Assembly: GCA_002269645.1 (NCBI GenBank)
Contig: NIVC01003272.1
Location: 1,989 to 65,988, forward strand
DNA length: 64,000 bases
Origin: Macrostomum lignano
Lineage: Eukaryota
Reading direction: 5' to 3'
A program made the position numbers and the translations under genes. Shown one piece after another: positions 1 through 64,000 of this stretch. Below the pieces are notes generated by a model, which had not been told where the DNA came from, did not search any database, and saw only the letters and a list, made by a program, of their open reading frames with translations. Each line of letters opens with the position of its first letter. Within the stretch, counting starts at the first letter, position 1.

Positions 1-1700
1 TTTGAAGAAGGTTTACCACCACAGGAGAAGTTCTTTTCAAAGCTAACAGACTCTGGAATCTCTGACAAAGACTATGAGCACGCGAAGCATGTCTATAATT
101 ACTTTAATTGTCAAAAACTTCTTCCAGTATCACCTGCTTTACCTCTTCACAGATGTGTTTCTGCTGGCTGATGTGTTTGAAACCTTCAGATACACCTGGT
201 ACACAGCATATGGCCTCGATCCAGCACATTATGTGTCTCTGCCTGCCACTAGCTGGGAATCTTTGCTTAAAATGAAAAGGATCAAGATCCAGATTGGTAC
301 ATTGAACTTCTTACAGACATTGACATGTACAATTTTGTCGAATCGTCAAAGCGAGGTGGGATCTCAATTTGCCTTAACAGGTATGCAAAAGCAAACAATC
401 CCTACATTGAATCTTACAATAAGGAGCAGCCCTCAAACTACATTACTTACTTGGACGCTAATAATCTCTACGGGTGGGCGATGAGTCAAGATCTTCCAGT
501 TAGAGATTTTGGATGGCTATCAGAATCAAATAAGACTTTTCTTAGGCTGCCATTTATGAGGTTGATGTTTACATTCCACCAGAGCTTCACGACTATTTCT
601 CTGACTTTCCACCCTTCCCAGAGAACATCAAGTGCCCGAAAATAATCGAAACTCCCAATGATAATAATGGAACTTGGCACCTGTCAGGAACAGAAAAAGA
701 ACATACAGAGAAACTAACACAGAATCTAAACAACAAGACACGTTACAAAATTCATTACAAACTGCTTCAGTATTTTATCTCACTTGGTTGCAGGGTCACC
801 AAAGTTCACAGGGCTCTTACATTTACAGAGGAAGCGTGGATGAAACCCTACATTGATAAGAACACCCAGTTTAGGACCAAAGCAACCAACGACTTTGACA
901 AGAACCTCTTTAAGTTGGCAAACAACTCTGTCTATGGCAAGACTCTTGAGAATGAGCGGAAAAGAACAAACCTGAAACTTGTTACCTCATCAGAGCCTGC
1001 TGTTATTCAGGCAAATATGTCAAAGCCAATATTCAAAGAACTCCATATCTTTAATAGCTACTTAGGTGTGATCATATTTTACAAAACCAAGGTGACGCTG
1101 CGCAAGCCGATCTATACAGGTGTCACTGTTCTCGACGAATCAAAACGTCTGATGTACCAGTTCTTCTATGGCATGAAGCAGCAGTATAAGGATAAAATGA
1201 AACTCTTGTACACCGACACAGACAGTTTTATTATGGACATTCAAACAGAAGACATTTATCAGGACATGCTGCAGCAAAAAGATTTGTTTGACTTGTCTGA
1301 GTATGATGAATCTTTCAGGACACAGAATGGCGATCAAGTGTTTGACGCCACTAACAAGAAAGTGATTGGGAAAATGAAGGACGAGATTGCTGGTGACATA
1401 ATCACTGAATTCATTGGGTTGAGAGCAAAGTCCTATTTTGTAAAATGTGAGTCGTCAGACCCAATTAAAAAATCAAAGGGAATTCCGAAACGCGTGTTAG
1501 GAAGGAAATTAATGAAGCTGAATACAGAGACGCCTTGGATTGCAACAAAAAGACATCACATGAGTTCTCAAAGCTACAATCTAAAAACCATATTATTCAC
1601 ACAATTCAGCAGAAGAAGATTGGACTGTCAGGTGCAGATAACAAGAGATTCATTTTTGATGGCAATATTAACAGTCTACCGTTCGGGCACTGGAGATTAG
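1..1700 (+). pseudogene. Protein-primed family B DNA polymerase (pPolB), frameshifted, 5' part outside window
   Basis: Motifs spread over several frames: TDVFLLADVFETFR, YGLDPAHYVSLP, KRGGIS, motif A YLDANNLYGWAMS, YEVDVYIPPELHD, motif B FKLANNSVYGKT, motif C LYTDTDS, KKVIGKMKDE, FIGLRAKSY. Confidence 0.93.
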
Positions 1701-1758
1701 GTTTAGGAGGTTGAGATTAGGTTTAGGTTTAAGAGAAAGTTTAATAAACCTCATAAAA

Positions 1759-2157
1759 ATGACGACAAATAACTTTCTTGAAGATTTGGCTAACGAACTG
1801 GAAATCCCAAACTTTAGAGGAATATTTATGAGGGACACTCTGCCTGATTTTCCTCTAAGAAAAGAATGCGGCATCATGAACTTTGACACCACCCGACAAG
1901 TCAGGATCTCATTGGGTTTGCTGGGTGATTGATCCCGATCGCAAGCACAAGTGTTATTACTTCGATAGCTATGGGACGGCAGTACCAGAAGAGCTAAGAA
2001 ATTATATGAAGGGAAAAAATATAAAGAAATTTATCGCTCAGACTTTATTCTCCAAGGTCTTAGCAGTGATATTTGCGGTGAGCTGTGCATGACTGTTTTG
2101 TATGCAATGACTAAAACGCGAAAATACAAGGAAATTATTCTTACCTGTGCTTCATAA
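1759..2157 (+). pseudogene. Adenain-like (C5) cysteine maturation protease, frameshifted
   Basis: Three frames join to MTTNNFLEDL...FRGIFMRDTLP / GSHWVCW...YYFDSYG / LQGLSSDICGELC, giving the catalytic His, Asp, Gln and Cys in adenain order. Stop at 2155-2157. Confidence 0.85.
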
Positions 2158-2901
2158 GGGTTCATTGTGCATTTCTCGTCGTCCTTCTTGCGAATTTCTT
2201 TCCGACTTTCTTTCCGCATAATGTTGAAGAACTTTCTCGAGTTCATTTCTCAACTGACTCATGTCATCAGTACCGACCATGTTCAAGTTCATTCGAATTG
2301 ATTGTTCATAAAGATCCTGAATGGTTTTGAACTCATCCTCTGAAATGAACTTATCCTCGATTGCCCTTGAAATGTACCCTATGATTGATGTGTGCACCCC
2401 TGTCTCTTTTACTTGCTTCTCCTGTAGCTGCTTTAGTTTTTTTCGCCTGTTTCGCGCTAATGCTCCAGTAATTGCTGAAATAAGTCCACATGCAGCACCC
2501 ACAGAGCCGAGCGGGATTGCGATTGGGGCTGTGATGACTGGCAACGTTGAGACAGCTGCAGCAGATCCAGATAGAACAGACACAGATCCTAGAATCATAT
2601 TGCTGTAGTCGAAAAATTTACAGTGGTTGTCATAGCGCTTAATTTTCTTTGTGTTGTGGAAAATATTTTTTTCAATGTCATCTCGCATTTTTGAATCTCC
2701 ACCAATCGAAATTGTTGAGAGTTACAAGTAATGACGGGGTAAAGTCGTCTGAATATTTACAGTAGGTGCATTCAGATTCGGTGCATTCAGGCTTGGTGCC
2801 AGGTTTTGTGTGTTCGAATTCGGTGCCATTGAGTTTGGTGCTGTCGGTATTTTAGGTTCAGCGTATTGAGACTGATCGTATAGAGAATTTTGTTGGGCCA
2901 T
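2152..2901 (-). pseudogene. Polinton-associated membrane protein (Pro-rich N-terminus, hydrophobic hairpin, ISxAIEDxxISEDEF motif), one frameshift near 2745
   Basis: ATG at 2901 opens MAQQNSLYDQSQYAEPKIPTAP.... A shifted frame continues RRLYPVITCNSQQFRLVEIQKMRDDIE into ORF 2152..2688, which has about 50 hydrophobic Gly/Ala-rich residues followed by RNRRKK. Confidence 0.6.
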
Positions 2902-2935
2902 TTTTTTCCGTAGAAAAAATAAAAAAATTATAAAA

Positions 2936-3661
2936 CTATCTGGTTGAAATATCTGTTATTTTCTCTTTGGTAATTTCATCTGTAGAAATGACCGGACGAG
3001 CAGTAGATTCTGCTTCAACAGTATCAATATCAGGAAGATTGTGTACTCCCTCAAGACGACTGATTCTTCTCACCGATTTCTGCCATTCGGTAAAAACTAA
3101 GTCTACAAAGACTTTATTTGCAGTAATTCTTACTTTGATTTGATCATGCAACGCTGTTGACTGAGTCATGAACTCTTCTAAATTCCTCACTTTGCCTGTG
3201 TTGGTTGCGACGTTTTCTCTAATTCTATCATGCAACGCTGTTGATTGAGTCATGAACTCTTCTACATTCCTCACTTTAACTGTGTTTGTGAAAACTCCTT
3301 CTTCAAGAATACGCATCCGCCTATCAGTGGAATTTCCCAGAAGATTAACTGTCGATGTTAACCTATTGATTTGCGAGACTGCCGAAGTTATTTCTGACCT
3401 AACTTCATTAGTTGCGTGTGCAAACTGCGCATAAAGCTTATCACTTTCAAACTTCTGCCTAGCTACTTTTATGCGGAGATCTTCTATGTTTATCTGTAGC
3501 TGGTGCATGGAGCGCTCTAATTGTTTCGGTCTGTTTTTATTCAGTTTGATCTCTAAGATCTTTTCGTCGCTGTTGATATATCGCCTGTCAAGGATGGATA
3601 TTTGAGCTGATGTAAGAGTGCTGTTGCCAGAAATGGATTCACCTGCAAAATTGATAGACAT
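2936..3661 (-). CDS. Coiled-coil protein of the viral element (fibre/spike candidate), 241 aa
   Basis: Intact ORF between viral genes. Heptad-like composition and an internal duplication (KVRNVEEFMTQSTALHD / KVRNLEEFMTQSTALHD). Confidence 0.6.
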   Translation of the reverse strand: MSINFAGESISGNSTLTSAQISILDRRYINSDEKILEIKLNKNRPKQLERSMHQLQINIEDLRIKVARQKFESDKLYAQFAHATNEVRSEITSAVSQINRLTSTVNLLGNSTDRRMRILEEGVFTNTVKVRNVEEFMTQSTALHDRIRENVATNTGKVRNLEEFMTQSTALHDQIKVRITANKVFVDLVFTEWQKSVRRISRLEGVHNLPDIDTVEAESTARPVISTDEITKEKITDISTR

Positions 3662-3677
3662 CTTTTAATAGCAAATT

Positions 3678-4478
3678 TTAAATTACAGTTCTTTTTTCCT
3701 TGTTGATCATGACAAACTGATATGGTTGGTTCCACTTTTCGCAGCAGAGGTTAACGAATTCCTCTTGGGAAATCTTTCTGCTTGAGTTTTTTGTTGGATT
3801 TATAAAATAGGCTGGCGCAATGACCTCATTGTAAAATCTTTTTAGCCTATCCTGTGGAATTGTTGGAAACAGGAGAATCAGATTGCAGTTCCCACGAATT
3901 GTTTTGTTCGGGAGCTCGAACCAGTTTTGTGCAATGTAAATTACATTACAATTGTTATGTCGTCCTCTTGTAAAATAGTTTTCTATCTGCTTCTGTGGGC
4001 CTGCCATACAATCATCAAAGACAATCAAATGCTTTCTCCCTTTTTCTAGCTCATCTGGTTGGGGTAGAAGTTTGGTCTTTGGATCAGCCTGTGGATCTCC
4101 ATAGGTGAACACTTTGGTGTTCTGCCATTTTTCATTGTCTTTAAGGTGCTTTGCATATTCAGCAGCTACAATTTCTGGGTTACTGGGAAGGTTTTATTGG
4201 TTATTAAAACATTGAATAATGTCCTCTTTGTTCAGTTTGTTTTGCAATCCAGAAATCAACATTTTATACTCATCTTGATACAGTGTGGGAGAGTAGATGT
4301 GCAGAGTGTCATAGTCGATAAAGCCAGGTCTAAGAAACATGTTAAAGACTCTAAATGTTTTACCTGAACCTGATGAACCAACAACAATGCATCTGAAGTG
4401 ACTCGGGATTGACTCGTGATGAGAAAACTTAATCTGATTACGCGTCCAGTGAGGATTGAAGTCGTTTGAAAAGTCCAT
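3678..4478 (-). pseudogene. A32/FtsK-like genome packaging ATPase, frameshifted
   Basis: Walker A CIVVGSSGSGKT (ORF 4194..4514), and Walker B LIVFDD, TRGRH and IYIAQ (ORF 3678..4112). ATG at 4478. Confidence 0.9.
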
Positions 4479-4519
4479 TTTTCCTATGATTAAAAAAATT
4501 AAATAATAAATCATTTAGA

Positions 4520-4603
4520 AGATGTGTCATTTTGGGTCGTAGATGTGTCATTTCGGGACTTAAATATGTCATTTCGGGCCTTAGATGTGTCATTTTGGGA
4601 CTA
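4520..4603. repeat. Four 21-bp direct repeats upstream of the ATPase gene
   Basis: agatgtgtcatttYggg-like units start at 4520, 4541, 4562 and 4583. Confidence 0.85.
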
Positions 4604-4645
4604 GTCTTATACTCTTACATGTCTTTTACCCTCGGAAAGTACCCT

Positions 4646-5032
4646 TTAGTCAAATTTGAAACCACTTTCTTTTTTAATGCTAGCTCTCATCTTCTCATAG
4701 ACTGCAGGGTCCACACTGTCTGGATTTGGGGCCAGCGGAGCCAGCGGGGCCAGCGGTTGAATCTCTTGTTTAGGTGTTACAGTATCCTTTATCTTTTTGG
4801 CTGCTGTGGCTACACTGCCAGCCGCTTCGGCAACGTTCTTGATGTTCTCTTTGTTCTCTCCAATGACCTTAAAAATCTTGGCCCCCTGAGCGATCAAATC
4901 GGCAAGGCCATTCCCAGAGCGTTCTTTTCTTGGATAGTGGCCTGCAGGGAAAAGTCCAGATCCACGTTTTATGAGATTAAGTTCCTCTTTGTCATAGTAT
5001 TTGTCAATGTCTTTTTCGAAAATAAGAGGCAT
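4646..5032 (-). CDS. Small putative virion core or membrane-active protein with GxG motifs
   Basis: ATG at 5032 in AAAAATG context. Sequence includes KRGSGLF, RSGNGLADLIAQGAKIFKVIG and PLAPLAPLAP. Located in the viral structural block. Confidence 0.5.
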   Translation of the reverse strand: MPLIFEKDIDKYYDKEELNLIKRGSGLFPAGHYPRKERSGNGLADLIAQGAKIFKVIGENKENIKNVAEAAGSVATAAKKIKDTVTPKQEIQPLAPLAPLAPNPDSVDPAVYEKMRASIKKESGFKFD

Positions 5033-5048
5033 TTTTACTTGAAATAAA

Positions 5049-6307
5049 TTATTTTTTGTTGAACCGCGAAAGCAGAAGCTCTCTCGCCCTCTTATCGATG
5101 TATTTTCTCTCAAGCATTTTGTCCAGGATGTTGACAAATTCTTTTCTATTCTCATCTTTCATTCCGGTCTTTGCCGCTCCTAGAAGAACCGCTACTCGCT
5201 TGTAGATTTCAGAAATTCCTTTTCCAGTTGAAGGCGGTTGGTCTTGAGGTTGTGGAGTTGGTTGGGCTTGAAGCTGCTGGGGAGGTGATGCAAAAGACTG
5301 CTCACTTTCAGAGATGGAACTGTCATGTGGCGCCTGTCTTTGTTGAGGTGTGAAAACTCTTTGCTTGATTCTGTTCATTCAATCTGGAGAGTGTTGTTCT
5401 AAGTGTTGCCAGTCTGTTGGGTGATCATTTTTATATTTAGCTACTTGAGCTGGATCTGCATTTTCCAGTTGCCTGAGTACTTGTTCTTCTGTGAAATGTT
5501 GCTGCTGTTGTGGCGGTTGTTGTGGTTGTTGTGGCAGTTGTTATGGTTGTGGTTGTTGTTGTGGTTGTGGTTGTGGTTGTTGCTGCTGTGGTTGTGGTTG
5601 TTGTGGTTGTTGTCTTATGATCTCTTCTTGATCCGGCAAACCAAACCATTGTTTAAAGTATTTGTATTTTCTAAACCTGTTCAAGACAATCCCGTTTTCA
5701 TGTAAAATTTTCAAAACACCGTCGTTCTTGAGCATAATTATGTCCCTATCGAGAGCAAAGGTAACAAGATCTTTGTAATTTTCGAACTGCTTTTTAGACG
5801 TTTTCTCTAGATTTTTAGTCATGTAATCAAGTAAAGTTTGAGTAAACTGGATTCTTTTAGTTTTTGCGCCTTTATTGATTAAAATATTTTCCTTTGTCAC
5901 TTCAATGTTGTAATCCGCCGGTTCCCCGGTAATATTTTTTCGCAGGCGCTAATTCCAAAAATATATTTTCCATCATCCAATACGGGGCCAAAAAAGTTAT
6001 CCGTCACTTTCATCTGCACCAGTTGTGCTTCTGGTTGTCCTGGTTCCTGAGCCTGTGGTTGTCCTGGTGAAGATGGGATTTTACCCAATGTGTTTTGCAA
6101 CTGGCTCTCTTGAATATCATCAACTGCTTCCTTCACAGTGTCGAGGTTTTTCTTCGCTTCTGTGTATCCGGGTTTGTGAAATTCGGTGGCTGCTTGGACA
6201 AACTCATTGTAGGATTGTTGCTCCTTATTTATTAGCCCGGTAACTCGTTTCTCTGCTTGTGCTAGCTTCTCCAATTCAGATATCTGCTGTGTACTTTTTC
6301 GCTTCAT
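5049..6307 (-). pseudogene. Polinton structural-type protein, probably one gene broken into three ORFs, with a Q/P microsatellite
   Basis: ORFs 5897..6307, 5541..5900 and 5049..5378 abut. The last two are in the same frame, separated by TAA (5541-5543) and TGA (5379-5381). Motifs FHKP, DNFFG...GKYIFG, GKGI and RVAVLLGAAKTG resemble animal Polinton proteins as I recall them. Confidence 0.5.
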
Positions 6308-6337
6308 TTCTTATTTTATTTTATTTTTAGTTAAAAA

Positions 6338-7576
6338 ATGAACGACCCACTGACACCAGTTTTCTACAAAATTAACAAGCCTATTTTGAGTGATGATAGC
6401 ACAATCAAAGCGACTCAGGTAAGAGTTCCCAGTCAGTAAAATCAGAATGAAACTAATCTTGGTCCTGGTCAAACGCTGACATTCACATACAATGGATGTT
6501 CGTCTTTGGTTAGTGTGCACAGTCTTAAGAGCGGCTTCCATATGACATTTCAATTCAAGACAAAGGTTGGTGCGGATGCGGCTCGTGCTAACGTTGACAA
6601 GCATGATGCGGATGTGGCTCTGATTAGTAACTTTTGGGCGTACATGTTCAAGGAGTTTAGTGTATCGAATGGGAGCACAGAGTTGGAGCGAATCGCCAAC
6701 TTTGGAATTGTCTATGACGCTCATTGTTTGATCGAGAATCCTGAAGGAGACATCAATGACAGTGGCTATAAAAAGAGGAAGAAGAGATACAACTATGCAT
6801 TGCAAGGTGCTGATGATGCTGCTAAGAACCCGCTGTATCGGTCTGTTGATGTATTTGTACCACTAAGATTCATGAGTGGATTCTGTAATACATTTAATCG
6901 ACTGACTAGTAACTTTAGCTACACTTTTAAGATGACTAGAGGTGATCGCAGTAGAGTGTTGTGGACTGGGGCGGATCACACAAGGATGGAGGTGAAGCTA
7001 ACCGGAATCGAGCTGTATTTGGAAGCCATTGAGCCAAAGACCGCACTAAAAGCGGATTATCTCAAGGCAATAGAGAAGGACATTGATGTTGCATACACGG
7101 CCTACATGTGTCGAGATGAGCGAAACGAAACTAGAACAAACATCTGCATTAAAGAGGGATCATGCAGCAATCCAAGGTATATTATTATTAACATGAGAAA
7201 CCCAAATAGCATTATACGCTACATGCATGGAGACGTGCGGTCCATTCAGCATGAAATCAGTGATAATCTTTACCCTGCACTGCCACAAAATGGAGATTTC
7301 AGTCAGAACAAGATTAGCAAATTTTACAGCGAGTTGGTCGACTTGGCTGTGAAAGAGAACAATGGAATTGCTATCACTGCTCTTCAATATGGAACTCTAT
7401 ATCCGATGTTTGGCGCTGATGTGGCTGCCAGACAAATGCCTACTGATAACAGCCCTGTGAATATCGTGACTAACATTGAGAGGACTGTCGCAACACCCGT
7501 GGACTTGTACATTATCTATGCATTTGAGAGGAAGGTGAAGCTTAACATGATCAACAATTCATCCAGTAAAGTTTAA
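6338..7576 (+). pseudogene. Major capsid protein (double jelly-roll/hexon-like) with one in-frame stop
   Basis: ATG at 6338 is in frame with ORF 6506..7576, with a single TAA at 6437-6439. About 412 codons. N-terminal DDSTIK and C-terminal YPMFGADVAARQ...YIIYAFERKVKL match the Polinton MCP pattern. Directly upstream of the penton-like gene. Confidence 0.75.
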
Positions 7577-7595
7577 ATATTTTTTAGGACAAAAA

Positions 7596-8458
7596 ATGGA
7601 AGCGATTGCTGAAAGACTAAATAATATTATTTCGCACTCCAAGGAGAGCATTCCTATTACAATAACTGGGCGAATTAATGACTCAAACGGGATATTTATT
7701 CAAAAATTAGAGCAGGCAATTCGCCTGGATCCAGGTGCTAATTACCATGTCTATCTTAACGACTTCACTGGTTGGTCAAACGTTACCAATGTGTCGGCAG
7801 CAAATAATAAGTTTTATTACAAATGGAAAGGTGCAGCAGCAGACCCTGTGGTATTCCATGTGAGCGCGCAAAGTGTGGATACCTACAATAACTTTCTAGA
7901 AAATGTCTTTACTAAAAGAGGCCATTTTGAGACACCTGATGCGAGTAAGCCAGAGAAGAAACTGTTCCCTGTCAAACTAACCTATGATCTCACTGTAATG
8001 AGAGTGGTCATGCAAGTTCACAAAGATGCGGAGGTTGAGTTTAAAGATGACACTTGGTATAGGGAATTGGGATTCGAGAAGAAAGTTTATAAGGCAGAAT
8101 CCGCGGCACGGACCGCCACTCAAGCATCGGGGCCGTTAGCATGGCCCGGGAAAGTGTACGCGGTTTGTTCTTAGCACCCAATATAGCAGACATTGTAAAG
8201 GGTTTGAATATTCTAATCAGAACTAATCTCAGTCTTGATTGGGTATTTAAGGGAAAGCGAACTAATATTTTGTACAACATCTCCAACTCTGTAGCTGGAG
8301 GACAGATGGTGGTAGAGAAACCCAATCCAGTGAAAAGAGTTGTATTGAGTAATAAGGAAATTCACGAGATTGTGCTACAGTTTGAGACTGAAGATGGTGT
8401 AGGTGTTGATTTCAACGGGGAAGAGTTTGTATTGACGTTGATCATTGAGAGAATGTAA
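7596..8458 (+). pseudogene. Minor capsid protein (penton, single jelly-roll), frameshift near 8150-8175
   Basis: GWSNVTNVSAANNKFYY in the 5' ORF. NILIRTNL and EIVLQFETEDGVGVDFNGE in the 3' ORF 8141..8458. Confidence 0.75.
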
Positions 8459-8492
8459 GAAATCACAATTGCTTAATGATTTCTGCAAAGTT

Positions 8493-8702
8493 TTAGTAGC
8501 TGTCGTAATCTTTTACGTAGGTTACTCCATACTTATGAAACCAGCGTCTTTGGAGAGCTAGATTAATATTAGGGACATTGATATCAATGCCGGGCCAATA
8601 TTTTCTCATGTACTCGCTGCATTCAAGTTTGCATCGGTACTTGGATTTGTAATTAGGCTCGTGCGCTTTGTAATAAGAACCTGGAGAGACAACTGGAAAC
8701 AT
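8493..8702 (-). CDS. Small hypothetical protein of the viral element (about 69 aa)
   Basis: ATG at 8702 in AAAAATG context like the other viral genes. Tyr/Lys-rich, no recognised domain. Confidence 0.4.
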   Translation of the reverse strand: MFPVVSPGSYYKAHEPNYKSKYRCKLECSEYMRKYWPGIDINVPNINLALQRRWFHKYGVTYVKDYDSY

Positions 8703-8885
8703 TTTTAGAGAAAATTTAGATTTTTTTCGGAGGATGAGCACCCTGCGCTGATGATTTAAAGTCTTAGGGATCTGGTTTCGCGTTGCGGATTGAATGTGGG
8801 GAGAAGAATGCAGATTATTTTCTGATTGTTTCGAAGATGCTATGGGTGGATGTCAGTGGATTATGTAGGACACTTGTTATGCTCT

Positions 8886-9238
8886 GATAATATAGATGGA
8901 TTTAGGGGGATTATGGATGACGTTTTGTGAGCGAGTAGGACCCTGATTCAGGGATAATATGGATGGATTTAATACGATTATGTTCGAAGTTTTCAGAGCA
9001 AGTGCGAACCCTCCCCTTTTTTCAAGATTCTGTCAGGGATAATGTGGATGGATTTAATGGGATTATGGAGGAGGTTTTGTGGGCGAGTGCGACCCCCCTT
9101 TTTTCTGATTCTGTCAGGGATAATATGGATGGATTTAGGTGGATTATGGAGGACGTTTTGTGAGCGAGTGCGACCTCCCTTTTTTTCTGATTCTGTCAGG
9201 GACAATATAGATGGATTTAATGGGATTATGGAGGAGGT
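8886..9238. repeat. About 80-bp degenerate tandem repeats, probable subterminal/TIR region of the Polinton
   Basis: Unit tctgtcagggataatatggatggattta...gagcgagtgcgaccNcccttttt occurs about 4.5 times. Confidence 0.85.
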
Positions 9239-12200
9239 GAAAAATTTTGTCCCAGAAGCCCCCTCATGCATTCTACTAAAGCCACAAAAAGAAAAATGTA
9301 GCGCGTTATCCCATCACCAAAATAGCTTGAAGCTGAAAACATCGAAATCGAAACGCATGCAACGGTTAGTCGAAGTTAAGGAAATGATCGCTAAATCGCA
9401 GAATTTTTTCAATAAATTAAAGTTTGGCCAAAAATTTCAACTACTCAGTTCTCAAGCCTCCTTTCGTGATTAGCGGACGCAGCCTCGCAATCGGCCTCGT
9501 GGAGGCCTTGCCAACCAGCTGCACTTTCGCAACTCGCACCCGTCTCTCCGCGGCAGCCAGCAGATGGTCGCGAATCGAGCCGTCTCGCCTTGCATGCAGA
9601 TGCGCCGCTTTGAGCTCAAGAACCTGGTCGCCATGGTCGGGTCTAATCGTCTGACCGCCGATCGTTCCTCATTCATGCTAACGACTCTGCTCCGACCAGT
9701 CACCCTTTGTCCATGCCACCAGCTGTCAACCTCCGTCAGCTGCTTCGCTGAAGTTCCTCGAGACAACGCATCGGCTGGATGGAATTCGGTCGTGACACAC
9801 CTCCACTGGTCCGGATCTGTGACAGACTTGGTCTCTCTGATGCGGTTCGCAGCAAACGGCTGGTCGACTTTAAAGGTGCACTTGTTCCGATCGCTTCTCC
9901 ATTCTACACCAAGCGTCTTGATGGATGGCAGCGGTGTGCCTTCCAATGTTACTTCGGCTACTCGATCTTCTGGTGGCACTCTGCTCAACAGTTCTCGCGA
10001 ATCGGACATCCATTTCCTGGGGTGCATGACTGCACGCTCCCAGCGAGTCTTCAACTCTTGAAGCAGCTGGATCGCCTCAGCCTCTGACCCGACCGAATCT
10101 AAACAATCGTCCATATAGGTGGAGTTGAACAGCGTCTGCAGCTAATGGCAGCTCTTCTTTCAGGCGTTCCGCATGCTCACGAACTACGAACTGAGCAAGA
10201 AACGGCGAGCTCGAGTTGCCGAAAACGATGCGGTTGCTCTCAAAAATTTAAACAGGCTTGCTGGAGTCCATCTCACGCCGTAGAAAGCTATGCGTCGGCC
10301 TGTCCTCCGGTGCCATTTCGATCTGGAGGTACATCTCGGAGATGTCACAAGCCCCAGCCACCGCATCTCTCCTGAAGCAAAGCAGAACGTCAAACAATTC
10401 TCGCTGAAGCTTCGGCCGTGGGAAGACCAGAGAATTTAAGGACTTTTCGTTCCCGCCCGCCGAGGCATCGAAGACGATGCGAACCTTTGTCGTCAGCTTG
10501 TCGAATCGAATGATCGGAAAATGTGGCAGAAAGCACCTTCTGGCTGAGAACCCCTCTACTGCAACGTGCCGAATGTAGCCTTGCTGCCCATATCGCTCTA
10601 GGCATGCTTGTATTGCTTTGCCACCTCCACATCTTTCTTCAATCGGGTCTCTGTGTTGCAAAGCCGTTGCAAAGCTATCTCATAGTTATTCGAGCGAACT
10701 TTCGCCTCTGGCTTCCACGGAATTCCCACCTGGTATCGGCCGTTAGTTACCTTTAACGAAGCTTGCTCGACTGCAGCTTGCTCGTCCGCTGTCCAATTTT
10801 GGTCCTGAGCTGACCAGATTTCTTCGACCTCCCGGAACTTACGTAGCACTGGTGACAGCATCTCCTCGCTGGTGAAACAGAAAAAGGTGCTGGCCAAGTT
10901 TGTCTGGTGCTGAATCTGTTCTACTTGACCCACACCTGTCCATCCAAGGGGAGTCAAACGTGCCTGTGGCTCCTTAGGGCCACCGCGAACTTCTCCGTAG
11001 GACACATGTAGCTCCGCATGATCCACTCCTATCAGCAGGTCTATGAGATGCGGCGCATGGAGCTGAGGAAATGGAATATGCTCCAGATGTTTCCAATCCG
11101 CTGCTGTCGTCTGCCAATCCGTGGCCTTCAGCTTCCCGGTGACGCTGTCTGTCGTGAATGCCGTGATCGGACGACTCAGACTTCCATCTGAGCGTCATCA
11201 GAGCGTCATCGTAACCGGAGCTGTCAAGAATTTCTCTGTCTGTCCGTTCAAAACGTTCACTTTCACTCGCTCCACATTGCCCTCCAGTCCCAGAGCTTCA
11301 ACAATCTCTGCATTCACATACGTCTTTGTACTCGCGTCGTCCAACAGTGCGCTCACTTTCACAACACAGCTGCCTGCCTTGAGAACCACTGGAACAGTTC
11401 GCAGCGACGTTGCACCTCCACTTCCTGCCATCATCGTTACGGCGGCTCCTTTGCGACCCGACTCAGCGCTCTTTTTTACTCCTTCTGCCGACGAATTTCT
11501 CTTCGACTCAGTTTTTCCCGCCTCGTCAGAATGCAGCAAGCGCGGTGGTGAAACTTGTTGCATTCCTCAATCTCACATCGACGTCCATGACGGCATATCC
11601 GAGCAGCATGACCGCGAGCTAAGCAGCAAAAGCACGATTTTGAATCACGCGCAGCCTTCCAGCGATCTTCAGCTGACAGCTGTCTAAACGTTGGACACTT
11701 CCACAGCTCATGTTGATCTTGACACAGCATGCAAGATTTTGACGGAGACATTTGCTGATGATCTACAAGAAACGTTCTGGACCGCGTCTCCTTAACCTTC
11801 TCTTCACTCGTCACACCGTGCACAATCTACATGTACATGGCTTCTGTCTGGAAGGCGGCTTCTATCAGCACCCACTCACGCAAAATCTTTACGCTCGCTT
11901 GCCTATGTCCTTCGAATAGCCAACGTCGGTAACGCGCCACCATCTGCTCAGGGAGCTTCTTCTGCAACTTTGCGTAGTCAATAGCCCGTCAGTCAATTCT
12001 GAGACCTTACCAGACTCTTCGAGATTTACAACTGCGACATCTAACCGATTAGAAAATTGCTTATGCTCTTTTGCATTGGTGAAGCGGATGAGTGGAAAGT
12101 TATCGAGCTCTTCAAGATACAGAGCATCGGCGGCTGCCCCTAAATTCGCGTTCCAATCTGTCTTTTGCAGCCTCGTAAGCAGCGGCAGAGTGACCCAGAT

Positions 12201-12704
12201 GTTCGAATAATTTCAAAGCCGGCCCTTGAAGATACTGTCGGAGTTGAAGCAATTTGAACTCTGGTGTGGCAGGAGCTCTATCAATACGAGCAGTGAAGGC
12301 GGCTTTCCAAGATTCGTACTGCTGCTTTTCGCCGCCGAACTTTAGAATCTCTACACGCCGAAGCATCTTCCAAAGATCTTTTTGCCAACTCGGCTTCACT
12401 GCTGCTAGTCTGAGAATGGCCCGCCTTTGCCTTTGTCTCGAGCTTCTTCTGTGGCTTCTTGCTGAAGGAGCTAGTCATAGAATGCGTCAAGCAGCTTCAC
12501 GCACTCCTCGTGTGCTGCAGTGGCTGCATCGCACGCTTGCTGGATCGCTCCATGATCGGTGTCGCTCTGTAGCAACAGTACCAGCCGGTTTCGAGTTCTA
12601 GTTGCTGCAGACTTCGTTCTTGCTTTCACTCGTCGAAACTGTTCGATGCGAAGCCGCTCCTCAGTGCTGATCTCTTTTTTCATCTTCTGAGCAGCCAGTC
12701 TGCT

Positions 12705-12870
12705 CGTGGCTGGCCATTCGTGATTCAATTCGTGGCTGGCCATTCGTGATTCAATTCGTGGCTGGCCATTCGTGATTCAATTCGTGGCTGGCCATTTGTG
12801 ATTCAATTCGTGGCTGGCCATTTGTGATTCAATTCGTGGCTGGCCATTCGTGATTCAATTCGTGGCTGGC
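12705..12870. repeat. 26-bp tandem repeat (about 6 copies) in the BEL 5' leader
   Basis: Near-identical copies of gtggctggccattcgtgattcaattc. Confidence 0.9.
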
Positions 12871-12880
12871 TATTTACCTG

Positions 12881-12898
12881 AACCACGCTCTGCTACCA
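12881..12898 (-). promoter_or_regulatory. Primer-binding site complementary to initiator tRNA-Met
   Basis: Minus strand TGGTAGCAGAGCGTGGTT lies just after the LTR CA end and matches the tRNAiMet 3' end (...CUCUGCUACCA). Confidence 0.75.
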
Positions 12899-13244
12899 AA
12901 ATGTTGAAAAGAGAATCCAAAGAATCGAGAATGCAGCACTTGGCGGCTAGCCTCGCAATCGACAATCGTAGCAGACAACAAATCAAAAGGGTACGCGCAG
13001 TCTAGTCTTGCTAGGTATATTTATTCTCAATTTATTAAGTAGAAGGCGGGGTTGACACAGGATTTAGCGAGGGGGGTTGTAAATGTGCATGAATTACTAT
13101 GTACTCGTACGTTACCAATCAGAATGGGGGGTGAGAAAGGTGGCGTGAGGCGCGGAGGGGGGCAGGTAAAATAGGCAAATGATGAGTAATAGTACAGACG
13201 TACAATGAAATAAGCAAAACCCTTTACTCTTCAATCCAGTCCAG

Positions 13245-13692
13245 GGGCCCGTGCTATAGAATCAGGAGTTAGGAGTTAGGAGCTAGGACTCAAGAGTACT
13301 CTTGACAAGGAGTGATTGAATTTTGTGTGCTATAGATTTCAGGAGTTAGGAGTTAGGAGCTAGGACTCAAGAGTACTCTTGACAAGGAGTGATTGAATTT
13401 TGTGTGCTATTGATTTCAGGAGTTAAGAGTTAGGAGCTAGGAGTTCTTGCAAGGAGTGCAGCCTAGGAGTGGGGGTGTGTTCAAGGAGTGTTGCGCAATC
13501 ATTTAAGGAAAGAATGCCACGGACCTTAATGAGTTCTCCTAAATTCACCCAGGAGTCTCCTAACGTCCTTAAGGAGCCTCCTAGATCTTAAAATTTACTC
13601 TTGATTCTATAGCACAGAAAAGCCAGCTAGGAGCTAGGAGTTAGGACACTCTTAAGGATTTAGGAGTTAAGAGTATTCTATAGCACGGGCCC
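13245..13692. mobile_element. PIF/Harbinger-type MITE
   Basis: 18-bp TIRs GGGCCCGTGCTATAGAAT, flanked by 3-bp CAG duplications (13242-13244 and 13693-13695). Contains an internal duplication of about 70 bp. Confidence 0.75.
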
Positions 13693-13924
13693 CAGTTCTA
13701 AAAAACTAGCGGAAATTCAATTCAGACAATTCAGACAATTCAGCATTCATTCTTGCACGCTTTTGTGCAGGAATGGATATCTATGGTAAAATCTCACAGA
13801 AAAATCATTCTGGCGCTGAAATACATATAAACTTATTCAAGCGACCAAGTGGGGAATAAGACAATTTACTTTAAACAGACACCCATATGAAGGCACAATA
13901 TCATAATGCATGTCATTAACTCAG

Positions 13925-14330
13925 TGCCAGCCTTGCGAAGCCTCCTACGAGTAACTTCATCAGCACGTCGACGACATGTGTCTGCATTTAGCTCTGACTT
14001 TGTTGGTCACTGGCCTTCTGCACCCAGGCGGAGCTTCTGGACCTTCAACAGATGGCACGAAGTGACTATGGACACCATTATGTTGCGAATTTCGCTAGTT
14101 TCGCTGATCAAGCCTCGACAGTGGGGCAAACCTCAAACTTTGGACTTCCTCTTCTACTTTCAAGCATTCCGTCATCCCCGATCCGTCGCCGTCGGCACAT
14201 TCAACAGATGACACCAGGTGGACTATAGGGACACCATGCTGCGAGTTTCTTTGATATCTCTCACCAAGCATCAATAATGTAAAACTTCAACTGCTGGTCA
14301 TCCTCAGTCTCTCAAGCATTCTCCAGTTTC
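13925..14330 (+). repeat. Dispersed repeat, homologous to 32.8-33.8 kb
   Basis: Shares cacccaggcggagcttctggaccttcaacag and ctagtttcgctgatcaagcctcgacag with 32,925-33,020. Confidence 0.8.
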
Positions 14331-15813
14331 GCTGAGTTGAAGTTTCCTGGTAGTACCAGTAAGTAGCTAGTACATAATCTAGTCTACAAGTAGAAGTACT
14401 AGGTTTTTCGAAAGAGATTTTAGGCAGGTTATACTCGCATTCTCGGTCAACATAATTCTGATTCCAATCATAGGTTCGAATTCTAAATAGGAGTACTCAG
14501 CAAAAGCAAGTCTTCCAAGAAAGATTCGTGCACAAATGTTGTTGGCGCATGGCTCAAGTTCGATGAACTTCCAGATTGAGAATGGAGCGTCCGTTCACGC
14601 ATTGGCTCCTATCGCTCTTACTAGTACATGTAGCTATTATTCTAGCTCGTACATGTACATCGCAAAGAAGTACGTCAGACTACGTCAGTTTGAGGCAGGT
14701 ATCTGACTTTAGCTGGTTTTAAACATCCCGCGCCGGCCTGACCTCGCTTTGGTGAGTTGGTTGGGTGCGGGTGACCTGCGGGCTTAGGGCCGCCTCCCCC
14801 TTCCACTCTGCTATTTAGTCTCGCGTCGCGGCCTTTGGCAATATATATTTTTATATTTTTTATTTCAACAATAATAGACTTCGTCGCTTAAGGGCTTCAC
14901 TTCTCCTTTCTGGACCGGGTGTGTCGGTCTTTTGTGCCACTTGCTTTTGCTCTGCGTTTGTCTTTTGGAGTTTAACCCGAGATAAAACGCAAAATATTAA
15001 CATTACTGACGATAAAATAAAACCGGCAAGATTTTATTGAAAGCGTCTGTATACTTTTGCCAACTAAGCTTCAATGCTGGCAACAGAATTTTAAGTAGTT
15101 AATTATATTATTTACGTTAGTTATGCATCACATGATAAGTTAGCTACCTAAAAATTATAACAATTAAAATGAAGCCACGACGATGGGCATTTTCCAGAAC
15201 AGCATTAATTTTTATTGATCGCTGATTTCATGTACTCGTAGGTTGAAGCGCATAAAAATCTAGATTTTAAAAGTCCACGGAACGAAGCATAAGAAGACAG
15301 TTAGGATTTTTACGGAAAAGACTACAAAGAACACAGGTGACAGACAGTGTACACCAAATTAGAATGAGCGCGCAGACCTAAAACAGGGTTCCCAATTCAA
15401 ATGATCAACTATTGTTCATATAGTTTTTGATCACGTCTCAAAAAGCGACCAAAAGTTAAGCAAAACAGTGCAGAGAGCAGCCTGTATCACGTGATTGCAT
15501 CGGCATGGACACGAGCTTTAGTCTGCAGCTTAAATATAGGCTAGCAAATCTATCTGGAATCTTCAAGTGAACAGCGGCGGTGCGGAGCGCCCGAGAGCTG
15601 ACCAAGGCATTTGAGCCGATAGCGGAATTTATAAAACAAGGCAGTGAAGCAAAAGATTGCTCGGGAATTGTAGGCAAGTCAGATAGGTAAGGTACTTAGA
15701 GACACACAATATTTGAAAGCCTGGTTTATGGCCGAGCAGCAAAATACGAAAGAGGAAGTTAGTGGAGCTATTACAGAAAAGCTGATCGCCGAGCCAGCCA
15801 GCAAGTCCAGGCC

Positions 15814-18800
15814 TCACTCTCGCACGGACTCGAGCAGGTCCATTTTGGGCGAGTTCTCGAATAGCGCCGCCCGGTTCTGATCCTCCGCCTTCTTCACCCA
15901 GTGATTATAAACCAGGAACGCCGTGCTGTCGATCAAGCGCCGCATGGCGCGCACGCTGTACGGATCCGAGCGAAGGCGCCGAATGTCCAGCCGACTGGGC
16001 GCCGAGTGCAGACGGCTGAGGCGACACAAGCAGCGGACGGCCAGGATGGCGGAGCGGAACCGGCTGCGCGGGTCAAACGACAGGCGTGGAAGCTCCTTGA
16101 TGACCAAGGCGGGGATAGCTGGCTTTACTTAGGTGATCAGGGATTTAGCACAATCTCGGGTGGTCAGCTTGCAAAGAGGGGCAGGTCTGTAATCCTTAGC
16201 CTATGAATGGGACAGGTGGAAAATAGAAGGGCAGGTCTGTAATCCTTAGCCTATGAATGGGACAGGTGGAAAATAGAAGGGCAGGTCTGTAACCCTTAGC
16301 CAATGAATGGGACAGGTGGAAAATAGAAGGGCAGGTCTGTAACACTTAGCCAATGAATGGGACCGGTGGAAAATAGAAGGGCAGGTCTGTAACCCTTAGC
16401 CTATGAATGGGATTGGTGGAAAATAGAAGGGTAGGTCTGTTATCCTTAGCCTATGAATGGGATTGGTGGAAAATAGAAGGGCAGGTCTGTAATCCTTAGC
16501 CTATGAATGGGACAGGTGGAAAATAGAAGGGCAGGTCTGTAATCCTTAGCCTATGAATGGGATTGGTGGAAAATAAAAGGGCAGGTCTGTAATCCTTAGC
16601 CTATGAATGGGACCGGTGGAAAATAGAAGGGCAGGTCTGTAATCCTTAGCCTATGAATGGGACCGGTGGAAAATAGAAGGGCAGGTCTGTAATCCTTAGC
16701 CTATGAATGGGATTGGTGGAAAATAAAAGAGCAGGTCTGTAATCCTTAGTCTAAAAATGAAATCGATATAAAAAAGAAGGGCGGGTCTTAGTGGTTGAGT
16801 ATAGACTCAAAGTGCAGGAGTCGATGGGCCCGAGAAGAAAGCTAGTCAGACAAGTGCACGTACACCAAAGGTGCTGGGTACCGAGAGAGACGATGGTATG
16901 CAGATAAAATTCGAAAAGGGCTTCCTGTGGAGGTAGGGAATGATAATAACAAACTATAAATTATCACTATAGCAATCCGGGGTGCCTATGTGTGTGATGA
17001 AACAACTACAAATGTTTAAAAGGCTTTTTTACACTAAAATACAGAAAATACTGTGATTTGGTGCAGCACTGGAAATAGCTTGTTGAATAGGCAACAAAGA
17101 GCAATCTTGAGTTACGAGCCGTCGTACTATGGTGCTTCGTGCTTGTCACTTTTAGATTCCTTAAAATTATATAGAAGGGCGAAACTATATCAACACCGAA
17201 GTGCGCCGAATCAAGAATCAATGGTGGAAATGCTTCAAACGAACGTGCTGTCGGTTCGTGAGCTTTCTGAATTCGGTGCATCGAACGAGTTTACTAAATA
17301 ATTAGCAGGTGCAAATGCAATTTTTTTTACTAATAGCAGGTACTCTGATTTCAATTTACTGCTGGTGCGATTCGCGAAAATCGAATGTGAATGAAAAATC
17401 GCCAATCCAGAGTGACAGTTGCTGATGCCACATGTTGAAAAACTTAATGCACTGCACTCGTTACTGCTGACACCAATTGAACGGGATTCAAAAGAACAAC
17501 AATGCATCTAAGTAATCAGGCAGGCGCATGTAAACTAGAAACTAGCAGAACAGCAAACCGGTAGCTCGGGCAATTTGTATGCTACCTGCGCATTTGACTG
17601 CAATATTCTGGTAGTTACCTGGCTACGAACTCCACTGGGAAGGCTTGCGTCTATCTTAAAACGTGGAGATGGGAATAGGTTGCAAACTTTAAGTGCGGAA
17701 AACAAAAAATATTTGATTTTTGTCTTAGCTATTCGCCAAAGATTATTTGCTTTTCTGATTTCAAAAAAATACCTAAGGAAATAAGATGCAAAGTGGATAT
17801 AACAAAAATACGCTCATCGCTCATGAAAACAAAAACGGCATTGATGGCTGAGACATTATTGGTTCACTAACGCAATAATAGAAATGAGCGAATGGCATAA
17901 ACGGAACAACTATCAACACAATAGCCTCACCTGCCGGGCAAAAAAACTGGTGCTGCAGTGCCTCAGCAGCAGTTGGTCTTTGCTTTGAGTCCACCCTGAG
18001 CAGCCTGCGAATGAGGTCCTTTGCAGCGTCCGAGATCTCTTCCCACTCTGGAGAATCGAAGCTGAAGCGGCCCTCCATGATGAGCCGCAACATGGTCATC
18101 TGCTTGCGGTGCCAGAAGGGTGGCGATCCGCTGAGCATGGTGTACATGAGCACGCCCGAGGCCCACATATCCACCGCCCTGCGGATTGAGGAGGTAATTG
18201 GAATGACCTCCTGATTGAGGAACAGCGAAGTAGTTTAGATAGAGAAATGGCCTCATTGTAAAATCGTTTCAGTCGATCCTGCAGTATGGCTGGGAAAATG
18301 AAGAATCAAATTACAGTTCCAACACACGAAGACTCACGAAATAGGGGGGGGGGGCAGCTTTATCGTTTATAATAGATAGAGTTTTCGTGTGTTTCAGCGA
18401 TCAAATATACCCTTACGACAGCCCGTGTGTGTTAAGACGCGTTGGTTTTTCGCATTCGATGTCAATGTTAAGCTTTATTTATCTACTATTTTTGTTACGA
18501 TTTTGCCCTCACAGACCAATGGCTCTCCGTCGGGTGCAGTAAAAATTCTGAGACGCCTCACCTGCCGTATCCATGCACGGAAGTCCGCTCGTATCTCTCG
18601 TACATGTTCACAATGAGAATCTCTGGACTGAGGTAGCTGGGAGTGCCGCACAGGTCCGTGAGGCTCTCGTCGTCTTCTACCTCGGTGGCAAAGCCGAAGT
18701 CTGTCAGCTTGATGTTCATGGCTTCGTCGAGCAGGATGTTCTCAGCCTTGATGTCCCTGTGCACAATGCTACGTCTATGCAAGAACTGCAAGGCATCCAG

Positions 18801-19441
18801 CAGCTGCTGCATCACCGCTCGGGTTCGCTTCTCGGACAGCCGAACCACCTTGTTCAGGTGCTCGAACAGCTCGCCGTTAGGACAGCTATCAAAAGTTCCA
18901 ATAGGGGGCCGCTGTGTTATTGAATCCGCATTTTTCTACACTCTTTCGTATAATTGATGTATTTAGATCCACACCTAAGCGAACAAGCGCATGAGTTAGT
19001 GCATATAAATACCAAAAAACTTACATTTCGAACACGAAGAACACATATGCAGCTGTTTCGAAGTAGCCATGGAGCAGGATAATGTTGGGGTGGCCTTGGA
19101 CTTTGCGAAGAACTTCGAGCTCCTTCATGGCGTCAGCCCTCGCATCCTCGCTATTAGCATCCAAGTTGTTTAGGTCGATAACCTTTACAGCAAATTCCTT
19201 CTTGGTGGATTTTTCCACGCACTTTCGCACCACACTACTGAGGCCACTGGAATTGTGAGGTAGGAGTCAAGCAATGGCTTCATTTAGTGTGTATATTTGC
19301 CACTTTTGTAAATAAATAATCCAAAATAAATATAATTAAAGATACTTACTGGCCAAGTACTTCCTTAGGCTCATACTGGCTGTAAAACTGATTGGTGTTG
19401 CCACTGTCATCACCTGCTCCATTTGGGTATCCTATAGTCAT
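15814..19441 (-). CDS. PHKG: Phosphorylase b kinase gamma catalytic subunit, 5 coding exons, about 396 aa
   Basis: Exons 19350-19441, 19025-19246, 18562-18885, 17931-18178 and 15814-16118, all GT-AG and phase-consistent. Motifs [41 protein letters not shown] and DMWASGV, plus the PhK-gamma tail [26 protein letters not shown]...QNRAALFEN. Confidence 0.93.
16178..16750. repeat. 50-bp minisatellite (about 11-12 copies) in PHKG intron 4
   Basis: Unit gggcaggtctgtaatccttagcctatgaatgggacaggtggaaaatagaa. Confidence 0.95.
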
Positions 19442-19642
19442 TGCAAGCCTGAAGATTGAATCACAAATTTCAAATTTAATGAGAAAATATTATATATAGA
19501 TCCAAATGTAAATACAATATAATTATAAACAAATAATTATACTAAGAAATATACATCTATGACAACTTTGGGTGCTGTTTTAGAAGAGTGAAAACCCTTT
19601 TTTAGGGTTTTCATATGATATTATTATTCACGATACATACAT

Positions 19643-19798
19643 GTGCAACCTTGGGATTCACCCAGCCATCTCTATTGGCAACACACACATGTAAGTTGCT
19701 ATTGGCTGAGAGCAGTCACGTGACTACTATTCCATCCAATAGCGACTTACATGTGTGTGTTGCCAATATAAACAGCCAGGTGAATCCCTAGGTTGCAC
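19643..19798. mobile_element. Palindromic hairpin MITE-like element upstream of the PHKG start codon
   Basis: Arms gtgcaaccttgggattcacc / ggtgaatccctaggttgcac and attggcaacacacacatgtaagt / acttacatgtgtgtgttgccaat, centred on agtcacgtgact. Confidence 0.65.
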
Positions 19799-21204
19799 CC
19801 AAGCATGCAATGATAAATCTTAAGAGTTACATTTAATTTAATATCAAAATATGTTAATTAGTTTCATTTATATTTCACTGTGGACCCATTAAAATTTTTT
19901 GCAAATGAGATATGTGCAGGGCCCCTCCCGATTCTTACAAAATTGATAATCGTATAACTCATTTTGAATGCGTGCCAAATCTAGGAAAACACATTTGTTA
20001 TAATACACATATTTTTCATATTTTACACGAACTAATTTTTGTTTAAACTAGCAGTAAATTTTAGTATAAATAGAAGCGTTTTTGGTGGAGGAGAGACCAA
20101 CCTCGCGCATCGCGGTTCCTTAAGAAAGAAAGCCAGTATCAAATAGTAAGAGTTTCAAGTAAACATTATTGAAGATTTTTTTCCGAGTTATTCATTTGCA
20201 GAAGAGAAGTGAAGTGGGAGAGAACACATACAGTATATACTACTGAGAAGTGGAAGTAGTAAGAGACTATGAAGTAGATCCTAAATTGATACATGAAAGA
20301 ATAACTGGAGGCTGTGACCCTCTGATCTCGGTAATGCCTAGGATTAGAAGTACATGCAATACATCTACCAGTAAGCCAATACACCGCTCAGGCCAGAATA
20401 ATAGTAGAATGCTACCATAATAACAGTAGAATGCAACTTGTATACCAAGAATAATACTAAGAATAATACTCGGACTTATACTCAGAATAAATACTCAGAC
20501 TAGCCTAATTCTAAAAAACATTTCTCAGACTTATTCTAAGATTAATAAACTCATAATTTATTAATAGAATAGTCTTGGTGGCAGCTACCAACATTTATAA
20601 TGACAGAAATTAAGTCCTATGACAATTTTGGTGACATAGTGGAATTATTTATAAAGTTAGAAGGTTAGCCCTTTGACAACTTGGTGGCTAACCAGTGGGA
20701 TTTTGTATCGTACAAGAACACTGCTTTGACAGATATAAAAAATTCATTCTTTCTTACTTAAAATTTGTAGAAATTAACATTTTCCTATATATTTTAAAAA
20801 CCTTGAATTTTACTTGACCCTAGCAAGCTAAAAAATTACTTTTTTATGCTACAAATAAAGACAGTCAAGTTAAGCCCTAGAATTATATGTTTTTTCTATG
20901 AACTTTTTTTTAATCAATATTGTCTAAGAACCAATGCTACTTAAATATAAATTTCATTGTCCTAGAAAATTAGAGAAAAACTAGCAATCTAGTGCCCCCC
21001 TTCCAATAAGCAAGGAGCAAAAATTATTCATAGAAAAAAATTAAAAAGCACTTTTTCTTAAGAACCAATTCCTTCTTCAGTTTTAAAAGTCACCTTATTC
21101 GAGTAAAATTGTCATGGCCAATGATATTTGCTATGAATCTCTTCTTTTCTAAAATTAACAAAGACAACAAAATAAAGCTTTCACAAAGATAATAGACATT
21201 CCCC

Positions 21205-21660
21205 CTAAATAGAAAACATCCCCAATATAGCAAGCATCCCCGAGATAGCAAGAATCCACCTAGATAACAAGCATCCCCCAGATAGCAAGCATCCCCTAGA
21301 TAGCTAGCATCCCCCAGATAGCAAGCATCCCCCTAAATACCAAGCATCTACCTAGATAGCAAGCATCCCCCTAAATACCAAGCATCCCCATATAGCAAGC
21401 ATCCCCCAGATAGCAAGATACCAAGCATCCTGAAGATAGCAAGCATCCTGAAGATAGCAAGCATCCTGAAGATAGCAAGCATCCCCTAGATAGCAAGCAC
21501 CCCTCCCCCCACATAGATAGCAAGCATCCTCCAGATAGCAAGCACCTACTACATAGATAGCAAGCATCCCTTGATAGAAAGAATCCTTTATATGTAGATA
21601 CACATAGCTAGTACCCCTCTCTCCTAAACAGCAAGTACCTCGAGAGCAAGCATCCCCCAA
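21205..21660. repeat. Degenerate 18-22 bp satellite (agatagcaagcatcccc), resumes at 23,260-23,360
   Basis: Many copies of gatagcaagcatcc on both sides of the 21,668-23,238 insertion. Confidence 0.85.
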
Positions 21661-21667
21661 TAGTAAG

Positions 21668-23238
21668 GGGATAGGGACGTTTGCCTGCGGGACGTTTGCC
21701 AGCCGACGTTTGCCTGCGGGACGTTTGCCAGCCGACATTTGCCAGCCGACGTTTGCCAGCCGACGTTTGCCAGTGGGACGTTTGCCAGCCGAAGTTTGCC
21801 TGCCGGACGTTTGCCAGCCGACGTTTGCCTGCGGGACGTTTGCCAGCCGACATTTGCCAGCCGACGTTTGCCAGCGGACGTTTGCCAGTGGGACGTTTGC
21901 CAGCCGACGTTTGCCTGCCGGAAGTTTGCCAGCCAAAATTTGCTAGCCAATATAAAGCCAGTCAGTGAAAAATTTGATACTGAAACATTCGCAGTTTAGC
22001 GGTTTGACAAAAACCGTTTTTACTCCAACTTTTTGACGGTTATTCGCATGTATACAAGTTTGAAAGCAAAATATATAAATTATGCAGTTCATCAGTCTAA
22101 CGTCTAATATCTAGTTTAACAACGATTTTGGCACAACATATCAAAAGATGAACATTGGGTTTGCCTCGTATGAAAGCAATAACAATTTTTGTGCTGAAAA
22201 GATGAAAACTTCCTATCTCCCTATGGCCTTCAAAACATTTTTCATAGATTTCGAGTGCTGCGTACTTCTACTTTAGTAGTCCTTGGCATGACTAAGCTTT
22301 GCATACGTAGTGTCTAGCGCTTGCTATTCTACTAGCTTGCTACTGGCGGCTTGTCTGGCTATTCAGCTATATAGCTTACTATAAAAACGTACCGCATTCG
22401 ACTCGTCTACACATGTACGTTGAGATCGCGGTTTCCTTGCTTACTTGAGTAGTAATACAACAGCATTGGAATCAATTTGCTTACTTTTAGATCTCCCAAT
22501 GAACTGAGAAATATATGAGCCAGAATTACCGCTCAGCAGCTCTTTTTGTTTGCCTCATAACTTAATCGCTGGAGATTCCCGTTGTAATCTGCGCGTCTTC
22601 TTTCGCACATCAAAAATCAAACATCTCAAACTGGGAAAAACGATACACAATTGTCAAAAGTAAACAATATTTTCACATTCAAAGAAAATCGTTGTTAAAC
22701 TGGATATTAGATGTAATTATAATTTAATTACTTTTAAATGTGAAAATTTAAATTTAATTTAATTTAATTTAATTTAATTCATAATTTATAGATTTTGCTT
22801 TCAAACTTGTATATATGCGAATAACCGTCAAAAAGTTGGAGTAAAAACGGTTTTTGTCAAACCGCTAAACTGCGAATGTTTCAGTATCAAATTTTTCACT
22901 GACTGGCTTTATATTGGCTAGCAAATTTTGGCTGGCAAACTTCCGGCAGGCAAACGTCGGCTGGCAAACGTCGGCTGGCAAACGTCCGGCAGGCAAACGT
23001 CGGCTGGCAAATGTCGGCTGGCAAATGTCGGCTGGCAAATGTCGGCTGGCAAACGTCGGCTGGCAAACGTCGGCTGGCAAACGTCCCGCAGGCAAACGTC
23101 CGGCAGGCAAACTTCGGCTGGCAAACGTCCCGCTGGCAAACGTCGGCTGGCAAACGTCGGCTGGCAAATGTCGGCTGGCAAACGTCCCGCAGGCAAACGT
23201 CGGCTGGCAAACGTCCCGCAGGCAAACGTCGTAGACCC
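21668..23238. mobile_element. Foldback/Mutator-like non-autonomous element with about 450-bp TIRs made of tandem subrepeats
   Basis: The left arm (gacgtttgccagcc array plus unique 21,940-22,085) is the reverse complement of the right arm (22,780-23,230). Flanked by aatagtaag at 21659-21667 and 23239-23247 (9-bp TSD). Confidence 0.8.
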
Positions 23239-23384
23239 AATAGTAAGGACCCCCCCCCCCCCAGATACAATAGCAAGCATACTCTAGATAGCAAGCATCC
23301 CCCAGATAGCAAGATATCAAGCATCCTGAAGATAGCAAGCATTCACCAGATAGCAAGTAGCTAATGCAAATATTTCTTCTGCTA

Positions 23385-23750
23385 ATGTAATAATCACTTT
23401 CTCAGGTAGTGCAATAATCCATGTCTCAGCCAGCACAATAATCCTGTTCTCATCTAGTGCAATAATACTTTACTCATCCAGTGCAAAAATCGATTTCTCA
23501 GCTAGTGCAACAATCCTTGGCTTACCAATTGCAATAATCCTTGGCTATCAAGTGCAATAATCCTTGGCTTATCAAGTGCAATAATCTTTGTTTTATCAAG
23601 CGCAGTAATCCTTGGTTTATCAAGTGCAATAATCCTTAGTTTATTAAGTGCAGTAATCCTTGGTTTATCAAGTGCAGTAATTTTTGGTTTATCAAGTGCA
23701 GTAATCCTTAGTTTATCAAGTGCAATAATCATTGGTTTATCATCTAGCGC
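23385..23750. repeat. 24-bp minisatellite
   Basis: Unit agtgcaataatccttggtttatca, more degenerate at the left edge. Confidence 0.85.
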
Positions 23751-23841
23751 CATAATCCAGGTCTTTTTAATTAGTCCCTTAATAAAAGCTTTCAATAAAA
23801 ATTTACACTACTTTTTTATATACTACTAAGATTCAAACCCA

Positions 23842-24211
23842 AGGGGGGCCATAGCCCAGCAGTAGTGCAGCTGCTCTTAGTGTGCCAGCAACCCAGGCTT
23901 GATTCCAAGTGCAGTCACATTAATTTGGGGCTGAATTGGAATCTCAGCTTGGCTCTGCTTATGCAATTAACAGCCTTGAGAGCCAACCCCCCCCCCCCAA
24001 GGCGCAGTGAAGTATACATGCCTAACAATAATATAAAGTTAGGGCCGCTGTACACTCCTGTGTGAGTGTGTGCCTGCATACGTATCCGCACGCTTGTATG
24101 CCTGCTCAAGGGAGTTGGTGGAATGGGCAGTAATGCATCTTACCAGTTGTGTGCCTATGTCACTTAAATTGTGCCAGGGTGCACACAACCCCCTTGCCTC
24201 TAATAAAAAAA
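23842..24211 (+). mobile_element. tRNA-derived SINE
   Basis: 5' GGGGCCATAGCCCAGCAGTAG (A-box-like) and GGCTTGATTCC (B-box-like). 3' AATAAAAAAAAA tail. 14-bp TSD aagattcaaaccca at 23828-23841 and 24212-24225. Confidence 0.7.
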
Positions 24212-25504
24212 AAGATTCAAACCCAGGCTGTTGCATTAGCAGTCCAGTGTGTTCACATCTAGGCTAGCTCTCATTGAAATTATAAATGAATCTGTAGCAC
24301 TTATAATTCAACACTCATACCAATTTCTTAGGCAAGTCAGTACCAGTCTCTATTAAAGTTACTAATATGGTTACGCAATATAAATCAAGTATTTATTCTA
24401 CTATGCTTCCACACTGCATTTTCAATACTGTGACTGTGACACAATTCAATTCAGTGTCAAAATTCAGCCAGTACATAGATGTGATGCAATCTATTTCAGA
24501 ATCAGAATTCAATCAGTCAGTTTTTTCTCTAGCATTCTTACAATGTATTTCAAGTTAAAAGTTCTGCTTGCAAAACAGCATGTTTTTCAAATATTTAATC
24601 CCTTTAGCATTGAGCAATTTCTTAGGCACATTGCATGTACCATCATAGAAAATTTTTTTATCAAACAGTACAAGTTCAAAGAAAATTTGTTTAGCCATTT
24701 TTTCTAAAATTGATCGCATACCTAGATAGATACTGATAGACCATTTTTAGCATATGAATATTTTGCAAGGGCTCTATGATATTTTTGAAAAGATTTTGGC
24801 AAATCAATCACAAAAGTAATTAATGTTTTTAGCATCTTGATAGCAATTTTATAGCAATGTATTATATATCCTGGTGAATATAAAAAAGTTATAGGCATAA
24901 TACATAGAAATATTGTACTTAATATTTGAAAAAAATATTAAAATTAAAAACTAAGTAATAATTATAGGATAAAATAACTGTAAACTGAGAGAAGGCGAGA
25001 GTTAAGCGAGACCAAAAACACACAAAGTGGCTAAAGCCACGCGCAACAATTTATATATTTGCAATGTACATCAATGTACATTACGATTATTTGCAGATGA
25101 ATACCTCCAACCCTATAACAACCACACAACAGTGAAAACATTCATAACGCTTCCATAACAAATAGGAAATAAGCTTTAACCTTATAAATAAAAAAAATAG
25201 AAGTAACAACTAGATATAAAATTAATGAATAAGTTACAAGCTTGTTTATCTTAAAATAGAAAATAGTAAAGTAAAACTAACAAAAGGGTAAAAGTAAAAA
25301 ACCTCTCATGCCTTGTTAGGTCTTAATAGCCTGTATTATGCATTATATGTTAAACAAGTCACTTAAAAAAGTAACATACATTATATTATGAGATTACTAT
25401 AATTCAACTTCTTATAAGTTATCACTTTTTTTAAATTAGGGCCTAGGCCTAGCTTATGTTAGCACTAGCATTATTGGTAAATTTTGAGTTAGGCCTACAG
25501 TCAT

Positions 25505-27251
25505 TTACCAGGGGCTTGTGGTCCGTGAAGACCGTCACATTGCGGCCCTCAATCAAGCTCCGGAAATGCAGCACTGCCAGATAGACGGCGAGAAGCTCTC
25601 GGTCGAACGCTGAGTACTTCTGCTGCGCAGCCGTCAACTTCTTGCTGAATAGGCCAATTGGTGTCGAGGTCTCGCTGGACGCTTGATGAAGCGCGGCGCC
25701 GATGCTGGTGGATAAAGCGTCCGTGACCAGGCTGTAGGACTCACAGTTTGGGTCCGGGTGCTGAAGCAGCAGTCGCTCAGCCAGGCTCTCCTTGAGTCGC
25801 CTGAACGCCTCTTCTTGGACTTGTCCCCAGGTGTAGGCTCGCGGTGAACGTCGTGCCAATGTAACGAGATCTTGCAGCGGTGCGGCGATGTCAGCGAAGT
25901 GCGGGATGAACCGCCGATAAAAGCCAATGACTCCGAGAAATCGCCGTAACGCGTTCGGGTCCTTGGGCGCCGGCCACTGCTGAATGGCGTCTACCTTGGA
26001 GGCAATCGGGCGGATACCGTTGGCTGAGACGTGATGCCCTAGGAACGTGACTTCCGGTTGCATGAAAACGCATTTGGCCAGCTGCACTTTGAGTCCGTAG
26101 TGGTCCAATCGTGACAGGACAGCTTCCAGGTGTTACAGGTGCTCCTCTTCGCTCACAGATGCTACCAGGAGGTCATCGATGTAGGAGATGGCGAAAGGGA
26201 GCCCGCGGAGCACACCGTCGATGAACCGCTGAAAGGTTTGCACGGCGTTCCTCAGGCCGAATGGCATCCGGGTCCACTCGTACAACCCGAATGGCGTGAC
26301 TATGGCGGTCTTGTGAATATCTTCTTCGGCGATCGGGATCTGATGGTACGCTCTCACCAGGTCGAGCTTCGAAAAGACTTTCGCACCGTGCAGGCTCCTC
26401 GTGAAGCACTGGATGTGAGGAATCGGGTACTTGTCTGGCTTGGTCAACCGGTTGAGCTGCCGATAATCACCGCATGGTCTCCACTTGCCGTTCGGAACAC
26501 CGTCGTTCTTCTTTGGCACCATGTGCAGCGGTGATACCCAGTTGCTGGACGAAGGTCGCAGGTATCCGGCATCGTTCAGCTGCTGGAACTCATTCTTCGC
26601 GATGGCTAGTTTCTCAGGGTGCAGCTGCCTGGCCTTGGCGTGAGTCGGTTGATGCTCGCCGGTAACGATGACGTGACGCGTGTCGTGCTTGACCTCTTCG
26701 GCTGGTGGCAGGCGACCTCCCTCCACGTATGTGAAGGTGTCTTTGAAGCGGTCAATGAGCTGACGGACCCGCTGATCGCAGTTGTCGGGGTACGCCAAGG
26801 AAACGCTGAAGGTGTCGAGCTGCATCGCGGCAACCGGCAGCGTCTGCGTGCGAAGCTTTGTTTCAGGATCGACCAGCTGGCGTGTCTTGCAGTCGACGAG
26901 CAATCCATAGTGCGATAGGAAGTCATATCCCAGTATGGGCTGAACCACGGCGGCGACCAAGAAGGTCCAGCGGAACGAGCGGCGCAGGCCTCGAATAGCG
27001 ACATCGAGCGTGACTTCTCCAGCAACCGGGATTGGAGCACCTGTGGCGGTGGTTAAGCGGAATCCAGTCGCTTGGAAGGCCTGGCGTAGATACTTTGATG
27101 GGATGATGGATGCTGCGGCACCAGTGTCGACGAGGAATGCAAGGACTTGGCTGTTGAAGGTCAGATCTACCACCAGGAAGGCTTGGTTTGCCGCTCTATC
27201 GCTGATGGCGCTGCTTACTGCGGCGTGTTGGGCAGCGCCGCCCAGTTTTCC
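25505..27251 (-). pseudogene. Gypsy pol (protease, RT, RNase H) with one premature stop
   Basis: [52 protein letters not shown], then an in-frame TAA (26133-26135), FLGH, LVTDA and VFTDHKPL. Confidence 0.9.
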
Positions 27252-28144
27252 GGATCGCGACGCACAGGCGAGTTAGAGCGAGACTGGGCGGGCGTTGACT
27301 CGCGGTTGCTAAGGACGCGTGGCTGGTGCCCCGGCAACTTCGGAAACTGACACCACCGGCGGCATGTGCGCGCCTGCAGGCCATAGAAGACGTGCGCGCG
27401 GCAGACGACTGGACGTTGACCGGATCGGAACGGCGGCACGTCGTTGCGAGGTGGTCTCCGTGTCGCAGCTGAGCTTTGGGTTTGCTGAGCTGGGATAGCA
27501 GCGACAGGCTGCGCTGCTCCGAGCTGTCCTACTGCGTTGACCTTCCCGCCGGTACTCTGGACGCTGAACATTGCGTCGGCGATGGTGGCGATCTCCATAG
27601 GGGATTGGCCTTGGAAGCCCAACAGTGCGATGCGGAACTCGCTGGGTAGGCAGCGGAGCAGGGTTGCTTTGACCATATCAGGGCACACCGTAGGATTTAG
27701 TCCGCACTGCGACATCTTGGCGACCAGTCACTGCAGAAAGATCGAAGGTTTATCTCCGCCGAGGTCTGAGGTTGCCAGAATTTCATTGATTTTTTCTTGT
27801 TGGCTCTTCTGCAGCATGTTGCAGACGCCTTTCTTCAGGTTGGTGTAGCTCTGCGCATTAGCTGACGACAGCGAATCTCTGGACAGGAAGACCGAGCCGA
27901 TGTCCTTGGGTAGATGGGCAACCAGATGAAAAAACTTAGTTTTCTCAGAGGTGATGTGCGCTAAGTTAAACTGCGCCTCCAGAGTGCAGAACCACACTTC
28001 TGGATTTGTCCGATAGAAGGGTGGTGGCTTGACAGCCACAGCTGCCACTGCTGGGTTACCAGTTGGCGCAGAGTCGTCGTTCGCGGCATCCTGCTGACCC
28101 TGGAGTGTGTCGACTTCGGGTTGAATCGAGTCTTCGTTGGACAT
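27215..28144 (-). pseudogene. Gypsy gag with one premature stop
   Basis: VKPPPFYRTNPEVWF, LGGDKPSIFLQ, in-frame TGA at 27728-27730, and the C-terminal CRAHVFYGLQARTC knuckle-like motif. Confidence 0.8.
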
Positions 28145-31100
28145 TTGAGGTGTCGCCTCACCGGACCAATTGTAGCAATAGTTGATGAAGATAAAGAGCA
28201 AAGGCGGTGGTTCTGTGTTTGCTGTATGAAAAGAATCACTTAAAGAGTTGAAGTACTTACGTTACATTTATTTATAGTACTAAACTGAGTATAACTGGAA
28301 ATTTTTAGAAGTTTCATTAGTTACAACAAAATTAAATATTTTAAATGCTATTACATAACACTACTGTACAAATGCATTCATAAATATGACAACAATAAAT
28401 TTTATACCTAATATTAAGCAGTAAAACTAACATTTGATTAAACTAAAGGAAATTTCTGGAATAAACTTTAACTTTGCACTAAAAAAATAATTTTTGAAAA
28501 TTCTGATTCTAAAAATAAATCTAGCATACATGTACTTTCTAAGATTGATACCTTACGCTACATACTCACTTCTGCTACTCATTTTTAGGCCAACAATTTT
28601 TTTTCACTTTTAAAATATATTGCAATACAATGCAATACAATTAGTATTGCAATACTATAGAAACAACATAGACAATTGCCAAATTGATTACTTTTCTAAG
28701 AAAAAGTAGGCCTAGGCCTACTATATAAAAATGTGCATTTAGCAAATTTTCTAGCATTTAGTGTTTGTTTAAGTCATTATTAGTTTATTAGGCCTAGTTG
28801 TCAACAACATTAAAAAGCAAAATGTCTATTTAACAGTGCTGGCATTCTGTTAGGTAGGTATATCAATTTTGTTTCACTATTGCATTTGTCCAATCATTGC
28901 ATTGTCATTAATTAATTTGTTGAGAGCATAAAAAGCACATACTGATGCCGATGGGCCTAATTAATATAAATGATATCACATTGATTCATGTAAATTTCAA
29001 GAAGCCTGAATTTTGATGCCAATGGGGGATGATTTCGAAATATAATTTATCCGTAAATAAATCTGAATTTTTCAATGAGATTTCAACTGGTAAAATAAGG
29101 GAAATACTTAAAAACTGATGCAATAGCCTACAAATAGAACATCATCTACAATAAAATTTATCCAAACTCATGACTCGTGATAGTTACTTGCTTTCTTTGA
29201 AAATACAATTTTGAAGCAACGCAAAAACGTTTGGATTTTGCAAACTACGCATAACACGACACGATGTATAACACAATGCATTTTCTTCCTAAGCTGATTC
29301 TAGTTTTCGATTTTTTTTAAAAAGTAGTTTGATCCTATATTAATAAATTTAAATCCTGAGAGTTAGCGAAGATTTTAGTTGACTGACCATTTTTTTACTT
29401 TTCAAACGTCGATGGGTACAGTTTGTTTGGCAATGGCCTATTCTGCTGGTGATGGTGCCCACTCTAACGGCGATAGTGTCCATATTCTATAGGTGATGGC
29501 GCCCATGCTTCCGGCGATGGACAAACAAAAATTTTAGTAGTACTATACACGCTCCGGCCTGGTAGCCCACTAGGTCTCAATTCTCACCTAACGGGTACAC
29601 ACCTGAGCCTCACTGCTGTTGTTTGGTTTCACGTAAAAAGCATGCTTATTACCTACATACTTTCCTGAGATACTTCACCATCACCTGTCTAGCACTGGCC
29701 CCATAAGTCGTTGCAGGCGATGGGGTAAAGCATTAGTGTGAATTTATAAGTTGACAAAAGATGCTTGAATTCGATCTTTTGATCCACATGTAGCATCAAT
29801 CGACAGCCTGCTGGTTTCGCAAAACAAACTTGAAATGTAAAAAATCAAATGTGTTAATCTTATTCTGAATCAATTCTGATTAGTGCGATCGCAATGAGAA
29901 TTTTGCGATTCGCAGGGAACATAGCATTGCCAAGACCATTTTATTTGTTTGTTTGAGGAAAAGAAAACGCAGTCATAAACTTTACAAAGCTCCTTAAAGT
30001 TGAAATAAAGTCGAAATCCGAATATCAGCACTTTTAGTGGAAAATTTCTCAGGAGTCGCGCCAATAATTCAAACAAAAAAGCTGCGGCAGCGGACGACGG
30101 CAATGGGGCAAAATGTCGTCCTTTCACCGCCGCCAGCCCCAACATTAATGAAATGAGGCAAGACAATACAAAGATTTGTATTGCACATAAAGCAAAAACT
30201 ACATGTACACCACCTCAGCGCTGAAACCGAAGTCCATAAGGAACTGTGTGAATGTTGTGATTTTCGAAAATAGTGAATTTAGTGAGCGAGTACGAGCGTA
30301 AACGCAAGTTATAATACAAATTATAACATAATAGCTCGTGCGAGTAATAGCATAAAAATAATACTATAATGCTACTTTTAAAGAAAAAGCGCAAAAAATT
30401 GAAAAACAATAATGACTGTGGATGGTCAGGGGAAAAGCAGAACTAAAGTTAAAATATTAGTAAGCAATTAATTGATTCGTGAAAACTTTCACGAGAATTG
30501 CTGATAGAACTACTTAGCAACTGGGCCATGTAAACTGAACCCAATTTTAGGTTGGTTAATTAATAAAAAACAGGTTAGCGACTGCTCAGTAAAACTGTTG
30601 GTAGAAGCTTTTTAGAGATGGAAGCGAATGAATCGAACGCTAACTAATCGGAAATGAAATATATTTAATGTAAACTGACAGGAATAAATGCTCAATACTA
30701 TGACAACAGAGAAGACGTGACTATAAATTACAAACCATAACGCGCCATAAGCAGGTCACAGAAGTGAATAATAATTATTGAGATGCAATTTACACACGCC
30801 TTGTAGAAATCATGGGCCGCGTGCACAAGTCACGAATGTACTCAATTAGAGCTTTGTGAGCAAATGCTTTAACCCACTTGTTAGACTGAGAGCAAAGATA
30901 TTGTGCTTTTTGATAGCTATTTAACATTTATATACATGACAACAGATCTCTGCTGTGTCTCACTGACTAGTGAGGAATACTATGGTGCAGCAGCCAAAAG
31001 CGGCTAAATTTACTGCCTCACATTGTCTCTAAATGGGGGCAAGTTGAAGTTCGAATCAGCAAAAGAAAGCAGATAGACGTTCAGTCAGTGGAGCAACCTG

Positions 31101-31371
31101 AAATTCGGTGAGGGAGGGGGTGGATTCCAAGGCAGAGGGAAGCGGGCTTGTATTTTGGCAAAACTCGCTTGCAATTTTTTCATTTCCGCCGAAGGGGGAG
31201 GTGGGAGGTGGTCCACCACCTGGTTAAGCCGCTGCAAACGCTAATAGACTAGAAAGGCTGTAGCCAGCTGCAAAGCAAAATGGACATTTCACTACCCCGC
31301 TTATTGCAAAGAAAAGCCATTGCTAGATTAGATAGATATAATAAACAGAATACGCCATTCAGTACATCCGT

Positions 31372-32160
31372 TTACTGCTGGTGAGCCAAGCTGAGCTCCC
31401 CGGTGTGTCTGATGTGCGAGTCCACGCAAGATAACGCTATGCCCAGCTGGGCTAGGTAGTAGGTTGCCATGACAAAGGCGTGAGCAGCAGGCAGCGGCAC
31501 CAGGAACTTGTCGATGACCAGAGAGAGGTCACTGGCAACGAAAAGTACGGCACCAAGCAGGGCGCTGACGGAGGTCCAGGCGCCGCTGTTCAAACGGGCC
31601 GAGGCGCGCCACAGCATGGTGAAGATGAGACAGGTGTACAGCAACCCGATGCAACGCAAAGACAGTCCGTGTACCTGCAACAGGTAAAATTTTGGCATGG
31701 ACCAACATTATTGCACACCGCAGCTAAGACAACAGTTCGCTGGGACAAAAATACTGGCCAGACCAGCTCTTACGGATGGGATTATGCAGGCATAGATCAG
31801 GGAGCCGGCAGCAGCCATGAAGCAGCCGAGGCGACGGCTCGGGGGCTGCATGCCGAATGCCAGTGTATAGCACAGCTGGGCCGCAGCGAAGCTGGCTACA
31901 CCAGCCAGGAAGCCGTCCTCGAAGACCAGCGCAGCATCTCCTAGGGCGGATAGCAACAGGCCAAGGGTGATGCGACGGTTGTAGGCAAAGATGTTTCCCC
32001 TAGCAACGCCCAGGCTGAGCACAAATCCGATCAGGCAGCAGACGGGAGCGAGCTTAAATGCAAGGTAGACAAGGCCTCTAGGTACTTTCTCGGGGTATAG
32101 GATGAAGAATGCAGCTGCCGTTTTCAAGAACGGTACCAGGCGCGGGCCGACACTCTTCAT
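31372..32160 (-). CDS. TMEM86: Lysoplasmalogenase TMEM86/YhhN family membrane protein (two exons seen; a short upstream exon is possible)
   Basis: Exons 31774-32160 and 31372-31674 around a 99-bp GT-AG intron. Motifs MKSVGPRLVPFLK, GLLLSALGDAAL, MLWRA, GAVLFVASD and MATYYLAQLGIALS. Confidence 0.88.
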
Positions 32161-32729
32161 CTGTGTAGAGGACAAGATATGGTGCTTTCAAAATAACTGG
32201 ACAACATAGTAATAAGATTCTATAAGTTAGTACTAGGGAATTAACAATTTCTAGTTGACCCCAGAAAAACATTTATAAAATTTTGTTGATAGCCACAACA
32301 ATTACATATACTATATAGTATAAGGTGGCAAAACAAAAAAAATAATATTATAAGCAAAAATTTATTGCAATTTTTTAGCATGTTATAGGTATATAATATA
32401 CTAAAAACAATTCTTGATGTTGTATTGTATATTTATATATATACTTATATAAAGTTAAGAAATATACTCTACATTCCATAGAGTTGGCTTCTATAAAGTA
32501 CATATCTTAACAAATTTAATTAGCATAAATACCTAAGTTGATACACTGTAGCAACCAAAGTTCGCTAATTAACAGTAGGAATAACAAGCCATTCTTCTGC
32601 CCATTGAACTAGCCAGAGAGGGGGAATTCCCCCTGACAATTTTTTGCTGCGCCATAATGGAGCAATGCAGGCACACAAAATTCAAGAACATGAGCTAACT
32701 TTTTATTGCGCACCTTTTCAAACAGGAAT

Positions 32730-33875
32730 CAAGTCGCCAACCTTCTGGACTGTCAAGATATTTGACAATTCTGCCAGAAGGTCAGATCCCTCCTATAAGC
32801 GCCAATGTATATAGTACACCCCTGTGCACCTGAGTACAGCCTTGCCAAGCCTCCAAATTTCATCAGCACATCGACCACATGTGTCTGCACTGCATCAGCT
32901 GTGACTTCGTTGATCATTGACCTTCACCCAGGCGGAGCTTCTGGACCTTCAACAGGTGGCACCAGGTGCCTATAAACACTCTGGTATGAATTTCTCTAGT
33001 TTCGCTGATCAAGCCTCGACAGAGGACAAGCCTCGATTGCTGAACATTCTCAGCTAGTCTCTCAAGTATTCTGTCATCACCTGGATGCCATTGGCACCTT
33101 CAACAGATTACACCAGGTGACTAGGAACACCATGATGCAAATTTCTTTGATGTCACTGATCAAGCATCAACAATGGGCAAACTCCAACCCCTGGTCACTC
33201 TCAGCCAGACTCTCAAACAGACTATCATTACCGCCATAATGATGGAAATTTGATTATGTAATTAGCTAATTGAATCATAAATTGAGCCAAATTTTTGCCA
33301 AGAGAAAAAACAAAAAGTATCAAATTATCTGTATGGACTCAAGATCAATTAAAAGTAACTAAATTGCTTAAGGAATAATAAAGTAATCTATTTTGGGTGT
33401 CCATAGTCATGTTTTTGTTCCTTGAAGGTTCCAATGGCGTCGGGGTGATTAGTGAATGCTTGAGAGACTATCTAAGAATGCCCAGCTGTTGAGGCTTGCC
33501 CACTGTCAAGGCTTGATCAGCAAAACTAGAGAATTTGTCCATAGTCACCTGGTACCACCCGTTGAAAGTGCCGATGGCATCCGGGTAATGATGGAATGCT
33601 TGAGAACTAGCTGAGAATGTCCAGCAGTTGAGGCTTGCCAACTGTCAAGGCTTGATCAGCAATACTAAAGAAGTTTGCATCAGAGTGTTCATAGTCTCCT
33701 GTTGTTGAAGGTGCCAACAGCATCCAAGTGATGATGGAATGCTTGAGAGACTAGCTGAGAATGTCCAGCAGTCAAGGCTTGCCCACTATTGTGTACTGAA
33801 TACACTGGAACTTATGAGAAAAATCCAACCTTCTGGCAGAATCATTGAATATCTTGACAGTCTGGATAGCTTGCA
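32730..33875. repeat. Large imperfect inverted repeat built from about 135-bp subunits
   Basis: 32,730-33,215 pairs with 33,420-33,875 in reverse complement, e.g. tgtcaagatatttgacaattctgccagaagg / ccttctggcagaatcattgaatatcttgaca. Confidence 0.75.
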
Positions 33876-34997
33876 ACTAAATAATCAGCTAGTTGACCAT
33901 TTATAGCTATTACTAGACCTAAATCTCTTTCTTTAAACTAAATTATAAAAGTATTTAATAGATAAACTTTTTATCTCATTAAATGAGATAGAAAATCATA
34001 AAAATAATAGGATTAATATTTATAATTGACTATATACCAGTATGGCTTTAGTAGATTAATATAGGTGATATGAATATGATACTATATTGGTCATATTATA
34101 GATTTCCATGCTAAATTATTTTACACTATTTTACACATATTTTAAATATGGCATGGTGACCTATAGCACTTAGGACTATTGTCAACCTATATCAGGCCTG
34201 CTATGGAACTAAGGTTTTTTCAAAAACAAATGTCAGTGGCTGAATATCTTTACTTAAGCAAATGTAGCAAACCTAATTTTTTGCATGTTTTACATTGCTA
34301 TACAGTGATTTATCAGTTGAAAATTCAAGTCAATACTGAAATAGGCATTGTTTATTACTAAAACAGTTTCTTATAAAAATCATATTTCAAAATTATGCCA
34401 TTTCTTATACTGTATGAATATTAGAAATATTTTGCATATTCTGTATATGCTACGAGTATATATTGTTGTTTTGTTTTAAACAGCAAAGGAAATTTTAGTA
34501 TAAATAGGAGTCAGTTGGAGACTAAACCAAATAAATTGTGTTAACTTCTCTTTGTATTATTATTCTTGTTTCTTGCTTTTGAGCTTTAAAGTTAGAAACA
34601 GAAGTAAATTAGCCTCAGGGCTTATGTTTGCTTGGTTGTGTTATTTATTTTGAGTAGTAGATAGTGAACCTAGGAATAGTCCCAAGAATGGGAGAATTCG
34701 ATCTGTCCTTAGAGAACAAGACATCCAGATTTAAAATCAGAGAAATTGTCTTAGAAGGCAGAAATCCTACCACAGGGTAGAGTAATCTAGATTCAGAGTC
34801 TAAGAAACCTATCTTGGGGCAGAATAACTAGCAAGTAAGCTATGACCTTCTGATCCTAGGAATGCCTAGGACTGAGAGAATAAGATTCCTTAAAGGAGAA
34901 TAAGGATAGAGTAGACAGTGCCATAAGAATGCTAAAGCCAAAAATATATTACATATATAGACTACTAATAGGGTAGTTCCACAAGAGATGGTCATTA

Positions 34998-35684
34998 TAG
35001 TATTTGTCATGCTATCCCAGCCCAGAGACATCCAAACTCAGCCAGTCCCATTCCGCAATGCGTTTTTTTGGCTCGAGCTAGTCGACTTTTACCATAGACA
35101 TGCCTCCCAAGGCCATGCCATCTCAGCCCGGGACATGCAATCTCAGCCAATATAGATTTCAATTGCAAACAGATCTCAATGCTGGGAAGCTGGGCACTCA
35201 GCTTCGTGCGCAATGCTTTCAACGTCGCCAGGGGGTTCGCATCCACGAAAGCAATAAGCGCCTGGCGCATCTCCTCATCGAACTTGCATGAGCCAATCTT
35301 TCTTCCCCCTCGCGGGAGGGCATCCACCCGGCCCGTTGCTTCATAAATCCTGACGATATGCCGAGCTGTCTTCAGATTCATGCGAAGAACTTTGGCGGCC
35401 ACACGTAGGTCCTGACCTTCCGTCCACGCAGCAATCAGTCGTCTTCTGTCTTCGTCGCTTGTTGCTCTCATTCTGTTTCATTTGCTTCGATCACAGACTA
35501 AGCCACAGACAGCTTGACATAGCATCTGAAAAGTGGCTGAGATTGCATGTCCCAGGCTGAGATAGCATGGCCCTAAGAAGCATGTCTATGGTAAAACTTG
35601 ACTGGCTTACGTAAAAAATCGCACTGTCGAGATGGGCTGGCTGAGTTTGGATGTCTCTAGACTGAGATAGCATGACAAATACTA
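34998..35684 (-). mobile_element. IS630/Tc1-mariner deletion derivative retaining the transposase N-terminal HTH
   Basis: About 150-bp TIRs (tagtatttgtcatgctat...) flanked by TA. Internal MRATSDEDRRRLI...PRGGRK...ANPLATL. Confidence 0.8.
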
Positions 35685-35773
35685 TAGTATAAAAAATAAA
35701 AAGGCATTATTTAGGTATCAAACCAACTGAAATTGCTAAAATACATGTTTAGGTTTGCTATATTTACCAAATA

Positions 35774-36329
35774 TAGGTGTCCCATAAGTAACTTTACAAC
35801 TTGTTTCGTGAATAACTTTGTGATTAATGCTTAGATCCCCACCAGATTCTAGCATAAGAAAATATATAGAAAAGGGATTTCTTGACACCAAAAGCATGTT
35901 CATACGTTAAAAAATACAGTCCATTCAGGGTCCTTCGATGTGGCCACCACCGTTTGTAAGGCAGGCCTCCAGCCGCCGCGGAAAGTCCAGCAGGGCTTTG
36001 GTAAGCGTCTCAGGCAAAATCTGGGCCACTTCATCTGAGATCCTCTGTTGGAGCTCATCGATTGTGCGCGGCTGCATTGCGTAGACTCTCTGCTTTAGAT
36101 CGCCCCACAACCAGTAATCCAAGGGCATTAGGTCAGGAGAAATCTGATGGGATCTGGTATTTTTTTAAATTACCATTTGAATAATAAAATATCAATGTAT
36201 GAACATGCTTTTGGTGTCAAAAAATCCCCCTTCTATATATTTTCCTATGCTAAAATCTGGTGGGGATCCAAGCATTAATCACAAAGTTATTCACAAAACA
36301 AGTTGTAAAGTTACTTATGGGACACCCTG
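35774..36329 (-). mobile_element. Tc1/mariner deletion derivative retaining the transposase C-terminus
   Basis: About 130-bp TIRs, right end ...gggacaccctg|TA. Internal SPDLMPLDYWLWGDLKQRVY...RLEACLTNGGGHIE. Confidence 0.85.
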
Positions 36330-37012
36330 TATATAGCCTTTGTGGTTTTTTTAACTGTTAACATATATGTTCAATAGTGAGCTATTATATACCATTGTAT
36401 TTAAAAAATTAAAAGCTTTACAGCTTTATAAGTATGATTACTAGATGTCTAAATGTATTTCAGTTATCAAATATAGATATGTAGCTTTCCATAGAAGCCT
36501 TAAAAACTGATGTGGGGATATCTGGAGCTCTAATAATTGGGATTGTTTCTAATAGGTTTCATCCATTACGACCAGGATGGATCCATTACAACTGGCAAAG
36601 GTAGTGTCGTGAGTCGCTATTTAGTTAGGTGCCGCACTAGTCAGCTGTTTCCCTTGCCCTTGCCCCAGGCTTCTGTCTGCTGCTGGGCAGTTGTCTGTCC
36701 CTTCCTTTTTGCCTTGCCTGTCCTCTGGCCTGTCCTTTGCCCATTTGCTTGTCTGTCTATCTGTCCTTGTTTGTCCCTTTTGTCTTGTGTTCCCATTTTG
36801 CAATGCCCAGACAGCTTGGTCTAGCCTGCTTCTGTTTTGTCTCTGTTAGGCATCTCCAAATTTGAAATGCCATTTTGTTTTCCAGTCCCAAGGTCACAAG
36901 TGCCTTCACTTGTAGGCCTTTTTCCCCCTTGTCATGTGAGCCAATCACATGACAGGGCTTTCTTCCATCTTTAGTCCAAAGTGCAATGATTTCATCATTG
37001 TATGCTGGTCTT

Positions 37013-37798
37013 GGCTCATTCCATATAAGATGGACATATTTGGAAAATAGAAAAAAGTCAATATTTTTGCTTGCCATTGCTTAATTAGCCTATTTTTTTA
37101 CCAAATGTTTATATTGTGCAATATATACAATCTAAGAATAAAGGAATGGTAAAATGTTGGATTAATATGTTATCAATTGGCAAAAAGTCATTTTTGTAAA
37201 AATTTGGACATTTTTCGAAGCAAAAGACATCATTAAGATTTTGTACCTTTTAAAAACAAATAGAAAGCTTTTGAAGGTTGAAACAAACTATAGATAAAAG
37301 TATAGTACTTGCATCATCAGATAAAAGCATTGGTGACCAAATAATCTATTATATTTTTAATGTATTAGTACCTCAAAGTTACTGAATTGACAGAAAAAAA
37401 TATGTTACGACCATAATGTTACGACCATAAGGCTGCCTTTTCTTTTGTATCTTTGTTGCCTTTTGAGTTTATATATTCTAATAAAAGAGTATGATTTCTA
37501 AAGATGTTCTTAGTCAAATTTTAAAAATGTATTGCAAAATATCAAAAATGAAAAATGTTATAAGACTTTTACCTTTTAGTTTCTATATGTCAAAAATCCT
37601 GTCGTTACGACCATAAGTGTCATTTAAGGTTTAATAGCATCTATACTAATGATGATATCTATATGAAACTCTATAAATATATTCTAGACAAAATAATCTT
37701 TCATTTAAAATATTGGTTTAGTATATTCTATTATTAGATTTCATTTTATAAGTAAAAATAACCTGTCATGTTACGACCATGCTTATATGGAATGAGCC
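37013..37798. mobile_element. Non-autonomous DNA transposon with 17-bp TIR and 4-bp TSD
   Basis: GGCTCATTCCATATAAG ... CTTATATGGAATGAGCC, flanked by tctt on both sides. Internal gttacgaccat motifs repeated. Confidence 0.75.
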
Positions 37799-39794
37799 TC
37801 TTGCATTTATGGGGACATCACATGCGCTAGGACCCCTGCCTCTTCTAAGGCGGAACCCACTTGCTTGTTGCTAAAAATAGCAATAAAGTCACTCATTACT
37901 CTCAGTGGGGGTCTTTCATGCTATTGTGCAATTGATTCTCCCTATAAATGTAGCCCCTCTCATGGCTTGGTTCAGACAAGCCTGTTTGCCTGTTTTCTGC
38001 CTCTCTATCTTAGTCAGTCTCTAAGGTTGTGTTGTGTGCCAAGTTTGCACCTAAGTTTGAACTCCCAAGCCTCCCAACTTTGCGCGTGCCTGCCTCAAAT
38101 TGCTCCTGCTATCTATTAGCAAGGCAGCTTAGATTGCCCAAAGCTAGCACCATCGCTCTAACACTATACTAGCATGGCAGGGACTGCTGACTATGGATGC
38201 TTCTGCTCAAGAACTGCTATATCTGCACAAAGTGCTAGACTTTCTCTCTTGTCTTAGTTATTTGCTTTTACAAGATCGGCACCTCATTGAAGGCTGCAAC
38301 TTTGCAAAGCTAGTGGTAGCACTACCTACGCTACAAGTATTGATTCTAAGAAACTGCTAGCTAGAGGTCATTGCCCAGTGCCAGGAGCCCTACCAAGCCA
38401 TCTCCGGACCAACTAAAGCAATCCTATTGGAGGCCTTTAGACAACAACCACAGGCAAGACACCTGTACTTCATTGGTGGCCACAATGGGATTCAAAGACC
38501 TACCAAGCCACTTTGAAACAACATAGACTAGAGAAAAGAGTCCAAATACTTCAGTAGGATATAGCATGCTAAAGATCAAAGATGTCTTAGCCATGGCAGC
38601 TATCCAAGAGGCAAATCTATCTTATCTACCAAGTAAAGGATAGCCAGGACACAGATCAATGCAGGTTCAATGCCAAAACAAGGCAATCCACAGAGGCCAT
38701 CATAGCTATGCAAGTGGCCATCAAGTCTGATGCTACAAAACCATCAAGGAGTTGGCTGAGGACTTTGAGTTTGACCTGTCCATTGGCACAGGCTACATTA
38801 TTCTACATGCAGATCTCAAACTATCTAAGAAAAGCACACACTGGGTCCCTTGGCTGCTGTTGCTAGATCAGAAATTTTGAAGAGTTTTCTCAAGAGATGC
38901 TTGATCCATGTACTTCCTCATCTGCTATACTTGCCAGATCTGGCCCCTGCATACTTCTAGCTCTTTTGTAAAGTAAACAAGAGTTATTAGTCACCTTGCT
39001 TACTTAGTCAAGAACAAGTCAAAACAGGTTGTGAGAGGTCACCTAGCAGAAGCCCTTGAAGTCACCTAGCAGGAAATGGATAGATACCTGCAAAAAGTGC
39101 ATTGAACTCAATTGTTGAAAAAATAGAATTTTGTACCTACTCAAACTTAAAGAGCTGATATAAAGTCATTGACATTTGTTTTTGAATATATACCTTGTCT
39201 ATGATTTTGATATCAACCATTGAAAGCTAGTGGCCTTGACTACCAAGATAGGAATTGAATGGCTAGCTAAATATAGACTATATATATTGCATAATAATAT
39301 AAACTGTGAGCATTATCTTGGCATAGCAATTTTTTAAAATGTTAGTCTAGGCCTAGTCAAGACTAAATAAATACCTAGCCTATAATATATTGGTCAATAT
39401 AAAATATGCTATACTAGTGCTTGATATGACAAGGCTCTTTTTTGAAATCAGTCATATGTCTAATTTATCAATATAATTTTTTTGGTCATTAAATATATTA
39501 TAGGCCATAATATGGCTATACTTAAATAATATGGCAATTAGACTTAGTCTCAAGTCAATGAGTATATAGTCCCATAATTGTCTAGTCAATTAATTTAAAT
39601 ATCATATATGCCTAACACCCATCCGACCTATCTGAACTGGATAGGTGAAATGGCCGATGGCCAAGGTAAGTCGCAAAATTGAAAATGGGAAAAATGAAAA
39701 ATTGGGGGAAGAAAGAAAGGAGAGGAAGAGAAAAGGAAAAGAAAGGAGGAAAAAGAGAGAGAGGGAAAAAGAAAGAGAAAGAGAAAAAAAATAG

Positions 39795-40070
39795 AACAGA
39801 GGAACTAAGTTGCAATTAGGAAGAACTAAGTTGCAATCAGGAGGAACTAAGTCACAATCAGGAGGAACTAAGTCGCAATCGGGAGGAACTAAGTTGCAAT
39901 CAGGAGGAACTAAGTCGCAATTGGAACTAAGTCACAATCGGGAGGAAGTAAGTTGCAATTAGGAGGAACTAAGTTGCAATAAGGAAGAACTAAGTCGCAA
40001 TTGGGAGGAACTAAGTTGCAATCGGGAGGAACTAAGTTGCAATCAGGAGGAACTAAGTTGCAATCAGGAG
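39795..40070. repeat. 21-bp minisatellite (about 13 copies) preceded by a purine-rich run
   Basis: Unit aggaggaactaagttgcaatc. Confidence 0.9.
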
Positions 40071-40974
40071 ATTTTTTGCCTGTCCTCTAGGCATTGTATA
40101 TATGGCAAATTTTCAAAGGCATGATACATAGAAGGCTCCAATTTGTCTGCAGCACAATGGTATAAGAAGAAATTGTTTCTTGCCCATGGTTTTAGCAAAC
40201 TTGCAAGTCAAACTTGACTTCCTATTATCACAGATGCTTTCTGTTGTAATGCCCTGCAAAACAACTGTCATAATACTATCTTAAATAAATCTTTTAGCAT
40301 ATCAAGTGCAAGTTCGAACAAAATCGGTCCAGCCATTTTTTCTCTAATATATCACATATATATATATAGACATCACATTTTTAGTATATAGGATGCTTTG
40401 TCTTGTTTCTGTGACTGACAGTTGCTTAAATCTATAGAAGTAGATTATTGGTTTGCTCTTCTCAAGCATCCAGAAATATATCATTAGGTAACTATTTGTA
40501 ACTGTTTGTATAACTATATAACTTTTTCTTGGAGGACTCTTACTTCTTTGGCCATGAGTCTCAGTTTCCGAATCTGAGTCCAAATGAATGGCTATATGTG
40601 GTTGTTGGATCCGTGCTTCAGTATCAGCATCAGTTGATGGGCAAGATTCTATAGCGATAGATTCAGCATGAGCATTGTGCCATTGTACAAGTTCTGTCTT
40701 AAGACGTCTAGTTTCTTCATTCATTTCAAAAACAGCTTCTCTTTCAGCTGAAATTATTTGAGAAGAGCAATATGCATGGGTTGTTGCATCTGCACCATGA
40801 ATCTCTATTTTTGCATTCAGCACAGATAGATCTGACAAAGGTGGCTGACAAAATCTGACACCATAGGTGTCAAGTACATTATATAAGTACAATGTATAGT
40901 TTCAAACATACTGGTCATATATAGCCAGTGCAGCACCCAAACCAAGCTAGCATACCCACCCTATCTATCAAATT

Positions 40975-42037
40975 CACAATAGAGCTCAATAGGAGTCTTT
41001 TTAGAGCAATGATTTATTACAATTTTAAAAGTGGTTTGCAGCAGCAAGAAAGTCTTAAGCAATTGCGAGGAGCTTTTGGTGATAAAAAACCTTCTAGATC
41101 CACTGTTTTTGACTGGTTTGCCAAATTTCGATGCAGCAGGCAGAGTCTGAATGATGAGGAGCGCAGTGGCTGGTCTGTCTTCGCAACGACTAAGAATAAT
41201 GTTGCTGCTGTCTAGGCCATGGTTGAGGATGATGCCCAAGTGACTGTGGCCCAGATAGAGGCAGAAGTGGGCATTTCATCAGGATCCATCAGGACGATCC
41301 TGCATTCAAAGCTTAACCTGAGCAAGATTTCTGCATGCTAGGTGCCTCATCAGCTAACTCTGGAGCAGAAGGAGGCTCAGGTGACCTAGTGCTGCACTAT
41401 GCTCAACAGATTCAATGGAGGCAGCTCAAATTTGGTCTGGGATATTGTCAATGGTGACAAGTCTGGGATCTATAGTTTCAACTTGGAGACTAAGAGCAGC
41501 AATCGGCCCAGTGGACTCCAGTTGGCGGCATCCCACCATCCAAGCTTTGGTGAGAGTGCAGCGTGGCAAAGCAGGTGGTGGCCATTTTTGTGGCGAAAAC
41601 TGGTCATCTGGCCACAGTTCCACTCATGCAGCAGCGCATAGTCACTGGTGACTAGTATGCCAATGTTTGCCTGCCAGAAGTGCTGAGTGCTCTCTCTAGG
41701 TGTCGCCCAAGGACTCGAACTTGGGGTATCCTTCTCCACCACGACAACACCTTGGCCCACAAGGCTCGACAAGTGGTAGAGTTCCTAGCTGGAAAGCGCA
41801 TTCAAGAGCTCGGTTATCTACCCTACAGCCCCAACCTGGCCCCCTGACTGTTGTGTTTCCACAAATCAAGCGTAGGATGCGTTGAATCTGCTATGGATCA
41901 CCAGAAGCTGTAATGGAGGCTTTCATCCGGCATATGGAGGAGGTGCCTGCTTTAGATTGGTCCAGCTGCTTTAGCAAGTGGTTAAGCGCATGAAAATTTG
42001 CATCAAATCTGCTGGAGAGTACTTTGAAAAGATGTAA
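40975..42037 (+). pseudogene. Mariner (DD34D-type) transposase relic
   Basis: RAMIYYNF, PSRSTVFDWFAKF, LNDEERSG, (W)VPHQL, VNGDKSGI, HHDN, YLPYSPNLAP and GEYFEK, with many stops and frameshifts. Confidence 0.88.
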
Positions 42038-42053
42038 CTGTTTTTTCTCTCTA

Positions 42054-42217
42054 ACTATTTCTGTCTGGGCACATCCGGAAACCCACCGCTCAGCCTTCAT
42101 ATAGTCAGGTGCAGCATGTAGGTCTATCTTTAAGTGAAGTATATAATGACTCATTATTACACCTGACTATATAAAGGCTGAGCAATAGGTTTCCGGATGT
42201 GCCCAGATAGAAATAGT
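42054..42217. mobile_element. Hairpin MITE
   Basis: Arms actatttctgtctgggcacatccggaaacc / ggtttccggatgtgcccagatagaaatagt plus an inner pair. Followed by (TA)n. Confidence 0.7.
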
Positions 42218-45149
42218 ATATATATATATATATATAAGTGCATGAGTGTACATATACAAGTTTGTTTGCCAGACATATAGTACAGTATGTAGAGATTGTG
42301 TAGCCTATAGGGTATAGGCTACAATGCAGTTTAGTATTGCAGTGTGCAATGCTACATAATTGAATGATAAATCAATCAATAAAGAGAATGAGGGCAGGAG
42401 AAAGGGAAAAGAAATGAGGAACTTCCATTTTTCAATAAGTATAACCACGCATGAGGTGTGCTACCCCCCCCCCCTGGTCCTTTAGTGTGGTGGTGCATAG
42501 GTAAGTTGCAAATCTGGACAAAACTAAGTTGCACTGGATAGGTAAAATTTTGAGGTTGGGCATTTATGTTAAATATGCATGACATTTGTGCTTAGATGTA
42601 AATCTTATGGTAGTCCTTGTGTTAGGTTTATCGCTCAATTGTTGCAAAATTTAATAACTCTATTAATAACCAGACTAATTCATAAAATAAAATAACGAAT
42701 AATAAGAGAACTATAAATGATTTGACATTGCAAAGTTACAAACATTGAGAAGTATAACATTTTAGAGCTTTTTATTCTCAGAAAAATTGGTGTACAACTG
42801 CTTAGAAATTTGCTACTATAGAACTGCTTGGATATTAGTGACACTTGCTCAGCAACTATGTAAAACTGCTTATAGACAAGCACTAAACTGCTAAGAAGCT
42901 GAGTGAAGCCATGAATAAAGCCATAAATTCCATGAATGCTAGCCTAGATATGAATAGACTGAACTGATAGTATGGCAACCTAGGTTTGAAGCTTAATAGT
43001 AAGAATTTTTTTAATGAAAACTTTAAATAATTTAAAGGAATAATTAAAAAGACATTATTTTTGCACTTGATAAGCCAAGACTCATAGGGATAATTACTAG
43101 AATGCTATGGCTATTAAGGGATTTGTTAGGAAGAGTAGGTTAAACCATAAATTAATTGACCTGTCAAACATAAAGACTCATTGGGGAATTGCTGAAATAT
43201 CAAGATTTACTAGAGGAATTGCTGAGAATTCAAGTCTTAGGGGCAATTGCTGAGATATCAAGGTAGAGGATAGAAGCTACATGTAATTAATTTAAAAATT
43301 TTACTACATTCTTTGTTTTCTCCCTAATGGGGGCATAAATTGTTAGAATTGACAAATCTAAATTTATACATTGCAATAAGGAATACAATACTATATTATA
43401 TAGATAGTATCAATATAAGTATAAAAATAAATAGATATAAAAACATTTAATTTTCTCTTATTGAATATTAATTATTTAGGCCTACTCAAATTTTATGTCA
43501 TGAATATATAAAAACATAGGCCTATATGAATAAGCCTATGTAGTAGGCCTATTATTACTATTTTATTAGATTAGATTAATAAAGTATTATATGGATATAA
43601 ACTATCACCAATATAGGCCTAGGCCTATATTGTGTATATATATTTTAAATGCATAACAAGAACAATTTAAACAATTGTAGACAAAATTTACAGGTTAGGA
43701 AATTTTTAAAGTAAAATTTTTAATTAATTTCATTTTTTATTTGTAAATTGGTAAACAACTCTATTCAGCCTACTAAGCTTGATGGCAGTTCTCTTTGTAT
43801 AGGAGTTGGACAAATGAAGAGTAACAAGGGTTTGAAAAAACTGTCCTATAGTTAGACAGTGTCTTGCTTTTTGGATGAAATAACTGACAAAAAACTACTA
43901 ATAATCAATATCAATACTAACAGAGCTGTAAAAGGCAAGTCATCATAAGATGAGCATTGGGTCCGCCCCTAATCAAAAGCAATTACAGATTTTTTTGTGC
44001 TTAAAATGAAAACCGCCATATTCCAAATGTATTTTTCAGTAAAACCTGCCTCCTTCAAAACTTCCATAGAAATATGCAACCCTCCTTAAAAAAAGTTTCA
44101 AGAAACGTATAGTCCACTCAGTCAGCCGTGTCCCACTCGTGGTGAGGCCATTCTATCCTCGGAAAACACGGCCTCGCAGCCCAGTAATGAATGCAGCGGT
44201 GTAGCGCTGCATGTATTTCTGGATTTATTTTACGTTGTATTTAATACATTTGCGCACGTATGCACCAGCCGGTTCTATAGGCTAAGCCACGTGTGATATT
44301 AGTAAACAAGTGTACAATTTAAATTGCATTTTAGCTAGCTAATAAAATAAGCCTGCCTATACATAAAATTTTACCACTTGCCAATTAGTTAGGCTTACAG
44401 ATTTATTTATTGCTCTTTAGACTTTGGAATCATTTAAAATTTACATAACTATCCAATTTTTTGTTTAGCCTAGGCAAAATGCATATTTAATAAGCTTTCT
44501 AGGCTTCTAAAATCTAATAGCCTAGCAATAGATAAAAACTACCTACCTAGTATAGTAATTTTTTTACCTAATAGTAATACAAAGCCTTCTATTTCAAATC
44601 ATTGATTATTTTCTACTATTGACTGATAGGTCTAAGTCTAAAATATTTTCTTTTCTTTTGTGTTATAAAGCCTTTATGCTATATTAGAATATGTTTTTTA
44701 ATGCTAATAAGAATCTTTTATAACTTTGGATCTAAAATTCATTTGGTCCTTCTTTAATTTAAGTTGCTTAGGCCTATCTTTTTATAAGACCTAAGGGGGC
44801 TAAGCCTAGCCTATGTTTATAATGTTTTATATTAAAATGTTTTAATAATATTGTTTTATAGGAATCAAAAGTAGGAATATAACTATATAAGATAAAGCAT
44901 GCCTAGAATAAAAATCTTTTTGAAATAATTAGCCATAGTCTAATCAACTATAGATTAGGCCCAACTAATAACTATTCATTGGCACTATATAAAGTCATGA
45001 TATCCCTCTAGTTGCGACCTTTTCTTCCCCTTTAATGCTAGGCCTTACTTTTTCTTTCTAGCCCATATTCTCTTCTCTAAAGCCTTACCTTCTTTTCCCT
45101 TCAGTATTTCCCTCCTCTCTAGTCCCACAATGTTTTCCCATTAAATTCT

Positions 45150-46870
45150 TACCCTTTTATCATAATCTCGCCCTCCTACCTTCTAGCCCCACCTTCCTAG
45201 CCTTTAGTCCCACTATCCTACCCTCCAGCCCCACCCTCCTTTCCTCTAGCCCCACCCTCCCCTCCAGCTTCCACCCTCTTCTCTTCTCTAGACCCATCCC
45301 TTCTCTCTAGCCCCACCCCTTCCCTCTAGCCCAACCCCTTCTTTCTAGCCCCACCCTCTTCTCTTCTGTAGCCCCACCCCTTTCCTTCTAGCCCCACCCT
45401 CCTACCCTCTAGCCCCGCCCTCCCTTCTAGCTTCTACCCTCTTCTCCCCTCCAGCCCCACCCTCCTACCCCCCAGCCCCACCCTCCTACCCTCTAGCCCC
45501 ACCCTCCTACCCTCTAGCCCTGCCCTCCCTTCCAGCTTCCACCCTCTTCTCCCCTTTAGCCCCACCCTCCTACCCTCTAGCCCCACCCTCCTCTCCAGCT
45601 TCCAACCTCTTCTCCCCTCCAACCCCACCTTCCTTCCCTCCAGCTCCACCCTCCTTCCCTCCAGCCCCACCCTCTTCTCTTCTGTAGCCCCACCCCTTTC
45701 CCTCCAGCCCCACTCTCCTTCCCTCTAGCCCCGCCCTCCCTTCCAGCTTCCACCCTCTTCTCCCCTCCAGCCCCACCCTCCTACCCTCCAGCCCCACCCT
45801 CCTACCCTCCAGCCCCACCCTCCTACCCTCTAGCCCCACCCTCCCAGTTTCCAACCTCTTCTCCCCTCCAGCCTCACCTTCCTCCTCTCCAGCCCCACCC
45901 TCCTTTCCTCCAGCCCCACCCTCCTACCCTACTGCCTCACCCTCTCCTCCAGCTTTTACCCTCTTCTCTTCTGTGCCCCACCCCCTTCCTTCCAGCCCCA
46001 CACTCCTACCCTCTAGCCCCACCCTCCCAGTTTCCAACCTCTTCTCCCCTCCAGCCTCACCCTCCTCCCCTCCAGCCTCACCCTCCTTCCCTCTAGCCCC
46101 ACCCTCTTCTCTTCTGTAGCCCCACCCCTTTCCCTCCAGCCCCACTCTCCTTCCCTCTAGCCCCGCCCTCCCTTCCAGCTTCCACCCTCTTCTCCCCTCC
46201 AGCCCCACACTCCTACCCTCTAGCTCCACCCTCCCATCCAGTTTCCAACCTCTTCTCCCCTCCAGCCTCACCCTCTTTTCCCCTCCAGCCCCACCTCCCT
46301 TCCCTCCAGCCCCACCTCCCTTCCCTCCAGCCCCACCTCCCTTCCCTCCAGCGCCACCCTCCTACCCTACTGCCTCACCCTCTTCTCTTCTGTAGCCCCA
46401 CCCCCTTCCTTCTAGCCCTACCCTCCTTGCCTTCAGTCCTACCCTCCTTCCCTGCAGCCTCACCCTCTTCTCTCCGTTAGCCTCATCCTCCTCTCTAGCC
46501 CTCACCCTTTCTCCTCTCTAACATCACCCTTTCTCCTCCAACCTCGTCCTCCTACCCTCTAGCCTCTACTCTCTTCTTTCCTTCAATACCCCCTCGTCCC
46601 CTCTAGCCCTACTATGTCCTCCAGTTGAATCCTCACCCTTTTCTCCCCACAAACCTACCCTCTCCTTCCTTCCAGCCCCTATCCTTCTCTCCAGGACCTA
46701 CCCTTGTTCTCTTTCAGCCTCGCTCTCATGTCCCCTCCAGCTCCACCCCCTTCTTCCCCCAGCCCCACTCTCTCCTCTTCAGCCGCATCCTCTCCTCCCC
46801 TCCAGCCTCACCCTCTCCTACCCCAGCCTCAACCTCTTCGCCCCTCCAGCCCCACCCTATTTTTTTATTC
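45150..46870. repeat. Pyrimidine-rich degenerate satellite with about 21-bp periodicity
   Basis: Repeated ccccaccctcctaccctc(t/c)ag variants. The plus strand is almost all C/T. Confidence 0.9.
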
Positions 46871-46960
46871 AGCCTCACCCTTCTCGTAGCTCTGCTAATA
46901 AAATTTAATTATCCTTTTCAGAAGTGAAAAAGAATATTTCTCTTTTCTCTCTTCAGAATG

Positions 46961-47830
46961 TCCTCGCACCGGTCTAGAGGTCATACCACGTGCCGGAGCG
47001 ACTGGTCGCAGCAACCATAACTCTCTTCTAGGAGACCCTGGCCGCCGTGGTGACACCTGACGGACTATCCGACCTGTTCAACACGACCTCAGGGATGCTG
47101 CAAGGCGACACGCTTGCGTCCTACCTTTTCGTGTTGGTGCTCGATGGGGTGCTACGTAGGGCCCTGCCAACAGACGAGGACGGCTTCCTACTGTGCCGGC
47201 AAACAAGCAGCCGCCAATCGGAGAAGCGGCTGTCACTCATGGGGTCATGGGTTACGCCGACGACCTGGCGCTGCCCGCCTCTATGGCTGAGGGAGCCCAG
47301 CGCATGCTAGACAGCCTGGTTGGTGGCAGCTGCGGCATCGGTCGGGCTAGCGGTGAGCATCGAGAAGACGGAGGTGATGACTGTACCTGCGGAGCTGCCT
47401 ATCAAAATCACCTGCTGGGACACCCAACGGTCATGCAGCAGCTCTACCTCGCTGCGCGTGCTTCACGTACCCCGGCGATCTTGTGCCCAGTGTCCAGGAG
47501 GACTTGGCGCGACGCAGGGGCCTGGCCTGGGCGGCCTTCCGCTCCATCCGAGTCGTCCTGCAGAACGCCGCGCTGCCAGACCGCTGCGATCACCTAGCGA
47601 GACCCTCCGCAGGCGAAGACATCAGCTGGCGGGCCACACCATCCACGCGGAGGCCTACTGTTCTCAACCAGTGCAAGACGTCCTGCTGCTCACGATGCAG
47701 GGCCCCTGGCGCCGGGGCTACGGCCGGGCGAGTCGCGTCGCGGATTGCCTGTTGGATGGCGCTGGGGTGATTGGCCAGGCGCACGCTGTTGCCGCCTTTA
47801 GAGAGCTCACACTGAGAGAACTGATCTGAC
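46961..47830 (+). pseudogene. Non-LTR retrotransposon reverse transcriptase fragment (RTE-like)
   Basis: AAVVTPDG, GMLQGDTLASYLFVLVLD, GYADDLAL, GLAVSIEKTEVM and DLARRRGLAWAAF across shifted frames. Confidence 0.85.
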
Positions 47831-48409
47831 ACCGCCTCCCATTGTGAACTGTTACTTTTAACTCAACAATACTGGGTGTGCCTTGTTATTATTTTCTCTT
47901 CAAAATAATTTGCCTAGCTGCGAACTGTGATGGTGCATATCGCGTACTCGCAATTCAATAGCTTATACTTATTACTGTTTTACTTATTGCTTTCCGATGT
48001 CAATGCTATTTATTGCGTGTAATATTATCGCAAAATTCAAGTTCGGGCGTCATTATTTAGCTACTGCCGGTGTTCTGCATTACAATTATTATAGTACTTC
48101 GTATCTACTGACGTAACATTGTACCAAAAATTTTAGATTGCGTCTTGCGTGGCGCCAAAACCAATCTTGTTGAATGCTACTAGCGTAATAGCCGTTTGAA
48201 TCGCTTGAAATACATTGTAATGCCATGCTGTATTGCTTTTGACGATCTAAATGACACTGGCTAGACTTCACTGATCCATATGCTCCTCAAGCAAGGTATA
48301 TGGAAAGCAGATTGAGCAGCAAACTTAGTGTTTGATTGATAGAGATTTTGTATAGTTGGATCTTTGGATCACGGATAAAACCAAGGAATCTAGATCTGGA
48401 GGCATGCGG

Positions 48410-49100
48410 GGGGAACGGCGGAAAGCAGCAGAGCTGTTGGGGAGAGCAGCGGAAAGCAGCGTAGCTGTTGGGGGGAGCGGCGGAAAGCAGCAGAGCTGTT
48501 GGGGAGAGCGGCGGAAAGCAGCGTAGCTGTTGGGGAGAGCGGCGGAAAGCAGCGTAGCTGTTGGGGGAGCGGCGGAAAGCAGCAGAGCTGTTGGGGAGAG
48601 CGGCGGAAAGCAGCGTAGCTGTTGGGGGAGCGGCGGAATGTAACGGAGCTGTGGGGAGCTGCGGAAAGCAGCGGAGCTGTTAGGGAGAGCGGCGGAATGC
48701 AACGGAGCTGTGGGGGAGCTGCGGAAAGCAGCGGAGCTGTTGGGGAGAGCGGCGGAAAGCAGCGGAGCTGTGGGGGAGCGGTGGAATGCAGCGGAGCTGT
48801 GGGGGAGCTGCGGAAAGCAGCGGAGCTGTTGGGGAGAGCGGCGGAATGCAACGGAGCTGTGGGGGAGCTGCAGAAAGCAGCGGAGCTGTTGGGGAGAGCG
48901 GCGGAATGCAGCGGAGCTGTGGGGGAGCTGCGGAATGCAGCGGAGCTGTTGGGGAGAGCGGCGGAATGCAGCGGAGCTGTGGGGGAGCTGCGGAATGCAG
49001 CGGAGCTGTTGGGGAGAGCGGCGGAATGCAGCGGAGCTGTGGGGGAGCTGCGGAATGCAGCGGAGCTGTTGGGGAGAGCGGCGGAATGCAACGGAGCTGT
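48410..49100. repeat. GC-rich 30/31-bp minisatellite with alternating variants
   Basis: ggggagagcggcggaaagcagcggagctgtt alternates with gggggagctgcggaatgcagcggagctgt. Confidence 0.92.
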
Positions 49101-49329
49101 TGGTTTGATAACAGCTGACGAGGCTGACAGGCTTATTTGCATAGAGCGATGCTATGAGAATGAATTCAGTCAGTCAGTTTAAGGCAGAAAGCTGGCTCTC
49201 TGTCTCTGCCTACCCTTCAACTGAATCGAGTGAATTCGCAGTGCCTGAAGTGCCCGAAGTTGGTTCTACATGTACGTATATATATTGTTTTGGCAAACTG
49301 GATTACAAAAAGGTACGGCTCATATATTA

Positions 49330-51299
49330 CAGTATACTATACATGTATTTGAGTGGCGAAAGGGTGACGGTTTAAATGTTGCTAGGGCTACGTGTATGAG
49401 ATTCGGCCGGTGCTCTACTACCTTGAATTCATGCCCGTAAGGCTCAGCCTCCGTTCATTTACTAATTATTTAATGTCGCGAGAGGGGACTATCAGTCCCC
49501 AACATCCTGCATGGTATTTAGGGGGCCTAGGGTCTTGGCCTTTGGGGCCTTCGACAAGTGACTGCCGCAATTTGACTGGGGACTATTGAACTCTAAACAT
49601 TGGCACCTCAAGATTAGAGCGGCGGCACTCGAACCAAAATAATGTTGAAGGACTACAGAATACATGTATATCATAGAATAGAGAGAAGCTAGTTCATTTA
49701 GACATTTTTTAATCGCAATCCCCAATTTTCATTTTTATTTTCATTTCAAAATCTCAATCCCCGATTGTTAATTCCCTTATATCCCTGATTCCTAATGTTG
49801 AAATTTGAATCCAGCTTGTTGATATCCCTCAGAGGGGAATGATGAGGGGATGCTTCTGAGGACCGAGTTGCTGCATGCTTTAGCTATATACAACTAAATA
49901 TGATCCTGTTTTAGGAGTAGAGTAGAAATATGTGAGAGCAGAGAAGAAGACAGAAAATAGTAGGGGAAGTTTAGGGGATATAGGGCATCGGCAACTTTTA
50001 CGAGAAACTTGTAAGACTGGTCGGGTCAGGTATGATATTCTTAAGTTGAATATGACGTAAGTTGGAACTGGGGCACCTTTTACGAAATGTTTGAAAAGCT
50101 GCCATGCAGCTACATGTATACGAGATCATAGAACAGAGAGAAGCTATAGCTCATTTAGCCCAACCTCAAGAGCCAGAATTCCGAGTGGCAGTCGAAAAAT
50201 TCCGCCCAGCCACTGAGACCATCAGTTCTGCGGCGCGCCAAGGGAGCCGACAAAATGATGATCATCGCATGCTACGATAGTTTTGGAATTATTCTCATCC
50301 ACCGCATTTCTGAGGGCCAAAACATCAACCAAAAGTTTTATCGGAGCTTCATAACCCACCATCTTCGGCCTGCCCTGCGCAACAAGCGGTCACACAGACC
50401 CTGGAACTTGGTCCACTCCTTCCGCACGACAATGCCAGTTCGCACACAGCCCGCATTGTGCAAGACCTACTGCGGGACTACCGTGGGAGGTGCTGCCTCA
50501 TCCTACTTACTCCCCAGACCTCACGTACAGTCCCTGCGATTTCAGCCTTTCCCAAAGCTTAAGAACCAGCTTCAAGGGTATTCAAGGGAACCAGCATCCA
50601 GGCAGCGAGATCGGCCGCATTGCAAAAGACCTGTGCGAATCTGGCGCTGCTGACGGCGTCCACAAGTTGCCTGGCTGCTGGTAGCGCACGATTCAAACCA
50701 ACGGAAGTTATATTGAAGGTTTTTGAGCTGTTCACTGTTCTGACACTCGTTTGTTGAAAATAAATAAGTGTTTAATGAAACTTTTGAGATGACCCTCGGC
50801 ATAGATGGAAGAATATCTTAAATGCCCTCAAGCTATATGTACACATTCAGAAGTTACGTGCTCTTTTAGCATGGTACATGTAATAGATACTGTACATGTA
50901 TAACATTGATACATTTGAGTGTAAGATGCGTTACATGTACGTAGCTACATGTATATATACAGCATGTTTTCTGTAGTCCTTCAACATTATTTTGGTTCGA
51001 GTGCCGCCGCTCTAATCTTGAGGTGCCAATGTTTAGAGTTCAATAGTCCCCAGTCAAATTGCGGCAGTCACTTGTCGAAGGCCCCAAAGGCCAAGACCCT
51101 AGGCCCCCTAAATACCATGCAGGATGTTGGGGACTGAGAGTCCCCTCTCGCGACATTAAATAATTAGTAAATGAACGGAGGCTGAGCCTTACGGGCATGA
51201 ATTCAAGGTAGTAGAGCACCGGCCGAATCTCATACACGTAGCCCTAGCAACATTTAAACCGTCACCCATTCGCCACTCAAATACATGTATAGTATCTGT
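49330..51299. mobile_element. Pair of about 330-bp near-identical inverted repeats enclosing 1.3 kb
   Basis: 49,334-49,660 is the reverse complement of 50,969-51,295, with only a few mismatches seen. Confidence 0.75.
50150..50798 (+). pseudogene. Mariner transposase 3' fragment with right TIR
   Basis: KMMIIACYDSFGII, GQNINQKFY, HDNASSH, EVLPHPTYSPDL...PCDF. Ends with aaacttttgagatgaccctcg. Confidence 0.85.
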
Positions 51300-51307
51300 C
51301 TTCTGTC

Positions 51308-54300
51308 TCTATATCTATCTATCTATCTATCTATTATATACTAAAGTTGACGCGTTGTTTGTCTGTCTGTCTGTGTGTCTGTCTGTCATTTCGACAACTC
51401 CTCCTTGAATAGTGGCAACTCAGCGTTGAAACTTATATGGGAAGATTGGAAATTATCCGAGGTCGGCTATAGGCTATTTTAATTCTGAAATTTTAATTTC
51501 TAAGATCCTCAAAAATCTTAATACTAAAAGTGGTGCGTTGTTTGTCTGTATGTATGTCAGTTCGATAACTCCTCCTAGAATACTTGCAACTCAGCGTTGA
51601 AACTTATATGGGAAAACTGCAAATTTTCCGAGGATGGCTTTAGGCTATTTTAATCTTTCATTTTTAAATTTTTAGATCCCTAAAAAAGCAGGAAGCAGCA
51701 ATTCTGACCTTTGATAATCTTATTTGTCCCCTCTTTCTGCTCGGAGCTGAAAATTGGCATAAATTTTGAGTGATTACGCCACAACTTTTTCCTATGTCGC
51801 CAGTGCATTTTCTCTCCTGTGGGGGAATGGGCGCGTTCTCATTGGCGGCGTGTGTACAATCGGACCCTGGCTCACTGGCTGACTTTATTTTAACAGGAAG
51901 CCCTGTGTATTTTTTGCACAGTGAAATTCAGTGCATTTTAATGCATAAACTTGCGAGCATCTTTAGCAGGCAGTGAACGTACACTCGATATTTCAATGCT
52001 TAAAATCAGAAAGTTTCAAACACTAACTGTTGCTCGAGTTTTGAACTTAGAGAGGAGAGACTTATATTGCTGGAAAGATCTTGCTGCGATGAGTTCGGGG
52101 ATATAAGTTTTTTGCTTTAAATATGAAAATTAAATTCACAGCATTCAAGAAAAGATTTTCATACTTTTAGCTTTCTGCAAAGATTTTGCTCATTTTGGAG
52201 TTCAATGGGGTTCGACCGACCCCCCCCAATAGTTGGTAGGGGGTTCAATTTCTAGCTGCACTGCGTATTGGAAGGGGGTCGGTTGCTGTGTATTGGAGGG
52301 CTGATTTAGATTGCGCAATCTTTTTGTTAACTTTAACCGACGCTGATACTGACTGCCTGAGAAATAAGTTGCGCAATTTAATTGGTTCAATGTTTTTACG
52401 GAGCCTTTCAACACGCAGCTGTGTGTAGCTCTAACCCTAACCCTAACCAATGAATTCTGAGAGCTGGGCTGTTTGACGTAGAAATTTCGATTTAGTCCAG
52501 TTTCACGGAGAGGATTTCTATTTCGCGGAGAATATTTCGATGGTGTTCAGTTTCACGGAGAGGATTTCGATAGTGTTCAGTTTCACGGAGACGATTTCTG
52601 TTGCGCGGAGAGGTGTTGGAAAATGGGATTCCGCTGATGGAGTTCAGGGAATGGAATTCCGCTGATTGGAGTTCTTCCCCTTTCTTCTCCGAAGGAGGAG
52701 TTGGCCTCGTATATACTAAAGTTGACGCGTTGTTTGTCTGTCTGTCTGTCTGTCTGTGTGTCTGTCATTTCGACAACTCCTCCTTGAATAGTGGCAACTC
52801 AGCGTTGAAACTTATATGGGAAGATTGGAAATTATCCGAGGTCGGCTATAGGCTATTTTAATTCTGAAATTTTAATTTCTAAGATCCTCAAAAAAGCAGA
52901 AAACTTGAATCTTGACCTTTGATAATCTTAATTGTCCCCTCTTTCTGCTTGGAGCTGAAAAATGCATGAATTTTTAGTGATTGCGCCACAACTTTTCCCT
53001 ATCTCTGTAGTGTATTTTCTTTCCAGTGGGGGGTGGGAGCGTTCTCAGTGGCTGCGTGTGTACACTTGGACCCTGGCTCACTGGCTGACTTTATAGATAA
53101 TTGCGCAATGATATGGCTACTGATAAGTTTTCCTGCCTTTCAATGGGCAGTCCTGTGTATTTGTTGGACATTGAAATTCAATGCATCAACTTGCAAGCAG
53201 GCAGTGAACGTACACTCGATACTTCAATGCTATAAATCAGACAGTTTCAAACGCTAACTGTTCCTCGAGTTTTAAACTTTGAGAGGAGAAACTTATATTG
53301 CTGGCAAGATCTTGCAACGCTGAGTTCGGGGATATAAGTTGTTTGCTTTAAATATGAAAAGAAAAAGCACAGCATTTGAAAAACTATTTCCATACTTTTA
53401 ACTTTCTGCAAAGATTGTACTTTAATCTGCAAAGATTGTTGGGGGAGGGTTCAACTTCTCACTGCTGCTGTGTATTGGAGGGTTGATTTAGATTGCGCAA
53501 TGTTTTTGTTAACTTTACCTGAGGCTGATACTGACTGACTGTGAAATCGGTTGCGCAATGAATTGATTCAATTAGTTCAATATTTTTATCTGTGCCTTTT
53601 AACACGAAGCTGTGCGTAGTTCTAACCCTAACCTTAACCCTAACCAATGAATCCGGAGAGTTGAGTTGTTTGACGGAAAAAAATTCGATTGAGTCCAGTT
53701 TAGCGGAGACGATTTCAATGTTTTAATTTTGACGGAGAGGATTTCTGTTTCGTGGAGAGGATTTCGATGGTGTTCAGTTTCACGGAGAGGATTTTGATGA
53801 TGTTCAGCCTCACGGAGAGGATTTCTGTTTCGCGGAGATAATTAATGATTGATTTCTGCTTTATGGAGACGATTTTGATGGATTTAAGTTTCAAGGAGAG
53901 GATTTCGAAGGAGTCCAGTTTCACGGAGAGGATTTCGAAGGAGTCCAGTTTCACGGAGAGGATTTCGAAGGAGTCCAGTTTCACGGAGAGGATTTCGAAG
54001 GAGTCCAGTTTCACGGAGAGGATTTCGAAGGAGTCCAGTTTCACGGAGAGGATTTCGATGGTTTTCAGTTGCACGGACAGGATTTCTGCTTCGCGGAGAA
54101 GATCTTGATAGATTTGGCATCTTCAATCAGTCAGAGAAGAGAGTAAAGAGAAGAATGAAAAGAGAAGAGAGATGAGATGAGATGGTAGAAAACAGAGTAG
54201 AAATGAGACGAGAGATTAGACATGACAGATGGGAGAGAAGAGGTGAGTAAGGCGGGAACGAAGGAGAGAGAAGAGAAGAGAAGAGAGGAGACGAGAGGAG

Positions 54301-57300
54301 AGATATGAGATAGCAGAGGGAGACAAGAGAGATGATAGGAGAGAGAATAGAGATGAGGGATAAGAGCGTACAGAGGTAATAGAAAAGAGGGGAGAGTAGA
54401 GGAGAAAGAAGGAGTGAGATAAGGGATGAGAGATGAGAGAGGAGGGGAGAGAGAAGAGAGGAGAAAGAGGGGAGAAATGAGACAGGAGAGAGTAGAGACG
54501 AAAGACCAGGGAGAAAATATAAATAAGGTAGTATAGATGAGAGGCGAGAGAGAAGAGAGAGAAGCGAGAGGAGAAGAGAGAGAGAGAGGAGAGAGGAAAG
54601 AGATGAAAGATCAGAGATAAGAGAGTTAAGAGAAGGAAAGTAGTGAGGAGAGGAGAGATAAGAGAATGGAGAGGATAGAAAAGAGAGAAGAGAAGAGACA
54701 GGGGATAGTGGTAAGGAGGAAAGAAAGATGGGAGACAAGAAAGTAGAGTGTGAGAGCGTATATGAGATATGAGAAATGAGAAGCAGATAGGAGAGAAAAG
54801 AGAAGAGAGAGAGGGTTAAGAGAGACGATAGATAAGTAAGGAGAGATGACATATGAGAGAGGAGAGAAGAGGGAGAGATAAGAGTGAAGAGAGGAGACAG
54901 AAGACAGGAGAAGGTACAGACGAAAGACGAGGGAGAAGAGATAAATAAGGGAGCAGGGGTAGAGATGAGATGAGAGAGAGGAGAGAGGAGATATGAGAGA
55001 CTTGAGAGTCTTTGAGCTATGGTCTTTGAAAGATTTTGTAAAGAATTTGGAGACGATTTGAAAGATAGGGTTAAAGACATGGAATTTCAGTTGATGGATA
55101 TTTCAGGGAATAGAATTCCAGTGATGGGAGTTTTTCCCCTTTCTCCTCCGAAGGAGGAGTTCCACTCGTATATACTAAAGTTGACGCGTTGTTTGTCTGT
55201 CTGTCTGTGTGTCTGTCTGTCATTTCGACAACTCCTCCTTGAATAGTGGCAACTCAGCGTTGAAACTTATATGGGAAGATTGGAAATTATCCGAGGTCGG
55301 CTATAGGCTATTTTAATTCTGAAATTTTAATTTCTAAAATCCTCAAAAAAGCAGAAAACGGCGGTCTTGACCTTTGATAATCTTAATTGTCCCCTCTTTC
55401 TGCTTGGAGCTGAAAATTTGCATGAATTTCAAGTGATTGCGCCACAACTTTTCCCTATCTCTGCAGTGTATTTTCTCTCCAGTGGGGGGATGGGGCGTTC
55501 TAAATGGCTGCCTGTGTACAATCGGACCCTGGCTCACTGGCTGACTGTATAGACAATTGCGCAAAGATTTGTGTTCTAATTTTCAATAGGCAGCCCTGTG
55601 ATTTTGTTGAACGTTGAAATTCAATGCATAAACTTGCGGGCCTCTTTAGCAGGCAGTGAACGTACAATCGATATTTCAATGCTTTAAATCAGAAAGTTTC
55701 AAACGCAAACTGTTGCTCGAGTTTTTAACTTTGAGAGAAAAAATTTATATTGCTGGAAAGAACTTGCAAAGCTGATTTCAGGGATATAAATTGTTTGCTT
55801 CAAATATGAAAACTAAAAGCTCTGCATTGCAAAAACTATTTCCATACTTTAAACTTTCTGCAAAGATTGTACTCATTTTGGCGAGAGGTGAGAGATAAAG
55901 TTGGGGGTTTCGACTTCCAACTGGCGCTGTGTATAGGAAGGGGGTCAGTTGCTTTGTATTGGAGGGTTGATTTAGATTGCGCAATGTTTTTGTTAACTTT
56001 AACTGAGACTGATACTGACTGACTGTGAAATCGGTTGCGCAATGAATTGATTCAATTAGTTCAATAGTTTATCAGTGCCTTTTAACACGAAGCTGTGCGT
56101 AGTTCTAACCCTAACCCTAACCCTAACCCTAACCAATGAATCCGGAGAGTTGAGTTGTTTGACGGAAAAAATTGATTGAGTCCAGTTTAGCGGAGACGAT
56201 TTCAATGTTTTAATTTTGACAAAGAGGATTTCTGTTTCGTGGAGAGGATTTCGATGGTGCTCAGTTTCACGGAGAGGATTTTGATGATGTTCAGCTTCAC
56301 GGAGAGGATTTCTGTTTCGCGGAGTTAAATTTATGATTGATTTCTGCTTTATGGAGACGATTTTGATAGATTTAAGTTTCAAGGAGAGGATTTCGAAGGT
56401 GTTCAGTTTCACGGAGAGGATTTCGAAGGTGTTCAGTTTCACGGAGAGGATTTCGATGATGTTCAGCTTCACGGAGAGGATTTCTGTTTCGCGGAGATAA
56501 TTTATGATTGATTTCTGTTTTATGGAGACGATTTTGATGGATTTAAGTTTCAAGGAGAGGATTTCGAAGGAGTCCAGTTTCACGGAGAGGATTTCGATGG
56601 TTTTCAGTTGCACGGACAGGATTTCTGCTTCGCGGAGAGGATCTTGATGGATTTGGCATCTTCAATCAGTCAGAGAAGAGAGTAAAGAGAAGAATGAAAA
56701 GAGAAGAGAGATGAGATGATAGAAAACAGAGTAGAAATGAGTGGAGAGATTAGACATGACAGATGGGAGAGAAGAGGAAAGGATGAAGGGATGAAGGGAG
56801 AGGATATGAGAGAGGAGATATGAGATTGCAGAGAGGAGACAGGATGGAGAAGAAAGGAGGGACAAGAGCGTACAGAGGCAATAGAAGAGAGGAAAGAGAG
56901 GAGAGAGGTGAGAGGTGAGAGGAGAGAGATGAAAGATCAGAGATCAGAGATTTAAGAGAAGAAAGTAGTGAGGAGAAAGAAGAGGGTAAAGATGAGAGTG
57001 CAGAGAGGAGAGAAACGAGAGGAGACAGGTGGTAGAAAGGAGTGTAAAAACAGCAGATAAGAAAGGGGAGGGTGAGAGTGAGAGCATATAGGAAAGTGTA
57101 AAAGGGGAGCAGAGGAGAGAGAATATATAAGTGAGTAGAGAAGAGATATGAGAGAGGAAAGACGAGGGGAGAGAGGAGACAGGAGAGAGTAAATTTGAAA
57201 GACCTGGGAGAAGAGATAAAAAAGATAGTACAGATGAGAGGAGAGAGAGAGAGGAGAGATGAGAGATGCAATGAGAAAAGAGATGAGTGAGAAAATAAGA

Positions 57301-60300
57301 GAGAGAAGAGATTAGAGATTAGAGAAGAGATGAGGGGAGATGAGAGTAGAGAAGAGAGAATGGAGAGGAGAGAAAAGAGAAGAGAGGAGACAGGTGATGC
57401 AGTAGAAAGGAGGGAAGAAAGATGGGAGATAAGAAAGGAGAGGGTGAGAGCGTATAAGAGATACGAGAAATGAGAGCAGAGAGAAGAGAGAAAAAAGAAG
57501 AGAGAAAGTAGAGCGGAGACGATAGATAAGTGATTAGAGATTAGATATGAGAGAGGAGAGAAAAGGGGAGAGATAAGATAGAAGATAGGAGAGTAGACAG
57601 GATAGGGTACAGACGAAAGACGAGGGAGAAGAGATAAATAAGGGAGTAGAGATAAATAAGAGAGTAGGGGTAGAGATGAGATGAGAGAGAGGAGAGAGAA
57701 GCGAGTCACGATAATAGCGAAGAGAGGAGAGAGTAGATATGAGAGACGTAAGAGTCTTTGAGCTATGGTCTTTGAAAGATTTTGTAAAGAATTTGGAGAC
57801 GATTTGGAAGATAGGGTTAAAGACATGGAATTTCAGTTGATGGATATTTCAGGGAATAGAATTCCGGTGATGGGAGTTCTTCCCCTTTCTCCTCCGAAGG
57901 AGGAGTTCCACTCGTTATATACTAAAGTTGACGCGTTGTTTGTCTGTCTGTCTGTGTGTCTGTCTGTCATTTCGACAACTCCTCCTTGAATAGTGGCAAC
58001 TCAGCGTTGAAACTTATATGGGAAGATTGGAAATTATCCGAGGTCGGCTATAGGCTATTTTAATTCTGAAATTTTAATTTCTAAGATCCTCAAAAAAGCA
58101 GAAAACTGCCTTTTTGACCCCCAATAACCTTCTTTTGCTACTCTGCCTGGGGCTGCAGCCAGTTTGTAAAAATAGCCACCCCAACCTCCGCCCGCGGGCC
58201 GCTGTGTATTGAGGGGTGGTGGGTGCGCGTGTTCTGGGTTCAATGCAAATAAAACCCCCGCGTGTCGGGGGGTTGGGTTAAATTTAATGATTCCCCCGGA
58301 ACGGGGGGTTGGGCTTGGGCTGAGTGTACATAGCTGTTGTGAACAGATAAAACTGTGCCGAGATTCAATTGGTTTATTATCGGCCCTGTGTATTAGCTGG
58401 GCAGTGAAATTCAATGAACAAACTTGCGAGTCTGTCAGGCAAGCAGTCGGTAAATTTCAAACGCTAACTGTTCCTCGAGTTTTAAACTTTGAAAAGAGAA
58501 ACTTATATTGCTGGAAAGATCTTGCAACGCTGAGTTCGGGGATATAAGTTGTTTGCTTTAAATATGAAAAGAAAAAGCACATCATTAAAAAACGATTTCC
58601 ATACTTTTAACTTGCTGCAAAGATTGTACTCAGTTTTGCGAGACGTAATAGATAAAGTTGGGGGAGGGTTTAACTTCTCACAGCTGCTGTGTATTGGAGG
58701 GTTGATTTAGATTGCGCAATGTTTTTAATAACTTTAACTGAGACTGATACTGACTGACTGTGAAATCAGTTGCGCCATCAATTTGTTTTATTATCTGTGC
58801 CTTTCAATAGGCTGCCCTGTGTAATAGCCGGCCGGTGTAATTAATGAATAAACTTGCGAGCCTCTTTGGCAGGCAGTGAACGTACACTCGATATTTCAAT
58901 GCTTTAAAACGGGAACTTTCAAATGCTAACTGCTCTTCGAGTTCTAAACTTTAAGAGAAGAGACTTATACTGCTGAAAAGATCTTGCAACGCTGAGTTCA
59001 AGGATATAAATTGTTTGCTTTAAATATAAAGACTAAAAGCACAGCATAAAAAAACTATTTCCATACTTTTAGCTTTCTGCAAAGATTGTACTCATTTTTA
59101 GTTCAATGCCCCCAACAGTTGGGGGTTCAATTTCTAACTGCCACTGCGTATTGAAAAGGGGTCGGTCTCTGTGTACTGGAGGGTTGATTTAAATTGCGCA
59201 ATCTTTTTGTTAACTTTAACTGAGACTGATACTGACTGACTGAGAAATCGGTTGCGCAATCAATTGATTCAATTGTTTCAATTTTTTTATTTGGACACGC
59301 AGCTGTGTGTAGCTCTAACCCTAACCCTAACCCTAACAATAACCCTAACCAATGAATCCTAATATTTTATTCTTTTTGACGGAGAAAATTTCGATTGAGT
59401 CCAGTTTTAAAGAGATAATTTCGATGGTTTTCAGTTTCACGGAGAGGATTTCTGTTTCGCGGAGAGGATTTCAATGGTTTTCAGTTTCACGGAGAGGATT
59501 TCTGCTTCGCGGAGAGGATCTTGATAGATTTGGCATCTTCAATCAGTCATAAAAGAGAGTAAAGAGAAGATCGAAAAGAGAAGAGAGATGAGATGATAGA
59601 AAACAGAGTAGAAATGAGACGAGAGATTAGACATGACAGATGGGAGAGAAGAGGGGAGTAAGGCGGGAACGAAGGAGAGAAGAGAAGAGGAGAGAGGAGA
59701 TGAAGGAAGAGGATATGAGAGAGGAGATATGAGATAGCAGAGAGGAGACAGGAGAGAGAAGAAAGAAGGGATAAGAGCGTACAGAGGTAATAGAAGAGAG
59801 GAAAGAGAGGAGAGAGGTGAGAGGTGAGAGGAGAGAGATAAAGATCAGAGATCAGAGATTTAAGAGAAGAAAGTAGTGAGGAGAAAGAAGAGGGTAAAGA
59901 TGAGAGTGCAGAGAGGAGAGAAACGAGAGGAGACAGGTAGTAGAAAGGAGTGTAAAAAACAGGAGATAAGAAAGGAGAGGGTGAGTGTGAGAGCATATAG
60001 GAAAGTGTAAAAGGGGAGCAGAGGAGAGAGAATAGATAAGTGAGTAGAGAAGAGATATGAGGAGAAGAGATTAGAGATTAGATAAGAGATGAGGGGAGAT
60101 GAGAGGAGAGAAGAGAGAATGGAGAGGAGAAAAAAGAGAGGAGAGGAGACAGGTGATGCAGTAGAAAGGAGGGAAGAAAAATGGGAGATAAGAAAGGAGA
60201 GGTGAGAGCGTATAAGAGATACGAGAAATGAGAGCAGAGAGAAGAGAGAAAAGGGAAGAGAGAAAGTAGAGCGGAGACGATAGATAAGTGATTAGAGATG

Positions 60301-63300
60301 AGATATGAGAGAGGAGAGAAAAGGGGAGAGATAAGATAGAAAATAGGTGAGTAGACAGGAGAGGAGAATAAATAAGGAAATAAGGGAGTAGAGATAAATA
60401 AGGGAGTAGAGATAAATAAGAGAGTAGGGGTAGAGATGAGATGAGAGAGAGGAGAGAGAAGCGAGTCACGATAATAGCGAAGAGAGGAGAGAGTAGATAT
60501 GAGAGACGTAAGAGTCTTTGAGCTATGGTCTTTGAAAGGTTTGTAAAGAATTTGGAGACGATTTGGAAGATGGGATTCAAGACATGGAATTTCAGTTGAT
60601 GGATAATTCAGGGAATGGAATTCCGGTGATGAGAGTTCTTCCCCTTTCTCCTCCGAAGGAGGAGTTCCACTCGTATATACTAAAGTTGACGCGTTGTTTG
60701 TCTGTCTGTATGTCTGTCTGTATGTCTGTCTGTCATTTCGACAACTCCTCCTTGAATAGTGCCAACTCAGCGTTGAAACTTATATGGGAAGATTGGAAAT
60801 TATCCGAGGTCGGCTATAGGCTATTTTAATTCTGAAATTTTAATTTCTAAGATCCTCAAAAAAGCAGAAAACTTGAATCTTGACCTTTGATAATCTTAAT
60901 TGTCCCCTCTTTCTGCTTGGAGCTGAAAAATGCATGAATTTTTAGTGATTGCGCCACAACTTTTCCCTATCTCTGTAGTGTATTTTCTCTCCAGTGGGGG
61001 TGGGAGCGTTCTCAGTGGCTGCGTGTGTACACTTGGACCCTGGCTCACTGGCTGACTGTATAGATAATTGCGCAATGATATGGCTACTGATAAGTTTTCC
61101 TGCCTTTCAATGGGCAGTCCTGTGTATTTGTTGGACATTGAAATTCAATGCATCAACTTGCAAGCAGGCAGTGAACGTACACTCGATACTTCAATGCTAT
61201 AAATCAGACAGTTTCAAACGCTAACTGTTCCTCGAGTTTTAAACTTTGAGAGGAGAAACTTATATTGCTGGCAAGATCTTGCAACGCTGAGTTCGGGGAT
61301 ATAAGTTGTTTGCTTTAAATATGAAAAGAAAAAGCACAGCATTTGAAAAACTATTTCCATACTTTTAACTTTCTGCAAAGATTGTACTTTAATCTGCAAA
61401 GATTGTTGGGGGGAGGGTTCAACTTCTCACTGCTGCTGTGTATTGGAGGGTTGATTTAGATTGCGCAATGTTTTTGTTAACTTTACCTGAGGCTGATACT
61501 GACTGACTGTGAAATCGGTTGCGCAATGAATTGATTCAATTAGTTCAATATTTTTATCTGTGCCTTTTAACACGAAGCTGTGCGTAGTTCTAACCCTAAC
61601 CCTAACCCTAACCCTAACCCTAATGAATCTGGCGAGTTGAGTTGTTTGACGGAAAAAATTCGATTAAGTCAAGTTTAGCGGAGACGATTTCAATGTTTAA
61701 ATTCTGACGGAGAAGATTTCTGTTTCGTGGAGAGGATTTCGATGATGTTCAGTTTCACGAAAGGATTTCCATGGTGTTCAGTTTCACGGAGAGGATTTCG
61801 ATCATGTTCAGCTTCACGGAGAGGCTTTCTGTTTCGCGGAGATAATTTATGATTGATTTCTGTTTTATGGAAACAATTTTGATGGATTTAAGTTTCAAGG
61901 AGAGGATTTCGAAGGAGTCCAGTTTCACTGAGAGGATTTCGATGGTTTTTAGTTGCACAGACAGGATTTTTGCTTCGCGGAGAGGATCTTGATGGATTTG
62001 GCATCTTCAATCAGTCAGAGAAGAGAGTAAAGAGAAGACTGAAAAGAGAAGAGAGAAGAGATGATAGAAAACAGAGTATAATTGAGTGGAGAGATTAGAC
62101 ATGACAGATTGGAGATGATAGGAGAGAGAATAGATGAGGGATAAGAGCGTACAGAGGCAATAGAAGAGAGGGGAGAGTAGAGGAGAAAGAAAGAGTGAGA
62201 TGAGGAGATGAGGGATGAGAGAGCAGGGGAGAGAGGAGACAGGAGAGAGTACAGACGAAAGACTAGGGAGAAGATATAAATAAGGTAGTAAAGATGAGAG
62301 GAGAGAGAGGAGAGAGAAGCGAAAGGAGAAGAGAGTGAGGAGAGAGGAGAGAGATGAAAGGAGCAAGGAAAGGAGAAAAGAGAGAATGGAGAGAATAGAA
62401 AAGAGAGAAGAGAAGAGACAGGGGATAGTGAAAAGGAGGAAGAAAGATGGGAGACAAGAAAGTAGTGTCAGAGCGTATATGAAATATGAGAAATGAGAGC
62501 AGAGAGAAGAGAAAAGAGAAGAGAGAGAGAGGGTTAAGAGAGACGATAGATAAGTGAGTAGAGATGACATATGAGAGAGGAGAGAAGAGGGAGAGATAAG
62601 AGTGAAGAGAGGAGACAGAAGACAGGAGAAGGTACAGACGAAAGACGAGGGAGAAGAGATAAATAAGGGAGCAGGGGTAGAGATGAGATGAGAGAGAGGA
62701 GAGAGGAGATATGAGAGACTTGAGAGTCTTTGAGCTATGGTCTTTGAAAGATTTTGTAAAGAATTTGGAGACGATTTGGAAGATAGGGTTAAAGACATGG
62801 AATTTCAGTTGATGGATATTTCAGGGAATAGAATTCCGGTGATGGGAGTTCTTCCCCTTTCTCCTCCGAAGGAGGAGTTCCACTCTCTTAATACTAAAGT
62901 TGGTGCGTTGTTTGTCTGTGTGATAACTCCTCCTAGAATACTTGCAAACTTGGGAAAACTGCAAATTTTCCGAGGATGGCTTAGGCTATTTTAATCTTTC
63001 ATTTTCAATTTTAAGATCCCTAAAAAAGCAGAAAATGGCGGTCTTGACCTTTGATAATCTTAATTGTCCCCTCTTTCTGCTTGGAGCTGAAAATTTGCAT
63101 CAATTTTAGTGATTGCGCCATAAAATTTTCTATCTTGGCAGTGTATTTTCTCTCAAGTGGGGGATGGGCGCGTTCTCAGTGGCTGCGTGTGTACACTTGA
63201 ACCCTGGCTCACTGACTGACTTTATAGACAATTGCGCAACTATTTGTGTTCTGTTTTTTAACAGGAAGCCCTGTGTATTTTTTGCACAGTGAAATTCAGT

Positions 63301-64000
63301 GCATTTTAATGCATAAACTTGCGAGCATCTTTAGCAGGCAGTGAACGTACACTCGATATTTCAATGCTTAAAATCAGAAAGTTTCAAACACTAACTGTTG
63401 CTCGAGTTTTGAACTTGAGAGAGAGACTTATATTGCTGGAAAGATCTTGCTGCAATGAGTTCGGGGATATAAGTTTTTTGCTTTAAATATGAAAATTAAA
63501 TTCACAGCATTCAAGAAAAGATTTTCATACTTTTAGCTTTCTGCAAAGATTTTTCTCATTTTGGAGTTCAATGGGGGTTCGACCGACCCCCCAATAGTTG
63601 GTAGCGGGGTTCAATTTCTAGCTGCACTGCGTATTGGAAGGGGGTCGGTGCTGTGTATTGGAGGGCGATTTAGATTGCGCAATCTTTTTGTTAACTTTAA
63701 CCGAGGCTGATACTGACTGCCTGAGAAATAAGTTGCGCAATTTAATTGGTTCAATGTTTTTACGGCGCCTTTCAACACGCAGCTGTGTGTAGCTCTAACC
63801 CTAACCCTAACCAATGAATTCTGAGAGCTGGGCTGTTTGACGTAGAAATTTCGATTTAGTCCAGTTTCACGGAGAGGATTTCTATTTCGCGGAGAATATT
63901 TCGATGGTGTTCAGTTTCACGGAGAGGATTTCGATAGTGTTCAGTTTCACGAGACGATTTCTGTTGCGCGGAGAGGTGTTGGAAAATGGGATTCCGCTGA
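51308..64000 (+). repeat. Helitron-like head-to-tail macrosatellite, units 1.2-2.8 kb, runs off the window end
   Basis: Head atatactaaagttg(a/g)...gtttgtctgtctgt recurs at 51335, 52711, 55170, 57916, 60675 and about 62888. From 52711 on, each head is preceded by a CTCC-GAA-GGAG hairpin. Units contain TAACCC tracts and 30-bp subrepeats; the long units also carry GA-rich blocks of about 0.7-1.1 kb. Confidence 0.8.

Follow-up and report, generated by a model that had tools for sequence, protein, structure and literature searches.

A predicted hairpin membrane protein of Polinton-type viruses with late-domain-like motifs: a candidate ESCRT-recruiting egress adaptor

A broken gene near the start of the window (the whole 64,000-nucleotide stretch of Macrostomum lignano DNA analysed here) belongs to a family of predicted hairpin membrane proteins, whose N-terminal tails carry PTAP motifs of the TSG101 type and YPxL/I motifs of the ALIX type. 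The observations below establish the gene, both motifs, their enrichment across the family, the freedom of their order and spacing, and the viral setting. Judged from the counts in homologous proteins, the late-domain-like motifs are a real, family-wide signature. The family tail very probably binds ALIX and TSG101 and, given such binding, a role in egress is likely rather than a role in another ESCRT-dependent step. Overall, we lean slightly towards a role as an egress adaptor, with ESCRT recruited for release without lysis, similar in working to NS3 of bluetongue virus.

The window copy and the element around it

The first ~9 kb of the window contain a decayed element of the Polinton/adintovirus type, as indicated by the gene content read from ORFs and by a Pfam search (Table 1). 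The polymerase B pieces had no match in the Pfam search; part of this polymerase recurs in L048, a sister element elsewhere in the genome, where the adjoining frame matches DNA_pol_B_2 (E 5.5e-10). Similarly, the Pfam search gave no match for the protease piece at 1880-2089, and the gene that it resembles on the viral contig L031 (14491-14916) matches Peptidase_C5 (E 2.6e-4). The second piece of the packaging ATPase had no Pfam match, and the probable minor capsid gene had no significant one. No retroviral-type integrase was seen in the window, and the contig starts just 1,988 bases before it. Contigs of public runs that were guessed to be RNA span nearly the whole element and cannot show expression.

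Several further features were observed along the window. Upstream of the membrane-protein gene, the minus strand encodes a 242-aa predicted coiled-coil ORF (2939-3664), in which a unit of ~25 residues is duplicated and for which the Pfam search returned no significant match. ORFs with Gln/Pro-rich low-complexity repeats lie between the ATPase and capsid genes (5049-5948, minus strand). At the right end of the element (8850-9300), short repeated units with a much higher contig depth may constitute a subterminal repeat region. A degenerate LTR retrotransposon adjoins the element (9470-12900, minus strand), and its translations resemble Gag-Pol of the BEL/Pao type. The strong GC skew over long stretches at 44000-64000, together with many stop-free frames, probably reflects simple or tandem repeats.

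Table 1. Features of the membrane-protein gene and of the surrounding element (positions in the window)
Feature	Position	Strand	Basis or remark
Broken gene copy; predicted hairpin membrane protein of ~240 aa, late-domain-like tail at the N-terminus	2152..2901	-	
PTAP motif, TSG101-type	2836..2847	-	in frame with ATG 2901
LYPVI motif (YPxL/I), ALIX-type	2730..2744	-	in a frame other than that of PTAP and the hairpin
First break, frame change	2745..2765 (near 2750-2760)	-	pairwise alignments with three other copies
Second break, frame change	2683..2695 (near 2690)	-	beside a run of five identical bases
Start of first long helix; family-conserved FRL..I	2688..2711	-	
Basic stretch before the hairpin	2632..2649	-	
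Uncharged Gly/Ala/Ser-rich hairpin, ~50 residues; two predicted helices and a short Pro-containing turn	2455..2598	-	
Basic stretch after the hairpin	2431..2454	-	
Conserved C-terminal turn motif A..D..IS..EF	2329..2373	-	
Protein-primed DNA polymerase B, in pieces	47..1700	+	recurrence of one piece in sister element L048
Adenovirus-type protease-like gene, in pieces	1759..2150	+	resemblance by eye to L031:14491-14916
A32-type packaging ATPase, two pieces	3681..4514	-	Pox_A32, E 7.3e-4 (first piece), under the curated cut-off
Double jelly-roll major capsid protein	6440..7573	+	DJR-like_dom, E 4.6e-5, under the curated cut-off
Probable minor capsid gene, two pieces	7551..8455	+	position and resemblance by eye to L031:4220-5020

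An initial annotation of this locus had proposed both motifs, followed by a hydrophobic hairpin and a basic stretch. All of these were found on the minus strand, with basic residues on either side of the hairpin (Table 1). It had also assumed a single frameshift, and in this respect it needs correction, as the window copy switches frame twice. PTAP shares its frame with the hairpin ORF (2155-2721), a stop lying in between, and LYPVI is in a different frame together with the first helix. The pair of arginines read ahead of LYPVI is a product of the broken junction; unbroken copies carry other residues there. LYPVI, previously regarded as an imperfect match, fits the YPxL/I motif, which is reportedly the form bound by ALIX, and is the regular and better conserved of the two signals. 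The tail of the window copy also deviates near 2190-2200. At the second break, the contigs of all four public runs differ from the window, and the depth of the differing contigs equals the whole depth; thus, this break may stem from a slip of the assembly or from a private mutation.

Motif conservation in genomic copies and distant relatives

The Macrostomum genome contains 279 candidate loci, 40 of which were scored and were 92-100% identical; the best 30 were examined, including the window copy and two identical pairs. PTAP was present in every one of these 30 copies, and LYPxI was in frame with it in 24. Sixteen of the 30 hold PTAP, LYPxI and the hairpin in a single frame that is open from the tail to the end, 15 of them starting with ATG. 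Whether the upstream segment belongs to the same gene had been raised as a point to check, and these open frames indicate that it does. Among the open copies, LYPxI varied at the x position only (V, L or I) and PTAP was fixed, and the spacer between the two motifs differed by in-frame indels among the genomic copies (29, 30, 33 and 34 residues). The crude ratio of non-synonymous to synonymous changes in the 15 distinct open copies was 0.49 for the tail, 0.28 for the core and 1.44 for the C-terminal end, ratios that derive from small counts and from copies selected for being open. PSAP also turned up upstream of several copies, in short frames of the opposite strand, and was dismissed as chance.

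The host genes encountered in the same genome bear on these numbers. Three near-identical loci were seen for TSG101, for ALIX and for a second gene with an ALIX V-domain (L038-L040 and L032-L037), suggesting polyploidy or uncollapsed haplotypes; the copy counts of the element are inflated accordingly.

For distant relatives, the motif-free 189-residue frame (2155-2721) was used as the query. The 88 representatives at 50% clustering and one further protein gave 89 relatives; 19 had fewer than 12 residues ahead of the first helix and were set aside, leaving 70 for scoring. The pattern [LIMVF]YPx[LIV] was found in the tail of 60 of these 70 proteins (mean 0.4 and maximum 3 over 1000 composition-preserving shuffles), and P[TS]AP in that of 26 (mean 0.28 and maximum 3 over 1000 shuffles). 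Both motifs were present in 24 proteins, at least one in 65 and neither in five. Outside the tail of the same 70 proteins, the former pattern was never found and the latter was found once. PPxY was at chance level, with one occurrence in the 70 relatives and one in the 112 proteins of the second set described below. Thus, the motifs, whose conservation had been suggested as a check, are kept in distant homologues as well as in unbroken copies.

The arrangement of the two motifs was free: PTAP stood ahead of YP in 14 proteins and behind it in 10, at distances from the first helix of 8-49 residues for PTAP and 9-54 residues for YP. Such free order and variable spacing are typical behaviour of short linear motifs. 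On a quick tree of 69 rows, PTAP was scattered: its state changed 16 times (20.6 on average after shuffling), and well-supported branches forced at least six of these changes. Some clustering was also apparent, as 7 of 500 shuffles were equally low. Like this clustering, three further counts speak against the egress reading: the strict form LYPxL was present in only 21 of the 70 relatives, [LM]YPx[LI] in 28, and PTAP was absent from 44. Since the homologues share a common ancestry, their motif counts do not represent independent events, and YPx[LIV] may simply be one trait inherited from an ancestor. One subfamily (P0095-P0123), located on megabase-long contigs, has mostly either kept YPNL or lost both motifs; its members may have decayed or been domesticated by the host.

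With a closer subfamily as the query, a search yielded 979 clusters at E 1e-10 or better, with named matches from the bivalve Dreissena and the annelid Capitella. Among the matches listed, 116 proteins were new, and 112 of this closer-knit set were scored. The YP motif was present in 106 of the 112, P[TS]AP in 68 and the looser [TS]AP in 104 (shuffle mean 5.7), ASAP and ATAP being the main variants, although this set is biased because its query contained tails. The ASAP of an iridovirus protein has been reported to bind Tsg101 (PMC4880917, in the accessible part of the text).

Predicted fold, viral contigs and host partners

An AlphaFold2 model based on an alignment of 79 sequences (mean pLDDT 82.9, pTM 0.65) comprised an unstructured tail of ~58 residues (pLDDT 50-60) followed by helices at residues 60-117, 124-182, 187-208 and 212-240, with a hairpin turn of ~6 residues. 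The uncharged run had a median length of 50 residues and a median Gly/Ala/Ser content of 43%, and a 19-residue Kyte-Doolittle peak of at least 1.6 was found in all 79 aligned members. The median net charge of these members was +3 before and +4 after the hairpin. Basic flanks at either side of the uncharged segment suggest that it forms a hairpin in the membrane and leaves the two protein ends in the cytosol. As the hairpin is only mildly hydrophobic, it may fall short of crossing the membrane completely.

The closest Foldseek matches of the model were unnamed invertebrate iridovirus proteins (E 1.2e-6 to 7.1e-6, high rmsd), followed by SLATT-labelled giant-virus proteins (E 3.6e-4 and weaker, high rmsd). 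Among the profiles, SLATT_5 matched one of the 79 members (E 3.4e-6), and CyanoTRADDas_TM gave a match at E 0.014. Weak profile matches to pore-forming hairpins were obtained for the RTX N-terminal domain (13 of 79 members) and ApoL (2 of 79). Neither gasdermin nor Adeno_PX was among the 25 of 29 families listed for the 79 members. Foldseek against the PDB found nothing at E 0.001 or better, the matches being those generic to long helices, and a VIA fold search of the PDB likewise gave generic helical matches (best Z 12.1, among BAR, IpaB and coiled-coil chains). A sequence search of the PDB returned AopB (E 8e-4) and weaker matches; we read the AopB match as a likeness between hydrophobic hairpins. 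The ESM Atlas contained only clusters of hypothetical proteins and one auto-named RTX cluster, with recognition scores under the reliable mark, and the cluster look-up of the family gave no informative names. In the model, the helix-hairpin-helix build would resemble that of the SLATT-labelled proteins with two transmembrane segments in Polinton-like viruses, adintoviruses and Nucleocytoviricota.

The gene is also carried by other viral contigs. L031, a complete-looking Polinton-like viral contig of 17.6 kb, contains the membrane-protein gene with both motifs alongside a packaging ATPase (E 6e-8), a PLA2-like gene, a double jelly-roll capsid gene (E 2.9e-47), a protease-like gene and a long polymerase-like ORF, the last of which had no match in the Pfam search. 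Among its 18 ORFs, the membrane-protein gene is the sole carrier of a motif of either kind. Across three viral contigs, the ORFs with motifs numbered 1 of 18, 1 of 20 and 2 of 12; on the first two contigs the membrane-protein gene alone had them, and on the third one other gene did as well. In addition to the same gene and DNA_pol_B_2, the sister element L048 carries an rve integrase (E 4.2e-9) at 5 kb from the membrane-protein gene, a PLA2-like gene and a pX-like gene, Adeno_PX matching a separate ORF. On two other contigs, L045 and L046, the gene lies alongside DUF5767, glycosyltransferase 90, helicase and RING genes, a content that we read as that of giant-virus fragments. In the family genes of these contigs (L045:5716-6330 and L046:4424-5053), the two motifs are fused as YPTAP. 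The gene adjoining the family member on both contigs is presumably PCNA-like, and the Pfam search gave no match for it.

The putative partners are available in the host, whose genome encodes both TSG101 and ALIX, each at three loci. On our assumed assignment of the pocket-lining residues of ALIX and TSG101, alignment to the human proteins showed conservation of the ALIX stretch that holds the pocket Phe, with the V-domain split over exons, and of Y68, N69 and M95 in TSG101. Two pocket positions of the host TSG101 UEV domain (L039:1366-1875) differ from the human protein (Y63 to H and F142 to V), and these substitutions may alter the PTAP preference. A complex prediction for the host TSG101 UEV domain and the 58-residue tail of an unbroken copy scored 0.00 with controls that did not fold, and it carries no weight.

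Proposed egress role, alternatives and known systems

In the proposed mechanism, the disordered N-terminal tail would bind ALIX via YPxL/I and TSG101 via PTAP, and the bound proteins would bring ESCRT to the membrane in which the hairpin lies. New capsids could then bud through this membrane or be packed into vesicles and be released without lysis. The long amphipathic helices might provide a surface for oligomerisation or capsid contact, and the plasma membrane, the late endosome and the nuclear envelope are candidate sites of action. Given that the family keeps two budding signals of the HIV type, these viruses would likely leave cells wrapped in membrane. An enveloped particle would require a fusogen for entry; none was seen among the ORFs listed for the window, L031 and L048. 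The resemblance of the core to SLATT-type predicted pore formers, which have been proposed for entry or lysis, counts against an egress role.

The motifs might also bind ESCRT for the protein's own traffic or for manipulation of the host, a reading that we consider unlikely though worth weighing and that rests on the same motif evidence as egress. The protein could, for example, be a viroporin or membrane modifier sorted to multivesicular bodies or exosomes, drag receptors to lysosomes, or time lysis through control of the membrane repair by ESCRT. The SLATT-like fold matches and the weak RTX, ApoL and AopB matches to pore hairpins are consistent with such functions, and the accessible text on polisuvirus SLATT proteins suggests lytic egress or abortive infection (10.64898/2026.10.13.758929). 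Nevertheless, two motif classes per tail in either order correspond to the layout of budding proteins (PMC8402826, as far as the text is available), and the matches to pore families, weak as they are, probably stem from a hydrophobic hairpin of a generic kind.

A role in entry appears rather improbable; here the protein would travel with the virion and form pores for escape from the endosome, its motifs steering it to ALIX-rich late endosomes. For SLATT proteins of PLVs, such an escape through pores has been put forward as a hypothesis (PMC12220804, accessible part), and the L031 gene sits among genes of the virion module. However, PLA2-like proteins in L031 and L048 and a pX-like protein in L048 are already present and belong to the entry factors proposed in the available text of PMC8502044, and an incoming protein in the endosome lumen would be out of reach of cytosolic ESCRT before insertion.

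It likewise appears rather improbable that the motifs bind a partner outside ESCRT, such as an adaptor mu subunit via YxxPhi or some other protein, or that they fold back on the helices. YPxL is compatible with YxxPhi, and the residue ahead of the Tyr is Ile nearly as often as Leu (25 and 28 cases). By contrast, Pro occupies the +1 position in 65 of 74 YxxPhi matches, which disfavours a generic YxxPhi sorting signal; a second, independent ESCRT motif co-occurs; and the variable motif spacing argues against a structural role. That the motifs arose by chance in a tail with much Pro, Ala and Asn, or were created by joining the frames of a window copy that is broken twice, is hardly credible and largely refuted, given that 16 of 30 copies are open and that shuffles never exceeded 3 of 70.

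The egress adaptor proposed here has its nearest functional counterpart in orbiviruses. Bluetongue virus NS3, with two membrane spans, polybasic motifs and both PSAP and PPRY, drives non-lytic release, according to the accessible text (PMC7409164). Like orbivirus NS3/NS3A, as described there, the Polinton protein would be a viral membrane protein of small size, in which basic motifs flank two hydrophobic segments and late domains lie in the N-terminal part; moreover, NS3 serves a capsid that is classed as non-enveloped (PMC7409164), a further likeness to the Polinton case. Unlike NS3, which combines PSAP with PPRY and has a 21-residue glycosylated loop, the Polinton family pairs P[TS]AP with YPxL/I and has a turn of ~6 residues, and it belongs to an integrating dsDNA virus whereas NS3 belongs to an RNA virus. 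The Orbi_NS3 profile matched one of the 79 members (E 0.0022), and the likeness to NS3 proposed here is one of working, with kinship no more than a possibility. HIV-1 p6, EIAV p9 and VP2 of the quasi-enveloped hepatitis A virus similarly provide the PTAP and YPXnL classes in a disordered tail (PMC8402826, accessible part). In these Gag and VP2 cases the motifs lie on the structural protein itself, whereas those of Polintons lie on a separate predicted membrane protein.

SLATT-like genes in Polinton-like viruses, with pores proposed as their function, are already known from the accessible literature. Adintovirus maps show a SLATT-labelled gene twice, beside the Hydra and Stylophora rows (PMC8502044, supplementary Fig. 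S2, in the part available); judged by its label, this may be the Polinton gene. The accessible parts of the SLATT papers treat pores, entry or lysis and leave late domains unmentioned. Membrane, envelope and egress are unmentioned in the available text of a coral polintovirus preprint, in which proteins of unknown function are frequent (10.1101/2023.10.06.561300), and that of PMC11071308 mentions none of membrane, envelope, egress, lipid, SLATT and budding. No report that connects late domains or ESCRT with Polintons or adintoviruses was found in the accessible text of literature outside subscription journals.

Other evidence of Polinton dealings with membranes, and possibly of an envelope, comes from the nematode Maverick fusogen (MFUS-1/PC1) as described in the available text. 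This large class III entry fusogen of nematode elements is unrelated to the hairpin protein in size and build. Whether envelopment is confined to nematode Polintons "remains to be investigated", in the words of an accessible passage of the preprint (10.1101/2023.08.22.554363). The description of Polintons as a non-enveloped class, from which the initial annotation argued, thus stands as an assumption only, because nematode Polintons carry a fusogen and the envelopment of others is left open in print.

A widespread gene with a clear ESCRT signature makes the question of Polinton envelopment testable and bears on how these elements exit cells and pass between hosts. More tentatively, and with some doubt, we propose that a large group of animal Polintons and adintoviruses, together with some giant viruses that share the gene, possess an egress protein dedicated to recruiting ESCRT and exit wrapped in membrane. 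If true, these integrating DNA viruses would have a first exit mechanism outside nematodes, and a SLATT-like pore scaffold would have been turned into a budding adaptor convergent with orbivirus NS3. The ESCRT signature of the gene also suggests that the missing Polinton particles should be sought in extracellular-vesicle fractions. An iridovirus has been reported to bud via TSG101, ALIX and Nedd4 (PMC4880917, accessible part), which fits the iridovirus fold matches of the Polinton protein.
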